Shown: in pieces, positions 1-64,000 of the stretch | How the letters are laid out: every line of letters starts with the position of its first letter | How positions within the stretch are numbered: position 1 is the first letter of the stretch | From: Euglena gracilis | Lineage: Eukaryota | NCBI GenBank assembly: GCA_039621445.1 | Contig: CP154954.1 | Span: 30,322,395 to 30,386,394 of the forward strand | Direction of reading: 5' to 3' | Length of the DNA stretch: 64,000 bases | Notes under the pieces: model-generated | The model's database searches: none | Told to the model about the DNA's origin: nothing | Seen by the model: the letters and a program-made list of their open reading frames with translations, nothing else | Program-made: the position numbers and the translations under genes

Positions 1-1284
1 ATACTTTTTGGCGCCAAAAATATTTGAAAAGGTGCTATTTTTAGCACTTTTCGCGATTTTTCGACCATTTTTTTTGTGGGTCCCCCAGGACCCCCCCAGG
101 GGATGGGTGGGTGGGGGGACCCCCGTCCCCCCCCCCCCCCGGTCTTAAATAAATCAAGAGCGGGAGAGGGTTGGGTGGGTGGGGGCCATACCATTGCCAA
201 GCACGTCGACCCCCCCCCCATTCCCTGCATGGTGGGTGGGGGGGTCGACCACCCCCCCCCACCCTCTGCATGGTGGGTGGGGGGGGGGTCGACCACCCCC
301 CCCCCACCACCTCTTCCCGTGTTTCCGGGAGCACCAATTTTTGGACCCGAAAAAAATTTTCCGGCGCCGGGTGTTTTTTTGACCCGTTTTGGGACCCATA
401 TAGGGGGTCCCCCCCAAAAAACACCCAAAAACCGCATTTTTTCACACCTTCCAAAAATTCAACATTTTCTCAAAATGTTGATTTTGAGAGGTTTTTGAAG
501 CAAAAAAATGCCATTGAAAGTCCAAAAAATTTCAACGAGAAAAAATGGCAGTAAAATTTGACTGTGCCAAAATTTTGTCCACTTTTTTTGACCTTCGTTT
601 TTTTCACCCCCCTCCTAAAAACTACCAATTTTTAACCCTGAAATTTTTGATATTTTTTTGTGAAAAAAATGTGGGTTTCCATCAAAAAATCATGTGTTTT
701 GGGTTCATTTTTCAAAAAAAAATTCAAAAATCTTCCCGGCCAATATCCCCTTTTTCCTGAAATCGGTGAAAATGCTGTGGTGGGTGGGGGGGGTCGACCC
801 CCCCCACCTCCCGGGTGGGGGGGTCGACCACCCCCCCCCCCCCACCAGGCCTTCCCGTTCTGCCCTGGGGGGGTTGTCAGGATTGGCCGACGTGGCCACC
901 TGGCGCCAAAGGCGCCGGATTTTTTTTTTTTGACCAAAAATGTTTTGATTTTTGGCCAATTTTGGCCGAGTAGCCAAAGTGACCAACCCCCTCCCCCAGG
1001 AAGGAGGTGGGAAGTGGGTGACTGGTTTTTGAAAAGTGACTGATTGGTTTTTTGAAAGTGGAAAGTAAGTAAGGGGGTCGGTAAACAATGGTATGGTCCG
1101 GTCCCTTATGTGGGGGGGGGTGTCCCTGCGGAAGCTTGGGCATGGGTTCCGGAGAGAAGCACCAGAAAAAATTGGGCAAGGCGGTCCCCTGCTGGGCTGG
1201 GTGGGGGGTCTTTAAAAGAAGCCGGGGGAGCACAATTGGTCGGCAATCCATGGCCCCTCTGAAGATTAAATCCTCCTTGCAAGG

Positions 1285-1380
1285 ACTGTGAAGTCTGGCA
1301 ACAAGGTGGTTGTGGAGAAGTCCACAGTGCCTGTTCGCTGCAGCGTTGCCATTGAGCGAGTCTTGAAGGCATGCAGTGCT
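1285..1380 (+). CDS. UGDH: UGDH exon ([32 protein letters not shown])
   Basis: EKSTVPV motif; 5' boundary uncertain by a few nt. Confidence 0.85.
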
Positions 1381-4300
1381 GATCAGGGTTTGACGTAAGG
1401 AGGTCGACCGCGCACCGTTTCGAACAATTGCCTTTTGTAACGATCCCCCCACTTTGCACCTATTGCATGCAAGAAGCTCTGGGAGTGTGGAAGCTGAGTC
1501 ACATGAAAATGAAATGCGAGTGGATGGACCGCTTCTAAGCAGAGGAGGGCACCATAAGGAACCTCCATGACTTTTCTTTTGATGATTGCCTCAAAAAACC
1601 CCTATCTGCGACCCACATAGGTCACACATTGGACCCACATAGGACACACTCTGGACCCACATAGGACACACACCCATAGACCCACATAGGACACACTCTG
1701 GCAATGACCCTCTCTGATTCAACCCTGACGACCCACAACGACCCATTGCTGTAATCATTGGTTATACTCTGTTCACATGTTTTGGGCATTAAAAATGCTC
1801 TCCACTTTCCTTGATTACCCCTCTTTCGTGTCAAGTCCAACAAAAATCACAAATATTGAGAACCAAACCTGGATTTTGAAAGCAGGTTGGCAAATTTAGC
1901 AGCACATCACTCCAGAATTAGGAATATGAAAATTATGGCAAAGAAGCATCTGGAAATTTTCTGGGTGTTTTACCAAACCACCCAGAAAGTTTGTTTGTTA
2001 TAATTTTTTTTTGATTGCCCTATACCCAGAGGGTTGAGTTACCCCATCCATTGGCCATGGGTTTGCTCCATTGTGTCACTGTTGTGTGCCACTGATGGGG
2101 TGTTTGACTCCCAAATTATGTTCTTGTCAATCCCTGGTGTGACACCTCTGCCACATTTGAAGTACTGTCAAACCCAGAGCACACCAGTGCTCCCATTTTT
2201 TTCGCCACCATTTTTCACCGGTCATCCTTTCCTCAAAAGTTGGTTCATGACAATCCTGGTCCATTTTTTTCCCACCGAGAGATGCCTTGTCAGAGTCAAC
2301 ACACCACATCGGTGTCATCAGTCTGAGTGCTGACGTGCTGGCGAGTTTCTTGCCGAGGGGACAGCCATTGAGGATCTTCTGAAACCCGACCGTGTGTTGA
2401 TCAGGTATTATTTTGCATATATCTTTTACATATGCAATATAATATATATATATATATATATATGTATTATATATGCTTATTTTAGGGTCAAATTTTTTCC
2501 AACACTTTTAGGCATTCTAAGGAATTTTAAGGCACAATTTTCCAGGGTGGTCCATTGGCGATCCGGGCATCGAACCAACGTTTTTGATTTCGCACGTGGT
2601 CCAAAATCAAGGAAAGTCGAAAAACGCAGTTTTTGAGTTTTGGTTGGATAGACAATGTTTCAGCGATGCCAGAGATCATTTTTCTTCCCGAAGTCGGCCT
2701 GTTTTGCCGAGATTTTGCGTTTCATTTTTGCTCGGTCGGAGAAGATTCTGCTGGTCTCATTTCTTAAGTCATTTTAACGCATTTTAAGGCATTCTGGCCA
2801 AAATTTAAGGTGCATTTTAAGGTATTTTAAGGCTTTTTCAAGGTACTTTTAATGATGATAATAATTATAATAATGCCTGGCGCTGATCGGTGGTTCTCAA
2901 ACACCCAGCGGGCAGAAGGCCTGTGAGCTCCTCTGCTCTGTGTATGCACGATGGGTGCCGCACAGCTGATTTTGGTTGCACATAGTTTCATTTCAACTTC
3001 CATTTCCATCCATTGATGGTTTCCAGTTTTGTGTGTTTCTTTGATCCTAGGTCCCCTTTTTTGTGTTGGTTTTTGGACAGCTCATTGCGAATTGTTTATT
3101 TTTGCCTTTTTAACAGATCCCAAAAATCCAAAATAAACAAAAAATACAATTTTTTTTTGCTGGACACCCAACATGTTTAAACAAAAAAAATCTTGTGATG
3201 GAGACTCAAGCATGTTTGCACTGCTCAAAAAACGAAAGTTTTTTTTTTGAGAAATTGCATGAACATATTTTCTGTATTTCAACAAGTTTTCAACAAGGCG
3301 GATGATAATTGGGTAAGGCTTTCAAAAAGTTAACTCCAAATGTTGAATGGTTCTTTTTTTTAAATTATTTTTTCTGTTAATCTTTTTGTCAACCTTGTTT
3401 GGCTCAATTTTGGAGAAGATTGGAACAAAATGAGTATGATTTTTTGAAGAAAAAAAATGACAATTCTCAGTGACATTTTAAATGGACACAAGAGGACAAC
3501 TTTTTGCAAGGATGCTTTTTACTGCTGTCTGCAGTGTAATTACGCGGGAAAAATTTCTTCTCTTCTTCTGCCCTGTGCTCGGCACGTGCTGCTTGGATCT
3601 TGCTGGAAAGGCGGTAATTCGGACCCTCCACAAAAACAGTGGGGGCGATGCCTGAAGGGGGGGGTTCCCCCCAGTGCCTGCTATTATATCAAACCCGGGA
3701 GGGGAGCTCCGTTCGTGGTGGCACACCCTGCTGCAGCCCTGCCCAGGGATAGTTGGGAAGCCCTTTGGTTTTGAGGTAGGTAGTTGGGGGGTCCGGACCA
3801 GGGTTTGATATAAGGAGGGCGTACATGGTTTAGGTGGGGGGGGTGTCCCCCCCCCACCCCCCCCCCTCCTGGCCCGCAGGGGGGGGGGTCCGGCCCACCC
3901 CCCCCCCCACCTGCCAGGGGGGTCCGGACCGACCCTCGGGGGTTCCCGGGACCCCCCCAAAAAGGGTCAATTTTTTCCTCTGGCGCTTCGCGCCGAAATT
4001 TTTTTGCATTTTTGGCACATTTTTGCCCAAAAAGTGCCCAAAATGGCACTTTTGGTCGTTTTGGGGGGTCAAAAATTTTCGGCCACCCTGACCGCGCACC
4101 TGTTTAGGTGGGGGGGGTGGGTGTCCCCCCACCCCCCCCCTCCTGGCCCGCACGGGGGGGGCCCGGACCCCCCCCCCCCACCTGTCCTTATATCAAACCC
4201 TGGTCCGGACCCCCCCCCGTTGTTGGAGGGGTGTTCAGCAGGTTCCAAAAAATAGTTGTTTTCCTTCCAGCACTTCACTGGAAAGTGTAATTTTCACCTT

Positions 4301-7300
4301 CTTCCTCACTTTTGAGCATATTGCCCACCCATTTTTGGATGTTTTGGTGTCTTCCACACAAAAAAAAAACGGTCAAAAAGTATTTTTTTTGGGGTTTGGT
4401 CTATTTTCAAATGGAATCAGGGATTTTCCAACAATTTTGGACTGGTATCCGTACCTTTGCCCGTCCACAAATTGAAAAAAAAATTTGGTCCCATTTCAGT
4501 GACGAGGTTGGAGGGAGGGAGTCCGACCCCCCCCCCCCCCCCCCCCGCCCCTCAAGGCCTCCCATGCGTCCCTGGCCCTGCCCCTGACAATCTGATGATG
4601 GCCGGGATTTTTCTTTTTGCAATTCTGGTCCTGAGTGGGCGCGCCAGTCCCCCTCCCCCCAAGGTCAGCTGCCTCTGCGGGAGCGGATCCTGACCACCAA
4701 CCAGTGGTCCAGCGAGCTCAGCAAGCTCACCGCCAACGCGTTTCTGGCGCAGCGCATCTCCTCCATCAACTCCATCTCCGCCGTCTGCGAGGCCACCGGG
4801 GCGGACATCGACGAGGTCGCGTTCGCCATCGGCCGAGACTCTCGCATTGGCCCCAACCGGGCCGATACTGTCGATACAACACAACACAACACAAGGCAAC
4901 TCAACCCAAAACACCACACCACACCACACCACACTACATTACAACACAAACCGCGCCGTCGTTTTGTTGGTTTGTGTTGCACAAAAAGGGCGTTCACACC
5001 AGAGTTGCAACACATTTGCCACAGGAGACATGATTACCCAACAAATTAAAATTTTAAAAGCTCCGGGGTTTACTTCTTAAAAAGGTGACGGGCCCACCCC
5101 AAAATCCCAGTGACTGCTGTCCGAAACGTTGTCATGGACAGGCACCCAGAAGCCAGAAACCCCGGATCTTAACACAGGACCTGCCTGGCCGGAAGTTTCT
5201 CAAGGCGTCCGTTGGATTCGGTGGCTCCTGCTTTCAGAAGGACATCCTGAACCTGGTCTACCTATCCAATTCTTTGGGGCTGCACGAGGTGGGGGATTAT
5301 TGGTACAGCGTGGTGACCACCCCTTCGCTGAGACATTTTTTCACTGCACTGGCAATTGCCAGGAATTCCTTCGCCAGCCAGATCCTCCAACAACATGGCC
5401 GTCAACAATTCTAGAAAATTGAATTTTCTTCTTCCCATCAGGCTTTTCTTTTTAAGTGAGGTGCCGACCCCACGGGGGGGGGGGGGCGGTCACGGGGGGG
5501 TGCTGGGGCAGGCACCAGGCTTGTGCTTAGTGGGGGGCCTACCCCACGGGGGGGGGGGGGGGGTGCTCGGGGCAGGCACCCCAAAGCACCTGGTCCGACC
5601 CTCCCCCCTCGCGGGGGGGGTAGGGTTTTGGGGGGTGCCTGCCCCTAGCAGGCACCCCCCTCCGACCCCGGAAAAGGCCATTTTCAATGAAAGTTTTCTG
5701 GGTCCCCCCCCCGGACACCTATCCCCCCCGGGAGGGTGTGCCTGCTAGGGGCAGGCACGCTATAGCACCCCCCCCTCCCCCCCCCGGTTGGTAAGCACAA
5801 GCATGGCAGGCACCAAATAGCACCCATAGGGGGGTCCCCCCTCCGACCCCAGCGCCGAAGGCATCGGGGGCCCGGAAAAGGCCATTTTCAATGAAAATTT
5901 TCTGGGTCCCCCCCCCCCGCACCCCACCCTATAGCACCCCCCCCTCCCTCTGGTCGGTAAGAAATAGTCTGCTTCCCATTTTTCAACCTTTTTCCCCACA
6001 GCACAAAGTTGTCCAGGAGTTTTGAGCCTTTTTGAAACGGATCGAAAGTGCACCGAGTTCCACTTCCTGTTTCAGCGCAGGAGTGGAAGCAGCGATGAAT
6101 GACTATCAACGCCGGCGCTTTGTGGAGATGATCGTGCGGACCATGTTTGACACAGTGACCAACAAGAAGATTGCAGTGTTGGGCTTTGCCTTCAAGAAGG
6201 ACACGGGCGATACGCGGGAGAGCTCCGCCATTCCAGTGTGCAGCTCGCTCCTGGATGATGGAGCACTGGTCCACTGCTACGCCCAGGGACACGGTGCCAA
6301 GTTGTGTCACCACCTGTTTTTTTTGTTATTCCGAAGATTCTTTTTAAACCCCCCCCCTGCCCACCAACCCCCCTGTTTACTGACCACCCCTGGTCGGGGT
6401 TGCCGGTCAGGGGGTGCGTGCGACACCCACCCCCTGGCCAGGGGTTTGGGTTACCTAAAAAAAAAAGCTTTACAGAAGCAGGGGTTTTGGCACTTTGGTC
6501 TTATGACCATCCCCCAGCAGGAGATTGCAGATATGGGGGTGTGCCACGGTCGGTCGGTAAGGGGCTGGTGGCAGGTTGCAAATTCTGCAAAAATTCGGCA
6601 CCTTCGCTGACAGGTCGTTTCCTCTGGGGGATATTCTTTGTCATTGGACCTGTCAGTGGACCCGGGGGGGGGGGGCCTCCAGTTGGCCAGCAGCCTTTTC
6701 CCAGACCATCTCATCAACAAGTTTTATTTGTTTTCCAGGGACTTCGATTTTTTGATTCGACCCCAGCCGAACCCAGTTCCAGCCGGGGGACCCCAAGGGG
6801 GTCAACCGGTAGCCTTTTCCAACCGGCGTAGGAACTCTTTTGCTCATTGGAAGCAAAAACACGAGGACAAAAAAAATCTGGCTCCGGCGATTCTCTGACT
6901 CACTTTTGTCTATTTTGGCCCATTTTGCACCTCCAAAAGCAAAAAAAAACTACGTTCCGAGAGGAAAAAATTTATTGGGGGTTGGGGCAAAAAAGAAGAA
7001 TATTTTTTGGGGACTGAGGGAGGGCAGAGACTGCCAAAATTGTTTTTTCCTGTTGTTTCCTTTTCTTGTTGGAGGTGTGGGGATGAAAAAAATAAAATGA
7101 AATTCCTCCTCTTTTTGGGCATTGGTGTAGGGGTGGGGAGGAGTGTGGGGAGTGCAGGGGGGGGGGGTGGCGGTCAACCTGCCAAAGATTTTTTTCTTTT
7201 TTCAGATGTAGCTCGCATTCAATATTGGTTACCTGTGAGGAGGCTCTGCAGAGCCTCCGCGGAGGCACCCAGGCAACCAGCCTCTGCTGAGGCTCAGGTA

Positions 7301-10300
7301 ACCAGCCTCCACAGAGACTTGGGTAACCAAAAGTCAGGATTCCACACAGGGGTTTTTTTAGTCGTGGACCCCCGGGGGGGGAGGGTGGGTGGGTCCGGCC
7401 CCGGGGGGGGTCCCCCTGGAGGGGGGTGGGATTTCCTTTTCGGCGCCGAAGGTGCCGAAATTTTTTGAAAAGGTGCTTTTTTTAGCACTTCTCGCGATTT
7501 TTCGGCCATTTTTTTGTGGGTCCCCCGGGACCCCCCCCCCCCCGGCCCGGGGGCCCCCCCCAGGGGGGTGGGGACCCCGCCCTCGGTCTTAAAAATCCCC
7601 TGATTCCACATTTGCACGGGCCCCTGCTGGCCTCCCCCTCTTTGGCTGAATTGACGCCCTAATTGCAATAGAGTCCCTGACCCTATTCCTTCAATTAACC
7701 ACAAATACATTTGATTTTGGGACTTTTTGTTCATACAATCACAATTTTGATGCAATACAAACTTTGGCCAAAGGTGGTTCTGAAACCTAAACATAGAGGT
7801 CGCATGGGCCCACCAAAGGGTCGGGCCGACCTCTGGATGAAAATCTTTTAAAGGGGGGGGTGATGCAATGGCTTGGCCATGGTTGACCATGGCCGGAAGC
7901 CCCCCCCCCCCCGATAGAAGCGCGGGGCTGCTGCAAGCGCAGGGTGAATAAAGGACAATCCAAATCCAAATACACTCATGCTGCCGAAGGCGGCGGTCCA
8001 CCACAAACGCACCCCCATTTGATGAGTTTTTGAAAGGAGATCAACAAAAATTGCAGCCAGGGTCCAAATAGAAGCGCACCTAGGCTTCCATTGGGGGATG
8101 GGTTTATCCTAGTTGAGTGACTCTTGGACCCTGTTGGCCAATCAAACAACGCTTCAACTGCTGCATTGGAATCAGGGCGTCGCTTGATGACCCCCTCCCC
8201 CCCGGAGTCCAGCTCAGAGGCTGGAAAACTTGGACTGGCTGGAAATAGGCTGCTGGCTGACCTCCAAGGGTACTGGAATTGGGTCCATCCTGGGGTCGAA
8301 CCAGGTGCAAGGAAAAATCGAAACTGCAAAAACCCCCAGAAGCTGCTAATTATGCAAACAATTGATCTTTTCGACCCCAAAAATTTGCCCTGGCCCCAGG
8401 TAACCCCTGGGTTCCCCCGGAGGTGAGCCGGCCCAAAGCCAACCCATTTTTTTTGCCAATTTTTGGCCCATTTTTGAACCAGGATTTTTTTTAAGTCAGA
8501 AGATCCGGGTGGGTGGGTGGGTGGGTCCTGGACCCCCCCCCCACCCGGGTCCCAGGCAGGAGACATGGGTATGGGTTTCAGCGCAAAGCGCCGAAAGTTT
8601 TTTTCTTTGGGAAATGGCCTCAGACGCATCCGGGGTCCCCCCCCCCCCCCCGCGTCCCACGCCAAGCGGGGTCTTAAAAAGAAGCCTGCCCACCCTGGTT
8701 CAAGGCTTTCTAAGACTTTCAAGGCATTTTGGCCCAAAAATTTAAGGCACATTTTAAGGCATTTTAACGTTTTTAAAGACACCTTAAAAAATGATGATGC
8801 CTGGTTATGGGCAGGCAACCACAGCACAATGCACCCCCCCAGGTTGGTGAAAATAAAACCTGCCCCAAGGTTTCCCATACGACCACAAGCCAGGTAAGGC
8901 GGTTACCCTTGACGTTCCCAACTGGAGTTCTTACCTCTGGGCTACACGAGCCTTGGCACCTATCCCTGCCATGACCCTAAGGTCACTGAGGAGCAAATGC
9001 TTCAAGACCTGAACGAGGTGGCAGAGGGCAACCAGCACCTGCTGAACCAAATAAAGTCTAATTACCGGATTGAGAAGTCGGCCGTGGAGGCGTGTAAGAA
9101 TGCCCACGCCATTGTGGTGTTGGCGAGGGAAGTGCAAATCGCCACCTCACCACCCCACTGATCAGTTGTTTTTTTTTGTGTCAGATTTGTTGGGCTTGGG
9201 GGCCATGATGTCGGCCCAAACAAACAGCTCCCACGGTTGATTGTGACCCCGATTGAAGATTGTCCCTGGAAATTTGACTCTCTCTGTTCAGCTTTCGCAG
9301 AGTCCCCACCAGGACGGCGCTGAACCCTCTCCCAGTAAAGCTTGCTGACCCGGAAGGTTGAACTTCCCTACCGAAGACCGAATGGGACGAGTTCAAGATG
9401 CTGGATTACCAGCAGATCTTCAAGGAGATGACGAAGCCCGCCTTCCTGTTTGATGGGCGCGGGTACCTGGACCTGAAGGTCAGGCCATTGCTCCGGGTGG
9501 GGGATACGATGAACCTCCCTTCTGTGTCCAGACCGCATGGTAATACCTCCCCGGCGGCAACTGTCACCCCCTCAACTTTTGGCAATTTGCCAATGGCAAA
9601 AAAAAATGCACCAAAAGATGGAGTCTTTGGAAGTTTTTGTTGTTGATCAATCTCTGGATGTACGCATGAACTCGGGATTTGAATGCTCAAGAATGTGCTT
9701 GAAGGGATCAGAAGTGTTTTCAAGAGATCGGAAAGTTACTGATTATTCGTCTACCCCAGTGGGCAAATGTCACCCCCTCTGCCCGCCTTTTTGCCGTCCC
9801 CCAATATGTCAGCCCCCCCCCCCACATCTGCTGGCTAAATTGTTGTGTGACAATTGCTGGGGGGGGCAAGGTTCAATATACGGAGGGTGTGCGGGGTTTA
9901 GGTGGGGTGGGGTGCCTCCCCTCCTGGAACAGGGGGTCGGACCATGCCATTGCTTAACACCTGTCCAACTACCCCCCCCCCCCCCCGGGGGTGACTGATT
10001 GGTTTTTTCAGAGGGAACTGACTGGTTTTCTGGCCAAGACCCCCCGGGGGGGCAGGCCCGAAAATGAAAAGTGGCTGGCCTGGCACCAAAGGCGCTGGAA
10101 TTTTTTTGGATTTTTTGAGATTTCTTGGCAAATGTTCATTGCATATTCAAGAGTGCCCCCCCCCCCCCGCCCGGGGGGTAAAGTGACTGACTGGTTTTTC
10201 GGAAAAAGTGACTGACCGGTTTTTTCAGAGTGGAAAGTGACCCCCCGGGTCGCCAAGTAATGGTATGGGTCGGACACCCTCCCCCTGCCAAGGGAGGGGT

Positions 10301-10720
10301 TCCAGACCAACCCTCCCCCAAAAAATCAAAAAACATAGTTTAATTTTCCTTCTGACACTTTTCACTTTGCGCTGGAAAATTTTGACAAATTTCGCCCAAA
10401 AAGTGTCCAAAATGACATGTTTGCCATTTGGGGTTAATTTTTTTTGGCCCGCCGCTTCGCGCTGGCCGAAAATCAGTCAGCCGGACTGCGCCACTGTTTA
10501 GGTGGGGGGGGCACCCCACCTCCCCCCTCCTGCACCGGAGGGGAGGTCCGACCCCCCCCCCCCCCCCCCCTTATATCAAACCCTGGGGGGGGGGGGGCAG
10601 CCCTCTCCAGAAGTTTCCCGCACGGCTGAGTGGAGAAGCCGCGGCCTGGAGCCGGCCCTGCGGGAAATCGGCTTTGATGTCTTTTCCATCGGCCGGACAA
10701 AGGCCCAGCGGTACAATTGA
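1285..10720 (+). CDS. UGDH: UDP-glucose 6-dehydrogenase, 5'-partial, spliced: join(~1285-1380,2141-2176,2343-2398,2885-2959,4677-4854,5193-5314,6091-6280,8973-9121,9376-9477,10654-10720)
   Basis: The joined exons give one open frame (1071 nt, ending TGA at 10718-10720) with colinear UGDH motifs: [62 protein letters not shown] (catalytic Cys), [40 protein letters not shown]. The N-terminal exons lie upstream of the window; the first exon start is approximate. Confidence 0.95.
1381..2140 (+). other. Nonconventional intron 1 (3+4 geometry)
   Basis: GAT-CAGGGTTTGAC ... GTCAATCCCTG-GTGT; 10/11 paired; no GT-AG. Confidence 0.85.
2141..2176 (+). CDS. UGDH: UGDH 36-nt exon ([12 protein letters not shown])
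   Basis: Supplies the conserved LSNP preceding EFLAEG; both flanking introns have terminal stems. Confidence 0.85.
2177..2342 (+). other. Nonconventional intron 2
   Basis: AGCACACCAGTGCTC pairs with GAGTGCTGACGTGCT (11 WC + 2 GU of 15); CAC at +4..+6, GTG at -8..-6. Confidence 0.85.
2343..2398 (+). CDS. UGDH: UGDH exon ([19 protein letters not shown])
   Basis: Conserved motif. Confidence 0.92.
2399..2884 (+). other. Nonconventional intron 3
   Basis: GAT-CAGGTATTATT ... AATAATGCCTG-GCGCT. Confidence 0.9.
2885..2959 (+). CDS. UGDH: UGDH exon ([25 protein letters not shown])
   Basis: Conserved motif, in frame with neighbouring exons. Confidence 0.9.
2960..4676 (+). other. Nonconventional intron 4
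   Basis: GCA-CAGCTGATTTTGG ... CCAAGGTCAGCTG-CCTCT (11 WC + 2 GU). Confidence 0.9.
3799..4202. mobile_element. MITE with CAG...CTG ends, nested in intron 4
   Basis: TIR CAGGGTTTGATATAAGGA / TCCTTATATCAAACCCTG; flanked on both sides by GTCCGGAC (8 bp, palindromic). Confidence 0.85.
4677..4854 (+). CDS. UGDH: UGDH exon ([32 protein letters not shown]...DSRIGP)
   Basis: Highly conserved central helix. Confidence 0.95.
4855..5192 (+). other. Nonconventional intron 5
   Basis: AAC-CGGGC ... GCCTG-GCCGG; short 5-bp stem; no GT-AG. Confidence 0.8.
5193..5314 (+). CDS. UGDH: UGDH exon ([24 protein letters not shown]...YWYSVV)
   Basis: Catalytic GGSCFQKD motif. Confidence 0.95.
5315..6090 (+). other. 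Nonconventional intron 6
   Basis: GAC-CACCCCTTCGCTGAGACA ... TGTTTCAGCGCAGGAGTG-GAAGC (15 WC + 1 GU of 18). Confidence 0.9.
6091..6280 (+). CDS. UGDH: UGDH exon ([10 protein letters not shown]...[15 protein letters not shown]...VHCY)
   Basis: Conserved C-terminal domain motif. Confidence 0.95.
6281..8972 (+). other. Nonconventional intron 7 (3+4 geometry)
   Basis: GCC-CAGGGACACGGTGCCAAG ... CTTGGCACCTATCCCTG-CCAT. Confidence 0.9.
7347..7602. mobile_element. MITE with perfect 8-bp TSD, nested in intron 7
   Basis: TIR CAGGGGTTTTTTTAG / CTTAAAAATCCCCTG; TSD ATTCCACA at 7339-7346 and 7603-7610; related copy at ~1-160. Confidence 0.9.
8973..9121 (+). CDS. UGDH: UGDH exon ([10 protein letters not shown]...[12 protein letters not shown])
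   Basis: DPKV and AHAIVV motifs. Confidence 0.92.
9122..9375 (+). other. Intron 8, nonconventional stem; a 1-nt shift reads GC...AG
   Basis: AGGGAAGTGCAA (9126-9137) pairs with TTGAACTTCCCT (9358-9369), 11/12. Confidence 0.85.
9376..9477 (+). CDS. UGDH: UGDH exon ([34 protein letters not shown])
   Basis: TEW and FDGR motifs. Confidence 0.93.
9478..10653 (+). other. Intron 9, nonconventional stem; overlaps an in-frame GT...AG alternative
   Basis: GGT-CAGGCC ... GGCCTG-GAGCC. Confidence 0.8.
9867..10585. mobile_element. MITE of the 3799-4202 family with secondary insertions, nested in intron 9
   Basis: Left end CAAGGTTCAATATACGGAGGG, right end CTTATATCAAACCCTG; G-runs of at least 8 on both flanks. 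Confidence 0.7.
10654..10720 (+). CDS. UGDH: UGDH last exon ([21 protein letters not shown])
   Basis: LREIGF..SIG C-terminal motif and stop codon. Confidence 0.9.
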
Positions 10721-10826
10721 GCACTATCCTTATCCATCTGCCCCTGATGGCGTCCGCTCATTCCGACGTCCCCTCTCACCGGACTGCCCCTCTCAGATGG
10801 GGAAGGCTGCATGTGTGTGGGTGTGG

Positions 10827-10831
<5 letters not shown>

Positions 10832-10858
<27 letters not shown>
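10832..10858. repeat. (TG)n microsatellite in probable UGDH 3' UTR
   Basis: Seen directly. Confidence 0.9.
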
Positions 10859-10861
<3 letters not shown>

Positions 10862-10928
10862 TGTCACAACAGAAATGTACTGCTCCTGAGAATTCCCCCT
10901 CCCCAGGCACCAAGTGGGGCTGGTTTTG

Positions 10929-11355
10929 CAGGGGGGGGAAATTGATATCCGCAATTTTTCCGCAATTTCCGCAATTTTTCCGCAATTTTTTTTGCATTTT
11001 TTTTCGCAGAATTTTTTCCCACCACCGAAGATGGAAGATGAGTTCAAGCCATTCTTCAAATGGATCAACAGGTGTGCTATTGTGTTTTGTCCCCCCCCCA
11101 GTTTACCAATTTTTCTCACAGGTGCACCACTGGTCACAGGATTGGGTGCGTCCTACCTGTGCAAGAACTTCAAGCGTGTTGATTTGTGCTCGCCTGCATC
11201 GACGTGGGTGTTGTGGTGTTCTGAACCTCACAATTGAAAAATTTCTAAGTCCCCTCAAGCAGAAATGTGTATATTCCGGATATCAATTTTTCCGCAATTT
11301 TCCACAGTTTTTCCGCAATTTTTCCGAAGGCCTCCGATATCAATTCCCCCCCCTG
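10929..11355. mobile_element. MITE with 7-bp TSD
   Basis: TIR CAG(G)nAAATTGATATC / GATATCAATT(C)nTG; TSD GGTTTTG. Confidence 0.88.
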
Positions 11356-13644
11356 GGTTTTGGACGGAAGGTCCCTACACTGCGGTTCCAATTGCGATTA
11401 CACTGTGATTTCCTTTGGACGTCCTTTTTTTGCATTTTCTTTCCAGAGGCTTGCAAATGCAATTAACCCCCCCCCCCAAATAATACCCCCCCCCCCCCCG
11501 GTTTATTATTTGGGCACCCGAAGTCGGGGTCCAGGGGGGTTTATTATTTGGGCAAAAATTTCGAAGACAAAAATTGACCCGAAAACCCCTCCACAGGCTC
11601 CAATGGTCACTTTTTTGGCATTTTGGGGCTTTTTTTTGAAAATTGGGTGCTTTTTTGGCAGGGCTCCATCAAATTTTTTTCCAAAGCGTTCAGAAAATTG
11701 GGGCATTTTCTAGAGGAATTTTGCAGAATGCGTATACCAGAACTAACAAAAGAGCAATAGTCCGACATGTTAGGGATATGGTGATCAAACACTTCCCAAC
11801 ACCGCACGGGATGGGTCTGGGTGGGGGGGGGGAAGTGTTTGCCAGACGAGGCACTCCAGGGCACCGCGAGCCTGAAAGTGGTCCCCCAAATAAGACCTGA
11901 CCCAAAATTTGGGCCAGGTCCCAAAAAGCGTCACTTTCCAGGTTTCCAAAAACACCCAAAATTTTTCATCTGTGCTCTACGCCATGTGTCAACATGTGTC
12001 ATGTGTGTTAAAAATTGAATTCCCCCAGTGTTGTTGTGCTTCAAAAGTGTCAAATAATTGTAATCCAGGAAAAATTTTCATCTCCAGCGCTTTGCACCGT
12101 CAGTGGGAGTCTGGAATTGGCGGGGGGGTTTTTTTATAGATTTTTTCTTTGTCGGCCCAGTGGGGGGGGGGCTTCCTTTTGGGGAGGTCTTACAGTAATA
12201 ATAGTGGGCATAATAGGACACCTGAAAATTGGTGGGTCAAACCTAGGGCAGAACGGGAATCGGCCAAACCGCCAGGGTGGTGGTGTGGGGGGGGGGGTCG
12301 ACTACCCCCCCCCCCTGCATTGGCGGTGGTGATGGTGTGCACACACCATCAGGGGGACCCTGGACCCCCCCCCCCCCCGGGGCTGGTGGCCAGGCCGGAC
12401 GAAGGGGTAAAGGGCACCAAAAAGGCAGCCACAGTGCACACAGGGGGCTGGCTGGTGGCTGTTTTCCCGTGTCCAGCAAAATGGCTAGCCAGTGGACCCC
12501 TGCCTCCCGGGGCTTAAGCAATGGCCTGACCAGATGGTCACCCCCGGCCGGGGGCTTAAGCAATGGTCGGTATATAGGGGTGGTCGGTGGACAAGAGGAC
12601 AGGGTGGGTACCCCCCCTTTGCCCAACGACCACCCCTAACCCCCGGTCGGGGGTTGTAGATCAGGGGGTGTGTATGACCGCCCCCCGTGGTCGGGGTTGT
12701 AGGTGACCTTGGGAAAACAGGGGTTTTTTCAGGTCAGGGTGTGTATGCCCCCCCCCCCCCGTCGGGGGTTGTAGGAACCCGGTCGGTGAGCAAAAGCACC
12801 TCGAAACTGACATTGACCCGGAAATTTTTGGTTTTGAGGACGGGCAAACACTCAGAACGCCGGTTCAGGTTGCCGCCTGAACCGGCGTTCTGGACACGTG
12901 TTTGCATCGAAGTCAGGGTCAAGATAAAATCCTTACCCTGACCCTACTCCTGAAATAGCCCAAAATTTTTGTCTGTTATCTCACGACAGACTCTCCCCCC
13001 AAAACCCTTGGGCCCGGAAGGGAATAGCCCCTTCTGAGGGCTTTGAGCGGATTCTGGGGTGACCATCCTGGGGGGTCGGGCTGACTTTGGGATGGGACAC
13101 GGACCTCTGGGTCGCTTCAAAAATGCCTGATTTTGCTTTAAAAATGAAACAGAATGCTCATTTTTTGAAATTTTTTGAACGCTCCTCATGCGGAAAACAC
13201 CAAACCATTAAAAAAATTGGCAATATGCTCAAAAATGAGGGAGGAAGTTGTTTTTTTGTTCATTTTCCGGCGCGCAGCGCGGGAAAAAATTGCCATTTTT
13301 GAAACCTGCTGAGGAGGGTCTGGATACACCCCAACATCCAGGGGGGGGGGTCGGCAACCCCCCACCGCCTGATTCGATACCGACGGGCTTCCCATCAATC
13401 CCTGTGGAGGTTTGGTTCTACATAAGGAGGGTATCACCCCTTCTTGACTGCCAGACCCCGCTGTGGCCGGACCCCACCCCAAGGTCAAGTTTTATTTAGG
13501 CGATTTGCACCGAAATAATTTTGGAAATTTTCGCAAGTTTGCCAAAGGTGCCCAAAACGGCATCTGGGTTGATTTTGGGGTTTCGGAAAAATTTTGGCCA
13601 AAAGTCGGTCATCTTGGCTGCATGTCTGTTTGTTTGAACCAGGG

Positions 13645-13884
13645 CAGGGCTGTGCGGGAATACCCGCAACCCTATGGGTGGTGGGTGGGGGGGGGTCGAC
13701 CAGTCCCCCTTCCTGGTGGTTGGGGAGGGGCCGACCCCCCCCCCACCAGGCCTTCCTGTATATCCAGGGGCGCTGATTTTTTGTTGAAATTGTCCTTCGG
13801 CGCCAAAGGAGTTTTTCCCTGCGCGGGTGCTGTGGTGGTTGGGGGGGGGTTCGACCCCCCCCCAGGCTTTCCTGTACAACCGTA
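13645..13884. mobile_element. Probable MITE
   Basis: Degenerate TIR CAGGGCTGTGCGGGAA / TTCCTGTACAACCGTA; flanks AACCAGGG / GACCAGGG (7/8). Confidence 0.5.
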
Positions 13885-15991
13885 GACCAGGGGATATATT
13901 TTTAAGGTGTAAATTTTCAAATTTTAAGGCGTTTTTCAGGGTTTTTAAAGGCATTGTTCCTGCTTGCCTTTTTTGGGGGCGATTATTGGACCTGTTGGAA
14001 CCTGAAGCTCAATATCCTCCCCCAATGGCTCTTTCCCGTGCTTCCCAGGACCAAGCCTTCCCCGTTCCATGCCCGCCTGTTGCTCCTCCGGGAACAACCT
14101 CACCTCCCTAGAACGATCTCCCAAGGTATCTCAGGTATCTCTGGTGATCAATCATTGGGGGTGGGTGGGAGAGGTCCTTGTGAAATTCCCATTCAGAGAA
14201 TTCTTCAGGCATCCTCATCAGCAGGATTCCACTTTGCTGTGGACCCCTATGCTCCCCAATCCAAATGTCGGCCGAAATGGATCTGAGGATTTGCCAAACC
14301 AGAGATCCAGACAAAGTTCTTTGGGGGTGCTGCAACGTCAGTCAGGTTGGTTTCTCCAAATGCCACACGATGCCTTGTGGCCGGGCAAGAAGATGTGTTT
14401 TGTACCAGGCTGCAATTTTTACTGTGTGTCAGCCGAAGACTGCCAAGCTGTGTCCGAACCGGTCACCGTAGTTGGCAGGCTGCTTCCGATCGACCGGCTG
14501 TTGCAGACAGGCGGCCTTCTCATTGGTATTTGTTCGATGGTGGGTTTGAGAGAACCGTTTGAATGCTGTGTCACAGGTAGCTTTGAGGACCAGAGGTCCA
14601 CCAGCCAGAACTTGCCAGCCAGAACTTGCCAACCAACCTCTAATTTTTTCCCCCTCTAGCTCTTTAATTTTTGACGCCTTTCTCAGGTAAATGCTCAAAC
14701 AGACTTTCTTTCATTTAGGGTGCCGCGGTGAAGTCTGCTGCGGCACAAAAAAAATTCCGCGGCGCACAATCAAATTTTTGCCGCGCACCCGCGGCGCACC
14801 TGAAACGCTGCCGCGGCGCACCAACAACGCACCTGCAGCACAGCAATGCCGCGGGGATGGCTATGCCGCGGTGCACGCAATGCACAGAAAGAAATCTTCT
14901 GCGGCACACACGGTCACAAAATTTCCTGTGCCGCGGCGCAGAAAAAAAAAATTCCGCGGCGCACTAAATGAAAATCTGTTTTCAAATGCACTTTTGACAA
15001 ATTTGAGGGAGGAGGAAAAGATGGAAGACTTTGGATTATACTCTGACTCCAACCCACCTGTGTCCCAGGGAGGTGGGGAGAGCATGGCCACCCGGACAGA
15101 GTTCATTTTCTCTCCACATGCCAATTTGTCTTCAATTACATTTGGTCTGAACAGGGTGAGCTGCAGACGCCCACACCAGGGGTTTTTTCAGTCTTGGACC
15201 CCCTCCTGGGGGGGGGGAGGGGGGGGTCCCTTGGACCCCCTCCTTTGGGGGGGAGTTGGGGGTTGGGGGTAGGGGCCGGTGGGTATTTCAGGCCAGCCCG
15301 GCATCGCAGGTCGGACCCATTGGGGGAGGTCCACAAGCCAGCTGGCTTGAAAAAAGCTGGCGGGGCCCCACCCTTCGACAACGAAGCAGGCTCAGAGCCA
15401 GAAAACTTGGGTTGCTGGAAAAAAAGCCGCTGGCCACCTTTTTAAAGGCCTTGGGGGGTGGGCTCAGACTAGAAATTTGGACTGGCTTACCCCCCCCCCC
15501 CGAGGGGGGGCTTGACCCTGGCTGGACCTGAGGTGGGCCGGCCTGGGTCGAAATCGGACAATTGCCTGAAAAATGACCTGCAAGACAGTTTTGAACGTCT
15601 GACAACCCCCCCCCAAAACGCCCAAGACACCCCCCAAGGCACCATTTGTGGCCATTTTTGCACACCCTTTCCAAAATTTTCGGTGTTTTGCGCCTAAAAT
15701 TTTGAGCTGGACCTTGCAAAAAGGGGCTGGCTGGCAGGGCCAGCACCCCCCTTGGGGTGCTGCTGCAGCTGGGCTGGGCCAAAATCGGGGCTGGCAGCAG
15801 CAGCCCCCCCTTCCCCCCCCCCCCCAGGGGGTCTTAAAGAGATGCATGCTGCTGGCTGGTGGACCCCCCCCAAAGGGCCCCCCATCTGGAGTTGAGCCAA
15901 GCTTCTACCAGGCTGAAACCTGGGAGGGGGTCTTGGAATGCCCTGGTGGTGGGCCAAAAAGTGCTCAAAGATGGCCTTTTCTGGGCTTATG

Positions 15992-16443
15992 CAGGGGGGG
16001 GGGAAATGCAACTTGCATAATTTGCATTTTTTTGCATAATCGGCTTTTCCCGAAATTTGCATTTTTTTGCATTTTTTTGCATTTTTTTGCATAAAATATT
16101 TTCCCCGGAAAAAATTTTTGTAGTTGGTTGCCATATGTTTGAATTTTTTTGCATATTTTTGCATTTTCTACATATAATATTTTGCCCTGGAAAAAATTTT
16201 TGTTGTTGGTTGCCATATTTATGGACTTTTTTGCATTTTTTTTGCATTTTTTTTGCATAAAATATTTTGCCCTGGAAATTTTTTTTGATCTTAGGCAGCA
16301 AAGCTCTGTTATAGTCCAGCTTTTTCTCAGGTTTTTCATGCAAGTTGCATTTTTTTGCATTTTTTTGCATTTTTTTGCATTTTTTTGCATTTTTTTGACT
16401 TGCATAATTTGAAGGGCCCAGTTGCATTTTTTCACCCCCCCTG
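15992..16443. mobile_element. MITE with 7-bp TSD and internal (TTTTTTGCA)n repeats
   Basis: TIR CAG(G)nAAATGCAACT / AGTTGCATTTTTTCA(C)nTG; TSD GCTTATG. Confidence 0.88.
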
Positions 16444-19400
16444 GCTTATGGCGCCGGAAGTGCCCTGGCCAAGTGCCCAGGCACTTTTGGCTCTGCCCCC
16501 CCCCACCGGGAGGTCGGATCTGGGTGCCTTGCTGCCCAGGCAGCCCCCCCAGGGTGGGGTCACACTGCCTTTAATCAGCCTCGCACCAAAAAGTCGAAGG
16601 CAGCTGCCTTCTACTCGGCCCCCAGGGGAAGGCAAGGGGGGGGGGTCGTATGAGGAACCCTGGTCCGATGTCGGGGGAAAGTCTGGGTTATTTCCGGGGG
16701 ATAGTTCCAACCGGATTCCCGGAGGATCACCATTTTTTAGCAAATTCGGAATTTGCGTTGAATTTTGGTAAAATTCCAAAAAACTGCGACCTAAGGACCA
16801 AACTGAGCCAGCATCCCCCCCCCCCCAGGGTTTTGAGAAAACCCCAATTGCAATAATTTTTTAGCTGAAGCGGAACTGCACAAAATTTTTTTCTTTCGAC
16901 CGAAACACCCACACACTCCTGGTAGATCGGGACCTCCTTTTGGAAGCCCAAAAACTGACCGTAAACATCTTTTGCAAAGTGAAATTCCTTCTGCGTTGAA
17001 AGAGATCTTCCACCCAAAAAAAAAATGCTTTGGGGTACCTGATGGAATAACGGAAACAAATGAAAGCCCTGCAACCCAAAGCTCTGCATCCCGCCATTGC
17101 TTTGTCTGTGCTTTGCTTACCATTAAATGCGATTGAACTGAACGATGTTTGCGAATTCAATTCCTGGATCACAGCATGTCCACAACACCCAACACACAAT
17201 TTTGATGGGCACATCTCTGGGCCTCCCAGTTTCACACCTTCATCAGCAGAGATGGGAGGAAGGCTTTGCTTTAAGGCGTAATTTCCACAAAGCAAGGTTT
17301 CTTTAAAAGCATTCTTTAAATTTTTTTCAGTGTTTTAATTATTTTTTTCAAATTCCATTTCAAAGAAAAGTTGAAGACCCCCCCCGAACTATATCTGCCC
17401 CGGTACCCTTTGGCACGGGGTAGAACATGCACCTTGGGCTCCGCACCTTGCCCTTTGTGAGGCCATGGCTTTTCGCCAGCGGTGTTGTTTGGATCGGCAT
17501 TAGTGCATTTTTCGCCGGAGTAAGCAGATTCCGAGTTAACCTTTGGCCACCCAGAAGACAGGAACAGACACCTCAATCTGGCCTCCATTGGCCTCTTGAT
17601 TTTGAATACAATGGCCTCCGTTGGCCTTCTGAGGGGAGGCTGCTTGCTGCATTGATGTGCAGCTCCTGAGGGGTTCATGTTTGAGAGAGCTGTGGGGTAA
17701 GTTGGACATACCTTTCCCCAGTGGCAGTTTTGCAGCATGAGCTTCTGGCTTCCATAGCCTTGCAGCTTGGCTCCCTGCCCTTGATGGTGATGATGGCTGC
17801 CATAGCCTTTTTGAAAAGGGTCTCCATGCCCTTGATGCCGTCCATTTTCCCTTGGAATATTCCCCCTGGGTGGGGGGTGGGGATGTGAAAACGGGGGGGG
17901 GGTAGTCTCCCGGACCTGTCTTCCCATTTCTTTCCCTCTGGGCTGTGGGCTACTGGTGTCTTTGTCTGCTCGACCTTCTTGCCACCACTGTCCAGGGTCC
18001 ATGGCCGTCGTTCAACTGTTGGAATTGAAATTTTTTGGGGGAAATGGAAGGTGGGGGGGGATGCGACAGCCAAGGACTGGCGCTCTGCTCTTGCCCCGTC
18101 ATCGTCTCCAGCGCCTGCTGCTCCTCCCTCTTCTTCACTTCAGGTTTCTTCCTTGAAATTCCTTTTAATGCCGCTTGAAAGTTTGGTTCCATGTTGGTTG
18201 CTCCGGCGCCTGCTGGACCTCCATCTTCTCCAGCTACTGCTGCCTTCGCTGGGGTTCTTTCTCGCTCCGCTGGGCCGCTGGACACCAGGTATGTTGCATC
18301 TTTCATGTAAATCAATATTTTCTTCCTCCGCTTTTCCTTATCGTCTGAATTGCTTTTTTGTCCTCTGTATTGATTGGTTGTTGCGGTGAGCGTTGTTGAA
18401 CTCGTTGAGTTGAAATTCTTTCTCCTAGGTCGAAGGGCAAAATTAGGAGTCAGCCAACTCCGGCAACAAAAAAGCAGTAAGAAGCACCTCCCACGCACAC
18501 ACAAACACACCAGAGCAGAGCAGCCGGCAAGGAAAGCAGGACCTCGCCATCTCGCAGTGCGGAGCCCGAGTGCTCCGGCCAGCCTGTACCCGACTTTATT
18601 TTCACTCGACCCCCGGGGGGGTGCTCCCAGCTGCTGGCTGGCTGAACCCCCCCTGGGGGTAGGGTGCGAGCAAGGCATGGCGTCACAAGGGCAAAGGGAG
18701 CATCAAGACCTCAAGGCCAGTGGAGGCAATTTCAATCAAAATCAGGAGGCCATTGGAGGCCAATATATGATTCAAAATCAGAAGTCCAGTGAAGGCCACT
18801 GCATTCAACATCACCACATCAGAGTGTACGTCCCGCCATTTCTCTTTCGCTTTTCCCTTTTCCCCGAAAAGGCGCGGGAGTAACAAAATATAAAACTTAT
18901 AAACCCTTTGTCCTCTTATGCAGAGCACAAGGCAAAGGGAGAGAAGGTTTTGTTTTGGGACCCGAGTCCCTTTTCTGTTGTTCTTGTTGACCTCTTCGGG
19001 TCTTGATAAAGAGAACAAAAATAATTGTAAAGATTGGGGTCTTCGCCCCTCAAAAGAAAACCTACTTACAAAACCAACCCAATAAAACCTCAAGCTAAGT
19101 AGGAACCAAGTGTTTCTTATTCTGCAAGAGAATTCCCTAACTGGGACGTCATCACCAGTTAGCGCAGAATCACCTAGCACTGTGTGCAGCTGGCCAAAGG
19201 CCAGTTAACAGGCATTCGCCCTTTGTAGCACACAATGTCATGGCATCATGGCTGCCTGGTACACATCCCCCTCCCAGGGCTATGCCCGATTTCCCTCCTG
19301 GACCAGGCCAGTCGGGATGCCAGGCACAGTCCTGTGTGGGATGGGCACCAGGAACCATGCTTGGTTCCAACTTACCTTAGGGTATAATATGTCACCCAAA

Positions 19401-20639
19401 ACCCGAAAACGCCCTAAAGAGGTTACCGCTTAGGCGGCTACCTACTTTTTTTGCGTTAAAGGGTTGGGGACAAGTATAAGCCCAAGGAAAATGGGGCTGG
19501 AAGGTTTTCCATTCCAGAAACCCATCCTCCCTGTTTGGGTGTGCCAAAGGCACTTGAGGTGGTATATTCTAGAACTCAGAAAAGAATTCTGGGGTGGGTG
19601 TGGAGGGGGGGGGGGGCACCTGGCCAGTCATACCTGACCAGGGAGAGAAGAACTACTTTACAGAACCAACTGCCGGAGCCAGCTTTTGCCCAGGGGAGGA
19701 AAGGGAGAGGAGTGGGGGGCTGGTCTTAGGACCGTGAAAAGGAATTTTTGCTGGCGGGCAGCCTTATTGGCCTTAGGGCCGAAAAGAAGTTGACTACTTA
19801 TTACGGTGTGCGCGCTGCACGCTGTGCGTAGTCTTACTAGCGCCGTGGCGCTTTTGTGGTTCTTCGGTCTGCACCAAGACGATGTACAGCGCCGAAGCGC
19901 TTTTGGGACTTCGCCCTTTTGGATGGGGGGGACATTCAGCCGAAGCTGGTTTTGGGACTTCGCCCTTTCAGGGGGGGGGGGGGCTTTCAGCCGAAACTGA
20001 TTTTTGGGACTGCGCCCTTCCGGGGGGGGGGGGGGGGCTTTCAGCCGTAGCTGATTGTTGGGGGGGCTTCAGCCAATTGTGTGCAAAGCGTTCAGTTTTC
20101 AGCCGAGGCTGACTTTTTGTGTAAAAAAACGCAAACCGTTTTCTGGTTTGGTTGTAGTTGTGACTAAAAAATCGAAAAAATTCGAAATTTTAGTAAAGAT
20201 TTTTTTTTAAAAAAAATTCGTCCGAAGACGATTGTAACGGTTGATTGTGATATTTGAAGATGGTTTATTTGCAACACATTGTATGAGTTTGTTAAACCCT
20301 AAAAATTTGGTGCATGTCCATGCTTTGTACGCTTTGAGCCTGTCGGTCCTTGTCGGGGGGGGGGGCAGGCAAAATGCTGTCCACGGCACTTTTTCAAACA
20401 ATATTTGTAAAAAACATTGGACAATTCGCAACGCAAAGTAATGTTGTATGTTACAGCAGTGTAGTGAGGCATAAGCCTCCACAGAAGGAAATTATAAAGA
20501 ATAAACCTCGTTCATGGATACGAGTATTGTACGTAAAGTACTTGTCCACGGCTGTCCTGCAGAGTAAGTAACAGGCAAGGATCAGCCTTTTTGTAGTATA
20601 AAAAAAACATGTGAGTTCGGGGGGGCTCTGACTTGGCAC

Positions 20640-21106
20640 TGCCGGTGGGGGGGGCTGTGGCTTCGCACATTCGGGGGGGGGGGGGGGGGTGGCTTCACAC
20701 ATTCGGTGGGCTGTGACTTCACACATTCTGGGGGGGCTGTGGCTTCGCACATTCGGGGGCGGGGGGGGGGGCTGTGGCTTCGCACATTCGGCGGGGGGGG
20801 GGGGGGGCTGTGGCTTCGCACATTCGGGGGGGGGGGGGCTGTGGCTTCGCACATTCGGTTCGGTGGGGGGGGCTGTGGCTTCGCACATTCGGTGGAGTGG
20901 GCTGTGACTTCGCACATTCGGGGGGGGTTGGTGACTTCGCACCGCACTGCCGGGGGGGGGGGGGCGGGTGACTTCGCACCGCACTGCCGGGGGGGGGGCT
21001 GGTTACTTCGCACCGCACTGCCGGGGGGGGGGGCTGGTGACTTCGCACCGCTCTGCCGGGGGGGGGGCTGGTGTCTTCGCACCACACTGCCAGGGGGGGG
21101 GGGCTG
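20640..21106. repeat. ~30-bp minisatellite (Gn-CTGTGGCTTCGCACATTC)
   Basis: Tandem units seen directly. Confidence 0.85.
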
Positions 21107-21515
21107 GTAAAAAAAATTTGCAACCGTTGTCACTTGTAGTGAAATGATGTTGAGGAAGGTCAACAAAAAAATTTGTTCGTGTAAAAGAAAACTTGCATTC
21201 GCAAAGAAAACCTGCCTTTCTGGCAATTATGGCTGTCCAGCCTCGAACACAAGCAAACTGCACACCTAGAATCAGTGTGCGCTCAGATTTCAAAGGCAGC
21301 TATGGCTGTTCAGCCTCAAAGCAAACCGCACACCTGTGAACAGTACAGGTGCAGATTTCACTGCAGTTCATTATACTGTGGTGTGTTCCTGTGTGGTGTG
21401 GTTCGGTGTGGCTGTCTGCTGCTGCTGCTGCTGCCGCCTGCTGCGTCTGCCTTCCTGCTGCGGCTGCCACTTGCCTGCTGCGGCTTTCTGTCTGCTGCGG
21501 CGGTTTGCCTGCTGT

Positions 21516-21820
<305 letters not shown>

Positions 21821-22379
21821 TCTTCATCTTCATGTATTCATCAAATTGTAGGACTTGGTTCAGTGTTTTAGCGCAATTTTGGACACCTCCTTCGATGTGT
21901 CGAAATTGCTGTTGTAGTGGGTGGTTCTCCGGTAAATTTGCGACTACGTGCTCAACGGTATTACTGGAGAACTCATCCCGGTCTTCCTCGGAGTCACTGT
22001 CCATGGGAACAATGACACCGGCAGTGTCCGGGACCACCAACCGCATTTCAGCGGACCAAGGTAAAGCTGGGATTTCTCCCAATTGTGGAGGGGGGGCAAG
22101 TCCTTAATGGGGCTTACCGGTGGTAGGGCCGGGGGGGGGGGTTGGAAAAAAAAGGCGTTTCCAACCCGTCCTCGTAAGGTGGGGACTCTGCTGGCAATTG
22201 GGTGCCAAAAGGCACTAATTGCCAACCCCGTTCGGGCATTCTGCCCACTTGTGAGTCAGACTCCGCGGAAGCGGAGGAGGTCCGTAGACCCATTGTAGGG
22301 TTATGTTGTACCGCAAATGCGGCGATTCGTAAGGTTGTGTCCGCGAATGCGGGTTGGGTCCGTGGACCCTTGGAGGTGG

Positions 22380-23010
22380 GGTGCACCGCTTGGGTCCGAA
22401 GACCCTTGGAGGGGGGGGGGCACCGCCGAAGCGGCTTATTGTAGGGGGGGACACCGCTAAAGCGGTTTGGGTTCGAAAACCCAGTTGTGAGGGGGGTACC
22501 GCCGAAGCGGCTTGGGCGTCCGCCCCTTGTAAGGAAAAATTTTCCACCGCAGAAGCGGCTCGGGCATCCGCCCCTTGTGAATAAAAATTTTCTGTCGCAA
22601 AAGCGACTTGGGCGTCCGCCCCTTGTGTATAAAAATTTTCTGTCGCGTTAGCGACTTGGGCGTCCGCCCCTTGTGGATAAAAATTTTCTGTCGCGTTAGC
22701 GACTTGGGCGTCCGCCCCTTGTGGATCCGTTTCGGGGGGGGTTGGTTCGGAAAACCCGTTGTAGGGGGGGTTGGAGTCCGAAAACCCGTTGCAGGGGGGG
22801 ATTGGGTCCGAAAACCAGTTGTAGGGGGGGTTGGGGTCCGAAAACCTGTTGTAGGGGGGGTTGGGGTCCGAAAACCCGTTGTAGGGGGGGATTGGGTCCT
22901 AAAACCCGTTGTAGGGGGGATTGGGGTCCGAAAACCCATTGTAAGGGGGGGATCCGCCGAAGCGGCTTGTACACCCGTCCCCTTTGTAAAATTGTTCACC
23001 GCCGAAGCGG
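22380..23010. repeat. 30-bp and 42-bp tandem repeats in the LTR element leader
   Basis: GTAGGGGGG(A/G)TTGGGTCCGAAAACCC and GCGACTTGGGCGTCCGCCCCTTGT units. Confidence 0.85.
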
Positions 23011-23994
23011 TTTTGTCTGCATTCTGCATTTTTCGGAGTGAACCTAATCACAATGCATAGTTAATAGGTGCATTCCAGTTGGGAGTTGTACTCTGCATAT
23101 TTTGGGGAACAAAATGTGAAAATTGACACAAAAACCCAAAAATGTAAGCAAAGGTGGGGAGATTAGGGGATTTTTGTGCGGCCGTAGCTGCTTGTGCCAC
23201 CTGGGACTCCTCGCCCGTGCGTACGAGCTGGCGCTCAGCTGAAAATTTGTGGGGGGGGTCGTAAGACCGTTTACCTAATCTGCTACCAAGTGTACGTCCC
23301 GCCCTTTTCTTTCGCTTTTCCCTTTTCCCCGAAAAGGCGCGGGAGTAACAAAATATAAAACTTATAAACCCTTTGTCCCCTTTATGCAGAGCACAAGGCA
23401 AAGGGAGAGAAGGTTTTGTTTTGGGACCCGAGTCCCTTTTCTGTTGTTCTTGTTGACCTCTTCGGGTCTTGATAAAGAGAACAAAAATAATTGTAAAGAT
23501 TGGGGTCTTCGCCCCTCAAAGGAAAACCTACTTACAAAACCAACCCAATAAAACCTCAAGCTAAGTAGGAACCGAGTGTTTCTTATTCTGCAAGAGAATT
23601 CCCTAACTGGGACGTCATCACCAGTTAGCGCAGAATCACATAGCACTGTGTGCAGCTGGCCAAAGGCCAGTTAACAGGCATTCGCCCTTTGTAGCACACA
23701 ATGCCATGGCATCATGGCTGCCTGGGACACAATCAGCCCTTGAGGTGGAGGCCCAAGATTAGCCGTAGCAGTCCCCCCCATAAGATAATCAGACCACCCC
23801 TCCCGGCCATTTATGTACCACCCCACTGCAGACACAGACTTTCTCCCCTCTTTCAAAACAGGGGGAAAGCCTGGCCTTGAGCAGCCCTATAGCAGGGCCA
23901 GATGTGACCCCAGTGATGGGGCAGCCAGGGGGAAGGACCCCAGTGATGGGGCTGTTGAATCCACAGAAACATTACACCCAGGGGTGCCCCCCTA

Positions 23995-25918
23995 TGTAGG
24001 GGGTGTGGGCCTCACCACTTGTAGGGGGTGTGGGCCTCACCACTCCCACAACCCCCTGGCGGCTGGCCCTTGGCGCCTGCAGGCCCTGCCACTGGCTGGG
24101 ATCCATCAATTCACCCAGGGGGCCTGGCACCCACCTGGGACTTTCCTTGGAACTTTTCATGGTAATCCCACTTCCCAATTCCCAGCGCTGGCACAAATCA
24201 AGATACTTCCCAGAACTGAACAACCAAAGTCAAACTGAACATGCTGCTTGCCACTGTAAACACAAACACAGACAGAATTTTGTGTAATTCCTAATTCCTC
24301 AGCTGGAATCTTAATCTCTTTCCCAGCGCCCACACTCCCCTCCTTAAAAAGCTGCCCCGGGCAGCTAAACCTGCCTTCGGCAAAAAGGCGCTGGGATTTT
24401 TTTTTTTTTTTTTCGTTCACGAACACAATCTTGAATCTTTCTTTCTGTCTGTCTGTTTTATTTTTTTTTCTCTGTGGGGCGGGGCGGGGGTCGAAGGCCG
24501 ACCCTTAGGGGGGTCGGTCTCCTACAGCAGCAGGGGGGAGCAGCAGGCACCCGCACCGCCTTGGGCCGTTCTGGCGGGGGTTTCCCCCCAGAACAGCCCA
24601 AAGATACCCCTTGGGCCGTCATCTCTGGAATTTTTTTCTCGTTTTTCCCCTCTTTTTTGCCCTTTTTTGCCCGTCCAGAGATGGGGGTCCAGGGGCTGGT
24701 GGGGGTCCTGGGGAGGGGGCTCGCAGGTGCAGCGGGAGGGGGTTACCGCGGGGAGGGCTTCGGCCACAGGCCTGGGAGGGGGGCCCAGCCCACGCCGTCC
24801 CGGCGGGCTTCGGCCACAACGCCTGAGGGCTTCGGCCCAGGCATACGGGAGGGGGACCCAGCCCACACCATCCCGGCGGGCTTCGGCCACAGCTGGTGAG
24901 GGCTTCGGCCCAGGGCATGCGGGAGGGGGACCCAGCCCACACCATCCCAGGCAGGGCTTCGGCCTCAGCCCCTCGGGGCCTCCTTCGCCTTCTGTCGGCG
25001 CTCCTTCCTTCTCCTTCCTCTTGACTTCTCCGGCGAGCCTCCGCCCTCTCCATGCCCCACTGGGGCATCCTGCATCTCGCTTCCTGCATCACCATCTCCA
25101 GCATGCACCTCTCGAACATCTCCTTCCACAGCATTCACATCTCTGGCATTCCGGTCTTTGGCATTCACATCTCTGACATCTCCTTCCTTGGCATTCCCAT
25201 CTCTGGCATTGCAATCCTTGGCATTCCCATCTCTGGCATTGCAATCCTTGGCATTCACATCTCTGGCATTGCAATCCTTGGCATTCCCATCTCTGGCATT
25301 GCAATCCCTGGCATTCCCGTCTCTGGCATTGCAATCCTTGACATTCACCAGCCTGGCATCAGAGGCCACCCTGCCATGGGCCCTGAGCCTGCCAGCAGCA
25401 GCTGCTGCTGCACGACTGGCACACCACGAACAGCAACAATGTGCATCAAAACTTGAATAATACTCCATCAGGTTGATGTTCACTCCTGCACTCCAGGCAT
25501 TCTTGATGATCTCCTGCAGGCACATGCCATGCCTGATCCCGGCATGGCGGACAGCCGCCACGTGGCTGGTAGGCATGTTGTTTGACTGGCAGTGTTCAGT
25601 TTGTGTAGGGGGTGTGGGCCTCACCACTCCCACAACCCCCTGGCGGCTGGCCCTTGGCGCCTGCAGGCCCTGCCACTGGCTGGGATCCATCAATTCACCC
25701 AGGGGGCCTGGCACCCACCTGGGACTTTCCTTGGAACTTTTCATGGTAATCCCACTTCCCAATTCCCAGCGCTGGCACAAATCAAGATACTTCCCAGAAC
25801 TGAACAACCAAAGTCAAACTGAACATGCTGCTTGCCACTGTAAACACAAACACAGACAGAATTTTGTGTAATTCCTAATTCCTCAGCTGGAATCTTAATC
25901 TCTTTCCCAGCGCCCACA
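23995..25918 (-). mobile_element. Small non-autonomous LTR element (TRIM-like), ~315-bp LTRs, putative self-priming
   Basis: LTRs 23995/24020-24334 and 25604-25918 with TG...CA ends; 4-bp TSD CCTA; minus-strand PPT AAGGAGGGGAG; internal 30-bp repeats at 25130-25345. Confidence 0.88.
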
Positions 25919-25922
25919 CCTA

Positions 25923-28580
25923 CAGAGCCCTGCAAGCCAGCATTCCCCATTGGGTCAAGGCAGGAGCCTGCACGGAGGTATTAAACCTGATAAGGGAAGG
26001 GGTTATGGCAGATATTCCCCTCTCCCCTCCGATGCCCTTAAAAGTTCCCTTCAAAACTCCTCAAGAAGTAATGACTGCCCAGAAAATTCTGAGAGAATAG
26101 GAATGTGCAGGGGCAACCAAGCAAATCCCCCCAGAGGATGCAAAACATTTTGTCCCTTATTTATCATTTCCAAAAAAGAAGGGGAAAAGTGCGTACCAGG
26201 CAGCATGAACACCGCGCATAGCAGCAGTCTGCAGAATGTACAATGTCATGCTAGATAGTACTATTCCATGTTCTGCAACACAAATTGCAGAATTAGGAAT
26301 AGCCTATCCTATCTCGGATCTGCCTCCCCTTTCACAGGTGGTATTGTTATTTTGTTTCACATTTCATTGGCCCAAAAGGGCAAACCAAGATTTGAAGGTT
26401 TGAACTCCGCTAGGAGAACACAACTGGAACTGAAGTTCCGAAATCCCAACTGGTTTGCCTTGTGCTCTGCATAAGCCCAAAGGCAATAAAAACTAATAGT
26501 TAAGTGAAATACTTTCTTTTTTGTTACTCTCCTTGTTCTGTTCCCACGGGAGGGTGTAAGTAGGCCGACAGGCAGTGGGAAGTAGAGTCAGGGGACGTAC
26601 ACTAAAAGACAAAGGAAAGACTAATTTCACATTGTCGACAGTTAAATATCCATTTCACCCCCAAGAAGTTCAGATTGGAACACATGGGAAACATCTTCCC
26701 ATACTTAAGAAAAGGTTGGTTCTGTGGAACAATAGGTCTGAAAGATGCTTATTTCCACTTAAAACTGCACAGCAGCCTGGAAAAACACGTTTGCATGCAA
26801 GTGGGGAGGAAACATGGCAATTTCAAGCTGCATGCCACAGAAGTTTATGACTCTCATGAGAGTCTGGGAAAGAAAATGGAGAAAGGAAGGAAAGGAAGTT
26901 TTCATCTACCTGGACGACATTATACTTTTAGCCCCCAGCAAAAATAAAGCAGCCCAAGATTTGGCAAAATGAAAAGGACCTTATTCTGGCAGGTTTCAGA
27001 TTAAACCTCCCCAAATCCTCTCTGGAACCCACACAGGAGATAAAACATTTGAGCCAGTGTATCAACTTGAAAAAAGGACAAAAGGAAATTCCTCAGGAGA
27101 AACTAAAATCCTTGAGAAAGGAGCCAGGCAAAGTGCTCAGAGCACAAAAAAATGAGCTGCAGAAAACTCAGTTCCATTGGGGCAAGTCAGAAGCTATTTA
27201 GTCTCAACGCCATTTCTAAGAATTCTGACAGATCAACTTTGCAAAATGGTGGAGCTACACACCAAGTGGGGTTGGGACCACACCCACAAGGGGTCAAGGA
27301 TCAGATTGTGGAACTAAAAGAATTTTTAAAGCCCGGTGTGGGCAAGTCATTTCAATCACAAGAACTGTTCTCAGACAGCAGCACCTGGCAGTGGGGGGGG
27401 GGGCTGGACAAAAACTCAGGTCAAAAGGTCCAAGATTTCTGGAGGGACCTGCATGTCCGTCACATCAATCAAAAAGAATTGATGTCTGCAGTGGAAACTG
27501 TAAAGGCTTTGGCAAAACCGAAACAAACAATTGTTCTTCATGTGGACAGCAAGGTGGCAGTGAGTCATTTAACAAAATGGGGAAGAAAAAAAAGCAATAC
27601 CTATATTACATCCTGAAACCCCTTCTGTACCATTGCGAATAAAAGCAAATAAACTTGCAGGTGGTTTGGGTTCCCACCCAGGAGCAATTGGCAGACTCCC
27701 TGACCGGGCAGCAAAAAGATCCAGGGGATTATACCCTAAACATTAGCATTTTTCACCGGATTCTGGAATTTTTCAATAAGACATCACCACAGAGGTGGAC
27801 ATTTTTTGCACACCCAGCAACAAAAAAAAATACGCAAGTTTATTTGCCCATACCCCCACCAAGGGGCTTTGTTGGCGGATGCTCTGAAGACAGATTTAAG
27901 GGGTCTCTCCACAGTTTATGCAAACCCTCCCTGGAGCATCGGGTTCAGAGATTAATGTTCAACCCAGACCTGATTTTTCTGTTGATCGTACCCCACTGGG
28001 CTTCGACATCATGGTGGCGCCAATTAATGTCAATCAGGCAGCCATGCAGCAAAGTTTTGCTGGTACCCCCCCCAGTGGGGACTCTTCACCAACTGCTGGG
28101 GGGAGGATATAGCCCCCCCAACGTGGAATTTGGCCTGCTTGATTATGTCAGACAAATACTACAATCCCAGGAAGTTTCAATGTCCAGTATCGACACTTAC
28201 ATAAACAATTTGCGAAACGTCAACAGATAGGACTCAGCCGTGAGGGCATTGGTGGACCGATTGTTGAACAAAGGGTTGCCTCTGCGGCACTGCACAATCC
28301 ACAGGATGGCTGAGGCCATCCTTGATCTTGCTGTTCACAGCCTCAACACTGCACGAAATGCATATGCAGCAGCATTGTTACTCCCAGAGTTTGGGTTATT
28401 GAGGTATTCCCCTCTTTTTTCTCCATAGAAAGGAAAATGGAATTACAATGTCTTCAAGCATGCCCATTTTTGAGACCCCACTGATCTCCTGGAGAACATC
28501 ATCAGAAATTCAAAACCCCTCTTGGAACTATCTGTGAAAGAGCTCAGAAGCAGACTCATCCTTTGTTGGAGGCTTTTGGC
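25923..28580 (+). mobile_element. Decayed DIRS-type retrotransposon (RT, RNase H, Dam-like MT, start of tyrosine recombinase)
   Basis: LKDAYFH, FIYLDDII (~26902), FSDSS..WGG, HINQKEL, LHVDSKVAV, QLADSL, VYANPPW (27914-27934); many frameshifts; 5' part probably at 23737-23994, split off by the TRIM. Confidence 0.85.
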
Positions 28581-28581
28581 C

Positions 28582-29522
28582 CGCGATTTCCGCGATTCAG
28601 ATCGCGATTTTCACGCACCTGAAAAATTTTTCGTGTAAGTGAAAAAAAAATTGCGGGAAATGCGACGGAAAGCGTGCTTTTCACGATTCCACTCGCAATT
28701 TCCGCAATTCAGATCACGTTTTTCGCGAATCTGAAAATTTTTTCGTGTAAGTGAAAAGTTTTTCGCGGGAAATGCGACGGAAATCATGCTTTTCACGATT
28801 CCGCTCGCGACTTCCGCGATTCAGATCGAGATTTTCGTGAACCTGAAAAAAAATTGTGAAAATGAAAGAAATTTAACCGGAAATGCGACGGAAATTGTGC
28901 TTTTCACGATTCCGCTCGCGATTTCCGCAATTCAATTCGCGATTTTGGCGAACCTAAAATTTTTTTTGTGCAAGTGACAAGTTTGTCGCGGAAAATGCGA
29001 CGGAAAACGTGCTTTTCAGGATTGCGCTCGCAATTTCCGCGATTCAGATCACGATTTTCACGAATCTGAAAATTTTTTCGTGAAAGTGAGAAATTTTTCA
29101 CGGGAAATGCGACGGAAAACGTGCTTTTCACGATTCTGCTCGCAATTTCAGGCGATTCAGATCGCGATTTTCGCGAATCTGAAAATTTTTTCGTGAAAGT
29201 GAAAATTTTTTCGCGGGAAATGCGACGGAGAACGTGCTTTTCACGATTCAGCTCGCGACTTCCGCGATTCAGATCGTGATTTTCGTGAATCTGAAACGTT
29301 TTTCGTGAAAATGAAACATTTTTAACCGGAAATGCGACAGAAATCGTGCATTTCACGATTCCGTACGCGATTTCCGCGATTCAGATCACGATTTTTGCGA
29401 ATTTGAAAATTTTTTCGTGAAAGTGAATTTTTTTTGCGGGAAATGCGACAGAAATCGTGCTTTTCACGGCGACTTGCGTGATTCAGATCACGATTTTTGC
29501 AAATCTAAAAAAATTTTCGTGA
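28582..29522. repeat. ~112-bp tandem satellite, ~8 copies
   Basis: Unit CGCGATTTCCGCGATTCAGATC...GGAAATGCGACGGAAA..GCTTTTCACGATTC. Confidence 0.92.
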
Positions 29523-29539
29523 CTTTGGCATTTGTGACC

Positions 29540-32500
29540 CACCACCGCGTTTTGCAGGCTTGAAGCTTGGATATCCGTTTCGGGTTGTGTGGTTAGTGTT
29601 GGCTTTTTTTTACTTAACTTGCAGAACCTTGGTCTGGTTGTGTGGTGCTTCTCCCACGGGACACACATTGGAGGGAAGTGGTGTGGTGTTGCAGGCGTGC
29701 GTGATTGTGGGTGTGAGAGGCATTAGCCGTGGAGTCATGTACAGGTGTGTCTGATTCAACACAACTGGTCAGTAACGGAGTTGTTGTGTGGCTGGGCGAC
29801 TACTAGACACCGTTAAAACTTCGGATCCTTGAGCTTTCGTCTTGTAACCCAGTGGAACGAGAGGGGTACCGCTACTCGCGTGCCCTGCCTCGTGTGGAAC
29901 GCATGTTGGTGTGTGTTGGGCAGGGGGTCCGACTTTGTCGGTACACCCGGTGTGGGAAACGTTGTTGGTGTGGTTGGTAACGGTGTTGCCGTGGTGGATA
30001 ACGGAGTTGGAAAAGTGTTGGCCGTCCTGGTGGACGCCAGCGGTGAGGTGGTGTTGGAGGCGGTGAACAGTGGAGTGGTGTGTGCCAACCATTTGAGTGG
30101 CTTTCCACTACCAGACGGTACAGCCATAAAATGGGGTATCCACAATTTACGTCACAATTTGATTGTTAACCACTGAAATGTTGGATTTTTTGGGGGAGTG
30201 ATTTTTGGGGCTGATGGGCAGGGGTTCCCCCAGCACACATCCCCAGTCACCGCATAGTTTGTGGTTACTATGTGTGAATTTTGAGGGAAGTGGTGTGGGG
30301 GGGGGGCGTTTTCTGGGTACATACCACAGGCGGATGGGCAGGTGGTGCGGGAGTGGTCAAGTCCCACCTCCAGCTGTTCATCTGCCCAGGGTCTGTGCTT
30401 GATATATACCAACCCTCTTGATAAGAACCGGCCGCATACCCAGTACATCGCTTGGTGGAATATATGGAATTCAGTTTGCGGAACGTCCTGTGGGCCTCGT
30501 TGAATTCCTTGTCCGAGGTCTCATCCCCCTTCCTGTCCGAAGCCGGGGTGTCCTTATCCTTATATCTCAAAACAAGATATCTTGAAGCCCACTTTTTGCC
30601 GGTTGGAGGAGTAACCACGGTCCTCGCGGCGCTTACCGCGATTTCCGTAGCCGGGCCGGGGGGAACGAGATCTGGGACACTTGGATGAGTGGTGGTCCTT
30701 TGAACCGCACAGTGAACAACGTGGTTTGTGGTGGGATTCGGTGTTACCGGGAGAACGGTATTCTGCTCTACCGTCATACCGTCGTGGTGAGCAGGTTTCC
30801 CGTCGACCATGACTGGTGTGCCGGTGTTTTCCTGGTGACTCGCGCGAAAAGGATGATCCACTTCGCGAACGAGATCGTGAAGTATCGTGACTGAAATCAC
30901 GTTTCCTGGTAGGGGTACCAGGTGTACGACCGCGAGAGGTACGGGTTTCCCGACCATAACGCGACGGTGACTTGGGCCTACTTCCACTAAAATGGTTCTC
31001 CGAAGACCGTGAAGCGCCCGATTGACGTGGAAACCCCGAGGAACCCGCTTCTCGTGAGGAGATTGAGCCCTTAGGACTTTGAATACGCTTTCGCGCATCG
31101 GGATTCGGGCATTCCCGAGACATGTGACCAGATTTGTTGCACAAAAAGCACAGTTCATCCGTGCCTTTGTCCGAAGAACGCTGATTCCACGTCGTCTTGG
31201 ATCCCGTGGTGGGTTACCATGGTGACGTCGGTGATTTCTGCAACGCACTTACTGCACCCGCAGGGATTCCCGCGGTGGGATGCGTTTGGAAAGCGGACTG
31301 AATTTGTCCCAAACTTGTGTGAGCTTGAGTTGCTTTGACACATAATTCCAACGTTCTGCAAGAGTCATCTCATGCCCCGCCAACTCCTCGCGATGGATAT
31401 CCTTCACGACGGATGGTGTAAAATGCATCAAAACCGCGTCGAATTGTTCACGCATTTGCTTCTCACAAAGTTCATCAACTTCAGAAGCAAGTTCCAGCCA
31501 TTTGGCACACCAAAGATCAATGGATTTCCATTTTCGATCCGGGGGCGCACATTGTCGCCGTTTGTTTTCCAGGGTAATCCTGGATACCAAACTTGAGTTG
31601 GTTGAAGCGTATTGCTCAACCAGGTCATCAAATGATACGCGATTACGTATCACAAAGTGACGTGTGCGTTCTCTCTCCTCCCTTGGTAGGCAATCGATGA
31701 AGTCCATCTTGACTACCTCGGGGTTCGAGTCTTGGGTGGGCCCCTTGACTGCCCAATAATACTCCCAGTCCCGAAAAAATTGTCTCCAGTTGGTTGGTTC
31801 CCCGTCCCATTGGGGTTTCACCTTATTCGCGATTGCGATGGTGCCCAGGAAAATTTTCTGAGTAACCCGTTGACCCTCGGTGGCATTCAGGTGGTTTGGT
31901 CCGGGTAATTCCTAACACCAAACACATTTCTTAGCAGCTTTTCCGCTCCAAGTGCGACCTGTGCAGGATTTCCTGCACCAAGTGTAAGGTTGGCAGGATT
32001 TTCCTGCGGTAAATGCGAAAAATGTGGTGAAATTCTCCGGGTGGGGCGGAATTCCCGCCGAAAACCTGATGGGTCATCTGGGATTCCAGAACCCGATGGT
32101 GGCTGGTAGAATCGTGAATGCGACACATGACCAACACCAGGTGTAGGGTGTTGGCTCATTCCTCGCACAAGGTTGGAATGTTGAATTTGTTGGTGGAAAC
32201 TCGAATTTTCGAGCAGGGTACCAATTTCCGCATCAAAAATGTCGTCCGAAAAGTGGGTTGGTGGTGTGGGCAAATGCAAAGGTGGTACAATTCGCTTTTC
32301 CGCGGGTGGTTGTACCAAGTTTGCGGTGGATGTAGGGATTCCTACTCCAGAAACGGTAATTTGAGAACGCGATTCCGGGACATTTGGAATACCAACCGCA
32401 GCACTTACCGCGGTGGGTGGTTGCACAACCGGTGCCGGAGTGGACATTTTATCCAAACTCGCGAACAAGTCATGCACCGTTTCTTCCAAATGTTCCACCA

Positions 32501-35206
32501 AATTACCACCAAATGTTCCGCAAATACGGTCAACCTCAGCCTCCAAATGCCTAATGTGTTTGCGATAACGGGAAAAATTTTCCAAGTCTGGCAACTTTTC
32601 AGAAACCAAGCGTAGGTCTTGGACAATTTTTCCTTGTGACTCCTCCACATTCCGGAGTTGACCCGCAAGCGCTTTAACGGCATTTGAGACAATTTGAAAC
32701 TAGTGTGGTGTCTTGGTGGGGGTTTCCGTGGTGGTGCGCGAATTTTCCGCGGTTGGCTTTTCCAACAACGCAGAAATCCGTCCATCCAACCGTGAAACCT
32801 CATCTTGCATGGATCGGGCATTCCGATTCACAGATTCCTCAAGTTGAATCAAACTCGTGCAAAATGTTTGCAAGGTTTCCTTGTTGTCACCAAGCATTTT
32901 GTCATAAAAGGTGTGAAATTCCGCTGACTCGGATATCCAAGCGCGCGAAACATTGGGAAGGGAGCACATTTCCGCTAATGTGGTGGACAACAAGGTACAA
33001 CGGGTTTGCAATTCCCCAGTAGCGGCTTGAATACCACTAATGTCGGGAATTCGCTTGGAAAATGCAGAAACATGCTCCTGCAATCCGACAACGGTGGCAT
33101 TAATACCGCCAATTTCCGTTTGCAGTTGTTGTTGCGCGAATTCCAACCGTTGTGCGCAATCCGCGATTTTCGCGTTCAGGGAGGTTATCCATCCTGATTT
33201 GCAGCACAATGGCAAGATATCTGCTCTAGGTGTAAGATTTGTTCCTCCAAAATCTGAGTTTGCGTACGGGGAACAAAATTTTCTTGCACTTTCGCCTGAA
33301 ATTGCTTCAAATGCTCGATTTCCGAACACAGATTCAAAGCGCGTTGCTGGGCTTCTTGGAAAGAAGTGGTGAGTGTGGCAAAACACTCAACCGCGACAAA
33401 GTTACAGAGTTCCGACATTTAGGGGTCGCATTTTGCGCTTGTAACTGTTGCTGCAATTGCAGTAGCATTGTTGAACAAGATTCCACTTTGGCAAAAAGAT
33501 GGCTCATACCATCTTGCACCTGCAGAAACTTGGAATCATTCCGCGTTTCCGCTTCATGCAGTGTTTCACTGATTTGTTGGAAATTTTGTGGAAGTTGGAT
33601 GCGCAAAATACTTTCAAAATGCTGAAGGTCTTTCCCCGCATTTTCAAAATTGTGTTGGCAATATTTGCCGATTTCCTGCAAATAATTCCAGCAATCTTCC
33701 AGTTTGGTGTTGACAACACTTTGATTGTCCTCATCGAACTGCAAAACCTTGTTGAGCATGGTTTCGCGTTCTGCAAGGCATTGGTGGACATGCAAAAATT
33801 GTTTGCTCAGCGGGTGATCCGCTGGGAGTTGACCGAGAATTCGGTAAACGTCACCGGGGGTGAGGTTATCCATCAAGTCATCATCATAGTCCTCCACAAC
33901 GGAAATGCACCAGAGATTTCCGGCACCACCAGACGCATATCTGTATTCCGTGTCAATGCAGGGAAAACCGCAGTTTCCACGGGTAATCCCGGAAATGCGC
34001 GATATGGTGTGGGGGGCGGTAATCGAGGGGGAGGTTGAAAAAACACCGTGTTTCCACCGAGTTGCACTATAAAAGGCCCACCGGGGCTTCCACCGGGGAT
34101 CTTTTGGGTGTGAACAGAGCAAAGGGCACATGCCCCTCACTTTGTTCATGGGTAACATGAGTAAGCAAGTTTAAATGGGGTTCGTCCCCTTCATCCTTGT
34201 GATCCAAGTCTGTTTGGGCAAGGGGTTTATCCCCTCGCCGCATCAAAGATGGGTGCACCGGGATGGAGGAAGGCCTTTTGCAACTTACATCCCGCACAAG
34301 CAATGACAATGATGATGAAGAAGGCTCATCGCCCCCTTGCAACAACAAAGGCGTTTCGCCTTGTGACAATCACAAATGTCTCAATGTGTCTTGGTGTGTT
34401 TGTTGCTTGAGGGGTCGGGAATTGGAACTTGTTTCCATCGAACCGTTCCAATCCCCGCCATCATCTTCAAGGTTGGTCAATGAACTCATCAACAAGTCAT
34501 AGTCAAATTGAGGGTTGGGGGTTGTGCTTTGCATGTTTTGAGAAGGGAACAAAGGCAAAAACCCAAAAACTCACAGAAATAAGCAGTGAAACAGGACCAG
34601 AAAGGTTGTATCGGCGATTACCGAACAGAGCCTCCTGAGACCTGTATCAGTGCTTAAAGGTTGGCTAGAGGCCAGGAACAGTACTTACACCGTGTTACAC
34701 GGCTCAGCACGTTCTTCACCACCAGTCAACCACAGAATTTCTCTGTGCTTCAGTGTGGAATGTCTGTGTAGGAACGTTGCCTAAATCTGCTACCAAGTGT
34801 ATGTCCAAAGACTTCCCTTTGACCCCTTTTGTCCCAGAAAAGCCTTTTTGCCTTTTCCTGGTGGGCACCTCCTTAGGTGAGGAAAAAGCTTTGGAGTAAC
34901 AAAACCCTTTGTCCCAATTCCTCTATCATAAGGCAAAGCACAAATCAACTCGCTGTGTAAGGATTTTCCTTCACAGTCGTGTTCAGTTTGTTCAGAGGAT
35001 TTTCCTTTTACTTCAAATCAGACAAAATGAGAAGAATAGAACACCATCTGTGAGGAAAAATGGTCATGCAGGCACGTGTGATACGTGTCGCTAAATCCCA
35101 TAGGATCTGCCACGATGGTCAGGCTGTGCTCATACACAGCTGTCAGATTGGGACAGATCCAGACTCTGCAGATTTCCTACAGAGCTGGGATCTTGCCTGG
35201 TACACA
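29540..35206 (-). mobile_element. 5' half of an LTR retrotransposon: 5' LTR (34796-35206), PBS, long frameshifted gag
   Basis: PBS TGGTAGCAGA (34786-34795); LTR termini match the 18823 element; capsid-like PQWDGEPTNWRQFFRDWEYY; zinc knuckles CFLCNKSGHMSREC and CSLCGSKDHHSSKC; N-terminus homologous to 21840-22080. Confidence 0.85.
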
Positions 35207-35450
35207 CTTTCTCACATGCCGCCACATATTTATTGAGTTTGGCTTATTCTTCACGTAGCAACATTTTCTTGACAGAGTCTGGTGAGGGGCGGGTTTAAGA
35301 AGGTGGTATTGGGTGCACAATAGTAAGATCAACAGCCAAGGGTGGTCCACCCTGCCAGGTGTGAAAGCGCAAGGCACCAGGTCGGGAGCCATCAGGCAGT
35401 TGGGTTTATTTAGAGGAGGTGTTACCTGCCTCTCGTGCTGTCGCCAGTAA

Positions 35451-38400
35451 TCAGCCTTGGAGTATGGTGTGGCGTTGAGTTAGACCATTGGCCTTGCAGG
35501 TAACTGTGTGGTCTCCGCATGCATCCAAACAGGCTTTACATTGGGCACAAATGCTCCCCACCTCATTGGGGTTGAGCAGTGTGAGCCCAAGCCACCACTG
35601 GAGTGCTAGACTATGGTCAGTATGTTCCATCTGGGTTCCAAGAGCTTGAGAAGGGCGACAATTTAGCCAAGCCCCTGAGTTGGCAATCTGTAAGCTCTTG
35701 TGACACATATCTCGGTGGCTGCCAGTTTGCTTCCATTCCTTGTATCTCTGGGCGTTTATGCAATCTTGCCAACATTGTTGTCGAGTTTCTTGCAGGCTCG
35801 CTCTCTGGATGGGGGAGCGGATCTCATGCCAGTCCTTCAGTGGCTGGACCTCCTGCCCAAGTCGGTGTCGCAGACTTGCAAGGCGAACCTTGAAGTCAGG
35901 CGGCAGAATTTGCAGATTGTCACAAGGAATGGCGAACAGGTAAGTGTTTTTACAGCGCACATAACTCGCAATCTCGCAATACAGGAAACCCTGGCTACCT
36001 CTTGGTAATCCAACGGAGATTTGATTCCATGTCCGGCCAATTTTGTTGGCAAAAAGGTCTGGTGTGCTTCCTCCTCCAGTAGGGAGCGTCCAATAATGTT
36101 TTCCACTGCCTCCAGAAGATCTTGATGGATGTGTCTCAAGGTGTCTTGAACATGTGTGGTGTCAGTGGTTCTTAGGTGCATAATCCGACACACATCCGCA
36201 GATGATCGTAGTAGGCAGTGTTCATATTGTGAGTGCCCGGGTACCCAGATCCTGCACATGAGGGCTCTCATCTCTGAGCGTTTGGCTGTCCAGAAGGTGG
36301 TGACAAAGTCGTGCACATTTGTATCCGGGAAGCAAACAGGAGATCCCAGGACAACAATCCCACTCCCAGGTTGCCAAGGAATACATCTGGTTTGCCAGAG
36401 TTGCAGGTGTTCACGCCCTGGAAGGTGGATTACTGGCCCCCAGGTGCAGCTTTTTGGGGGGTTGAGTTGCAGTCCAGTTTGAGCAAATTCTTCCTTGAGG
36501 GCTACAAAGGCTGCTTCCACTGCTCCTGTGGGCCCAGCAGCACGCCTTCATCAGCATACCAGACGTCGAGACAAATGTCGGGTAACTGTTCGATGACGGG
36601 TGTGATGCCTAGTGCGAAGAGGAAGGTTTCGAATGTACAGCCCTGTTGGACTGCTGTCCGGCATTCGAGGACCGTGTCAGCACCTTTCATGACTAATTCC
36701 AGTGTGTGGTCGTAGAGAGCATGCACCCACAGATTGAGATGTTTGCCACCTTATGCAGTTGTCGGTGTATCGCCTCCCTGCTGAGGGGGTTGAAAGCGTT
36801 GAATAAGTCAAGTTGGGTAAGAACCCAATCACCCTGTGGATGCTCAGCTGCCAATTGCCCGAGTAGTCTTTGGACATGGATGGGAATAAGTTCCATGGTA
36901 TGGGGAACCTTGACCCCCAGTTAGAACGGCCGCATTTTTTGGGACACCATTTTGGTTTCATGAAGGGACATTACACACTTTCGATGAGGCGTCTGAGGGT
37001 CACTCCTGCAGCAATTGGTCTCACTGCACACTCTTCGGCATTTTCCTCACCTAGGTCCCAGACGTTAAAAACGTTATCCTGTTAACACCAACACTGCAAG
37101 GCTTCGATTGCTTGGAGTTCGTCTTCCTCCATCGCTTTGTCTGATGTTGTTTTTTTCTTCATTGGAATCAAACTTGCTGCTCCGAAAAGTTGTACAACAG
37201 TCTGCGGCAGTTTTCCTTCCAAGGCCTGCTGTACAAAGGTGTCCAGCTGATGGAGGAGCTCGGTGGCATTTTTATTACCTGGCAGGATCATTTGTTGAAG
37301 ATGACTGGTCGGAGGCCAGAAGGGCCTGGGGCCGACCCTTTGCGAAAGCTTTTGATTGCATCCATCAGCAGGGTGCGTCGGCCTGCTGAGCCGGGCGGGT
37401 TCGAGAAGAGTGAAATGGACGGGTGCTGATCTGGTAAGGGTACGAGAGGATCATTTGTGTTCTGGGGACGCAATCGTCGGAAAATAGCTTGTACACGGGG
37501 GTCTCCAGAATCAATCACTCCCGTAGAAAGCAATTGCCTAGCCGCAACTGTTAGTGCTCCGTCTTCAATGACCCGAAACACCGACTGCCTGGTCTTGTCT
37601 GTGAGGTGGTTTGTTTTGTTTTGCAGACGTTGCGATTTTCCGTCCATTCTTTTGTCGTCCTTGGCAAGTTTGAACTAGTCAGGTGGGGTCTCCAGAAACG
37701 AAATTGAAGCGGAAATGGTCGCCTTGGTGTTACGTACTTCACGCGTTTTTCCTCCACTGGGTGGCGTGGCAGTACGGCTAGCCCCTATTTCAACAGTCTC
37801 AAAAGGTTGTAGGTGTTTGGTAAGCCATTTAACTGCTCCAACAAATTTGCGAAGGAAGCCGTCACAGCCGGCAGATCTTGGTGCGGAATGAAACGGAGGG
37901 TGCTGTGTTTTGTCATGAATAATTTCAGAATCTGGTGGGTGCAATGCTGGTCAGTGAGGGATGGCTCTTCCAACGGGGCTGCCTGGGGCTGAACGGGATC
38001 AATGACGGCGGGTATCTGGCAAATTGTTGGCGGCGTCCATTGATAGGGATTATCTAAAGGTGGGGCTGACTGACAAGTGAAGGCTTTGCAAGCTGATCCT
38101 GTGGGAACAAGTCGCAGGCAGGTGACACATACCCAGACACCCAGTGACATCGTCCATAATCTGTCAGGGCTTTTCCCTCTAGACACATGGATGCGGTCCA
38201 CATGATGTTTCATTGTCGCTTCTTCTGCCGTCTGAAACAGGGAGGCAGGCGGGAAAAACAGGCAGGCATTCAAGCAATGGTATTTATCCGGCATCAGATC
38301 GGTAGGTGCACTGCTAATTGGAAAGTCCATAGGTAATTGCGCTTGTTTTCCGCCTTCTAGAAGCATTGAAACATCGCCCGGCCCTTGGTTTTCTTCAATG

Positions 38401-38830
38401 TCACCACTGAGGCAAAGAGGTGGGTGTTTTGAACGTCGGCAACTGGGAAGGATGCTGGATCGAGGGGATAGGGGTCCTTCGCACATGGTCATCCGAGGAA
38501 CAGGCCCTGGCTCGAGTTTAACGTCGCCACAAAATGTGACACCTTGGTGTGTGGGCCGCACGGCTATCACAGGGTTGTCTCGGGGTATGCCACCTCGTTG
38601 ACAGTTTTGCCGTCTTTGCGCCGTCCGTCGTGCCCTCCGGATGTGACGGTCAGTTGGCCTCTCTGGTCTTGTTGGACGTAACAAGGCCATGATGTCCATG
38701 ATATCAACGCTATGTACGTCCATCGGGGAGGGGTAGGAAGAGGAGGGATCCATTGGAGATACTATGGGGAAAGTGCCTCTCGGCCGGAGAATGTTTGGCA
38801 GTGTCATCAGGTGGATGGGACATCCCACAC
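35451..38830 (-). mobile_element. Decayed CRE-like (RLE-clade) non-LTR retrotransposon
   Basis: SAPGPSGLRP, RPIAAG..LRRL, LDLFNAFN, VQQG, WYADEG, GLQLNPPKS, GAWL, CAQC..DHTVTC..RH; N-terminal Zn finger and 2A-like GDIEENQGP. Confidence 0.88.
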
Positions 38831-41800
38831 AAGAGCCTTAAGCAGGAAGCCTTATAGAGGAGCTAAAGAAGCATTGGCAAAGACTGCAGACAATGCCAGA
38901 AAGGAAGGAAGCAAGAAGTTGTCAGAGAACACGACGGCTTCATAGAATGGCCACAAAATATGTGTTGACCTCCCTGAAAGATAGAGGGTTGGATCAAGGA
39001 TCAAGGAATGCAGCAAGAAGTGCACTACATTATCTGCTGTATTATGTTCCACAAGATGGAATCAAGGATCAAGAATCAAAAATCGAGGACACCGGCCGGA
39101 CAAAGACTCTCTCTCGCCCTCGCACCACGCATGTATTTCACTGTAAAAATCTCACCCACCATGGACATCGGCAGATCACGAGGTGTCTGTGTGATTTAGT
39201 CCTGCAAAGCATGACAACAAATGCGGTAAGTCAACAAGCCTTGAGCGTCCCCATTTTTTGTGCAGCACTGTGGAGGGGTTTTGTTATTTGGTTAGCAGCT
39301 AAGTATTTGGAAGATGCTGGTTAGGGATGGCCCCTCATTAGGAATGAAACCAAATGGACCTGGCGCTCCTTACTCCAGAAGAAGAGCAGAGGAAGAATTG
39401 GAACAAAGAAGAAGAGCAGAGAAGAAGAGAACCTGAGCTCTTCAGAAGCCTGAGAGCTTTTCTCAGCACAGGCCAGTGTACAGAAGCCCCCCCCCTTCCA
39501 ACACCACTATACAACCCTGGCCTGCCAGCACCCTGAATTCAAGAGGTGGTACTGGCATCACCATCAGTCCTCCCCTGTGCTTTTATGCCTGCACCTTTCC
39601 CTTTTGAATCACAAATTCCCCACCAAAGACGAGAAAATTCAGTAAAAACCCCCACCCAATAACACAAGTGGATCAGGAGTCCCAGCCAGAGGCAAATACA
39701 ACTGAAAAGAAGTCACAAAATCAATGCTTCCCCCCCAAAGGAGGAGGATCATGAACCCCAGCCAGAGACAGCCCAAAAAAAGATCAGCACCAGCCCCCCA
39801 ATATCACCCCCCACTACAACAGGGGGGAGCAAGGCCCACCATTTCGAAACTTTAAAATTGCAACAAAGCCCACCATGTTTGATGGCACACAGGGGGCAAA
39901 ACTGGGCAAAGTGACCCTGCAGGAAGAACCTTCCCCCTGTCATTGGGAAGACCCCCAACAGACAACATATTTGCTAGTCGCCCCAACCAACACCCTCCTG
40001 GAAGGGGTCCCAGCTTAGGGAAGAATTTTTATGGAGAAGGCAATTGAGACAGGAAGCGGGAGGCACGTTATTTCATGAGTGGGTCGCAAAAAAAATTGGC
40101 AAACATTCAAGAAAAATCGGCTGACGTTGGCAGAACAGTGAACATTCGACAGTCAAAAAAACCGATGCACACTGACATGAAGCTCACGATGCAACCGGCA
40201 GCACCAGGTGTTGTGCAAGTTGGCGGAGGGGCTTCCTGTTCGGGCTCCGCGCTTTGCCATTGTGAGGCCATGCCTTGTCCTCGCACTCCTCCGCGGCAAA
40301 CCGGCAGGGGAGGAAGGGACACCGAGGGCGAGGCAAAAAGACCTTGTGAGGCAATGCCTTGCTTGCCGGCGGTGCTGTTTGGACTGTTTGGGTGCGTTGG
40401 GTTAGGAGGTCCTGCTTAGTGTCTTTTTGCCGGAGTTAGCTGACGATGCTGCTCCGACTTGGCGACGTGGCTTCTTGCCCCTCGGGGGTCCCCCCCCTTC
40501 CCCCCCCCTGGCCCCCACTCTCTGACCGAGGGCTTTTGAAGACAAAATTTCTTTTACGGGTGGGGGGGTCGGGCTCACATGGTCTTTGTGCTTCGCGCTC
40601 GGTGTCTCTTCCTCTCTTGTCGGTCTTCTTCGAGGGAGTACGAGACACCTCGGGCTCCGCACTTTGCCCTAGTGAAGCCAGATCGTGCACTGAAATCCGG
40701 GGGGCCAGGGCATTTTCTAAGGCACCTTGGGCACCAAGTCTTTGGTAATGGGCTGTTAAAGCCTCCATCCGCCTCTACCGGCCAGTTTCACACACTTCTT
40801 TGGCTGAAGCCCAATTTTTTAGTAAACCAAGCGCACCCTTCTTGGCGATACTGCCCAAGGAAATGGCTCGTGGATGACATGCCAATGCTGTTGCAGTTTG
40901 CATGTGAGGTTGGAATGGTTGATCGTCTTTCTCCGTCTGTATGCACAACCAGTAACACTGATGACTCGGCTGATTCCTTGTCAAACTATTTCTCTTGTGT
41001 TACCAGAAGGATTTCCCACACAGAAAAAACAGATACGAACATGCACCAATGCGTCACCTGCTTATATGGGGGAAAGCACCCTGAAAATGCATTTTTGTAA
41101 ACGGGACGAGGAGATCCGCTTGTAACAATGGGTGATGTGGAAACCAATCCAGGTCCGCCGACGCCAATTAGTGGACCGTGTGGTGAAATCATGGACCTGT
41201 TGGACCAACTTGTTGCCATGTTCATGGCAGATTTCTTTCGCCGCAAGGTCATGCCACTGCGGAAGGGCCACGATGGTTCCCCTCGCAAAATGCTTACAAA
41301 GGCAACATACTGGCTGAAATGCACTTTGTGTGTAGTCGAAACCATCACCGCCTGAGCAGGTTGGTGCCTGTACCATAGGGAAGCCTGGCCTGTTTTTTTA
41401 GCCAGTGTATTTCCATCACCGGAATCACCAGAAGTGCACCCAGCGACGGACCGAGGAGATGCCGTAGAACAATCCCTGGACAAGTTTTCAGGAGGACATC
41501 AACCAACGGGAAGGGGGGAACGAATCACCACTTATGGTGATGTCCACACACAACCAGTGCCCATCTACTTTCGTCTTGCGGCCATGAAACGACCGACAAT
41601 CCCCATTCCAGAGGACTTCAAGAGAATTTTATCCACACAGACCACTGGCGAGCTTGCAGGAGGTGGATGCAGAACTTTCAAACACGGCGAGACACCTTCC
41701 TTCTTGATGCCCTGTTTGAAGAAACCGCAGTTTTGGAACTCACTGATGTTGGGAAGTTTTGAGAGCTGTTTTGTTTGTGCTATTAGGGTTGTGGCCACGT

Positions 41801-42249
41801 CGACCACCACATCATGACTACCCATCGAGTGTGAATGCCATTCTGTGGTTATTGACCTGTTTGTGGTCAGAAGTGTGCAGCATCGGTGAGGACTTTCACT
41901 TCTACTTACCCCCGTGCTTGGGTTGTCCGGGGAGGTGAACATGCAATGTCGGCCCTCTGTGTGAGGCAATCATTTGGGACTTAGAATGTATGCTTTCTTT
42001 GGTTTTGGTATATGTATTCTAGCCTCGCTGGCTCATTGGGTCTCCCCAAAAGCTCTTGCGTAATTGTTTTAATTTGTGGTCTTGCTTTTGCATGTCATGT
42101 AATTGTTTGAAATTGTGGCTTTGCATTTGCATGTCGAATTATTCCAGACTTTTGTTTAATCCAGATTGTACGGTTGGTGTGCCATGGCCGGGGATTGCAT
42201 GTCTTCGCACCCCAGGCACTGAGCCCATGAAAGTTGTCGTCCCACCTCT

Positions 42250-43580
42250 CGGACCAACACCAAGCTCAGTCCATGCCAGCATTCTGCTTCACGGGTTCTT
42301 CTTTCCCATGGCTCCTTCTGCCCCAGGATAGCTCTGATGCATGTGCACAAGAACATTCTCCCTTCGTCTCCAATTCGTCAAAACAATCAAGAATCAGAGG
42401 CGCAAACGACCACCCAATCCCGTTGTAGGAGTCTTTGTACTTGGTGACTTTTTGTCATTCCTGTTTCTCATGCCAGCGTTCCCAACTTTGTTCTGTCACC
42501 GGGTGGGAGGGTGATAACATATGTCGCACTGACACATCCACTGCCGCAGGTCCAGTTGCATCAAACCTTGTGATGAAAACATCACCAAGCCGTCTCCTAT
42601 GTCCAACGTCCTCTTCACGCCGTGCGGTGTACCCTGCTGCCTGTGCCAGCTGTAGGATGAAATGTTGATTTCCTGCACGTCGCCGCGTCAAGTTGTTTTT
42701 TGCACAACATACCAGGTGATTCCCCTGATCATCCATCACAGCATTGCACTATGGAGGCTAGGCACAGCGGGGGGGGGGGGGGGGGTGGGGGGGGGCGAGC
42801 GGCCGCGCGCGGGGGGGGAGGGGGGGGGAGGGGGGGGGTCCGAGGGCCGCCGCGCGGGCGGAACGCATCCTAAAATCGGGGATTTTCGGGTGCAAAAAGT
42901 GGTCATTTTTGGCCGTTTTTGGGCCATTTTTGACCAAAAAAGTGCTTTTTTGGCCGCGCGCAGAGCGCGCGGCCCCCAAATTTGCCATTTTGTGTCCGAA
43001 AATGGTCATTTTTGGTCATTTTTGGGCCTCAAAAAATCGCGATTTTTTCACCAAAATTTTTTTTCCTGGCTATGCTAGGCACAGGGGGGGAGGGGGGGGG
43101 GCGTGCGGGCGGGGGAAGGGGCGCACAACGGGGGGGTGGAGAGAGGACGCGAGGGGGGTCCAGGGGGGGGGGCGAGCGGCCGCGCGGGCGGCCGCGCAGG
43201 GGCCGCGCGGGGGGGGGGAGGGGGGGGGGTCCCGGACCCCCCCGAGCGGCGCGCCTAGCCTCCTATGGGCATTTGACCTCCAGACCTTCATGAGGGGCCA
43301 CCACAAACAGTCCCAGCGTCCATTGCAGTACCGCCCGGAATTCTCCCGGTGGCATCAGAGTATTCTTTGCTGCGCATGGATTTGCCGCCACTCACGCCAA
43401 TGCATCAGGTTCTGTTGGGTCAAAATGCGCACCTTGTTTGCCCCTGTGGAATGTGTTACCAAATCGGCCCCTCGCTTCTCGGAACTTGTCATTCCAGAAT
43501 TTCTGCAAATTTTCCATCTTTCCCAGAAGCAATCTTGCATTATCAGGGTTGTCAAATGTGTTTCTCCTGTGATCTAATAA
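42250..43580 (-). mobile_element. 3' fragment of a CRE-like element (CCHC + RLE), split by a MITE
   Basis: GNHLVCC..NLTRR, GDVFITRFDATGPAAVDVSVRH; homologous to 61960-62230. Confidence 0.85.
42753..43263. mobile_element. PIF/Harbinger-like MITE
   Basis: TIR GGAGGCTAGGC / GCCTAGCCTCC; 3-bp TSD TAT. Confidence 0.85.
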
Positions 43581-43796
43581 CGGTGGTGGGGCGAACCGAG
43601 TCCACCAACCAGTGGCACAGCCCACTGGATCTGATGTGTTCGTGGGAGTAAGGCTATATACAGAGGAAAAAATCTGTGCGAGGCGCGTGGAATGCGAGAG
43701 GAGTTAAGATGGGTGAGCATCTAAATATAAAGCTAAGTATGAATCACGCGTTTTAACTTAGCGAAATAGGATTGGCCTTTCCTATTTTTTGAAGTT

Positions 43797-45049
43797 TGAG
43801 TGTCTATTTGTTTTCGCAGAATACATGGCGGACAATTGAAAGCTCCTGGTGGGGTCAAATACACAAATCAAGAGTTCAATTGGCATCGCAAGTTACTTAC
43901 AAGTCCCGCTGCTGCAGTTAGAAGGAGTCCTGAAGTCCTGCTGGTGCAGGCAGAGGAAGTCCTGCTGGTGCAGGCAGAAGTTGGTACTGGAGCTACGTTG
44001 TACTGCTGTTGCTCGAAATGCTGTCTTCAGTGGCGTACTGCGCTTCCCAGCCCTGCTGGTACCTTTTGGGCCTGCAAAGGCCCCCATTTGGGCCTGCAAA
44101 GGTCCCTCCATCTGGGCCTGCAAAGGCCCCTCGTTATGGGCCTGCAAAGGCCACCCCTTTGGGCCTGCAAAGGCCTCCCATCTGCCAACCAGTAAGTGCT
44201 ACTTTCAGCTCCAGTGTCTTCTCTTCTGTTTTCTGCATTGCATTCCAAACTTCTGATCAATTGCAGTGGCAAACCCTTAGTTTTCAGGCACATGTTACAC
44301 CAAAAGCTGTGGCACATTTTGCAGCAGTTTTAACTTGACATCCAAAAACATTTTGTCAACATTTTGTCCCCAACCTATCAGTGACACCGTTTTGCCCAGT
44401 GGCCTGTAAAGGCCCCGGGCCTGCAAAGGCCCCCCTGACACCATTTTGGTCCAGTGGCCTGCAAAGGCCCTGCGCCTGAAAAGGACGCCCTGTGACACCA
44501 TTTCGTCCTGTTGCACCATTTTGTCCCAGTGGCCTCCAAAAACCATGGGCCTGCAAATGCTCCCCTTGAAACCATTTTGTATTAGTTGCCTGAAGAGTCT
44601 CCGAGCCTGAAAAGGCCCCGAAAACCTCAAACCACGCCTATCCACATTCTGGCCTGCAACAGTGGCCCCCCAGCCAGCCAGCACATCCACATTTTGGCTG
44701 GCAACTGTGACCCCCCAGCCAGCCAGCATAGCCACAGTTTGGCCTGCAACAGTGGCCCCCCAGCCAGCCATTTCTGCCAGATTCTTGTGGCCTGCAACCG
44801 AGGCAACCCAGCGAAATGAACTTAACAACCCCCAGGTTCCCTCTCTGCTAATCGGAAAAGACCACCCAACGTCGGCCAAACAACGAAAAGTGCTTGTGCA
44901 TTGCACACCTGCAAAAGAAAGCACACAGCCTAGCCGGTCAGCATCAGGGGGAGCAGGCCAAGGTCGGTCCTTGCTGGCCTGCGGGGACATTGAAAGTATC
45001 CCCGGGCCTGCTACAGACCCACCATTGGTTTCGGGTGAGGATATTGACA
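43797..45049 (+). mobile_element. 5' region of a CRE-like element (homologous to 56855-58935)
   Basis: Shared start GAGTGTCTATTT..ATACATGGCGGACAATTGAAAGCTCC, GGCCTGCAAAGGCC repeats, NELNNPQVPS..KVLV peptide, then 2A-like GDIESIPGP. Confidence 0.75.
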
Positions 45050-45052
45050 CTA

Positions 45053-45164
45053 CACAAAAATCGTCCATGTCACCCGGACACACCGTGTGTCCGGGTTATG
45101 GGCGCCGAAGGCGCCCATAACCCGGGTACACGGTGTGTCCGGGTTACAATGGACGATTTTTGTC
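45053..45164. repeat. ~110-bp near-perfect palindrome (TA-flanked MITE)
   Basis: Arms centred on GGCGCC-GAA-GGCGCC. Confidence 0.88.
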
Positions 45165-45166
45165 TA

Positions 45167-46039
45167 TATCCGTTGACTAAGAGGCCCAAGACACACACTG
45201 TGTCTCGTGGAACTTAGCCACGCAATGTCTACCCCGTATTTTTTTGCGATTTTTTGTCAAATTTTCAGTTCACGATGACACACACTGTGTCTCGTGGACT
45301 GCCAGTCCACGAGACACAGTGTGTGTCCTCGTGAACTGAAAAAATCAAGAATTCCCACTGGTCCGACCAACAAGGGACAAGTTTTACCACATTCCGCTAC
45401 CTGTCCTTGCAGTTTTTTCTTTCGGAAAATGAAGAAGACCGCAAACAGTGTGGACCGCATGCTCCCCCGACCCCCGAAACCAGATGAATTTGTTGCTACA
45501 CTGGAAAAGTATTTGGTCGATTTGCAGAAGGGCCCTGCTGTTGACCCAATACACGGTACGTTGTTGGCCAACGTGTTGGAAGAGAAGCCAAAAGGGACCG
45601 CAATTGCTGAGCGTGTAGCTGTTACACGCCTGTTGGAGTTCCAGCAGGTGTGTAAACATCTGAACGCTCAGTATGAGGACCTGGATGGCTTTTTTTCCGC
45701 ATGGGCTGGTTGGGTCATTGACCCCAGATATTTGTTTGATGAGGCTACCCTCATCAATCAAGCTGAGCAACAACGCCGGGGCACAGTGTGGCACCACATT
45801 CAGTTTCGAGACATACCTGTACCATCTCAGCTGTTACAGCTCACGGTTGTCCGGTGACCATCTTTCCACTGCCCTGCTGCATTGCATTAGATGTAGAACA
45901 CCTCGCATTTCTGGCAAACACCTTTTATTTTTCAGTCCACGAGACACAGTGTGTGTCCCAGTCCACGGGGACACACACTGTGTCTCGTGGACTCAGTCCA
46001 CGAGACACAGTGTGTGTCTTGGGCCTCAGTCCACGGATA
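45167..46039. mobile_element. TA-flanked TIR element with subterminal repeats and an internal ORF
   Basis: TATCCGTTGACT..GGCCCAAGACACACACTGTGTCTCGTGGA inverted at 45997-46039; internal ORF 45294-45857. Confidence 0.75.
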
Positions 46040-46565
46040 TAGCCGTGCGGTCATCAAAAAAGAGGACATTTTTCAGGGGTTTTTTTACAGACATTCATCC
46101 TTGTCAGTCAGAAATTCAGGGGGTTTTTGACGGTGTTTTTGTCATCGGGATTGCTTCGAGGCCATCAGAGCATTTTTCTGCCTGTGGCTCCGTTGTTCCG
46201 CCCTTTTCACCCGCTGTTGATGGTGGTGCTCGGTGCCTGGTGTCTGGTATATCAGCACTTCTGCCCATATGAACTAGCACCCGGGTCAAAAAGGTTAACG
46301 TTTCTGTTAACAACGGGACCTATTGCGTACCTTTTTTCTTCGGAAAAGTAAAATTTGACAGCATACAAAATAAGACAACGATCTTTTTTTGAGTGTGTAA
46401 AGAGGGGCGTGGAGGGGCGTGTTGAGAAAACGTGCGGTGCCACCACTGGCTGTGACACCAAACTGGTCACCACCTGTGCCAGCCCCTCCCCCTGGCACCA
46501 AACTGCCACCACACCTGTGCCATCCCCCCAGTGGCACCAAACTGGTCACCACCTGTGCCAGCCTC

Positions 46566-47002
46566 TAGGGCTGTTTCGATTAATCGATTAACAAACTAAT
46601 CGTTCGGCATCGCCGACTAATCGAATCGTTCGGCCAGGCGATTAATCATTCATTGAGGATGCCACCCACGATGGGCACGATATTTGCCGAAAGCACCAAA
46701 TTTCGGACAGTCACCAGTAATATAATGCACTACTACCTGCTGGTACCATGCAAAGGGTTCTTAAAAATGCCATCGAGCCAGTGTAGCGTTGCGCTGTTTT
46801 TCAGTAGTATCAAGCAGTTTATAATTGGTTGAATGGCGCCTGGGAAATGTGCCAGCGGGACCAAATAACTGTGTTCTGAGTTCACGTTTCTAATGCAAAA
46901 TTCACAATCAAATGTTGGAAAGGACTAATTAATCGCAAATCGTCCGAGGCAAATCGCGAAAAATCATTCGGCGGCTCGAAACTACTAACTTGCACAACCC
47001 TA
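46566..47002. mobile_element. TAGGG...CCCTA MITE inserted in a minisatellite
   Basis: TAGGGCTGT / ACAACCCTA; flanks CAGCCTC / CAGCCCC; host repeat resumes after 47002. Confidence 0.7.
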
Positions 47003-48999
47003 CAGCCCCCCTCCCCCCGTGACGCCAAACTGCCGCCACACCTGTGCCCCACCAAATTAGGCACCACCTGTGGCACCAAACTAGCCATTGGTTGAAAATA
47101 AGTTGAACGGAAAATTGGCAACCACATCTCCACAAGAAAAAAACACACACAAATGCACATGACACACATGCCTCATTCAGATCCTTCCCAAATGACACAC
47201 CACACTTGCCAGAACAAATTCCTAGTCAAAGATTGTTTTGTTGCCAAGCAATTGACACCGCTGAAAGAAACCAATGTCAGTGCAAAACTTAAAATTGTCG
47301 ACATGTTTCAAGGGACATGCTCAGGTCCAGGTGGCAGTTGTCGTATATAGGTACCAATCAACCTTCAGGGGTGTTGCACTGCACCTGTAGGACTTGGAAC
47401 AATGCACCCTGAGAAAGATCACATGAGAAGATTGCAAGGGGATGAAAGCAAACCTGCACAGCGAAACTGCTTCGACTGATCTCAACACCACATAATCAAT
47501 TCAAGAGTGCATGCTGGTCAACTTTTTCAATGCTCTCCAGCAAACCCCCCCCCCTTATTGTCCCCCCCCCCCTTATTGACCCTCGGCCCCGGCCGACGGG
47601 GGGTTTTTTTGGGCTCGGCCAATGAAATTCCTTTGGTACCCCCTTATTGTCCCCCCCCCTTATTGTCCGGTCGGGCCTCCCGGGGGGAGGTCGGTGGGAT
47701 AATAAGGGGGGGGGGGAGGGTACAGACTACCAACCTTCCAAGATCTTCCAAGGCCTTCTAGTGATTTCATTTCACCTCAAGCATATACTTCAACAGTTGC
47801 TTGCAATTGCAATTAAGATCTGTAGGAGAGAAAAGTACATTCACTAACAGAATTCTTCAGCAAACGTTTGCCATCAACGATCCCGGTCAATTTCTGTGAA
47901 GTGGTCCCACTCAGTACGGTCGTCCTGTGATGTGGTACGGTCATCCTGGGGTCGTCCTGTCATGTGTCCACGCGGCTGCCCTCTGGTGAGCGGACATTAA
48001 TTCAAGCCAGGCCATTCCATACGGGGAACACGAATATTTGACAGCTGGCAAATGTCTAAATGTCATATTAATGCCAAATGTCTATCAGAAACCCTTGGGG
48101 GGTCGGCACACCCCTCCCCCCCCCCTCACCGACCCCCTCGCCACGCCATTTTACCTACCCTTCCGCCCCCTTTTCAGACCCCCTCGCCATGCCATGTCAG
48201 GCCCGCCAAAGAACATTTTCTTTGCAAACCCCCGCGCACCCCTCCCCCCCCATCCGGGACCCCCTCGCCACGCCAACCTCCCCACCCCCCCTGGGGAGTC
48301 AGCACATCCCTCCCCCCCCCTCACTGACCCCCTTGCCACGCCATTTTACCCCCCCCCCTTTTCAGATCCCCTCGCCACGCCACGTCAGGCCCGCCAAAGT
48401 AATTTTCTGGGCAAACCCCCGCACACCCCTCCCCCCCATCCGGGACCCCCTCGCCACGCCAAAAACCCTCCCTCCCCTCCCCCATCCGGAACCCTCGCCA
48501 CGGCGTGCCGACCCCCCCCCCTAGCCGGAAACCTCGCCACGGCGTGCCGACCCAACCCTTGTCATTTGCCAAAATTTGTACTGCTGTATTGACATGGCGC
48601 CAGCATCACAAATTTCCATCCCCCCGACTGCACCACCGCCCGCAGTGTCCCATTGGTTTCGGGTGAGGATGTTGACATGGCGCCAACATCACAAATTTCC
48701 ATCCCCCGACTGCACCACCGCCCGCAATGGATACAAGGAACAGGGGGGGGGAGGGGGGTCCGAGGGGGGCGTTGGAAGCTGTACAGGGGGGTGGGAGGGG
48801 GGTTCCCAGAAAATCACAACTGTACTGCCTACCCCCGAGACAGTTGCGACATTTTTCGTCCAATTAAGGTTGGCAATGACGGATTTTGCCAAATTCAGAT
48901 GCATTTTGCGAAATATTTGTCTCTTGTAAAAAGAATGGTAGCCAGTGTTTTCACTTTAAACACTCAGCAGAAAGGCAGGAAGCAGCTTCTACCACAAAA

Positions 49000-49098
49000 A
49001 AGGGGTGGCGGACGCCGGTTCTGTCCAAAACCTGGCGTTCAGGACGCCGGTTCCGTCCGAAGGAAGGTTTTGGACAGAACCGGCGTCCGCCACCCCTT
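49000..49098. repeat. Perfect 34-bp inverted repeat, adjacent to a related TIR element (~49102-49911)
   Basis: 49000-49033 is the reverse complement of 49065-49098; GACGCCGGTTCTGTCC motif recurs at 49120-49150 and 49785-49900. Confidence 0.85.
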
Positions 49099-50839
49099 GT
49101 TTAATGCGGCGTTTTAGAGACGCCGGGTTCAGGACAGAACCGGCGTCCCCAACCTTCGGTCAAAGGACTCTCCCAGGACCAATCTCCGACAACTGATCTG
49201 CAATGTCACGCCGCCTTGCACTTCACCACATTCCGGCGATCGCGAGGGGACTTCTGGCTGTGTCGATCATCCCGCTACAAACTCACCCCTCATTTCATCA
49301 GAGGACTGGCGATCACGACCAAATTCAGCGACGCCGCCTGGAGCTGTTATTTTCTGTCACTGGGAAATTATAATTTCACAACTCTGGTGCCCCCCAGGAC
49401 CCCTCAGCTGGTCGATTCGAAGAGAAAAAACGTTTCTGTCAGGTTTATTCAGCATGTTAAACCAAAAAAACCCAAAAATCACTGCAAATTTTGATTCAGA
49501 TTCTGGCCGATCCGACGGTCGCGAGCGTACCTCTGGCTGCTTGCAACGTTAGGGTACCAAGTTACCCCTCAATCGAAAGCTCTTTTCAACAGACGACCAG
49601 CGGTGCTCATCAGATCCGTACGGTACTCTACATTTAAATCTGGGCCAATTTCACCAAATTTGGACATCCACCCAAGTGGTCCCCAAATGGCAAAAATCAT
49701 TGTCCTACATGGTTAAAACAGTCATACCAGGAGCTTAGGGCCACTTTTGGGCACTTTTGGTGACATTTCTCAGAATGAAAATCAGACGCCGGGTTTTGGA
49801 CAGAACCGGCGTTCCTAACGCCGAGTTTTAGGACAGAACCGGCGTCCGGAAAACCCGTGGGTGGGGGACGCCGGTTCTGTCCTGAACCCGGCGTCTCAAA
49901 CGCTGGTTTAATCACTCTCTCTTGGAACACCATGCGGAATTGAGCCAGGGTTGACGTTTTTTTGTTTTTTGAAAAAAGAAAAAAAACATTTTTTTTTCCA
50001 AAAAAAATGTTTTCTTTTTGGCAAAGCAAAAATTGACTTTTTCCCTTGCGAAATCGCCATTTTTTGAGGAAATAGTTCTAAGGTCATTTTTTTGGTCATA
50101 AAAAAGTGATTTTTTTTTAGTTTTTCCAGACCCTTCATTTGAAAATGCTTTTTATTGCACGTGTGAAAGCCAGAACCCTTTACGGACTTCGAAGTTGCAG
50201 AGTTTAAAAAAGACGATTTTTTCTAGAAAAAACATATCAAAAAATTTTCTCCAAACGTTTCCTCCGTGACGTTTTAGTTTTATTTTTAAAAAAACATATT
50301 TTTGGGGGTGCAACCCCCTGACCCCCCCCCCCGTTACACCCCCGTGACCCCCCCTGTGACCCGAGAGTCGATCTTTCGCCATTCATTTTTTTAAAAGCAT
50401 TTTTTCTAAAAATGAACTTTTATGTATCCTTGTCCGCCCAATGCACCTTCACCTCAAAAATGGCCAAGAATCTTGTCCCCTAAAAGAAGTGCCAAAAACA
50501 GGTGCATTTGCACACCCAAAACATAATTTTGTCAAAAATGGCCCAAACTTCATCCCAAAAACTTGTTGGTCAAGAAAATCATAACAAAAGTTGCTTTCAA
50601 AAAAAGACCAATTTTATCACGATGCAACGTCATGGATGTTGCCTCCCGACTACCTGAACAGTGGCACACTTCCCCCGTGACCCCCACCCCGTGGCCCCCC
50701 ATGACCCCCCCCCCGCCCCCGAGACCCGCACCACCCCCTTAAAAAAACATTTTTTTTGTTTCAAAAAAAGCAAGCCATTTTTATTTTTTTTTCATCTGTC
50801 TCGGGGGGGTTGGATTTGGGGCGAGAGGGGGGTCCTTTT

Positions 50840-52070
50840 GGGTCATTGCTGTTCTGAACCCTCTTGGAGGCGAGCTCTTAGCAGGCTTTTGGCCAACAAG
50901 GCTGTTAAATTCCCGTGGCCAACAAGGCTTTCAATACAAGAGAGGAACAGTTCCTCAGTTGCCTTGGCTGCCAGTGCTGTTTTTTGTCTTGTCTGTCTGC
51001 CTTGTGGCTTTTGTCGGAGATTGGAGCCGAACCAAGGATCAAACACAGGACGGGTGAGATATAGGCGAGCTCGTTCTGCAATTTTTCTCCCTACCGTCGC
51101 CCAGTTCGATCGCCCGCCACGCTGCAAAGGACAAAGCACCGCTTTGGCGAACGCCCACAAGCGATGCAGGGTTTCCCAGCCAGGTTCCCTGTTGAAGTGC
51201 CTCAACGGTTGCAGGTAGGTTTGATTGACATTGAGGAGCGCTCCACGTGGCAGGTATACAAGGGTGCCTGCATCATCAAAAGAAATTTCCTCAAAAGTTG
51301 GATGAAGGGAGGGTGGGCATGGAGCAGAGAATGCATGGAGCAGAGAAACCCAGCAATGTGATTTTGACCAATGGGGGTCGGTGGGGGTCCAGCTGGGGCT
51401 GGTGACGATGCTGCTGCGGTTGTTGCCACTGAGGATGAAGAGCACCCATAGGGGGGTTGGAGAACTTCAGGAAAGGCGCCGCCTGGTTTGCCTGCATACA
51501 CATGGCCCCAACATCTGACGGGGGGGGAAAGTCCTGGTCCTTGTGTGCCAATCGGGTTCTCCATGATGACCATGGAGCACGTTGAGGGCTGGCCTTGTTG
51601 GCAAATGGTTGGAACTGTACAGGGGGGGGTCCCAAGGTTTGACCAACTGTACTGCCTTGTCCCCAATTCCCCCATTGGAAAGGGGATCTTGGTTCCCAAA
51701 TTTGCCGGGTCCATTGTTCTGATTCAAAGGCTGCGTGACCTTCACCCGCCAGAGCCTCCACGGCGCATCCCAGTGTCCGACTGTTCCCAAACGATTACCT
51801 TTCCTTCGGACACGGAAAACACAAAAGAGCGATTGCATAATTTGCGCAAAGCAATATTCGGTTTCCCAAAAGTATCCGCACCGGGCCCTTCTGGCTTGAG
51901 ACCTGACCACCTCAAGGCCATGGTTGGAGACTACCCACGGGCTTGTGGAGACGACCTCCTCGAAGTGCTTGATACCTTCATCTGTCGAGCAATTACAAAC
52001 GGTGTTCACCCCGGCACGGCCCCAATTCTTTCCTCCACCAGGTTGACACCTCTGCAAAAACAAAACAAAA
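50840..52070. mobile_element. Rearranged CRE-like fragment (50840-~51500 on -, ~51711-52070 on +)
   Basis: WETLHRLWAFAKAVL..GGR on minus; LRDLHP..SAPGPSGLRPDHL on plus; both homologous to 59374-60279. Confidence 0.85.
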
Positions 52071-52074
52071 ATGT

Positions 52075-54494
52075 TTGCGGATCCCTGAATTGCGTTACCG
52101 CTCTTCAACCCGCGAACCAGGTCGACACCTACGCGATGCGTGTATGGAACACATTTAATTTTGGTCAATACCGTATTTTGGAGGAATTGTTCTCTCAAAT
52201 TGCGGTTGTGGCTGATTCCTTCGATTTGTCGTTGGAAATTGATGCGTTTTCATCAAAAGCGCATGCGCGCTTGTCGCGATATTGGTCGCGACATTCCAAC
52301 GCATTTCTTAAATTTTGGGGTGATACGGTGCTATGGATGCACCCTCCCCCAAAACTTATCCCGGATGTGGTGGAGAAAATCCTCCGCGATGAAGCGCGAG
52401 GAGCTCTCCTCATACCCGTCAATCCGAATGCGGATTGGTTTCACCAACTATCCTATGTGTGCTTTCATTGGTGGGATTTACCCACTGATGTACCACTATT
52501 TGAGGATTTTTGTGGTATATTATTACCACCTGTTAAAGAAATCATTTTTCGCGTTTGTTTCTTCGACGCATTCGGAATATCCGATGTGCGTGTGCCAAGA
52601 TACCTTGGTACGGATGGGGATGCCACACCCTCAACGCAGATTTCTGCGGTCATTGAGAGTGCGGACCAGCACCCCAAGTCTGCTGACTATTGTTCGCGAA
52701 TTACTCGCGAATTTCATGGTGTACTGGATAACCCAGTATACGCCTGCGACATCGACCCCGCGATTCGCGGTCCATTCGGTGTTTGCAAAATCGAGCTCAA
52801 GGATGGCCCTAAACCCATGCACCGGAAATTCTTCCGTTGTTCGAGTTGACGCGAACAAGCTCTCAACGAGATGATTGAGAAGCTCATCCAGCGGAAGTGG
52901 ATTATCCCTTCCAAGAGCGAGTGGACATCACAAGCTTTTGTGGTTCCCAAACCCGCTGACCAGTCTGGTCAGAAGAAGTGGAGACTAGTGCTGGATTACC
53001 GGTACCTGAACTCCCAAACGAAGGATGACCCCTGGCCGTTACCGTTGATCGAGGATTTGATCACCAAGCCACCAAGCAATCGGATAACCGGTTATGGTCA
53101 ATCTTTGATCTGGAAGACGGTTTCCATCAGATGCATTTGCATCCTGATTCACAACCGTACACGGCATTCGTGACATCCAAGGGTGTGTACCAATGGACGG
53201 TACTCCCCATGGGTGTTAAGAATGGCCCAGCCATGTTTCAGCGCATGATCCAGTGGGTTTTGCGCGATTTACCGTTTGCTCTGGTGTACATCGATGATGT
53301 ACTGGTGGGAACCCAACCGCCATCCGCGAAATCGGGCGAGGATATCCTCGAACCGCATTATCGCGATGTGCGGGCGGTATTATCCGCGTTCAAAAAGCAT
53401 TTGCTTTTTGTGAAGGGTTCCAAAATGCACCTGTTTCGCAAAATTATTAAGTTTTGCGGGCATATCCTGAGTAACGGGCAGCGTAAAGCCGCACCCAGTA
53501 AGATGGAGGCCATTAAGAAATGGACTCCTGAGGTCATTAAGACCTTAACGCATTTAAAGGGATTTTTGGGATTAGCCCAATATTACGCGATTCACATGAA
53601 AGATTTCGCGAAAATCGCGGTACCCCTAACCCGACAGCTCAAAAATCGGACACCCGATAACGTCAAAGTCATTTGGGATGACCAAATGCGCAAGGCCTTG
53701 AATAAAATCAAGGACTTGCTCCTCGAGAACGTGGTTCTCGATATCGCGGATCCATATAAACCGTATGTCCGCTGCCATGAAAAGCCGCATCACCCTCATC
53801 CGGGTTCCCAGGATAAAACCAGGGGGCTCGGCTGAGAGGATCCGCAACTTTTTGCGTGTGACCTGGGGTATAGATAACCACCAGGTTAAACTGGCTCAAG
53901 AACTCATGCCATCGGCATCTTCTGCCCACTGATGACATGGCCTTGTTTAGGTCCTCGGTATACCAGTGTTGAAGGCTCTCATGATCCGTCAACACAAGTA
54001 CCTGGACCAAGCTGCTGGCTATCCAGCTGTGGAATTTCTGGAGAATAAGCACAATGGCATATGTCTCCTTTTCGCGAATGCTCCATTTAACCTGTCCTTT
54101 CCCGTTGTCGCCCTGTAGCTTCCTGCTGAAGAAAGCCACAGGTCGGAGCTCATTCGCCGCATTATGCTGGCTAAGAACTCCGCCAACAGCGTAATCGCTG
54201 CTGTCGACCTCCAGGATCCATGAGGCTGACCAGTTCGCACGTCGATCCGACGCTGCGGACAACATGCTCGATTCACTCCCTGTTTCCCGGGTATATCGCA
54301 GCATCGCCATTTCACCATTGCGTGGAAGGCGTCGGCGTCGACGCACTGCCGGACCCCGTCGCATTACGCGTACGGAAACTCCGACCCCCTTATTTTTCCG
54401 CGAATGGGATTATTCGCGTGACCCTATATATAGTACCATTGTGAATAGACTTCGTAATGGTGAATCCATAGAGAATTACTCTCTATCACCATGA
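52075..54494 (+). mobile_element. Ty3/Gypsy pol fragment: Dam-like MT + RT + inverted RNase H
   Basis: WRLVLDYRYLN, LPMGVKNGPAMFQR, VYIDD, FCGH, FLGLAQYY on +; VDSSDYAVGGVLSQ, EKETYAI, TDH, ADPLSR on - (53771-54213). Confidence 0.92.
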
Positions 54495-56854
54495 TTCTGG
54501 TTATAAATATTGTATACCCCAAGACCTGGTTGATGATGTGATTTTGAGCTATCAGAACCATGGTCACCCTGGGGCCCCCAAACCAATTTGGCCAGCACCC
54601 CGGGTATTGTGAAGCCTTAAGCAATAGACTGATTGTTGCAAGAAAAATGTTGCACATCAAATTTCGAGAATTTGATGCAACCCTTCATTGATATGGTAAT
54701 TTTTTGAAATGATAAATTGATATGCAATATTGTTGCTTCTGTGGCATATTGAATGCTTTTAACAGCAATCCATATCATTGAGTCTCTTCTGCAAAAAAAA
54801 GTCCAACATCCAGCAATTCTTCAAAAGAATTATGCAACCTTGGGGCATCAACAACCATAAATATATCTGGCCTCTGGGCGAGGATCCAACTTTGAAGGAG
54901 GCCAAGTTTCCATGCTATCGTTAAAAGGGAATGTGAGGCTAAAATGTGATGGAAGATAACAGCCCTGGATTTGAGAAAGCTAAATGCGGTATTTCGGGCT
55001 CATTATAGACGGCAAAGAGGGGGCAGTGGTCTGCGTTCGGCGGGAACGCTGTAAAAAGGACCCAACGGGTGCCGCTCTACAACAGAAGGCGCAAAATATT
55101 TCAAAAAATGCGGGAGCACCCCTTTGTCCGACTCTTCAAAGTGGCACACCGGGTCAGGGGTCGTAGGAACCCGGTCGGTGGGCAAAGGAGGGGGTACATG
55201 AGCCCTGGGTGTTCACATGTCAGTGGGGGGGGGGGTCGTACACGCCACCCAACCCACAACCCCTGACCAGGGGGTGATCGGACGCCGTGCCAAAAAACAA
55301 CCCAATTTTCAAAGCCATCTTCAACCCCGGCCAGGAGGGTGGTCGTATGTACCCCCGAAACTGTGACCCCCAACTGGGGGGTGGTCATTGTTCATGGGTG
55401 TTTGGTGGGCAAAGGAAGGAGGTATGGGGGCTGTGGTGAGTTGGGTGGGATGACATTGGAACCTTCAAGAAAATTATGGATGACTGCAGAAAAGCTCATA
55501 CTGAGAACACATTTCCACCAAAGAGGAAAAATTAACCTCAGGCTCAAAGTGCCAATTTTTTCCAAGTTGGAAAAAAATTCCCAACAGAACTAGGGGGAGG
55601 GGCAAACTTGGCACGAAGGGTCCCCCTTGGGGTCCAAAAAAAAAATCCAGGGGAGCCGAGGGAAACGTTTGGCGTAGAAATTGGCACCCCCCCCAGAAAA
55701 ATGGAAAGCTGGCGGGGGGGGGGGGGACTCCACCCCACATCGGTCCTTTGGGAAATTTAAAAAAAAACTCCGCTGTTCCAGCACAGTCAAGGACAAAAAA
55801 CCAAGGAAGTGGGCAAGAAAAATTGGTATTTTTCGGCAAGAAGAGGTCGACACCAGGAAAAAAATGAGCCCTGGCATCCTTGGACCATCGTCCATCCACC
55901 CAAATCATCAAAAAATGTACATTTTAACTTTTGAGTTTTTGACCCCGTTCAAGTCCTAGTCCAGCCCTTTGTCGGCAGAAAGGGGGGGGGGCTGTCCTTA
56001 AGAAAACAAAAAAAAACGTTCCTGACCCTTCCGGTTTCAAAGGACCGCCCTGCCCCCCCCCCCCCACACAGTTCTGTACAGCCCCTAGCAAATTCCGCCA
56101 AAAATCAAAAAAAATACACAAATGCAGAAAAGGCGCTTGTGCCCCCCTGCCTTGAGACCCATCTGAGGAATTGTCAGAACGCATTGCATCATCCATTGGG
56201 TGGATCTCAAGGAATCATTATTTTTTATTAAATTATTTTTCACGGCGGGAGGGGTCCCAGCTCAGCCCACCCCACTCACGGTGGATGGGGGTCCCTCTTT
56301 TTTTTAGTGCGAAGAACTAACATTTTTGGGACAAAATTGACCCCCCGAATCCCCTGTCCCACCCCAGGGGCAGGTTTGGTGCCGACCCCTCCAGGTCCTA
56401 AAAAACAGCATCTCACACCTCGTCCATTTGATATTATGCATTTGAACCAATTTCTGAAAAAGGGGTCGGACCAAAATGAGTTCCATCTGTTTCAACGAAA
56501 CCCAAGTTAACAAAAGTGCTGGGGGGATCGGTGGGGAGGACCTAAACCAAAGCCTCACAAAATAAAGAATCACCAAGGTGAGTGGATGTTTCTGAGTTTC
56601 TTTGCTCATCTTCCGCTAACCACTGACCCCCACACCCACCCTGAACAAGTATCACTCAGTAGCTCTTTTGTACATTACACCCACAGTATAATCTACCCGC
56701 GACATGTGGCGGCAGAGGGAGTCACAAGGGGGTTCCTCTTGTGGCGAGGGCCAAAAGAGACGTTTCCCTGGGCCCGGGGCACAGTTTGGGTGAAGCTGTG
56801 CTACCCACCGTGGTGTTTGCCAAAAAATCTGAGTTTCTTTCTGAGTGTCTATTT

Positions 56855-59800
56855 TTTTTCGTGTGTATTTTTCTTCGCATAATACATGGCGGACAATTGA
56901 AAGCTCCTGGTGGGGTCAAGTATCCAAGTCAAGAATTCAACTATCATCGAAAGTCCTTACAAGTCCTGCTGGTGCAGGCGGAAGAAGGCAGAAGTCCTGC
57001 TGGTGCAGGCGGAAGAAGGCAGACGTCCTGCCGGTGCAGGCGGAACAAGGCGGTGTTCATGTTACAAGCTTTGGGCTTCAGCCCTTTGGTGTTACTGCAG
57101 GAGCTCATCATGCTTTCTATGGCCGGTGAGGCCTTTATGGTTTATCTGGTTTCTTTGGGCCTGAAAAGGCCCCCACCAACCTTTCTAGGCCTGAAAAGGC
57201 CCCCCCAGCCACTGGGCCTGCAAAGGCCCCCCCAGCCACTGGGCCTGAAAAGGCACCCCCAGCCCCCGGGCCTGCAAAGGCCCCCCCCCAATGATCAGCC
57301 CCCCAATCACTGCATACCCACCCCTGCTATCATGCCCAACCACTGCAAACCCACCATGCACACCACCATTCTTTGGGTCTCCAAAGGTCACCCATCACCA
57401 ACCCTTCCATTTGCATGCAGGGAAACCTTCTGGTGCTGACATCTTCCCCAACCAACCCCCCAGATTGCTTTCAAACATTGTTCTCCATCCGTACCCCTGT
57501 CATCTCACACCAGGCATCAGACATCTTTTCACAGTTTTGGTTTTCATTGCCAGACTCGGGGCTAGTGGCTGCACCAACATCTGTTGTAAGCCCCCACTGC
57601 CACTTGGAACCTGTTTGCATTCCTTCTCTGTGCACTCTCTTTTGCTTTGTTTGAAAGTGCCAGTGAAAACCTGTGTCCTGAAGGGAAACTCCTTTCATCT
57701 GTTGACACTTTTTGCAGCAGTTTTGACTTGACATTGAAAAACATTTTGCCACCCCAACCCCTAAGTGACACCATTTTACCCCAGTGTCCTGCAAAGTCAC
57801 TGAGACTGCAAAGGCCCCTCTGTGACAACATTTCGGTCTGTTGCACCATTTTGCCCCAGTGGCCTCAACACCATTTTGCTCCAGTGGCCTGCCAAGGCCA
57901 TGGGCCTGCAAAGGCCCCCCTGTGACACATTTTTTTCCTGTTGCAGCATTTTGTCCCAGTGGCCGGCAAAGGCCATGGGCCTTCAAAGGCCCCCCCCCCA
58001 AGGTTGACGGCTTGTTTTTTTTTGAAACAAAAAAAACATGTTTTTTTAAAAAATATGTTTTTTAAAAAAAAAACAAAAAAAACGTCATGGAGGGGTTGGG
58101 GGAAAAAATTTTTGCAATGTTTTTTTTGGGAAAAAGTGCATTTTTTATCTCTACAACATTCATTTTTTTGGGTTGAAAGCATGATTTTCGCACCAGAAAA
58201 CACAGATTTGGAAATACTTTCACACATTTGAAAAAAAAACTTCACAGGGGGTGTTCCCCCCATGACCCCCCTCCCCCAACCCGACCTAAGACCCGTTTTG
58301 GCCATTTTTTCTGAAAAACTTGGCTGGTGATGCCTAATTTGACAAAATATTCCGGTAGATTTCCTAATTTTCGTTTGGGGGATTCCTATTTTGGAGTCTA
58401 AAAAGGATTTTATCCCAAAAATTCTTTTTCGGTGATTTCTAATCTGGCCACCGAAAATGTGACCCCCCCTCGTGACCCCCCCTGTGACCCCCGTGACCCC
58501 CCCCCCTCGTGACCCGAACCACCCGCAAAAACAATTCTTCAAAAAAAATGGTCATTTCGCAAGGAAAAAGGTCAATTTTTGCTATTTCGAAAAAAAACAT
58601 GTTTTTTTGCTTTTTTTAAAAAAAACATGTTTTTTTGTTTTTTTTTAAATAAAAAAAACGTCAACCCTGCCCCCCCTGACACCATTGTTGCTCTCAGCCT
58701 GAAAAGCCCCCGACAAACTGGCAAACCATGTTCCTCCACATTTTGGCGTGCAACAGTGGCCCCCCAGCCAGCCAGTTCTGTCAGATTCTGCTGGCCTGCA
58801 ACCTTCCCACCTCAGCAAAATGAACTTGACAACCCCCAGGTTCCCTCTCCGCTGATAGGAAAAAACCACCCGACGTCGGCCAAACAAAGAAAAGTGCTTG
58901 TGCCTTACACCCCTGCAAAAGACAGCACACAGCCTACCCTGGCAGCGAAAATTCACCATAAAACCAGAACAACCCCAGGAGCCAAAGCCCCCAGATTCTG
59001 CAGACCTCCGAAATTTGAACGCCAAAGGAAAACGATGAGCTGGCCCGAACGCATGCCCACCATGACGCACCAAAGCCCCAGCACTTGCACAGGTCACCAC
59101 TGTCGCTTGGGGCGCGGAGAATGAATTTTATCCTGTGGTGACATTCAGCCCAACCCAGGCCCCGCAGCACCACCACAGACTGAAATCGACTTCAGTGAGG
59201 ATCCGGCGAGGGCTGTCGGCTTCCTGATGGCAACTGCCTCGGTCCCAACCACCCGGGCCCCACTTTTAGAAACCACTTCGCAAGATGGCCGGAATCTATA
59301 ACAGCTCCTTCTGGACCTTATTGGGGGAGACCCAGCTCAAAGCGAACTGCCATCCAATCCTGCCTCCGCTCATTTGCCTCAGAGCATCGAAATGAACATT
59401 GATGCCGCAACGCACCCCCTTTCAGGACCATGCCCTGACCTCCATCCAACTTGGGATGAAATCGCCCACGATCGCCGTGGTTCCATCGGCCTCATCCCTC
59501 GCGGGGCCATCCAAGCTGTGGCCGAGGTCTATTGCACACTCATGCGCCGCCTGAACGAACAAAGCACCTGGGAAGCCTTGCACGCCCTTTGGTGCTTTCC
59601 CAAGGCAGTGCTGGCTCCCTTCGGCCGTGGCGGGCACGGTCACTGGGCACGTCTTGGTCGCATCCTGCAGACTCGTGCACGACAATACCTAAGCCGCCCT
59701 ACGCTGGAGAGTTAGAAGGACACCTCTTCTCCATTGGGAGGCACTAACACACGAAAGAGACCACGTACCAGACTGGCTGCCTCGAAAGAGGAAGAAGTAA

Positions 59801-62800
59801 CAAAAGAAGAATTTGTCTCCAGACTGGAACGACTGGTCGGCAGGGGTGCAGTATCCAAAGCCTGCAATTTGTTGACTTCTGAGGGCGTTCAAGATCCCGA
59901 CAACCCCTTGGTACGCGAACGCCCCCGGCAATTACATCCACATGAACCGCCTCCTGGACTTGGCCCGGCGACCATGAGACGTTCGCTACCAGCTGCCACT
60001 TCTGAGGAAGACATGCAACAACGCCGGACCATAGTGCGAAAGGCAGTCTTCAGCTTTGGCCCAGAATCCTCCCCAGGCCCCTCTGGCTTGAGGCCCGACC
60101 ACCTTCGGTGTTTGCTGGGTCATGATGCAGGTTGCCATGCAGATGACCTTTTGGACGAACTCACGACCTTCTGTTACCGCACCATTGACAATGGGCTGCC
60201 AAAAGGACCTGCAGCAATCATGGCAGCAGCCAGACTGACAGCCTTGCGGAAAGTGAAGGCAGCAAAAAAACACCGATGATTTTGGCAACCAATGCCCACC
60301 TACTCCAGAAGAAGAGGGAACCAGGCCCATAGCAGCGGGCGAGTGCCTGCGTCGTCTGGTGGGAAAAATGATCATTAGACAGGAAGTGGTGAGAACAGCA
60401 GTTCACAACAATCTACCTGGACAGTTTGGCGTTGGCCATTCTGATCCTTGTTCCATTGTCGCCATTGGGCTTCAGCAGCTTGTTGGGCGGAGCCCCCAAC
60501 CCCACCCACCCCCACCCCTGCCTAACCTCCTTCACGCAGAATGTATCGGACTGCTGTTTCCAGTTGTTCTAGGGTGCCCACGAGATGGGCATCGTCCAAG
60601 TACCATGCTTGCCATCCGACCAGCTCACCCACTTTTTCAACCAGATTTTGAATTGCAATTGCGAACGCCGCAGGACCACATGGGTCACCTTGTTGCACGC
60701 CACTTTTGCTGCGGAAGGAGGTTGAACCATAGTACAAAGTGGAATGCTCACTGTAGCAGCTCTCCATCCATGCTGTCATCTCAGGGCAGCGTTCTCGAAC
60801 AGCGTCCAACATACCTTCACGGCGCAGGCAGTTGAAGGCATTTGCAAAGTCCAATTGCAGCCCTAAAGGAATTTCATGGAGAAACTTCACTGGTGAAGTT
60901 CACCGGTGAAGTTCACCGGTGAAGTTCGTCCATGAATTTCCAATGAAGAGGGGGGGTGGGGGGGTCCCGCCCGAAAACCCCAAAGTTCACCGCCTGATCT
61001 CCGAAGGACCCCTCATTGGGGTTTCCCTGAATATGTACAAGTGTCGGTTGTGGGGACCTGCCTTTGGAATGGAATGGTCCAGCCTCCCAACCAACACAAC
61101 CCCGCTCCAACAAATCCCAGTGCAGGCATATTCTGAAGCAAGTGGCCTCAAGGACCTTGGACTGCCAGTCTGCCACCCAGCAGGGGGGGGGGGGTTCGCC
61201 TCCACTGTCTGGGCTCCACAAGTTGAAATGGTTCTGAAGGCATGCAATCTCCTACAGCTTGTGCCAAGTGCCCATGTCCAGTACACCCTTTTGCGACAGT
61301 GTTTGGATGCGTGTCGCGTCAATGACTTATTGAGGGGAACTCCACTGCCTCTAGCTTGGGACCAATGCTTGTTGCTGAGCCACTGTTTACGAAACACACT
61401 GAGTTGCACCATGACAGCACCAGTTGATGACAACCAGTGGTCACAGGGGGGACTAGGAATTAAGGATCCGCAGGAATGCCGACTCGCTGCACGATGGTCA
61501 GCCCAACTGGACTTTCTCCAAAGGGCTGAAACGATGCTGGGGCTGCCAGACTTTGTAATCCGCAATATGAAACCACCGGATTTTGACTCCGCACTGACAT
61601 TGCTCAAAATCGTTGTGGTTGAAGGTCAGCCCCTGCAGGCCTTAACTGATGACTGCACCCGTGCCACCCAACTACCACGAGAGATGGTGTCACAGAAACA
61701 CTGGGGAAACGTCTGCTCAATTCTGCGCCAAAAGAAACTGGAAAAGTCCCTGTCCGGATCCGATGTCATTCAATTTTCCTGCCAAACAAGGCCTCATGCC
61801 ATGGCCTGGACGTGTGCAGTCCCCTGTGCTGGCACAAAAACCCTTGTTCCCACAAAAGAAGTTGTTGCCCTCCTCCAATGGACGCTTGGCGCTCCTGTGG
61901 TAAAAACAGAAGAAAGCAACTCTCCTGGATGTCCTCGATGCATGAGCCCACTTGACACAGCCGGCCACCACCTCGTCTGCTGCCACGGTAACAACCTCGT
62001 TCGGCGGCACGGGGCAGTGCAAAGCTTTGTCTTGAATCTGGCACAACGAGCTGGCTTCCCTGCACGTCGAGAAGAAAAAGCCGAGGATGGAACACGACCG
62101 GGTGATGTTTTTATCACTCGATTCGACGCAAATGGTCCCGTAGCCATTGATGTCACAGTGAGGCACCCACTTGCACCCTCCAGGTCACCTCCAGCTCAGG
62201 TGGACAATTGGCACAATCGACAGGAGACAAAATCGCCAAATATGGGGAGCCTTGCAAGCGACGCGGTTGGACATTTATCCCACTGGTGATGGACTGTTAC
62301 GGTGGCATGAGTGAAGCAGGCCAAGGATTCGTCTCCACATGCATCCGCCTCCAAACAAGCCAACATAACGGCTGGGAGAGGCGTGGTGTGGAGGCCAGTG
62401 CATGGCAGGGGCTTGGAATGGCTTTGATGCGCGAGTTGGCACGACAACTGGCATGGGGACAGTGTCCTGAGCAACTGCTTGACTGCAGTAGCGCTGGTAA
62501 GCGTTCCCCGTATTTCTGACTGTGACTTCATCCAGTGCACCTGCCACCTCTATCACCTCTACCACCCTCGGTGGCCCACACAGAACAATGGCCACGGGGC
62601 CATCTTTCTTACCTACCACACTCGGACGGCTCTGAAAACAAAAACACCAAGAAAAATCAGCAAATGACACAAACACGCCAACAGTGGCAAGCAAAGCACA
62701 CACCCCCCTCTCTCCCCGCCGTATATATTGAAGATGGGACTTTCCCATTTTCCTCTAACCACTGACCGCGGGACATGCCTTTGTACTTTCTGTACTTTAC

Positions 62801-62930
62801 ACCCATAGTATCTACCGGCGACCTGTGGCCGCACAGGGAGTCACGAGGAGTTTCTCCTTGTGGCGAGGGCCAAAAGAGACGTCTCCCTGGGCCCGGGGCA
62901 CGGTCTGGGTGAAGCTGTGCTACCCGTAGT
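56855..62930 (+). mobile_element. Near full-length decayed CRE-like non-LTR retrotransposon with an inverted RT core
   Basis: 2A-like GDIQPNPGP, SPGPSGLRPDHL, RPIAAGECLRRL, QFGVG; LDFANAFN/GVQQGDP/WYLDD on - (60531-60865); GGLGI, CPRC..GHHLVC..RRH, RPGDV..AIDVTVRH (RLE). Confidence 0.9.
57999..58669. mobile_element. MITE with CA(A/G)GGTTGACG TIR; related copy begins at 49946
   Basis: CAAGGTTGACG / CGTCAACCCTG in a C-run; the empty-site motif AAAGGCCCCCCTGACACCATT is seen at ~44425. Confidence 0.8.
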
Positions 62931-63696
62931 GAATGTTTTGTTCAAAAAAGAACCCAACATTACACCACTTCTCAGACGCTTAATCCACCTCGATCATTTG
63001 CAGTGAAAGGATGAAATGTGACAGCACAGGAACACGCAAGGGAGGCACAGGGGTTGTGTGAAGCATGAATTGGCTTATCGACTGCCCCCCCCCCGTTTGG
63101 TTGATTATGTGACAGGTTTGGGAGGTGTCCCAGTGGTGATGCCTTCACCTGGGAATTTACAGCTGGAGGTCTCGGGGGAGGGCCTAGCCCCCTTGGGGGG
63201 GGCCCAGTCCCCCATGATGGAGGAGTCTTTCACCTGTCGTTTTGGCTGCCCGACTCCTGTCAAAGTACCAAGATGTGGTATCATCAAGCCCTGTAGGTGG
63301 GGGGGGGGGCTTCAAAACGTGGCAAAGCGAGGTGGCGCCACGATTCCTATGCAGTGCCGGAATCGGTGGTACGGCAAGCAATCCTTAACTTAACGTGGAT
63401 GCCGTCAATGAGGAGACCACGGCCTGATTGATGAAATGACTCTCCACGGTCCGGGTCCAGATAATAAATTTTTTTGAAGATACAAAAACCTCTGATTTTT
63501 TGAGATTTTCAGAAAAGCGTGGTTTCCTTTTGGTGGAAATGATGCCAGAGAACACAAATTTCACAAAAAAAATCTGAAAAGGGGTAGGGGGGTATCCGAG
63601 ACCCTTTTTCTCGACCCCCCTAAACGACCCTCCCCTGAGTGACCCTCCGGGGTCCTAGCCGGGACCAAAGGGGGGTCATTCAGGGGGGGGTCTTCC

Positions 63697-63900
63697 TTGT
63701 GGAGGAAATCCATGCAGTGTGCGGTTGGCAGGCATGGTATTTGGATGACGCCCACGTCGTGGGGAACCCGCGACAACTCGAAGCGGTAGTACACCTCGTG
63801 TTGGAGGAAGGACCTCTCGTTGGTGTTGCCTTGAATGCCGAGAAGTGCACCCTGTGGGGCCCCGCCTTCAACCCAGACTGGGCTTCAGTGAACGTCCAAA
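63697..63900 (+). mobile_element. CRE-like RT fragment
   Basis: GWQAWYLDDAHVVG...EEGPLVGVALNAEKCTLWGPAF. Confidence 0.88.
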
Positions 63901-64000
63901 GCTTTCCCTTTTCCCCTTTTAGGATCGTTTTTTGGCTCCTCGAGCCGACTTGTGTCGGAAATTTTTTCCCATTCTGCACCCCCCTGTGGCCGAAGCTGGG

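Follow-up and report, generated by a model that had tools for sequence, protein, structure and literature searches.

A possible transposon origin for nonconventional introns in a Euglena gracilis UDP-glucose 6-dehydrogenase gene

How could an intron whose terminal stem stands three nucleotides inside one cut and five inside the other have entered a coding sequence and still be removed exactly? The question is raised by a gene in the window, as we call the whole 64,000-nucleotide stretch of Euglena gracilis contig CP154954.1 analysed here. The first-pass annotation read the sum 3+5 as the 8-bp target site duplication (TSD) of a DNA transposon, an interpretation that our analysis of this one gene with nine introns partly supports. 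We regard the nine as ordinary euglenid nonconventional introns and lean slightly towards the view that at least some of them came from insertions of hAT-like non-autonomous MITEs with CAG...CTG ends; the evidence supports, without proving, a published idea.

The gene and its nine introns

An exon translation shares 100% identity, over 62 aa, with eukprot EG_transcript_14324 (P0004), a 420-aa UDP-glucose 6-dehydrogenase, and tblastn placed ten exon pieces of this enzyme between 1276 and 10720. Combined with the RNA joints, these matches identify the gene as one for UDP-glucose 6-dehydrogenase of the Euglena gracilis type, interrupted by nine nonconventional introns. Its 3′ two-thirds lie at 1277..10720 on the forward strand and match P0004 at 100% or near, with exons, placed by protein match and RNA joints, at 1277-1380, 2141-2176, 2343-2398, 2885-2959, 4677-4854, 5193-5314, 6091-6280, 8973-9121, 9376-9477 and 10654-10720 (stop). 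The remaining 5′ exons are left of the window, and a loose RNA end at 1277 leads to upstream exon sequence. Retroelement genes are present in the same window.

The intron junctions claimed earlier were confirmed for eight of the nine introns by joints in RNA-seq raw reads (X21, X22) and RNA contig X1, with 150-480 reads per joint and run; none of these eight joints was seen in the DNA-like run X20. The joint of intron 3 was absent from the 15 joints listed out of 489, and this intron is established by the protein match and by the length of contig X1, which is compatible only with exactly 486 nt skipped.

When the spacers were read directly from the letters, with the 5′ spacer fixed at 3, the stem was found to run from +4 to -6 with 3+5 nt outside it in introns 2, 3, 4, 5, 6, 8 and 9, just as annotated, while the spacers of introns 1 and 7 total 7 (3+4) and not 8. 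Intron 1 (1381..2140, 760 nt; gat-CAGGGTTTGAC...GTCAATCCCTG-gtgt) has CAG..CTG ends, can also be read as 2+5, and has a junction slidable over 3 nt (joint 1379>2140, both=3); intron 7 (6281..8972, 2692 nt; gcc-CAGGGA...TCCCTG-ccat; joint 6280>8973, both=1), likewise 3+4 or 2+5, contains the MITE at 7347-7602 and others. In intron 2 (2177..2342, 166 nt; gag-CAC...GTG-ctggc; joint 2176>2343, both=3) CAC/GTG replaces CAG/CTG, as it does in intron 6 (5315..6090, 776 nt; gac-CAC...GTG-gaagc; joint 5314>6091, both=0), which contains the MITE at 5439-5971 and has the sole non-slidable junction of the nine. Intron 3 (2399..2884, 486 nt; gat-CAGGTATTATT...AATAATGCCTG-gcgct) has CAG..CTG ends, and its 3′ third resembles 8699-8798 (about 77% similarity). 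Two nested MITEs lie inside intron 4 (2960..4676, 1717 nt; gca-CAGCTGA...TCAGCTG-cctct; joint 2959>4677), whose outermost stem pair is +4:-6. Intron 5 (4855..5192, 338 nt; aac-CGGGC...GCCTG-gccgg; joint 4854>5193) carries the CGG/CTG variant. Intron 8 (9122..9375, 254 nt; ggc-GAGGGAAGT...ACTTCCCTA-ccgaa; joint 9121>9376), with GAG..CTA, has a G/A mismatch at +4:-6 and the following 8 pairs in register, and intron 9 (9478..10653, 1176 nt; ggt-CAGGCC...GGCCTG-gagcc; joint 9477>10654, both=2) contains a family-A MITE copy at 9867-10585.

The published splicing code of euglenid nonconventional introns is 5′-N3CDG...CH′GN5-6|R (Milanowski et al. 2014, 2016; Nomura et al. 2025). Our introns share with that class the non-GT/AG ends, the pairing of +4..+6 with -8..-6, CAG/CTG or CGG/CTG, a purine as first base of the downstream exon (9/9) and slidable junctions (8/9). 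The strict code describes introns 3, 4, 5 and 9, four of the nine; the deviations are CAC/GTG in introns 2 and 6, GAG/CTA in intron 8 and the 4-nt 3′ spacer in introns 1 and 7. Such cases are mixed in among those of E. agilis as well, where 61.2% of the nonconventional introns fit the strict code, and we see essentially no difference, all nine being members of the class.

Free elements with CAG...CTG ends

The two free MITEs reported earlier, with CAG..CTG ends and 8-bp duplications, do have perfect 8/8 flank repeats. No strand is assigned to these or the other free elements. The 404-bp family-A copy at 3799-4202 (3791..4210 with its flanks), whose two ends agree in their first 18 bases (CAGGGTTTGATATAAGGA), is flanked by GTCCGGAC, and the 256-bp MITE at 7347-7602 (7339..7610; ends CAGGGGTTTTTTTA / CAGGGGATTTTTAA) by ATTCCACA. 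We found two additional elements of this kind: an 831-bp element at 3744-4574 (3736..4582; ends CAGGGATAGTTGGG / CAGGGACGCATGGG, 10/14; perfect duplication GCCCTGCC), which surrounds the family-A copy, and a 533-bp element at 5439-5971 (5431..5979; 9/14 TIR; perfect duplication CTTCCCAT). The second family-A copy (9867..10585) matches the TIR at its right end in 19/20 positions, with G runs on its flanks that make the duplication uninformative; nested in it is a CAT..ATG element (9943-10267, 325 bp) with the perfect 8-bp duplication GGTCGGAC. A family-B element at 10929-11355 (10922..11362; CAGGGGGGGGAAAT ends) has the perfect 7-bp duplication GGTTTTG, and a loosely similar element built like it, at 15992-16443, has GCTTATG. 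Duplications of 7 bp in two of six free elements speak against a uniform 8-bp TSD. The family-like element at 8480-8688/8697 has no flank repeat whatsoever.

Across all 72,900 CAG..CTG pairs in the window, flank repeats showed no excess over expectation at k=5 (75/71), k=6 (19/17.8) or k=7 (4/4.45) and were enriched only at k=8 (7/1.11), with k=9 at 2/0.28. Inverted-repeat ends were present in 4 of the 7 perfect 8-base cases, and 7-base duplications in two further elements; a TIR filter left 729 pairs, among which there were 3 perfect 8-mers where re-paired flanks predict 0.09. These counts support the statement that the CAG..CTG-ended elements of the window specifically bear 8-bp duplications, and the conformity of the free elements to the geometry of the published code is likewise supported. 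Repeat elements with such ends are present in very many near-identical contigs of DNA run X20, with a summed contig depth of about 6.5e5 at the family-A copy 3799-4202 against about 30 in unique bins, about 2.3e5 at 7347-7602 and high values in bins 5336-5979.

Elements of this build resemble hAT MITEs (Ac/Ds, Hermes type) in their 8-bp duplications, short TIRs beginning CAG(G)G, high copy number, nested insertions and absence of coding capacity. Ac-type element ends start with CAGGG, and P elements make 7-8 bp duplications. Duplication length and end sequence suggest, but do not prove, that the elements belong to hAT, and we retain P elements as an alternative. They differ from hAT MITEs in the two 7-bp duplications and in that no transposase or hAT dimerisation domain accompanies them in the 10 ORFs scanned: the proposed search for autonomous P or hAT transposases yielded none in the ten largest other ORFs of the window (23-62 kb).

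The clearest link between introns and MITEs is intron 1, in which +4..+23 (1384-1403) is identical to the family-A TIR in 18 of 20 positions and the arm starts exactly at +4; the window holds 4 matches to this TIR against 0.01 expected. Judged by this alignment, the 5′ arm is a recognisable copy of the family-A terminal repeat. Intron 1 alone of the nine has clear MITE homology. Its spacers total 7, yet the free copy of the matching family has an 8-bp duplication. The interiors of introns 1, 2, 5 and 8 are single-copy by DNA-run depth (X20 about 30-45, in bins mainly within these introns), and none of the nine is a high-copy element in its own right at 95% identity or more.

The direction could also be reversed, the repeat families arising from introns, for instance by reverse transcription and integration of excised circular intron RNAs. 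Full-length circles have been reported for excised nonconventional introns (cited in the accessible text of PMC11282704), and the retroelement genes of the window fit such a route. We nevertheless consider it very improbable: the free copies have differing, perfect 8-bp duplications abutting CAG and CTG, where spacer bases of the 3+5 of a parent intron would be expected, and elements nest at GTCCGGAC-like sites, as in cut-and-paste behaviour.

Flank identity and insertion sites

Under a transposon origin, a transposase acting in trans would insert CAG...CTG elements into exons, duplicating 8 bp, and the inverted ends would fold into the stem required by the excision machinery, which reads the terminal RNA stem and cuts 3 nt before and 5 nt after it. 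Since the stem-bounded element would leave together with 3+5 = 8 nt, the transcript would be restored exactly and the insertion tolerated. Later, the interior would decay, as would those parts of the duplication that lie in the intron, while compensatory change would maintain the stem. Introns 1 and 7 may derive from 7-bp duplications or have lost one base in the 3′ spacer.

The flank counts given in the first-pass annotation are correct, with 6/8 for intron 3 (GTGTTGAT / GCGCTGAT), 5/8 for intron 5 (GCCCCAAC / GCCGGAAG) and 3/8 for the others; intron 1 (GTGCTGAT / GTG-TGAC) reaches 6/7 with one gap. In the 8-nt register, 32 of 72 positions match over the nine introns, where non-self pairs average 2.83 each (permutation p 0.066); shifting the register by -3 gives nearly as many (29), and with one gap allowed p was 0.11 for the score sum and 0.083 when scores of at least 6 were counted. 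The excess sits only in positions 6-8, the three bases adjoining the 5′ arm (19/27 against 13.3 expected, p 0.005), whereas positions 1-5 are at chance level (16 against 15.9, p 0.54). For the degenerate 8-bp TSDs proposed, flank identity over the full register is only marginally above chance (p 0.06-0.11), and the duplication remnants are weak. Since neutral decay should hit both intronic parts alike, this confinement counts against the TSD reading.

The same figures favour a junction repeat of only about 3 nt, in which the 3 nt preceding the 5′ arm resemble the first 3 exon bases through a cleavage-site preference common to both cuts (R-A-C / Y|R) or a short duplication, the match to 8 being accidental. 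Known border preferences agree with it, namely a purine at the intron start (51/55) and exon start (55/55) and an A as the second exon base (43/55; accessible text of PMC4770533), and the exon-start purine is functionally needed (accessible text of PMC12501133). However, self-pairs are in excess even though shared preferences are already discounted by the permutation test, introns 1 and 3 match in positions 1-5 as well, and a published young intron has an 8-nt repeat (PMC4770533, same portion). Moreover, synthetic introns whose design followed only rules on CAG/CTG, spacer length, stem pairing and the purine, and named none on spacer sequence, are spliced (PMC12501133, same portion), which suggests that splicing does not require junction repeats. 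On balance we find a 3-nt repeat rather improbable.

Compared with the gene's own coding sequence, the pre-insertion 8-mers have G1 in 7/9, T2 in 6/9 (P 0.005), A7 in 6/9 (P 0.005) and Y5|R6 in 7/9 (P 0.0009), with the consensus GTGNY|GAC, in post hoc tests of 8+3 features at n=9. The outer bases recur in the family-A duplication GTCCGGAC. T2 and A7 echo nTnnnnAn, the target preferred by Hermes, a hAT element with 8-bp duplications (PMC10368747, in the text available), though both occur together in only one of four free CAG elements. Y|R and R-A-C have been described before as preferences at intron borders, where they may serve as signals for splicing.

Relation to published work and to known systems

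A transposable-element origin had indeed been suggested before: as far as their accessible text goes, PMC3935182 and PMC11282704 propose a MITE origin of euglenid nonconventional introns and describe CAG/CTG as TIR and 'TSD-like' junction repeats. The 3- and 5-nt spacers are experimentally required, with 5-6 nt tolerated on the 3′ side and 4 nt weakly, at reduced efficiency (PMC12501133, accessible text). The literature check proposed with the 3+5 = 8 arithmetic thus found the geometry, the MITE origin and the TSD-like repeats in print, and did not find the explicit link to a TSD in the literature on euglenid nonconventional introns; only this arithmetic and the free elements are added here, and they sharpen a known hypothesis.

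The number could be a coincidence, the 3/5 offsets reflecting only the geometry of an RNA-cutting enzyme, such as a duplex-measuring nuclease leaving a 2-nt stagger, with introns arising by other routes, for example from filler DNA where staggered double-strand breaks were repaired, and MITEs merely sharing CAGG...CCTG ends. For related diplonemid introns, cleavage of the RNase III type has been proposed (PMC12621601, in part), the 3′ spacer is flexible as noted, and the 8-nt-register identity of the nine introns is not significant. At a nonconventional intron of E. agilis gapC that is strain-specific and was recently gained, Milanowski et al. 2016 found an 8-nt direct repeat, which they interpreted as a fingerprint of double-strand-break repair (PMC4770533, accessible part). 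This repeat is what the first-pass annotation predicts for young introns and hence supports the TSD reading; a hAT transposase itself makes a staggered 8-nt break, so that repair and transposon readings are hard to separate. Coincidence would have to strike three times independently, in the terminal trinucleotides, the total of 8 and a MITE-TIR-homologous arm at +4, and we hold it to be unlikely.

A transposon origin would liken these introns to the introners of Micromonas, Aureococcus, dinoflagellates and Fritillaria, in which a DNA transposon enters an exon and the duplication lets the RNA frame be restored, the element being removed by the spliceosome at a splice-site dinucleotide given by the duplication (PMC11282704, accessible text). 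In Euglena, excision is non-spliceosomal and stem-guided, and the entire duplication length would be divided 3+5 over two cut sites; unlike introners, the nine introns do not form recognisable multi-copy families. Giroux et al. (1994, cited in PMC3935182) are said to have described a maize Ds element in a coding exon that was processed as an intron, at the RNA level. There too, a hAT-type non-autonomous element in an exon is removed from RNA, but through cryptic spliceosomal sites and usually imprecisely, whereas removal in Euglena would be exact by construction.

Register of the introns in the UDP-glucose 6-dehydrogenase gene

The window is euglenid nuclear DNA, and the translation of its exon at 6095-6280 is 100% identical to the eukprot protein EG_transcript_14324 (P0004), a 420 aa sequence with Pfam UDP-glucose/GDP-mannose dehydrogenase domains. 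After P0004, this exon peptide matches best the UDP-glucose 6-dehydrogenases of other euglenids. When P0004 was used in tblastn, ten exon pieces with a few amino-acid differences were placed on the plus strand from 1276 to about 10720; the first ~98 residues have no match in the window, so the 5′ exons lie to its left. RNA evidence came from two raw-read RNA-seq runs and one RNA contig set, all bearing the same organism label as the window. RNA depth is ~30-200 per orientation column over the exons and about zero over the introns, except in bins that contain repeats. Eight joints, with 150-480 reads per run, delimit I1 (1379>2140), I2 (2176>2343), I4 (2959>4677), I5 (4854>5193), I6 (5314>6091), I7 (6280>8973), I8 (9121>9376) and I9 (9477>10654), and none of the eight is found in the DNA-like run X20. 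The I3 joint is absent among the 15 joints listed of 489; this intron rests on the protein match and on an RNA contig of 967 nt (X1), which carries the joints neighbouring I3 and has the length expected only when precisely 486 nt are removed between 2343 and 2959.

At six exon positions (2894, 2942, 4836, 6259, 9399 and 9460) about two thirds of the RNA reads carry a second letter, and the X20 DNA contigs have only this second letter there, plus many intron differences; a few residues also differ between P0004 and the window. The second letters suggest that the gene exists in two versions (alleles, paralogues or strains), with the introns common to both. Further upstream, an RNA loose end at 1276/1277 runs on into upstream exon sequence. 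The acceptor of that upstream intron, at 1276/1277 in the segment 1256-1277, has neither AG nor CTG at -8 to -6, the exon begins with T, and the donor lies outside the window.

With the 5′ spacer set at 3 nt, within the slide allowed by the RNA joints, the intron ends can be read directly as gat-CAG..CTG-gtgt (I1), gag-CAC..GTG-ctggc (I2), gat-CAG..CTG-gcgct (I3), gca-CAG..CTG-cctct (I4), aac-CGG..CTG-gccgg (I5), gac-CAC..GTG-gaagc (I6), gcc-CAG..CTG-ccat (I7), ggc-GAG..CTA-ccgaa (I8, where the first pair is broken and the eight that follow keep the register) and ggt-CAG..CTG-gagcc (I9). This reading bears out the first-pass annotation, which had placed a terminal stem with 3 nt before it and 5 nt after it in seven of the nine introns (+4, +5, +6 with -6, -7, -8). 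I1 and I7 have spacers of 3+4, so that the stem-bounded part plus 7 nt is removed, one base short on the 3′ side. The borders are not GT/GC-AG: the segments skipped by the eight joints are TG..TG, GA..GC, GC..CT, AA..GG, GA..GC, GC..AT, GG..AA and GG..CC. At the N3 positions every intron has G or A as its first base and a base other than T as its second, except I9 (ggt..cc), which has GT without AG. All nine downstream exons begin with a purine. Shuffling the 3′ arm makes the end-to-end duplex less stable in every one of the nine introns, by a large margin in I4, I6 and I7 and a small one in I5 and I9.

This 3+5 geometry is already published and is not new. CAG/CTG at +4 to +6 and -8 to -6 were described by Milanowski et al. 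(PMC3935182, PMC4770533), and the knock-in experiments of Nomura et al. (2025) showed that CAG must be preceded by 3 nt and CTG followed by 5 nt, with 6 tolerated and 4 tolerated poorly (PMC12501133). According to the same study, the code 5′-N3CDG...CH′GN5-6|R describes 61.2% of the nonconventional introns of E. agilis. The strict code, with its purine, is present in full in four of our nine introns (I3, I4, I5 and I9), while I2 and I6 depart from it by CAC/GTG, I8 by GAG/CTA, and I1 and I7 by N4.

Free elements and the length of their flanking duplications

The first-pass annotation had proposed that the sum 3+5 equals the 8-bp target-site duplication (TSD) of a DNA transposon, so that excision of an inserted element would restore the exon exactly. 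The two free elements (MITEs that are not themselves introns) that it named proved to be as described, with an 8-bp repeat on both sides: the family-A element at 3799-4202, whose ends match over their first 18 bases (CAGGGTTTGATATAAGGA), is flanked by GTCCGGAC, and the element at 7347-7602 by ATTCCACA. Inverted-repeat ends and flanking repeats were also found at 3744-4574 (GCCCTGCC), which encloses 3799-4202, and at 5439-5971 (CTTCCCAT), inside intron 6. A CAT..ATG element at 9943-10267, nested in the second family-A copy (9867-10585), is flanked by a perfect 8-bp repeat (GGTCGGAC). Two further elements, at 10929-11355 (family B) and 15992-16443, differ in type, with CAGGGGGGGG ends and perfect 7-bp repeats. 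Perfect 8/8 repeats thus flank four CAG..CTG elements and one CAT..ATG element, and 7-bp repeats two more.

Since the length of 8 was not to be chosen by the analyst, we counted perfect, non-homopolymeric flank repeats of every length k around all 72,900 CAG..CTG pairs lying 50-3000 nt apart. The counts were 75 for k=5 (71 expected), 19 for k=6 (17.8), 4 for k=7 (4.45), 7 for k=8 (1.11), 2 for k=9 (0.28) and 0 for k=10-11 (about 0.1). Only k=8 stands out, and four of its seven cases have inverted-repeat ends. When a terminal inverted repeat (TIR) of at least 10/14 was required, 729 pairs of the CAG class were left, and three of these had a perfect 8-mer, where re-paired flanks predict 0.09. 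For the remaining 63 terminal trinucleotides the 8-mer matches were only scattered and mostly tandem-repeat or homopolymer-rich, one exception being the CAT..ATG element at 9943-10267.

The free elements are multi-copy, lack coding capacity and have short TIRs, with an identity of 9-14 of 14. Summed X20 contig depth, which is not a copy number, is 1e4-6.5e5 in element bins versus ~27-50 in unique bins; very many near-identical contigs of the free elements exist.

Several other repeats were noted in the window. A second copy with CAT(A/G)CCATT...ATG ends, at 187-1095, has flanks that agree at 5/8 (GTGGGGGC / GTCCGGTC), and the targets of the CAT..ATG elements are similar to GTCCGGAC, a motif that is also present within the MITEs. 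An element at 8480-8688/8697 with ends like those of the 7347-7602 family lacks a flank repeat and is bordered instead by inverted copies, TTGAAC in front of it and GTTCAA behind it. Of the two tandem tracts at 21515-21820 and 28579-29522, one consists of a coding-like, 'ASQP'-type minus-strand repeat and the other of an array of ~110-nt units, the source of spurious flank-repeat matches.

Ac-type ends read CAGGG, and an 8-bp duplication combined with CAG(G)G ends is typical of hAT elements. Hermes, a hAT element, makes an 8-bp duplication and prefers nTnnnnAn targets (PMC10368747). A Pfam scan of the ten largest other ORFs, between 23 and 62 kb, found no cognate hAT transposase (catalytic and dimerisation domains), its only matches being RVT_1, RT_RNaseH and a sub-threshold Dam match. 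Because MITEs are mobilised in trans, the absence of a transposase from 64 kb says little.

Intron ends compared with free elements and with their own flanks

The family-A 20-mer, searched across the window with up to 3 mismatches, occurs at four sites where 0.01 are expected. Two are the ends of 3799-4202, one is the right end of 9867-10585, and the fourth, at 1384-1403, is intron 1 from +4 onward, which matches the family-A TIR at 18/20; the bases beyond 1403 also resemble a subterminal family-A motif. As judged from this sequence likeness, one intron appears clearly tied to the free elements. Elsewhere, family likeness among the introns is confined to parts of I3 (74-77% to other loci), the last third of which is ~77% similar to 8699-8798, both ending in ...GATGAT(..)GCCTG. 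I3 was considered as a whole MITE and set aside, given that its similarities to other loci are only partial (71-78%); its raised X20 depth is local (~1,500 at 2718-2719, ~31 at 2693 and ~71 at 2556), and we leave it as partly repeat-derived. The other intron interiors are unique, those of I1, I2, I5 and I8 being single-copy by X20 depth. In a self-BLAST of the window, the copies within 64 kb were too few and too diverged for family consensuses. No joint indicating an empty site or intron presence/absence in the DNA run is among the 15 listed of 489, and these 15 include no back-splice joint of the kind that circular intron RNA would leave. A metagenome scan with the 20-base family-A TIR returned four exact matches, which are not Euglena copies; they share one common unrelated flanking sequence and have only one end, and we therefore regard them as a chance match.

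To look for remnants of duplications, the 8-mer before each 5′ arm was compared with that after the 3′ arm, anchored on the stems, with re-paired flanks as control. Introns I1 to I9 gave 3, 3, 6, 3, 5, 3, 3, 3 and 3 matches of 8, a total of 32/72 (permutation p 0.066), where non-self flank pairs average 2.83 per pair; register 0 was the best (32), and register -3 gave 29. When a single gap is permitted, the flanks of intron 1 align as GTGCTGAT / GTG-TGAC (6/7), a score of 6 that random window 8-mer pairs reach in 1.5% of trials, and the nine introns together gave p 0.11 for the sum and p 0.083 for the count of scores of at least 6. These permutation tests are conservative because several of the intron sites resemble each other. 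Of the putative degenerate TSDs at the introns, those of I3 (6/8), I5 (5/8) and, with the gap, I1 (6/7) score highest; the set as a whole stays at p 0.06-0.11, and its excess is found only at positions 6-8. There, the first 3 nt of the intron agree with the first 3 of the exon at 19/27 positions versus 13.3 expected (p 0.005), whereas positions 1-5 show no excess (16 matches versus 15.9 expected, p 0.54). For the UDP-glucose 6-dehydrogenase gene, this is the main result against a simple 8-bp reading. It keeps alive the alternative that only a similarity of ~3 nt at the intron borders matters and not an 8-bp duplication, as the excess identity lies wholly at positions 6-8; the matches of I1 and I3, which extend into positions 1-5, stand on the side of the duplication.

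If the introns did arise by insertion with an 8-bp duplication, the pre-insertion site would be the last 5 and first 3 exon bases. The nine such 8-mers are GTGCTGAC, ACCCAGAG, GTGTTGAT, GTGCCGCG, GCCCCAAG, GTGGTAGC, GCTACGAC, GTGTTGAC and CTGAAGGC, and we compared them with all 8-mers of the gene's spliced coding sequence. They are enriched, in tests that are post hoc with n=9, for G1 (7/9), T2 (6/9, P 0.005), A7 (6/9, P 0.005), Y5|R6 (7/9, P 0.0009) and GAC at positions 6-8 (3/9, P 0.0006). GTG at positions 1-3, that is, at -5 to -3 of the upstream exon, occurs in 5/9 against a background of 0.024 (likewise post hoc, n=9); GTGNTGAY is found at three sites, and the consensus is GTGNY|GAC. Both Y|R and R-A-C have been described before as preferences at the intron borders (PMC4770533). 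The two fixed bases of a Hermes-type target correspond to T2 and A7 of this consensus, echoing the hAT pattern, and the duplication of the free family-A element (GTCCGGAC) has the outer GT..AC common to the intron sites. A palindromic target was rejected (8/36 complementary pairs versus 8.66 expected over the nine sites, P 0.66), although the outer G1T2..A7C8 recur.

A possible transposon-matched excision system

An origin of these introns from MITEs was hypothesized in 2014 (PMC3935182), and a 2024 article calls CAG/CTG a 'TIR' and the border repeats 'TSD-like' (PMC11282704). The paper on the 3/5 spacer rule calls the intron origin unclear, and its main text does not use the word 'duplication' (PMC12501133). 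An 8-nt direct repeat was reported at a nonconventional intron of one E. agilis strain only, where it was read as double-strand-break repair (PMC4770533); this repeat is an independent match to what the first-pass annotation predicted for young introns. Among the full texts searched, none equates 3+5 with the 8-bp duplication of resident MITEs or reports free MITEs of Euglena ending in this way; supplementary tables may hold register information. The MITE-insertion interpretation is thus a sharpened form of a known hypothesis. It gains from the free elements, from one intron arm and from the published young intron, and is weakly supported by the flank sequences of the gene studied here.

It is possible, at somewhat less than an even chance in our judgement, that the euglenid excision system corresponds to a single class of DNA transposon, reading the RNA hairpin formed by hAT-like MITE ends and removing the element together with one duplication (3+5=8, or 3+4 where the duplication is 7). 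Since such excision would remove exactly the element plus one duplication length, exonic insertions would be phenotypically silent at birth. If true, this would explain the values 3 and 5 as well as why nonconventional introns are most of the introns in Euglena, and the Y|R and R-A-C borders would show one target preference of the transposase two times over. Beside spliceosomal introners, from which it differs in mechanism, this would add another case of transposons making introns wholesale because the host is able to erase them exactly from RNA, and it would offer a lead to the machinery, namely a factor that measures from the CAG/CTG stem. How euglenid nonconventional introns arose and how they are excised has been asked since the 1990s, and if 3+5 is the duplication length of the resident MITEs, the origin hypothesis becomes directly testable with existing tools. 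Should it fail, the free elements would still be, so far as we found, the first MITE families of defined ends and duplication length to be linked concretely to this hypothesis.

The other long ORFs of the window are retroelement-like or without assignment, and the intron sample therefore stayed at n=9. Retroelement remains at 53029-54409 comprise a reverse transcriptase ORF on the plus strand (RVT_1, E 2.6e-23), overlapped on the other strand by an RNase H ORF (E 1.1e-22). Long ORFs without assignment are also present at 27-38 kb and at 59-62 kb, and one of the unassigned ORFs (51452-52846) is that with the sub-threshold match to a Dam methyltransferase.

Follow-up and report, generated by a model that had tools for sequence, protein, structure and literature searches.

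The coding junctions of nine nonconventional introns in a UDP-glucose dehydrogenase gene share a weak 8-nt consensus, G-Y-n-n-Y/R-A-C, and its outer letters recur at the 8-bp duplications of unspliced CA..TG elements in the same 64-kb stretch of DNA (the whole stretch that was analysed, or "the window"). We lean towards reading the junction 8-mer as the original insertion target of a transposable element, with the outer bias reflecting a hAT-type landing preference and the inner Y/R reflecting a rule of the splicing machinery. The motif was first noticed in a preliminary description of this DNA, and that observation is confirmed here.

The 3' two-thirds of the gene lie inside the window and the 5' part lies outside it; a loose end in the RNA at 1277 carries the letters of an upstream exon that is absent from the window. 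The exon ORFs match the Pfam families UDPG_MGDP_dh and UDPG_MGDP_dh_C, and when the ten-exon model (Table 1) is spliced, the frame is open up to the stop. Eight of the nine coding joints are present in RNA reads or contigs, among the joints listed, and each of these can be slid by 0-3 nt. We placed the remaining joint, 2398/2885 (intron 3), from the open reading frame and the N3-CAG...CTG-N5/R code; it is not among the 15 joints (of 229) that were listed.

Table 1. Features of the dehydrogenase gene and of the elements in the window (a slash marks a joint or a splice junction; junctions are given as five plus three exon letters).
Feature	Position	Strand	Details
UDP-glucose 6-dehydrogenase gene, 10 coding exons	1277..10720	+	Pfam, RNA joints, open spliced frame
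Coding exons	1277-1380, 2141-2176, 2343-2398, 2885-2959, 4677-4854, 5193-5314, 6091-6280, 8973-9121, 9376-9477, 10654-10720	+	
Intron 1, 760 nt	1381..2140	+	junction GTGCT/GAC; joint 1379/2140, slide 3
Intron 2, 166 nt	2177..2342	+	junction ACCCA/GAG; joint 2176/2343, slide 3; ends pair, -20.1 kcal/mol; CAG 8 nt inside the 5' end, CTG 2 nt from the 3' end
Intron 3, 486 nt	2399..2884	+	junction GTGTT/GAT; joint inferred; element scan
Intron 4, 1717 nt	2960..4676	+	junction GTGCC/GCG; joint 2959/4677; GCA-CAG...CTG-CCTCT/G; end pairing -21.0 kcal/mol; nested elements inside
Intron 5, 338 nt	4855..5192	+	junction GCCCC/AAG; joint 4854/5193; AAC-CGG...CTG-GCCGG/A; flank copies match 5/8
Intron 6, 776 nt	5315..6090	+	junction GTGGT/AGC; joint 5314/6091, slide 0 (unslidable); CAC...GTG replaces CAG...CTG, 3/5 spacing kept; end pairing -26.7 kcal/mol
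Intron 7, 2692 nt	6281..8972	+	junction GCTAC/GAC; joint 6280/8973; GCC-CAG...CTG-CCAT/G, 3+4 spacing
Intron 8, 254 nt	9122..9375	+	junction GTGTT/GAC; joint 9121/9376; 8-bp helix AGGGAAGT/ACTTCCCT, 3/5 spacing kept
Intron 9, 1176 nt	9478..10653	+	junction CTGAA/GGC; joint 9477/10654; GGT-CAG...CTG-GAGCC/G; nested elements inside
Second copy of the intron-3 family, 3' part, inside intron 7	8700..8811	+	ends ...GATGATGCCTG, then GTTATGGG
MITE, 404 bp	3799..4202	.	terminal repeat CAGGGTTTGATATA (14/14); exact 8-bp duplication GTCCGGAC
Element, 831 bp, encloses the 404-bp MITE	3744..4574	.	ends CAGGGATAGTTGGG / CAGGGACGCATGGG (10/14); exact 8-bp duplication GCCCTGCC
Element, 290 bp	5516..5805	.	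ends CAGGCTTGTGCTTA / CATGCTTGTGCTTA (13/14); exact 8-bp duplication GCAGGCAC
MITE, 256 bp	7347..7602	.	ends CAGGGGTTTTTTTA / CAGGGGATTTTTAA (12/14); exact 8-bp duplication ATTCCACA
Element, 325 bp	9943..10267	.	ends CATGCCATTGCTTA / CATACCATTACTTG (11/14); exact 8-bp duplication GGTCGGAC

All nine introns are hairpin-ended and non-GT-AG. None of the eight listed joints slides to GT-AG or GC-AG, and the ends of these introns are TG..TG, GA..GC, GC..CT, AA..GG, GA..GC, GC..AT, GG..AA, and GG..CC. The 22-nt ends of every intron pair with each other (-14.1 to -26.9 kcal/mol, mean -20.2), and more strongly than 72 mismatched end pairs do (mean -9.9 kcal/mol, sd 3.7; P = 2.7e-6). The splicing code reported for euglenid nonconventional introns is 5'-N3-CDG...CH'G-N5-6/R (Nomura et al. 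2025, PMC12501133); a published genome-wide logo has CCTG, but no following G. By eye, this code is matched exactly by introns 3, 4, 5, and 9. Introns 6 and 8 have different pairing letters (CAC/GTG and GAG/CTA) at the expected spacing, the spacing in introns 1 and 7 is 3+4, and intron 2 does not conform to the N3/N5 code. A purine is at +1 in all nine junctions. Like other euglenid nonconventional introns, these lack GT-AG and have pairing ends, slidable borders, Y at -1, R, A, and C at +1 to +3, and CAG/CTG, CGG/CTG, or an equivalent at +4..+6 and -8..-6. They are ordinary members of this class.

We define the junction 8-mer as five exon nucleotides upstream plus three downstream, so that its positions 1 to 8 correspond to -5 to +3. 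Splicing the exon model gave the nine 8-mers of the preliminary description letter for letter, and its counts were reproduced: G1 in 7/9, Y2 in 9/9 (T in 6), R7 in 8/9 (A in 6), and C8 in 5/9. These add up to 29 of 36 consensus cells, a statistic that was chosen after the data were inspected; phase-matched draws from the same coding sequence averaged about 15 (sd 2.9), and 0 of 100,000 reached 29. A composition test that does not rely on the proposed pattern gave P of about 0.0005 when restricted to positions 1-2, about 0.001 with positions 1-4, 7, and 8 taken together, and about 0.05 when restricted to positions 7-8. The full GY....RC pattern is matched by four of the nine junctions, versus 22 of 1071 positions in the coding sequence.

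The same bias is found in other genes. We tallied by hand the first-listed row for each independent nonconventional intron position in published euglenid tables (n = 23) and counted G1 in 12/22, Y2 in 20/23, R7 in 17/23 (A in 15), and C8 in 16/23. Consensus letters fill 65 of 91 cells at these positions versus 19 of 44 at 11 conventional intron positions from these tables, where the motif is absent (Fisher P = 0.002). Position 1 has its counterpart within the intron at -5; by our count this letter is G in only 5 of the 23 published rows, although in 6 of 9 introns here. Three duplications in the published tables are exact (8/8) when read in the 5+3 register: GTCCCAAC, TTCCTAAC, and ATCCCTCC, with T2 in all three and A7 in two.

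The preliminary description had proposed that the motif is palindromic around a centre between -2 and -1. This holds for the outer positions, where G1/C8 and Y2/R7 are mutually complementary classes and, across the pooled junctions, G1 and C8 are about equally frequent (19/31 vs. 21/32). It does not hold for the inner four, which follow the asymmetric Y/R rule: in the 32 pooled junctions, Y3 is found in 17 vs. R6 in 30, and R4 in 11 vs. Y5 in 26 (both P < 0.001). Even at the outer positions the letters are not evenly mirrored, as T:C at position 2 is 15:14 while A:G at position 7 is 21:4 (P = 0.02); that is, C2 is as common as T2 (15/32) and G7 is rare beside A7 (21/32). Individual junction 8-mers are not palindromes.

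Unspliced elements in the window have duplications of the same length and with similar outer letters. We scanned the 64 kb for CA..TG pairs with at least 10/14 matching ends. Exact repeats abut six of these 4306 pairs at length 8 (five of them solid), one at length 7, and none at lengths 6, 9, 10, or 11, and there were none in each of seven displaced controls. The elements begin with CAGGG, CAGGC, or CATGC, with 10-14 of 14 letters matching and terminal repeats of about 11-20 nt. As had been suggested for the MITE at 3799, GTCCGGAC is present on both sides of 3799-4202, and the comparison of junctions with element duplications bears out the shared outer bias: the five solid duplications are mostly G......C, with G1 in 4/5, Y2 in 4/5 (T in 2), R7 in 3/5 (A in all 3), and C8 in 4/5. 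Because GTCCGGAC and GGTCGGAC fall within a single GC-rich repeat motif that recurs, they may not count as two independent samples of the preference. Some of these elements have relatives in the window: the 831-bp element family has a second end at 13404, the 256-bp MITE has related copies at 10-97 and 15177, and the 325-bp element lies within a degenerate 3799-family copy (about 9867-10585). Near the 290-bp element, the target motif is found without interruption at about 5571 and about 5747. A Pfam search of the 247 ORFs of the window found no transposase (including the hAT BED finger, RNase H-like core, and dimerisation domain), so the enzyme may have been of either the hAT or the P type.

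Introns 1 and 3 are degenerate members of CA..TG element families. Intron 1 resembles the 3799 element in carrying CAGGG(T/A)TTGAC at each end, and its 5' end matches the terminal repeat of that element at 18 of 20 letters (1384-1403, two mismatches, by pattern matching). Its flanks are GTGCTGAT and GGTGTGAC, and BLAST found no homology between its interior and the 3799 element. Intron 3 has the terminal repeat CAGGTATTATT / CAGGCATTATT (11/14) between flanks GTGTTGAT and GCGCTGAT (6/8). Its last 110 nt or so align with a second copy of the family inside intron 7, and this homology breaks off precisely at CCTG, with 5 nt left to the 3' splice site.

The cuts of nonconventional splicing fall 3 nt upstream of CAG and 5 nt downstream of CTG, and what is removed is therefore a CAG...CTG element together with 8 nt. 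Because CA..TG elements in the same window duplicate exactly 8 bp, the junction 8-mer is best read as the original insertion target. In this reading, each intron has 5 nt of exon on its left and 3 nt of exon on its right, and itself consists of 3 nt, the element running from CAG to CTG with paired ends, and a further 5 nt; coding constraint would have kept the target intact at the exon junction. The consensus may combine two things: a roughly two-fold symmetric landing preference of a hAT-type transposase, visible in the outer letters (G1/C8, Y2 or T2, A7), and the asymmetric Y/R cleavage rule of the splicing machinery at positions 5/6. The data show the junctions, their bias and its replication, the 8-bp duplications, and the family membership of introns 1 and 3; from these we infer that a transposase's target choice caused the bias and that this enzyme was hAT-like. 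Of the earlier idea of a palindromic transposase-like target, the outer letters are supported and the full dyad symmetry is not. Several observations count against the target reading: the asymmetry of the inner four positions, the frequent C2 and rare G7, the scarcity of G at intron -5 in the published rows, the logo with no G after CCTG, the off-spacing of intron 2, the 3+4 spacing of introns 1 and 7, the small number of clean duplications (five in the window), and the negative transposase search. Duplication remnants at the nine introns are also weak overall: own flank pairs match at 3.89/8 vs. 3.17/8 for mismatched pairs (permutation P = 0.058).

The motif might instead be the exonic part of the nonconventional splicing signal, with -5, -4, +2, and +3 read by the machinery or by an extended hairpin; exons would then retain only those insertions that landed at suitable sites. 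Experiments have shown that R at +1 is required, and the A of +2 and the C of +3 are seen again inside the intron, which could be constraint and not history (by our count, C is found at intron +3 in 14 of the 23 published rows, and a published logo reads CCAGG from +3). In an extended helix, -5 would be opposite +3 and -4 opposite +2. However, these positions do not covary (G1 with C8: odds ratio 2.8, P = 0.17), and by our count positions 2/7 are Watson-Crick in 7 of 32 junctions, with another 4 G-U, while C is opposite A in 11. The same outer letters are also found at element duplications that are not spliced. Furthermore, knock-in introns, including fully artificial ones, are reported to splice at AACCA/ATG or AACCC/GTG. 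These sites have none of the four consensus letters, so the motif is not required for splicing, although the assays are too coarse to rule out that exon letters modestly influence how efficiently introns are spliced. Overall, we consider this explanation unlikely.

It is improbable that the repeats and the consensus arose when new introns were filled in during staggered double-strand-break repair, with no transposase preference. The authors who described an 8-nt repeat at a recent gapC intron did read it this way, and most of the nine introns here have no recognisable family relatives. But this single 64-kb window contains several element families whose terminal repeats match and whose duplications are exactly 8 bp, two of the introns belong to such families, and the exact duplications cluster at length 8. 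Finally, a small-sample accident or the codon or amino-acid bias of one gene is very hard to credit: the sample is limited to nine junctions, of which five follow a GTG or CTG codon, and the pattern was picked after inspection, but codon bias, one of the refutations named in the preliminary description, is excluded by phase-matched tests in the same gene (P of about 0.001), the GTG-type starts fall in two different phases, and the pattern recurs in independent genes and species and not at the conventional introns of the same genes.

The insertion-target reading bears on the origin of euglenid nonconventional introns, for which a MITE origin is a published hypothesis, and on the enzyme that removes them. 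If the motif is a landing preference, then exon junctions hold a fossil record of target choice, the motif points to an 8-bp-duplicating, hAT-like enzyme to look for, and it would explain why the exon rules (Y/R, A at +2, C at +3) occur twice, once per border. The idea can be tested cheaply and genome-wide with existing assemblies and RNA data. A more doubtful suggestion is that the 3-nt/5-nt cutting rule of Euglena exists to erase, in RNA, an 8-bp-duplicating hAT-like transposon and one copy of its duplication, with a symmetric G-T....A-C preference still legible in euglenid junctions. If so, about 70% of the introns in these genomes would go back to one transposase family, which junction logos could help to name. 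If the flank were fully paired, the cuts would produce a 3' overhang of 2 nt, a hint of a double-strand-RNA endonuclease acting with a ligase instead of the spliceosome.

Part of the motif is already known. The junction rules of euglenid nonconventional introns (Milanowski et al. 2014 and 2016; PMC3935182, PMC4770533) include Y at -1 and R, A, and C at +1 to +3, which is the right half of the motif plus Y at -1. Logo figures aside, the published texts considered here mention neither G at -5 nor Y at -4, nor do they treat the five plus three exon letters as a single 8-bp target whose outer letters are complementary. What is new is the target consensus.

Like hAT elements and hAT-type MITEs, the elements here have 8-bp target-site duplications and short terminal inverted repeats that begin with CAG or CAT. 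The terminal inverted repeats of hAT elements have a YARNG-type consensus. P elements also make 8-bp duplications, at a palindromic GC-rich target motif, and use a THAP-type transposase. Both the duplication length and the symmetric target are similar to what we see, and some elements here start with CATG or CATA, but P elements have 31-bp terminal repeats, much longer than those here. The hAT element Hermes duplicates 8 bp, has CA at its ends, and targets 5'-nTnnnnAn-3' (PMC10368747, PMC3030943). The resemblance to hAT (Hermes) or P targets that had been suggested holds in part: T2 and A7 are both enriched and the outer preference is symmetric, but C2 is as common as T2, there is an additional G1/C8 preference, and the elements here are taken out of RNA by a host splicing system. 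Introners are likewise MITE-like insertions that act as introns: splice sites are provided or framed by the target duplication, and the mRNA is restored (Mob DNA 2024, PMC11282704). As described there, introners use the ordinary spliceosome and 3-5-nt duplications, whereas here a non-GT-AG machinery removes the element and a full 8-nt duplication.

The nine introns of the UDP-glucose 6-dehydrogenase gene (introns 1 to 9, numbered 5' to 3') are euglenid nonconventional introns, in DNA of the Euglena type. A GT-AG placement is possible for none of them, and the 22-nt ends pair in all nine, at -14.1 to -26.9 kcal/mol (mean -20.2), versus a mean of -9.9 kcal/mol (sd 3.7) for 72 mismatched pairs of intron ends (P = 2.7e-6). 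We aligned two raw-read RNA-seq runs, together with two contig runs, over 1000-20999. Among the joints listed (15 of 229) are eight coding joints: 1379|2140, 2176|2343, 2959|4677, 4854|5193, 5314|6091, 6280|8973, 9121|9376, and 9477|10654. Each is backed by about 150-480 read pairs in each raw run, and its slide is 0-3 nt. The ninth joint, 2398|2885, is absent among those 15, and we placed it from the reading frame and the published splicing code for such introns (N3-CAG ... CTG-N5, cut 3 nt before and 5 nt after). The ten-exon spliced frame is open up to the stop at 10718-10720. Reads that start at 1277 have exon sequence upstream with no counterpart in the window, so the gene's 5' part is not included in it. 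The reads also confirm a 36-nt mini-exon (2141-2176, 12 residues) that was implied by the junctions in the preliminary description. Where borders can slide, that description placed them by the published rule (3 nt before CAG, 5 nt after CTG), which lies inside the range that the reads allow at 8/8 listed joints. Two exonic positions differ between the RNA and the window: about two-thirds of reads have A>G at 4836, and about 70% have T>C at 9399; these look like allelic or strain differences rather than editing.

If the five exon nucleotides upstream of each intron are joined to the three downstream (positions 1-8, or -5 to +3), then the resulting junction 8-mers have a motif that is real and beyond chance. 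The preliminary description had proposed the consensus GY....RC, and we reproduced its nine 8-mers exactly: G1 in 7/9, Y2 in 9/9 (T in 6), R7 in 8/9 (A in 6), and C8 in 5/9. This statistic is 29/36, versus about 15/36 on average (sd 2.9) if nine positions are drawn from the same coding sequence with matched codon phase, and none of 100,000 draws got as far as 29, whether or not the draws were conditioned on Y|R. Because the statistic was chosen post hoc, we added a composition test that is blind to the pattern. In this test, positions 1-4, 7, and 8 together reached a P value of about 0.001 and positions 1-2 one of about 0.0005; positions 7-8 were near 0.05, and positions 3-4 gave 0.31. (The full GY....RC is matched by 4/9 junctions versus 22/1071 positions of the coding sequence. 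GTG starts five of the nine 8-mers, spread over two codon phases, with 0.3-0.5 expected.)

For replication, we used supplementary tables in which euglenid introns are flanked by five exon letters at either end: tubA as well as tubB in 20 species (PMC3935182), and tubB, hsp90, and gapC from six E. agilis strains (PMC4770533). We tallied by hand the first-listed row for each independent nonconventional or intermediate/nonconventional position (n = 23, or 22 at position 1, where one row has four upstream letters only), counting each position once even where further strains or species had rows for it. The nonconventional positions have G1 in 12/22, Y2 in 20/23, R7 in 17/23 (A in 15), and C8 in 16/23; the 11 conventional positions in the same tables have G1 in 4/11, Y2 in 7/11, R7 in 4/11, and C8 in 4/11. 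Summed over the four positions, this is 65/91 versus 19/44 (Fisher P = 0.002). Pooling the published positions with this gene gives G1 in 19/31, Y2 in 29/32, R7 in 25/32 (A in 21), and C8 in 21/32.

The right half of the motif is already in print. According to the portions of PMC4770533 available to us, R opens both the intron and the downstream exon, whose third letter is C in 30/55 and whose second letter is A in 43/55. Similarly, the available text of the knock-in study (PMC12501133) reports an effect for R at +1 and none for the final letter of the upstream exon. Y at -1 is published as well, and positions 5-8 were thus already known. We found no statement of a preference at -5 or -4 in the published text available to us, and the logo figures may display one. 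What seems to be added here, to a modest extent, is the left half, with G at -5 followed by Y at -4.

The same transcript has three more splices after the stop codon (10792|14070, with alternatives 10794|14071 and 10795|14069; 14117|14382; and 14507|17077), and its molecules finish at 17166. The ends of these non-coding introns pair (for example, GGGGAAGGCT/AGCCTTCCCC), with the 3/5 spacing not kept. Their junction 8-mers (CCCTC|TGC, ACGAT|CGG, and GCAGA|CAA) have Y2 in 3/3, R7 in 3/3, G1 in 1/3, and C8 in 1/3.

The best-supported explanation for the motif, and a somewhat probable one, is a transposase target consensus overlaid by a Y|R cleavage rule. This is based on 32 junctions and eight clean duplications. 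We scanned the window for CA..TG pairs with at least 10/14 matching ends (4306 pairs). Exact abutting direct repeats among these pairs were of length 8 in six cases and of length 7 in one, with none of length 6, 9, 10, or 11, and seven displaced controls gave no exact repeats. Five of the 8-bp duplications are listed in the table. We set aside the sixth (GGCCTCAC, 24041-25616), which lies within a 10-nt direct repeat and has weak ends. A looser scan, with up to two mismatches in the duplication, found 28 in register versus 17-24 in the displaced controls; because the controls were equally rich, we kept the exact duplications alone.

Features of the window with their coordinates
Feature	Position	Strand	Detail
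UDP-glucose 6-dehydrogenase gene, ten coding exons	1277-10720	+	Pfam UDPG_MGDP_dh and UDPG_MGDP_dh_C on exon ORFs
Element (404-bp MITE)	3799-4202		exact duplication GTCCGGAC
Element	3744-4574		exact duplication GCCCTGCC
Element	5516-5805		exact duplication GCAGGCAC
Element	7347-7602		exact duplication ATTCCACA
Element	9943-10267		exact duplication GGTCGGAC
40-nt perfect hairpin	12853-12892		CAGAACGCCGGTTCAGG...CCTGAACCGGCGTTCTG
Cluster of related inverted repeats	48996-49900		GGACGCCGGTTCTGTCC
CAGC/GCTG-type microsatellite, long	21540-21820		read as CAGCCAGC...
Retroelement remains	30563-31213	-	
Retroelement remains	53029-54409		
Retroelement remains	60525-60899		

The five solid duplications have G1 in 4/5, Y2 in 4/5, R7 in 3/5, and C8 in 4/5, which is 15/20 consensus cells, with about 7.6 predicted from base composition. 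Two of the five match the full GY....RC, versus 1.3% of the window's 8-mers. The 8-bp flank of the 404-bp MITE, which the preliminary description had likened to the junctions, is indeed an exact duplication and a perfect palindrome. An automatic survey of repeat-family ends was noisy, and we picked 13 insertion events by hand from it and from the element scans and alignments (tandem repeats, flanks of low complexity, and segments internal to larger repeats were excluded). These have G at t1 in 8/13 and C at t8 in 8/13 (P = 0.007 each); given the selection by hand, we attach little weight to these counts.

Around the MITE, the inverted repeat (3786-3816 / 4185-4215) extends 13 nt past the element (GGGGGGTCCGGAC...GTCCGGACCCCCC). 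The insertion site is the middle of a palindromic motif, and this motif is found repeatedly in the window's GC-rich repeats. The hairpin and the cluster of inverted repeats are another CAG...CTG-ended repeat family. The retroelement remains have zinc knuckle, reverse transcriptase, and RNase H domains, and the microsatellite accounts for a spurious PT-repeat Pfam match on the ORF at 21303-22103.

Since 3 + 5 = 8, cuts guided by the splicing code take out a CAG...CTG element plus one 8-bp duplication. Intron 3 is similar over its last ~110 nt to 8700-8811, a segment of intron 7. The similarity ends exactly at CCTG, so the 5 nt between there and the splice site are host flank. Intron 3 belongs to a repeat family, and its flanks (GTGTTGAT versus GCGCTGAT) are 6/8 identical. 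Intron 1 has CAGGG(T/A)TTGAC at both ends, and 18/20 letters match the MITE's end; BLAST found no internal homology between the two. Across the nine introns, an intron's own flank copies agree at 3.89/8 positions versus 3.17 for mismatched pairs (permutation P = 0.058), and of nine registers compared, the 5+3 split scores best. This agreement weakly supports a duplication origin, and a low level is expected of old insertions. The published tables include three exact 8/8 duplications in the 5+3 register, one each from E. agilis (a single strain, gapC intron 4, GTCCCAAC), Lepocinclis (tubB 12, TTCCTAAC), and Monomorphina (tubB 13, ATCCCTCC).

Several observations count against the target reading, among them the lack of a transposase on the window's ORFs. 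On the intron side, the copy of position 1 is G in 6/9 introns here but in only 5/23 published rows (hand count); the genome-wide published logo, in the source as available, has CCTG without a G after it; intron 2 is off the code and introns 1 and 7 are 3+4; and two of the five solid duplications lie within one recurring GC-rich motif.

Alternatively, the motif might be a splicing signal. The published knock-in site AACCA|ATG (AACCC|GTG in the other cassette) has 0/4 consensus letters, and the available text reports that natural and fully artificial introns are properly spliced there. We reject RNA pairing of -5/-4 with +3/+2, as covariation is lacking: by hand count, positions 2 and 7 across the 32 junctions are Watson-Crick in 7, G-U in 4, and C opposite A in 11, and the association of G1 with C8 has an odds ratio of 2.8 (P = 0.17). 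The letters of the unspliced duplications, the splicing at the knock-in site, and the lack of pairing favor a landing-site preference at positions 1, 2, 7, and 8, and a splicing rule at 5|6. The preliminary description had suggested that Y|R could be part of the target preference, but Y5 is found in just 2/5 unspliced duplications, and the evidence favors the splicing rule.

A dyad about -2/-1 had also been proposed, and the outer two pairs bear it out. G1 occurs as often as C8 (19/31 versus 21/32, P = 0.80); Y2 and R7 are both strong but are not mirror images (T:C of 15:14 versus A:G of 21:4, P = 0.02). The inner pairs fail, with Y3 in 17/32 versus R6 in 30/32 (P = 4e-4) and R4 in 11/32 versus Y5 in 26/32 (P = 3e-4), so the dyad is confined to the outer pairs. 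We reject a symmetry centred on the splice junction, because by hand count R at +4 is found in only 11/23 published rows versus Y at -4 in 20/23.

In the portions of the literature available to us, a MITE-like origin of such introns and their TSD-like repeats are already published ideas. Our literature search, over the text available, found no paper that tied Euglena introns to hAT, and the term is absent from the available part of an intron-origin review relevant to euglenids (PMC11282704). Pfam found no transposase on 247 ORFs in the window, and a metagenome scan with the 17-base element end gave 55 loci, all due to chance (at most 11/26 of the following bases agree with the element). Because no transposase was found, we treat membership in hAT as a candidate assignment only.

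P elements make 8-bp duplications and have a symmetric target. Both features are common to the window elements, so kinship with P elements is likewise a candidate. Hermes, a hAT element, makes 8-bp duplications, prefers nTnnnnAn, and has CA at its ends, according to the available text of PMC10368747 and PMC3030943. The window elements, which we call "hAT-like" candidate members, share with it 8-bp duplications and CA(G/T) ends, and they resemble it in the enrichment of T2 and A7, although C is as common as T at position 2.

What the first reader, a model, noticed from the sequence alone, without database searches (positions are those of the whole stretch)
1381..10653. All nine introns of a housekeeping gene fit the stem-ended nonconventional type
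Seven introns have no usable GT/GC-AG pair, and all nine show complementary ends (5-18 bp) with a purine at intron +1 and at the next exon start. This matches the known euglenid nonconventional intron consensus, whose excision machinery is unknown. Stem substitutions co-vary (CAG/CTG, CAC/GTG, CGG/CTG). Standard gene finders would miss the gene.
Basis: partly seen in the sequence, partly recalled or inferred. Interest (0 to 1): 0.78.

Follow-up and report, generated by a model that had tools for sequence, protein, structure and literature searches.

The report
Euglena UGDH gene with nonconventional introns
This is a working Euglena sugar-metabolism gene (UDP-glucose dehydrogenase) whose introns are almost all of the stem-ended "nonconventional" type, a real but already well-described and very common feature of Euglena genomes.

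Summary
A euglenid UDP-glucose 6-dehydrogenase gene lies on the + strand, and its in-silico spliced product matches a transcript-derived protein at 320 of 323 residues. RNA contigs and raw RNA reads show eight of the nine joints directly. The ninth, intron 3, follows from contig-length arithmetic and protein continuity. A DNA run shows none of the eight listed joints.

At the RNA-defined joints, 8 of 9 introns allow no GT/GC-AG reading; only intron 8 can be read as GC-AG. Eight of 9 have at least 3 pairs at +4..+6 with a 5-6 nt 3' spacer and a purine-starting exon. Random junction sets average 1.4, and 0 of 2000 reach 8.

This is the published Euglena nonconventional-intron code, 5'-N3CDG-/-CH'GN5-6|R (PMC12501133). 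The strict code is met by 4 of 9.

Corrections: the gene is not complete in the window. It has at least two further introns, one of them a 3.3-kb 3'UTR intron of the same type.

Such introns make up 57-72% of Euglena introns, and mutational and synthetic-intron tests are already published. It is a verified new member of a known kind, of low novelty.

Side lead: the 5' end of intron 1 copies the terminal inverted repeat of a MITE-like element nested in other introns.

The parts
1277..1380 (+). UGDH exon; first exon within the window. Upstream exons lie outside the window and the preceding intron ends at 1276.
   Evidence: tblastn to P0004 residues 97-136. In one search, 263 X21 reads carry a loose end before 1277 that continues into unseen upstream exon sequence.
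1381..2140 (+). Intron 1 (760 nt), nonconventional. GAT-CAG...CTG-GTGT|G with a 4-nt 3' spacer; the alternative register 1382..2141 gives AGG/CCT with a 6-nt spacer. Bases 1384-1403 copy a MITE terminal repeat.
   Evidence: Joint 1379->2140 with 3 slidable bases, 277 X21 reads, X1 and X2 contigs, 0 in DNA run X20. Registers, helix, terminal-repeat match.
2141..2176 (+). UGDH exon (36 nt)
2177..2342 (+). Intron 2 (166 nt), nonconventional. GAG-CAC...GTG-CTGGC|G, i.e. a CAC/GTG motif outside the strict published code.
   Evidence: Joint 2176->2343, 231 X21 reads, 0 in DNA.
2343..2398 (+). UGDH exon
2399..2884 (+). Intron 3 (486 nt), nonconventional. GAT-CAG...CTG-GCGCT|G, which fits the strict code.
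   Evidence: The joint is not among the rows shown. It is inferred from the gapless P0004 match, the 5-nt direct repeat TGATC and the X1 967-nt contig length arithmetic.
2885..2959 (+). UGDH exon
2960..4676 (+). Intron 4 (1717 nt), nonconventional. GCA-CAG...CTG-CCTCT|G, fits the strict code, with a 13-bp end helix. It contains the MITE-like element at 3799-4202.
   Evidence: Joint 2959->4677, 277 X21 reads.
4677..4854 (+). UGDH exon
4855..5192 (+). Intron 5 (338 nt), nonconventional. AAC-CGG...CTG-GCCGG|A; fits the code as a CGG/CTG (G-U) variant.
   Evidence: Joint 4854->5193, 150 X21 reads.
5193..5314 (+). UGDH exon
5315..6090 (+). Intron 6 (776 nt), nonconventional and non-slidable. GAC-CAC...GTG-GAAGC|A, a CAC/GTG motif. 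17 of 19 positions pair from +3 to +21.
   Evidence: Joint 5314->6091 with 0 slidable bases, 314 X21 reads.
6091..6280 (+). UGDH exon
6281..8972 (+). Intron 7 (2692 nt), nonconventional. GCC-CAG...CTG-CCAT|G with a 4-nt spacer; the alternative register 6282..8973 gives AGG/CCT with a 6-nt spacer before A.
   Evidence: Joint 6280->8973, 252 X21 reads and the X2 contig.
8973..9121 (+). UGDH exon
9122..9375 (+). Intron 8 (254 nt), hybrid or ambiguous. There is an 8-bp end helix at +5..+12 in the nonconventional register, but +4/-6 is a G/A mismatch (GAG/CTA). The register 9123..9376 reads GC...AG.
   Evidence: Joint 9121->9376 with 1 slidable base, 381 X21 reads.
9376..9477 (+). UGDH exon
9478..10653 (+). 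Intron 9 (1176 nt), nonconventional. GGT-CAG...CTG-GAGCC|G, fits the strict code. A nearby GT..AG pair is not used. It contains a second MITE-like copy at about 9867-10585.
   Evidence: Joint 9477->10654, 457 X21 reads.
10654..10795 (+). Last coding exon; stop codon at 10718-10720, then the start of the 3'UTR.
   Evidence: Loose ends behind 10793-10795.
10796..14068 (+). 3'UTR intron (3273 nt), nonconventional geometry. GAT-GGG...CCC-GTTCC|A with a 10-bp Watson-Crick helix at +4..+13.
   Evidence: The X1 and X2 contigs continue from 10795 into letters that match the window from 14069. Helix.
3799..4202 (.). MITE-like element nested in intron 4. The terminal repeat is CAGGGTTTGATATAAGGA, and GTCCGGAC flanks it on both sides.
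   Evidence: 31-nt perfect inverted arms at 3786-3816 / 4185-4215. Family matches.

Best explanation
The region is the 3' three-quarters of an expressed nuclear UDP-glucose 6-dehydrogenase gene of a Euglena gracilis-type euglenid.

Its nine in-window coding introns, and a tenth in the 3'UTR, are removed by the euglenid nonconventional splicing pathway. In the pre-mRNA, bases from about +4 of the intron pair with bases from about -6 of its 3' end. The cuts fall 3 nt upstream of that helix on the 5' side and 5-6 nt downstream on the 3' side, just before a purine. The exons are then joined.

Shown here: the exact RNA joints, the absence of GT/GC-AG at 8 of 9, the helix in the fixed register, and near-complete removal at steady state.

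Taken from the literature or inferred: the helix and spacers are the recognised signal (knock-in mutagenesis in PMC12501133). The intron is said to leave as a full-length circle rather than a lariat (stated in PMC11282704 and PMC12501133, citing a J Mol Biol 2021 paper I did not read). My inference is that the enzyme is a structure-measuring endonuclease plus ligase rather than the standard spliceosome.

Intron 8 is a hybrid that either pathway could remove.
For: Gene identity:
- The exon 6091-6280 hits UGDH proteins. The best euglenid hit, P0004 (source name EG_transcript_14324), is 100% identical over that exon and carries Pfam PF03721/PF00984/PF03720.
- In-silico splicing gives one open frame of 358 aa ending at a stop. 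It is 320 of 323 identical and gapless to P0004, and gapless over 358 columns to P0006.

Splicing:
- Eight joints are seen in raw RNA reads (150-457 reads each) and in RNA contigs of one or two other runs. None is in DNA run X20, whose contigs instead bridge exon-intron borders (tables 5 and 8).
- X21 depth is 0-0.2 in unique intron bins against 25-180 in exon bins.

Intron type:
- There is no GT/GC-AG in any compatible register for 8 of 9.
- The helix starts at +2..+5 with the 3' partner offset by 2 (7 of 9) or 1 (2 of 9).
- The geometry test gives 8 of 9 against a null mean of 1.39, with 0 of 2000 sets reaching 8. The energy sum is -72.1 against -25.5 +/- 7.6.

Published code and mutational proof: PMC12501133. 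Consensus CCAGG at +3..+7 and CCTG at -9..-6 in E. gracilis: PMC11170887.
Against: - Only 4 of 9 introns meet the strict published code. Introns 2 and 6 carry CAC/GTG. Introns 1 and 7 need either a 4-nt 3' spacer or an AGG/CCT motif. Intron 8 has a mismatch at +4/-6 and a possible GC-AG.
- The intron 3 joint was not displayed in the read table.
- Nothing here shows circles, the order of removal, or the enzyme.
- Runs X1 and X2 are only guessed to be RNA by the tool; X21 is on record as RNA.
- The organism name rests on a source label and on euglenid relatives, not on a named genome.
Confidence: 0.92

Rival explanations
1. Mixed gene: eight nonconventional introns plus one conventional spliceosomal GC-AG intron. 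Intron 8, read as 9123..9376, would be removed by the ordinary spliceosome, and its end helix would be incidental.
For: - The register 9123..9376 is compatible with the RNA joint and reads GC...AG.
- It has G at +5, the only prominent 5' feature reported for E. gracilis GC-AG introns (PMC11170887).
- The CDG/CH'G motif is absent: it has GAG/CTA with a mismatch at +4/-6.
- The last 20 nt contain a C-rich stretch, CTTCCCTACC.
Against: - It has the strongest 10+10 terminal pairing energy of the nine, -10.6 kcal/mol, with an 8-bp helix in the exact nonconventional register. By contrast, 35% of GT-AG introns have zero pairing energy in PMC11170887.
- GC-AG introns are only 659 of 28,337.
- PMC12501133 argues that hybrid introns are probably handled by the noncanonical machinery.
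Confidence: 0.35
2. The nonconventional introns are removed by a spliceosome, standard or modified, whose splice-site choice is guided by the end helix. No separate endonuclease-ligase system would be involved.
For: - No trans-factor is known (PMC12501133 Discussion).
- PMC11170887 notes that noncanonical introns in other species can be spliceosome-dependent and asks for experiments.
- PMC11282704 lists 'a nonconventional, additional spliceosome' as an option.
Against: - Literature passages read report no U1 complementarity, no polypyrimidine tract, and circular full-length products without a lariat.
- Strict spacer-length dependence measured from a helix is typical of structure-measuring nucleases. 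That last point is my inference.
Confidence: 0.25
3. Fragmented pseudogene or assembly artefact: the UGDH pieces are not joined into a functional mRNA.
For: The window allele differs from P0004 at 3 of 323 residues. It is the minority allele in RNA reads, for example about 30% at 9399.
Against: - All joints are seen at high depth in RNA.
- The spliced frame is open to a conserved stop.
- Independent DNA contigs of X20 cover the exon-intron borders (table 8).
Confidence: 0.01

Closest known systems
Euglenid nonconventional (NC) introns, as defined by Milanowski et al. 2014/2016 and by the splicing code of Nomura et al. 2025 (5'-N3CDG-/-CH'GN5-6|R)
   Same: - No GT/GC-AG borders in 8 of 9.
- Pairing of +4..+6 with -8..-6.
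- A purine at intron +1 (9 of 9) and at the downstream exon start (9 of 9).
- A pyrimidine before each cut in 7 of 9 at each cut.
- Short direct repeats that make 8 of 9 junctions slidable.
- Lengths of 166-2692 nt.
   Different: - Only 4 of 9 satisfy the strict CDG/CH'G + N5-6 code.
- Two introns use CAC/GTG and the 3'UTR intron uses GGG/CCC. In the sections I read, the pair swaps that preserve pairing were reported for the middle motif position only.
- Two introns have 3+4 nt spacers in the CAG register.
Intermediate / hybrid introns of euglenids (GT/GC ends plus a nonconventional end structure)
   Same: Intron 8 allows GC-AG and also has an 8-bp end helix in the nonconventional register. 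[quoted passage not shown]
   Different: Intron 8 lacks the CDG/CH'G motif that defines the 'both' class in PMC12501133, so by that scheme it would simply be counted as conventional.
Transposon-derived introns (introners; MITE-derived introns of Micromonas, Fritillaria, dinoflagellates) as reviewed in PMC11282704
   Same: - Terminal inverted repeats and junction direct repeats.
- The 5' end of intron 1 is an 18-of-20 copy of the terminal repeat of a repeated element in the same window.
   Different: - Those introns are removed by the spliceosome using sites partly created by the target-site duplication. Here the excision signal is the inverted repeat itself.
- For eight of the nine UGDH introns no source element was recognised.
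Structure-defined, spliceosome-independent RNA splicing (tRNA bulge-helix-bulge introns; HAC1/XBP1 cleavage by Ire1). This comparison is recalled, not tested here.
   Same: The cut sites are set by a fixed distance from a helix rather than by a border sequence. Exon ligation releases an intron that can circularise.
   Different: No bulge-helix-bulge or Ire1 stem-loop motif is present. The spacers are 3 and 5-6 nt next to one long-range helix. No enzyme is known. This is an analogy for how it may work, not a membership claim.

Membership tests
Euglenid nonconventional introns | Borders are not GT/GC-AG in any register compatible with the mRNA | tested here: met
   8 of 9 coding introns, and the 3'UTR intron, have none. 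Intron 8 can be read as GC-AG.
Euglenid nonconventional introns | Base pairing of +4,+5,+6 with -8,-7,-6 that brings the intron ends together | tested here: met
   - 6 of 9 pair all three positions with a 5-nt spacer.
- Introns 1 and 7 do so with a 4-nt spacer, or with a 6-nt spacer in a shifted register.
- Intron 8 pairs 2 of 3 and then 6 more.
- With a 5-6 nt spacer and a purine at the exon start, 8 of 9 pass against a null mean of 1.39; 0 of 2000 null sets reach 8.
Euglenid nonconventional introns | Strict genetic code 5'-N3CDG-/-CH'GN5-6|R (PMC12501133) | tested here: inconclusive
   4 of 9 meet it (introns 3, 4, 5, 9) and 5 of 9 do not. The paper itself finds the code in only 61.2% of NC introns, so failing it does not exclude membership.
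Euglenid nonconventional introns | Purine at the first base of the downstream exon | tested here: met
   9 of 9 (G in 7, A in 2), and A for the 3'UTR intron.
Euglenid nonconventional introns | Purine at intron +1, and a pyrimidine at the last base of the upstream exon and of the intron | tested here: met
   +1 is a purine in 9 of 9. The last base of the upstream exon is a pyrimidine in 7 of 9, and the last base of the intron in 7 of 9. The published rates are 51, 49 and 49 of 55 (PMC4770533).
Euglenid nonconventional introns | Excised as a full-length circular RNA, without a lariat | not tested
   The read table showed only the 15 best joints and listed no back-joint.
Euglenid nonconventional introns | The host is a euglenid (or diplonemid) | tested here: met
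   The best relatives are a protein with source name EG_transcript_14324 (100% on the exon, 320 of 323 overall) and Eutreptiella gymnastica UGDH at 82%. Reading 'EG' as Euglena gracilis is my recollection.
UDP-glucose 6-dehydrogenase (Pfam PF03721 / PF00984 / PF03720) | The three UDPG/MGDP dehydrogenase domains in order, with full-length similarity to UGDH | tested here: met
   The Pfam domains are precomputed for P0004 and for its relatives. The spliced product aligns without gaps to P0004 residues 97-420 and to the C-terminus of P0006. The N-terminal NAD-binding part (residues 1-96) is not in the window.
hAT-like MITE (for the element at 3799-4202 and the ends of intron 1) | Terminal inverted repeats, an 8-bp target-site duplication, and many copies | tested here: inconclusive
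   - Terminal repeats are present: 31-nt perfect arms.
- Flanks are 8 of 8 identical, but the sequence GTCCGGAC is a palindrome, and the second copy is flanked by G8. Neither proves a duplication.
- There are only 4 terminal-repeat matches in the window.
- The hAT assignment rests on recalled features (CAG-type termini, 8-bp duplication).

The most novel reading that the evidence does not exclude
Two linked readings go beyond what I found in print.

(1) Natural, efficiently spliced introns with CAC/GTG (introns 2 and 6), GGG/CCC (3'UTR intron) and GAG/CTA (intron 8) at the motif position suggest that the nonconventional machinery reads helix geometry, not the CDG/CH'G letters. The published code would then be only the commonest case of a wider structural rule.

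(2) Intron 1 is a decayed copy of an identifiable MITE-like family with termini CAGGGTTTGATATAAGG...CCCTG. A nested copy of that family carries 8-bp flanking repeats. The fixed 3 + 5 nt spacers of the code add up to one 8-bp target-site duplication. The pathway would therefore remove, at RNA level, exactly 'element plus one duplication', that is, it would be an RNA-level precise excision system for one transposon class.
Probability: 0.22. Interest if true: 0.6.

Novelty: new member of a known kind. Interest (0 to 1): 0.22.

Why it matters
As a finding it mainly confirms that the window is ordinary Euglena nuclear DNA. Nonconventional introns dominate there, their cis-code has been dissected genetically, and a gene with 8-9 of 9 such introns is expected at a rate of a few per cent to about a quarter of nine-intron genes. 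That estimate is my own, from the published fractions of 0.57 and 0.718 and assuming independence between introns.

It has two uses.
- It gives a clean, RNA-verified set of ten natural introns in one gene, half of which fall outside the strict published code. These are ready test cases for widening that code.
- It gives one concrete link between an intron end and a repeated inverted-repeat element, which bears on the still-open question of where these introns come from.

The excision enzyme, the real open problem, is not brought closer by this locus.

Tried and rejected
- **Whole genome of the window:** not held. [quoted passage not shown]
- **Run index:** no RNA holder listed. RNA evidence came from laying X21 (on record as RNA) and X1/X2 (RNA only by the tool's guess).
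- **Metagenome scan for more MITE copies:** the scan with the 17-nt MITE terminus gave 55 loci, all single matches. The following 43 nt were at chance identity (median 11 of 43, best 14), so no further copies of the element family were obtained.
- **blastn of intron 1 against the window:** no similarity to the element beyond the short terminal stretch at E <= 1e-3.
- **Target-site duplication test on the nine introns:** the first 3 intron bases resemble the first 3 bases of the next exon (19 of 27; partner-shuffled mean 13.3; 21 of 5000 shuffles reach 19). The last 5 intron bases do not resemble the last 5 bases of the upstream exon (16 of 45 against a shuffled mean of 15.9; 2713 of 5000 shuffles reach it). 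An 8-bp duplication is therefore not visible in these introns as a set.
- **Window-wide scan for CAG...CTG elements:** asking for at least 16 of 20 complementary terminal bases gave 16 pairs. Only the 3799-4202 element had 8 of 8 identical flanks.
- **Pfam scan of 41 long ORFs elsewhere in the window:** only reverse-transcriptase and RNase H fragments passed the curated cut-offs, so no second gene was available for comparing intron types.
- **Canonical GT..AG reading of intron 9 (9479..10651):** rejected. It would add one residue. RNA shows the joint 9477->10654, and relatives have the shorter length.
- **Literature searches:** searches for a described Euglena MITE family matching intron ends and for Euglena UGDH introns (0 papers) found nothing specific. 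Supplementary datasets of PMC12501133 and PMC11170887, which may list these very introns, could not be seen.

Full report
**What is there**

Stop-to-stop frames on the + strand between about 1270 and 10720 carry ten pieces of a UDP-glucose 6-dehydrogenase.

The piece at 6095-6289 finds UGDH proteins. The closest include a 420-aa protein with the source name EG_transcript_14324 (P0004), 100% identical over the exon. Several unnamed proteins (P0005-P0008, 84-92%) come next, and Eutreptiella gymnastica UGDH is at 82%. All carry Pfam PF03721/PF00984/PF03720.

tblastn of P0004 places residues 97-420 on ten collinear blocks. Residues 1-96 have no match anywhere in the window. The gene therefore starts outside the window.

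No whole genome is held for this window.

**RNA evidence**

I laid two contig sets that the tool guesses to be RNA (X1, X2), one raw-read run on record as RNA (X21, about 5% of it read) and one DNA-like run (X20) on 1100-11500.

Eight joints appear, each with the number of bases that fit on either side:

| Joint | Slidable bases |
|---|---|
| 1379->2140 | 3 |
| 2176->2343 | 3 |
| 2959->4677 | 2 |
| 4854->5193 | 2 |
| 5314->6091 | 0 |
| 6280->8973 | 1 |
| 9121->9376 | 1 |
| 9477->10654 | 2 |

- X21 supports them with 150 to 457 reads each.
- X1 and X2 carry seven of them in single high-depth contigs; 6280->8973 is in X2 only.
- X20 has depth 0 for every one of them. Its contigs instead run across exon-intron borders (table 8, records 12-19).

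The intron 3 joint was not among the 15 rows printed (578 rows were not shown). Three things support it:
- The 967-nt X1 contig is accounted for exactly (168+122+178+76+55+37+103+228) only if 486 nt are removed between 2397 and 2884.
- P0004 runs across the joint without a gap.
- A 5-nt direct repeat, TGATC, sits at both borders.

Joining the exons in silico gives one open frame of 358 aa ending at the stop at 10718-10720. It is 320 of 323 identical to P0004 and gapless to the C-terminus of P0006.

X21 depth is 0 to about 0.2 in unique intron bins and 25-180 in exon bins. Removal is therefore efficient, and the gene is expressed.

**Intron type**

For every register the RNA allows, I checked the borders.
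- Eight of nine introns have no GT/GC-AG reading. Intron 8 has one (9123..9376, GC...AG).
- The GT..AG pair near intron 9 that would be tempting from sequence alone is not used. It would also add a residue that relatives lack.

Fixing the register by a C at +4 gives introns 1381-2140, 2177-2342, 2399-2884, 2960-4676, 4855-5192, 5315-6090, 6281-8972, 9122-9375 and 9478-10653.

In that register:
- **Motifs.** The trinucleotide at +4..+6 and its 3' partner are CAG/CTG in five introns, CAC/GTG in two, CGG/CTG in one and GAG/CTA in one (intron 8).
- **Spacers.** The 3' spacer is 5 nt in seven introns and 4 nt in two (introns 1 and 7). Those two can also be read one base to the right as AGG/CCT with a 6-nt spacer.
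- **Helix length.** The contiguous helix, counting G-U pairs, is 4 to 13 bp. With interruptions it reaches 17 of 19 positions in intron 6.
- **Border bases.** Intron +1 and the first base of the next exon are purines in 9 of 9 each. In 8 of 9 they are the same base, a consequence of the sliding repeat. The base before each cut is a pyrimidine in 7 of 9 at each cut.

**Is it more than chance?**

I used random junctions of the same lengths and sliding freedom, drawn from both strands of the window.
- The summed 10+U7+10 folding energy is -72.1 kcal/mol against -25.5 +/- 7.6. None of 400 sets reaches it.
- The stricter geometry asks for three pairs from +4, a 5-6 nt 3' spacer and a purine at the exon start. 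It is met by 8 of 9 real introns against a mean of 1.39. None of 2000 sets reaches 8.
- With five pairs required, the count is 5 of 9 against a mean of 0.28.
- Individually some introns are weak. For intron 6, 22% of random pairs reach its 10+10 energy, so the case rests on the set and on the fixed register.

**Comparison with what is known**

This is the published picture.
- *PMC4770533 (passages read):* pairing of +4..+6 with -8..-6, mostly CAG/CTG; a purine at intron +1 in 51 of 55 and at the downstream exon start in 55 of 55; pyrimidines before the cuts.
- *PMC11170887 (abstract, sections 4 and 10 read):* 28,337 E. gracilis introns, of which 4,498 + 11,653 are nonconventional. The consensus is CCAGG at +3..+7 and CCTG at -9..-6.
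- *PMC12501133 (abstract, Results and Discussion read):* 71.8% nonconventional introns in E. agilis and a comparable share in E. gracilis. By knock-in mutagenesis and fully synthetic introns it defines 5'-N3CDG-/-CH'GN5-6|R, met by 61.2% of nonconventional introns. It states that the trans-acting factors are unknown.
- *Circular products:* reported according to PMC11282704 and PMC12501133, which cite a J Mol Biol 2021 paper that I did not read.

The third, cDNA of this gene, is in effect supplied.

Against the strict code, 4 of 9 introns pass (3, 4, 5, 9) and five do not. This is within the published 61.2%.

**Intron 8**

It has the most stable terminal pairing of the nine (-10.6 kcal/mol; 8 bp at +5..+12 in the standard register). 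It also has a G/A mismatch at +4/-6, a possible GC-AG, G at +5 and a C-rich 3' stretch. It is best called a hybrid. I give 0.35 to plain spliceosomal removal.

**Mechanism**

I commit to the following.
1. The pre-mRNA ends pair.
2. A still-unknown activity cuts at fixed distances from the helix: 3 nt on the 5' side and 5-6 nt on the 3' side, before a purine.
3. The exons are ligated and the intron leaves as a circle.

The joints and the geometry are shown here. The functional role of the helix and spacers is shown in PMC12501133 for other introns. The endonuclease-ligase nature is my inference, with about 0.6 against 0.25 for a spliceosome variant.

**Beyond the finding**

- *Further introns.* The gene has more introns than nine. 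Reads running into 1277 carry upstream exon sequence (263 reads in X21), so an intron ends at 1276. It shows neither AG nor a CTG at the expected distance. Its 5' end is outside the window.
- *3'UTR intron.* After the stop codon, the X1 and X2 contigs leave the window at 10795 and continue with letters found at 14069. This defines a 3273-nt 3'UTR intron. It has the standard geometry, with a 10-bp Watson-Crick helix at +4..+13 and A at the exon start, but GGG/CCC at the motif position. X21 reads clip at 10793 (276 reads) and 10794 (196 reads) instead. I could not resolve this.
- *High-copy repeats.* The introns are full of repeats. X20 word depth reaches 10^5-10^6 in some bins, against about 30 in unique parts.
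- *MITE-like element.* One such element (3799-4202, in intron 4) has 31-nt perfect inverted arms and termini CAGGGTTTGATATAAGGA...CCCTG, with GTCCGGAC on both sides. A second copy lies at about 9867-10585 in intron 9.
- *Link to intron 1.* The first 20 nt of that terminus occur four times in the window at up to 3 mismatches, against 0.01 expected. One of the four is 1384-1403, exactly +4 to +23 of intron 1, with 2 mismatches. The 3' end of intron 1 is a weaker mirror copy. This fits the published but unproven idea that these introns descend from MITE-like elements (PMC3935182, PMC12501133).
- *Limits of that link.* It also suggests that the 3 + 5 nt spacers equal one 8-bp target-site duplication. 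The support is thin. The one clean 8-of-8 flank is a palindrome and the other is G8. Across the nine introns only the 3-nt half of the expected repeat is above a partner-shuffled null (19 of 27, p about 0.004), while the 5-nt half is not (16 of 45). A metagenome scan for more copies gave only chance matches.

**Verdict**

The case is an ordinary, well-verified member of a known and abundant intron class.

Searches found no paper on the introns of Euglena UGDH (0 papers), nor one naming a Euglena repeat family that matches intron ends.

Noticed in passing
window 10796-14068: A 3273-nt intron in the UGDH 3'UTR, with nonconventional geometry: 3-nt and 5-nt spacers, a 10-bp helix at +4..+13 and A at the exon start. 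It has GGG/CCC where the code expects CDG/CH'G. It holds a (GT)n run near 10815-10865 and high-copy repeats.
   Followed up: partly
window 10793-10795 / 14069-14071: The 3'UTR joint differs between runs. The X1 and X2 contigs join 10795 to 14069. X21 raw reads clip after 10793 (276 reads) and 10794 (196 reads) and continue with letters that start at 14071. This could be imprecise splicing in a UTR, strain differences, or a clipping effect.
   Followed up: no
window 1-1276: The 3' end of a further UGDH intron lies at 1276 (263 X21 reads carry upstream exon letters). There is no AG and no CTG at -8..-6 there, and the exon starts with T unless the joint slides. The 5' end and the first ~96 codons lie outside the window.
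   Followed up: partly
window 3786-4215, about 9867-10585, and 1384-1403: A MITE-like family with terminus CAGGGTTTGATATAAGG. One copy has 31-nt perfect arms flanked by GTCCGGAC on both sides, and a second copy is flanked by G8. Intron 1 of UGDH starts (+4..+23) with an 18-of-20 copy of this terminus and ends with a weaker mirror copy.
   Followed up: partly
window 3529-4222, 5264-5957, 7346-7692, 9775-11500: Intron segments rich in G/C-run palindromes (for example GGGGGGTCGACCCCCC types) have DNA word depths of 10^4-10^6 in run X20, against about 30 for unique sequence. They also appear in RNA contigs, so they are very high-copy repeats that are transcribed somewhere.
   Followed up: no
window 2894, 2942, 4836, 6259, 9399, 9460: The window's UGDH allele is the minority in RNA: about 30% of X21 reads carry it, and it is absent from the X1/X2 contigs and the X20 DNA contigs. 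9399 T>C changes Met to Thr, as in P0004. Several alleles or strains are expressed.
   Followed up: no
window 53029-54409: Retroelement fragments on opposite strands: reverse transcriptase (RVT_1, E 2.6e-23) on + at 53029-53832, and RT-linked RNase H (E 1.1e-22) on - at 53711-54409. No other Pfam match passing its curated cut-off appeared among the 41 long ORFs tested outside the UGDH gene.
   Followed up: partly
the nine UGDH intron borders: The first three intron bases repeat the first three bases of the next exon in 19 of 27 positions (partner-shuffled mean 13.3; 21 of 5000 shuffles reach 19). The last five intron bases do not repeat the end of the upstream exon (16 of 45). The direct repeat at these junctions is one-sided.
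   Followed up: yes

Follow-up and report, generated by a model that had tools for sequence, protein, structure and literature searches.

The nonconventional (NC) introns of euglenids have posed a long-standing question, as to both their origin and their removal, since they were first described. They are described as obeying a code of 3 nt followed by CAG at one end, and of CTG followed by 5 nt and then a purine at the other, with arbitrary complementary sequence sufficing; a 3′ spacer shortened by 1 nt is still spliced, at lower efficiency, and NC introns are given as 71.8% of all introns in E. agilis (PMC12501133). A newly gained NC intron in the E. agilis gapC gene is reported with eight-nucleotide direct repeats (PMC4770533). 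That NC introns derive from MITEs is a published and old hypothesis (PMC3935182, PMC12501133), and papers up to December 2025 still call the origins of NC introns unclear or a MITE origin plausible (including PMC12501133). The idea has so far rested on general features, namely inverted repeats and short direct repeats; in a literature drawn mostly from outside subscription journals, we found neither a link between a named MITE family and an intron nor one between hAT elements and Euglena introns.

Introners are reportedly transposon-derived spliceosomal introns, a description that is said to go back to Huff et al. in 2016. Such introns are described from Micromonas, Aureococcus and dinoflagellates (PMC11282704). 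Among DNA transposons, hAT elements make 8-bp duplications, and the end of the hAT MITE Mar is given as CAG(G/A)GGTAGGC (PMC3517528); maize Ds elements are described as having only their ends in common (PMC3260210) and as able to behave as introns (PMC3935182), and the hAT element Hermes is assigned the target pattern nTnnnnAn (PMC10368747). Merlin elements of Euglena gracilis also make 8-bp duplications (PMC8101967).

Here, we describe an NC intron in a nuclear UDP-glucose 6-dehydrogenase (UGDH) gene of E. gracilis and compare its 5′ end with MITEs that lie free in other introns of the same gene. The window throughout is the whole stretch of DNA analysed, 64 kb in length. The protein matches of the gene include a UGDH that bears the name Eutreptiella. 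Exons of the gene that align in full are 96-100% identical to the eukprot transcript protein EG_transcript_14324, in whose name we take EG to stand for Euglena gracilis; exon 9 is at 95% across a 20-residue stretch. RNA joints were seen for eight of its nine introns, and an Rfam search over the whole 64-kb window gave 0 matches. The parts of the gene that concern us are as follows.

1278-1380, plus strand: UGDH exon 5′ of intron 1, placed by tblastn to protein P0003; the preceding exon lies outside the analysed stretch, and an RNA loose end at 1277 bears its letters.
1381-2140, plus strand: intron 1, 760 nt long and nonconventional, reading GAT-CAG…CTG-GTGT before a G.
2121-2136, plus strand: 3′ arm of intron 1, …GTCAATCCCTG, which pairs with the 5′ arm.
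2141-2176, plus strand: micro-exon of 13 residues between two nonconventional introns, from the P0003 alignment and RNA joints.
2399-2884, plus strand: intron 3, a textbook case of the nonconventional code, with GAT-CAG…CTG-GCGCT before a G; the junction is set by protein P0003 alone, with no RNA joint for it among the joints listed.
2960-4676, plus strand: intron 4, nonconventional, GCA-CAG…CTG-CCTCT then G, with an RNA joint that skips 1717; it contains nested MITEs.
9478-10653, plus strand: intron 9, nonconventional, GGT-CAGGCC…GGCCTG-GAGCC then G, with an RNA joint that skips 1176 (220+238 reads in X21); it contains MITE-9.

Intron 1 is a real intron and is spliced from RNA. The RNA joint 1379>2140, skipping 760 nt, is carried by 142+135 = 277 reads in X21 and by a single contig in both X15 and X16, making three RNA data sets in total; the joined, intron-free form was seen 0 times in DNA run X1, and the peptide across the junction is KACSADTSATFE. 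The cut slides by 3 nt, the skipped part running from 1380-2139 up to 1383-2142, and GT/GC-AG borders are absent at all four of these mRNA-equivalent positions. The intron is an NC euglenid intron: with the cut at 1381-2140, CAG stands at +4..+6 and CTG at -7..-5 (a spacer sum of 7, not 8), the first base of the following exon is a purine (G at 2141), and the two ends pair at 10 of 11 positions (CAGGGTTTGAC with GTCAATCCCTG). The end duplex is predicted at -25.3 kcal/mol against -18.5±3.5 for shuffled sequences, 10 of 200 of which reach -25.3, and no pairing with the intron 3′ end was found for positions 12-38.

Five elements with identical flanks lie free within the window.

3799-4202, plus strand: MITE-1, 404 bp, the first 18 nt of both ends identical as inverted repeats.
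3744-4574, no strand assigned: MITE-like element that encloses MITE-1, CAGGGATAG…/…CCCTG, its two 8-bp flanks (GCCCTGCC) matching perfectly.
7347-7602, no strand assigned: element of a second MITE family in intron 7, 256 bp, with CAGGGGTTTTT… ends and the perfect 8-bp duplication ATTCCACA.
9867-10585, plus strand: MITE-9, 719 bp, a diverged copy of the MITE-1 family with G8 at both flanks.
9943-10267, no strand assigned: third element type, nested in MITE-9, with CATGCCATTGCT… ends and the perfect 8-bp duplication GGTCGGAC.

The elements at 3799-4202 and 9867-10585 are real MITEs, with inverted repeats and no coding match, the ORFs that overlap them giving no Pfam match. The target duplication of MITE-1 is perfect at 8 of 8 positions (GTCCGGAC, at 3791-3798 and 4203-4210), while the G8 flanks of MITE-9 are uninformative as a duplication because of their low complexity. 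That the free elements are insertions is seen from flanks identical at 8/8 in five of five (P(8/8) is about 7e-5 per random pair), and the perfect duplications of free copies abut CAG and CTG exactly; the element at 9943 ends in CAT, unlike the CAGGG-ended ones. Perfect, non-simple 8-bp flanks were found for 3 of 1092 CAG-ended inverted-repeat pairs versus 19 of 69,086 pairs with other end trinucleotides. Only perfect matches stand out; when flank matches of at least 6/8 are counted, CAG-ended pairs give 6 and a shifted control gives 7. The MITE-1 family is represented in the 64 kb by two full copies plus end fragments. Summed DNA word depth in the bin 3786-4102 is 2.25 million, against about 130-190 in single-copy bins, a figure that is inflated by G/C runs and is not a copy number.

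The inverted ends of hAT elements have the consensus YARNG (CAG/TAG type), and the CAGGG of the free element ends matches this type. With their CAG…CTG ends and 8-bp duplications, the window elements look hAT-like. A Pfam search of 300 of the 552 window ORFs (at least 55 aa, low-complexity ORFs dropped, the second batch taken solely from beyond 11 kb) returned UGDH exons and retroelement domains and neither a DDE nor a hAT domain; as no transposase was found in the scanned ORFs, the hAT label is based only on duplication length and end letters. Membership in Merlin was considered and rejected, since the duplications directly adjoin CAG/CTG and the flanks are no longer identical once the boundary is moved to GG.

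The 5′ end of intron 1 carries two segments that are common to the MITE-1 family.

1384-1406, plus strand: terminal repeat of MITE type, CAGGGTTTGACGTAAGGAGGTCG, from +4 of intron 1, identical at 20 of 23 positions to CAGGGTTTGATATAAGGAGGGCG at 3799-3821.
1406-1420, plus strand: subterminal motif GACCGCGCACCGTTT, common to MITE-1 at 4090-4105 and found in looser form at about 10484-10500 of MITE-9.

The original prediction had pointed to both likenesses, to free copies of the family inside introns 4 and 9, and to a direct link between an intron boundary and the end of a mobile element. Coordinates and letters of the 20/23 match were confirmed and chance was excluded; the second motif, GACCGCGCACC-GTTT (1406-1420), aligns with GACCGCGCACCTGTTT (4090-4105) at 15 of 16 positions with one gap; and RNA joints place both 3799 and about 9867-10585 within the introns named. 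The direct link likewise holds, for an intron that is spliced, a MITE-1 with a perfect 8-bp target duplication, and some 38 nt in common. This MITE-1-like stretch starts at +4 and extends well past the CAG required for NC splicing, and on these alignments about 38 nt of intron 1 are shown to be homologous to the MITE-1 family, whose ends are of the CAGGGTTYGAYRTAAGGAGG type. The link concerns one intron in one gene; at the level of sequence, it is direct support for the transposon-insertion idea.

Several counts bear on how specific the match is. A degenerate 20-mer with at most 3 mismatches occurs at 4 places in the window against 0.00 expected (100 shuffles), and the 16-mer of intron 1, again with at most 3 mismatches, has 3 other matches, all of them MITE termini (shuffle mean 0.0); the other 15 intron ends give 0-2 matches each in the same test, like their own shuffles. 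In its resemblance to the MITE end, the 5′ end of intron 1 ranks third among the 241 CAGGG sites of the window, scoring 12 where the best non-family site scores 6, and when 700 window CAGG sites were clustered it grouped only with 3799+, 4202- and 10585-, in a family of four. CAG at +4 is described as a splicing requirement (PMC12501133) and CAGGG is common, as the 241 sites attest, and it could be argued that CAGGG is needed by NC splicing and by a transposase alike, with coincidence or selection on the stem accounting for the rest. We regard such convergence as very improbable and close to refuted: 16 of 19 bases match beyond the CAG and a second 15-nt motif follows, shuffles yield 0.00 matches, synthetic introns with arbitrary stems are reported to splice well (PMC12501133), and positions 12-38 are unpaired with the 3′ end. 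No selection accounts for a 38-nt match, because arbitrary complementary sequence is described as sufficient for splicing (PMC12501133).

We therefore favour, with a probability of roughly 0.6, the reading that intron 1 arose through insertion into coding sequence of a non-autonomous cut-and-paste DNA element from the CAGGG…CCCTG-ended, 8-bp-duplicating, hAT-like group that also comprises the MITEs lying free in introns 4, 7 and 9. The insertion would have duplicated the 8-bp target GTGCT+GAC, which is kept in the mRNA. The nonconventional machinery would then pair the two inverted ends and cut beyond them, at 3 nt from CAG and at 5 nt from CTG; because these cuts lie 3+5 = 8 nt outside the ends, the element would be removed together with one copy of the duplication, and the reading frame restored. 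At intron 1 the right-hand copy would since have lost one base (GTGCTGAT versus GTG-TGAC), which would give the 4-nt 3′ spacer.

The 5′ cut of intron 1 does lie 3 nt before an element-type CAG, and its flanks retain a duplication trace of 6 matches, which requires one gap and reaches only a P of about 0.023. The 8-nt flanks of intron 3, GTGTTGAT and GCGCTGAT, match at 6 of 8 positions, and over eight introns together flank matches number 29 of 64 against about 17 expected. The putative target of intron 1, GTGCTGAC, has 6 of 8 positions in common with that of MITE-1 (GTCCGGAC), and both fit nTnnnnAn; this pattern was fitted at both positions in 3 of 7 targets (MITE-1, intron 1 and intron 3), a small sample.

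The remainder of intron 1 is of another character. Its 3′ arm (2121-2136), which had been predicted to resemble the MITE right end, takes position 159 among the 241 CAGGG sites, no better than random, and homology is accordingly shown for one intron end only. When the window was searched with intron 1 by BLAST, the self match alone was returned, and the roughly 700-nt interior is without match to any MITE copy and thus not family-like; its DNA depth of 148-163 is single-copy. Under insertion of an element, such a unique interior would parallel maize Ds elements, only the ends being common with a putatively high-copy MITE. Family likeness confined to the 5′ 38 nt, next to a unique and single-copy interior, would also suit an intron older than its MITE sequence, which its 5′ end later gained by MITE insertion (perhaps 1384-1727) at the intron start, or through gene conversion or ectopic recombination involving a CAGGG-starting MITE copy. 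An internal right-end-like site, …TTCAACCCTG, indeed ends at 1727, matching the intron 1 left end at 12 of 20 positions and, when compared with the MITE end, tying for the top score among non-family sites. We consider this history unlikely, since the exon junction would be kept only if the insertion fell exactly between +3 and +4, no second GTGCTGAT followed by CAG occurs inside intron 1, and the whole-intron flanks do carry the gapped duplication trace; no 8-bp duplication was found after 1727 (1/8 match), and the site was rejected as a MITE boundary.

All free MITE copies seen here sit within introns, that is, in transcribed DNA. NC introns are stated to leave as full-length circles (PMC11282704, PMC12501133), and copying of these back into DNA is possible in principle, so the direction could be the reverse, with the MITE family descending from a mobilised NC intron with CAG…CTG ends. 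This we hold to be quite improbable: perfect 8-bp duplications abutting inverted ends, in 5/5 elements, are the integration mark of a DNA transposase rather than a sign of reverse splicing; one end type and one duplication length are common to several families of the window that are otherwise unrelated; and the interior of intron 1 is absent from every MITE copy.

Likenesses at other intron ends are kept as leads only, because they are at or near shuffle level. The 5′ end of intron 9 (CAGGCCATTGCT) matches a site at 12528(-) at 12 of 12 positions and the nested element at 9943 at 11 of 12, and the 3′ ends of introns 7 and 1 resemble the end type of 3744/13404 (12/19 beyond the CAG; 13/16). When metagenomes were scanned for the 20-mer end pattern, 4 loci came up, all of them one unrelated locus without MITE features after the 20-mer; we estimate that a collection this large would yield about 4 matches by chance.

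Insertion of a hAT-like element at intron 1 invites a broader, tentative proposal, to which we give less than even odds: that NC splicing is the precise RNA-level excision of one class of DNA transposon, and that most NC introns, which form the larger part of Euglena introns, are CAG…CTG-ended, 8-bp-duplicating, hAT-like insertions. If so, the rule of 3 nt before CAG and 5 nt after CTG would exist since the 3+5 = 8 nt taken away amount to exactly one target duplication, and the two junctions would have a matching pyrimidine|purine preference because both cuts fall at position 5|6 of the duplicated target. Bolder corollaries would be that the nested MITEs at 3799-4202 and 7347-7602 are themselves spliced from pre-mRNA, and that the excision machinery co-evolved with, or derives from, a transposon end-recognition system. 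A MITE origin would give a simple reason for the spacer rule and predict features of the autonomous partner, and a concrete family end at +4 of a spliced intron, together with free copies bearing perfect duplications, makes the idea countable genome-wide.

With Merlin, the window elements have in common the E. gracilis host and the 8-bp duplications, but Merlin ends begin with GG (PMC8101967), whereas the window elements begin with CAG (or CAT) right after the duplication. Non-autonomous hAT elements such as Ds and the Mar MITE also have an 8-bp duplication and short, imperfect inverted ends starting with CAG(G), and their members have only ends and subterminal motifs in common; the internal G/C-run repeats of the window elements differ from plant and insect MITEs. 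As described for introners (PMC11282704), an inverted-ended DNA element would enter an exon, duplicating its target, and would be removed from RNA so precisely that one copy of the duplication is left. Introners, however, are spliceosomal, with GT/AG supplied by element and duplication, and are defined by many near-identical intron copies, whereas intron 1 is removed by the nonconventional system and is a single intron copy with a unique interior, in a window with one verified gene. Intron 1 resembles the euglenid NC introns studied by Tessier, Canaday and Milanowski, with the code set out in PNAS in 2025 (PMC12501133): its borders are not GT-AG, CAG stands at +4..+6 and CTG close to the 3′ end, the ends pair, a purine comes next, short direct repeats let the cut slide, and it is removed from the mRNA. 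It differs from them as described in having a 3′ spacer of 4 nt instead of 5 and, more importantly, in having an end whose repeat family is identified and is present in free copies.

Intron 1, a nonconventional intron of the UDP-glucose 6-dehydrogenase (UGDH) gene, reads CAGGGTTTGACGTAAGGAGGTCG from +4, and MITE-1, a 404-bp element within intron 4, begins at 3799 with CAGGGTTTGATATAAGGAGGGCG. The 20/23 identity is as originally predicted, and chance is excluded by controls. The motif following in intron 1, GACCGCGCACCGTTT, likewise has the counterpart claimed for it, GACCGCGCACCTGTTT at 4090-4105 in MITE-1, and a looser version is present in MITE-9, a diverged copy of the same family in intron 9. 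A 20-mer end pattern matched at 4 places, where 0.00 were expected. For the first 16 nt of intron 1, tolerating up to 3 mismatches, the sole matches are the three good termini of MITEs (mean in shuffles, 0.0), and the other 15 intron ends are shuffle-like in the same 16-nt test. Among 241 CAGGG sites the intron 1 5′ end ranks third, with only family termini ahead of it, and clustering of 700 CAGG sites groups it solely with the termini at 3799(+), 4202(-) and 10585(-). The match between the intron 1 5′ end and the MITE terminus is not due to chance.

The further proposal that the 3′ arm of intron 1 resembles the MITE right end did not hold up, as this arm ranks at position 159 of 241, no nearer than a random CAGGG site; it pairs with its own 5′ arm in 10/11 bases. 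We thus find homology between intron 1 and the MITE family at one end only. Because the 700-nt interior of intron 1 is unique and single-copy, intron 1 is not a copy of the high-copy MITE, and would at most be a relative sharing ends with it, as Ds elements do; ends in common are described for Ds elements in the available text of PMC3260210. A single metagenome scan returned one unrelated locus, four times. A ~20-nt tandem repeat (GACCCACATAGGACACAC...) also lies within intron 1, at 1600-1700.

The free copies represent genuine insertions. In MITE-1, the inverted ends are identical over 18 nt and GTCCGGAC flanks both sides; a scan for CAG...CTG inverted-repeat pairs revealed two further elements with perfect 8-bp flanks.

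Free elements in the window
3799-4202: MITE-1, 404 bp
7347-7602: element with perfect 8-bp flanks ATTCCACA, from the CAG...CTG pair scan
3744-4574: element with perfect 8-bp flanks GCCCTGCC, from the CAG...CTG pair scan, enclosing the nested MITE-1
9867-10585: MITE-9, between G8 runs
9943-10267: CAT-ended element with the 8-bp duplication GGTCGGAC, nested within MITE-9

Perfect non-simple 8-bp flanks occur at 3/1092 CAG-ended candidate pairs versus 19/69,086 for all other end trinucleotides, and flank matches of at least 6/8 at CAG-ended pairs show no excess over a shifted control. MITE-1 has a summed DNA depth exceeding that of single-copy bins by four orders of magnitude, a value inflated by G/C runs and not a copy number. 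MITE-in-MITE nesting is seen twice, with MITE-1 inside an element of 831 bp and, within MITE-9, a CAT-ended element of 325 bp; the targets GTCCGGAC and GGTCGGAC are nearly identical, and the motif belongs to local G/C-rich repeats. A second family (CAGGGGTTTTTTYAG...) has four ends, at 7347, 8480, 12718 and 15177 (+), with a recognisable partner end and duplication only at the first. Intron 9 from +4 reads CAGGCCATTGCT (9481-9492), identical over 12 nt to the end of a repeat at 12528(-) (12517-12528) and matching the end of the 8-bp-duplicated element at 9943-10267 in 11/12 positions (9943-9954); this may be a second link between an intron and an element, at a level within the shuffle range.

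The window has a G+C content of ~50% and is rich in G-runs, C-runs and short repeats. Translated exon pieces correspond to UGDH, with the eukprot protein EG_transcript_14324 as the best match (98% over a 65-residue query) and a named Eutreptiella gymnastica UGDH among the database matches. The prefix EG is taken here to stand for Euglena gracilis. Aligned to the window by tblastn, EG_transcript_14324 gives ten exon blocks from 1276 to 10720, with 96-100% identity in blocks aligned in full and 95% over a 20-residue stretch of exon 9. Exonic positions 1326, 2894, 2930, 2942, 4836, 5219, 6259, 9399 and 9460 have an alternative letter in 1/3-2/3 of RNA reads, and for some of them it is present in the DNA run X1 too, which suggests that two alleles are expressed, that the gene exists in near-identical copies, or that the strain differs from that of the window. 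A (TG)n microsatellite (10806-10862) lies immediately past the stop codon.

Intron borders were set first by junction peptides and then by RNA over 1250-10750, using raw reads of data set X21 and contigs of X15 and X16 (two probable RNA runs). The intron 1 joint skips 760 nt (1380-2139, slidable by 3; 142+135 X21 reads), and the other joints among the matches listed skip 166, 1717, 338, 776, 2692, 254 and 1176 nt; all eight are absent from DNA run X1 over 1250-10750. The intron 3 joint is absent among the matches listed, with reads cut at repeats there, so protein alone sets that border. The intron numbering of the original prediction is correct (intron 1, 1381-2140; intron 4, 2960-4676; intron 9, 9478-10653). 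GT/GC-AG borders are missing from at least 8/9 introns (intron 8 could be GC-AG), and at least 8/9 match the euglenid nonconventional pattern or known variants. The code used here, from the available text of PMC12501133, is 3 nt + CAG ... CTG + 5 nt and then a purine, and is found in introns 3, 4 and 9; the end pairs are CGG/CTG in intron 5 and CAC/GTG in introns 2 and 6, and pairing ends are present in all the introns. A 5′ junction GTGNT/GAY followed by CAG or CAC is nearly common to introns 1, 3 and 6 (1376-1386, 2394-2404, 5310-5320), and could reflect a target preference of an inserting element or a splicing preference. Three copies of the sequence CAGTGCT / AGTGCTGA(C) are present. One is at the end of the exon that precedes intron 1 (1374-1382), and the others belong to intron 2, at its 5′ end (2185-2191) and near its 3′ end (2326-2334); the last of these is identical over 9 nt to the spliced exon1-exon2 junction.

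In the free elements the duplication adjoins CAG and CTG, and nonconventional cuts fall 3 nt ahead of CAG and 5 nt past CTG (PMC12501133, available text); therefore the element plus 8 nt, exactly one duplication, would be removed. Nonconventional machinery excising an insertion in this way would leave the exon in its pre-insertion form. The intron 1 flanks GTGCTGAT and GTGTGACA share 6 matches with one deleted base (P ~0.023), and loss of one base would account for the spacer sum of 7. The mRNA retains GTGCT+GAC, and this putative target has 6/8 positions in common with that of MITE-1; both fit nTnnnnAn, the target preference of the Hermes hAT element (PMC10368747, available text). Intron 3 flanks match at 6/8, and over eight introns 29/64 flank positions match versus ~17 expected. 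An older intron may instead have captured MITE sequence secondarily, but this needs insertion at precisely +4, and no duplication accompanies the candidate right end within the intron at 1727. A separate case is a strain-specific, newly gained nonconventional intron in E. agilis gapC, which is reported to have eight-nucleotide direct repeats, taken by its authors as a sign of break repair in the available text of PMC4770533.

Other repeats are also present in the window. Retroelement remains at 51452-54409 and 60525-60899 include a reverse transcriptase (E 2.6e-23), an RT-RNase H on the opposite strand (E 1.1e-22), and, in a 465-aa ORF, a Dam adenine-methyltransferase match that is weak (E 2.3e-4) and falls below the Pfam cut-off; the available text of a 2026 preprint on retrotransposons carrying such methyltransferases mentions E. 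gracilis. Identical CAGG-site contexts revealed near-identical pairs (24079-24126 and 25663-25710; 43848-44911 and 56770-58915) that are segmental or dispersed repeats.

Transposon-derived introns are a known kind, and a MITE-like origin of nonconventional introns has been published in PMC3935182 (2014), PMC11282704 (2024), PMC12501133 (2025) and PMC12621601 (2025), put forward as a hypothesis in the available text of each, with inverted ends and 'TSD-like' repeats cited in PMC11282704. A literature search covering article texts and only a minority of subscription journals found no nonconventional intron tied to an identified repeat family, no account relating an 8-bp duplication to the 3+5 spacers, and no naming of hAT for these introns. 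The link between intron 1 and the MITE is a good handle on this old question. Of the 552 window ORFs, 300 were scanned, and none of these yielded a transposase. Merlin elements of E. gracilis share the 8-bp duplication, but do not fit here because their ends begin with GG (PMC8101967). With 8-bp duplications and short ends starting with CAG, the free elements resemble hAT elements, for which the available text of PMC3517528 describes the same pattern.
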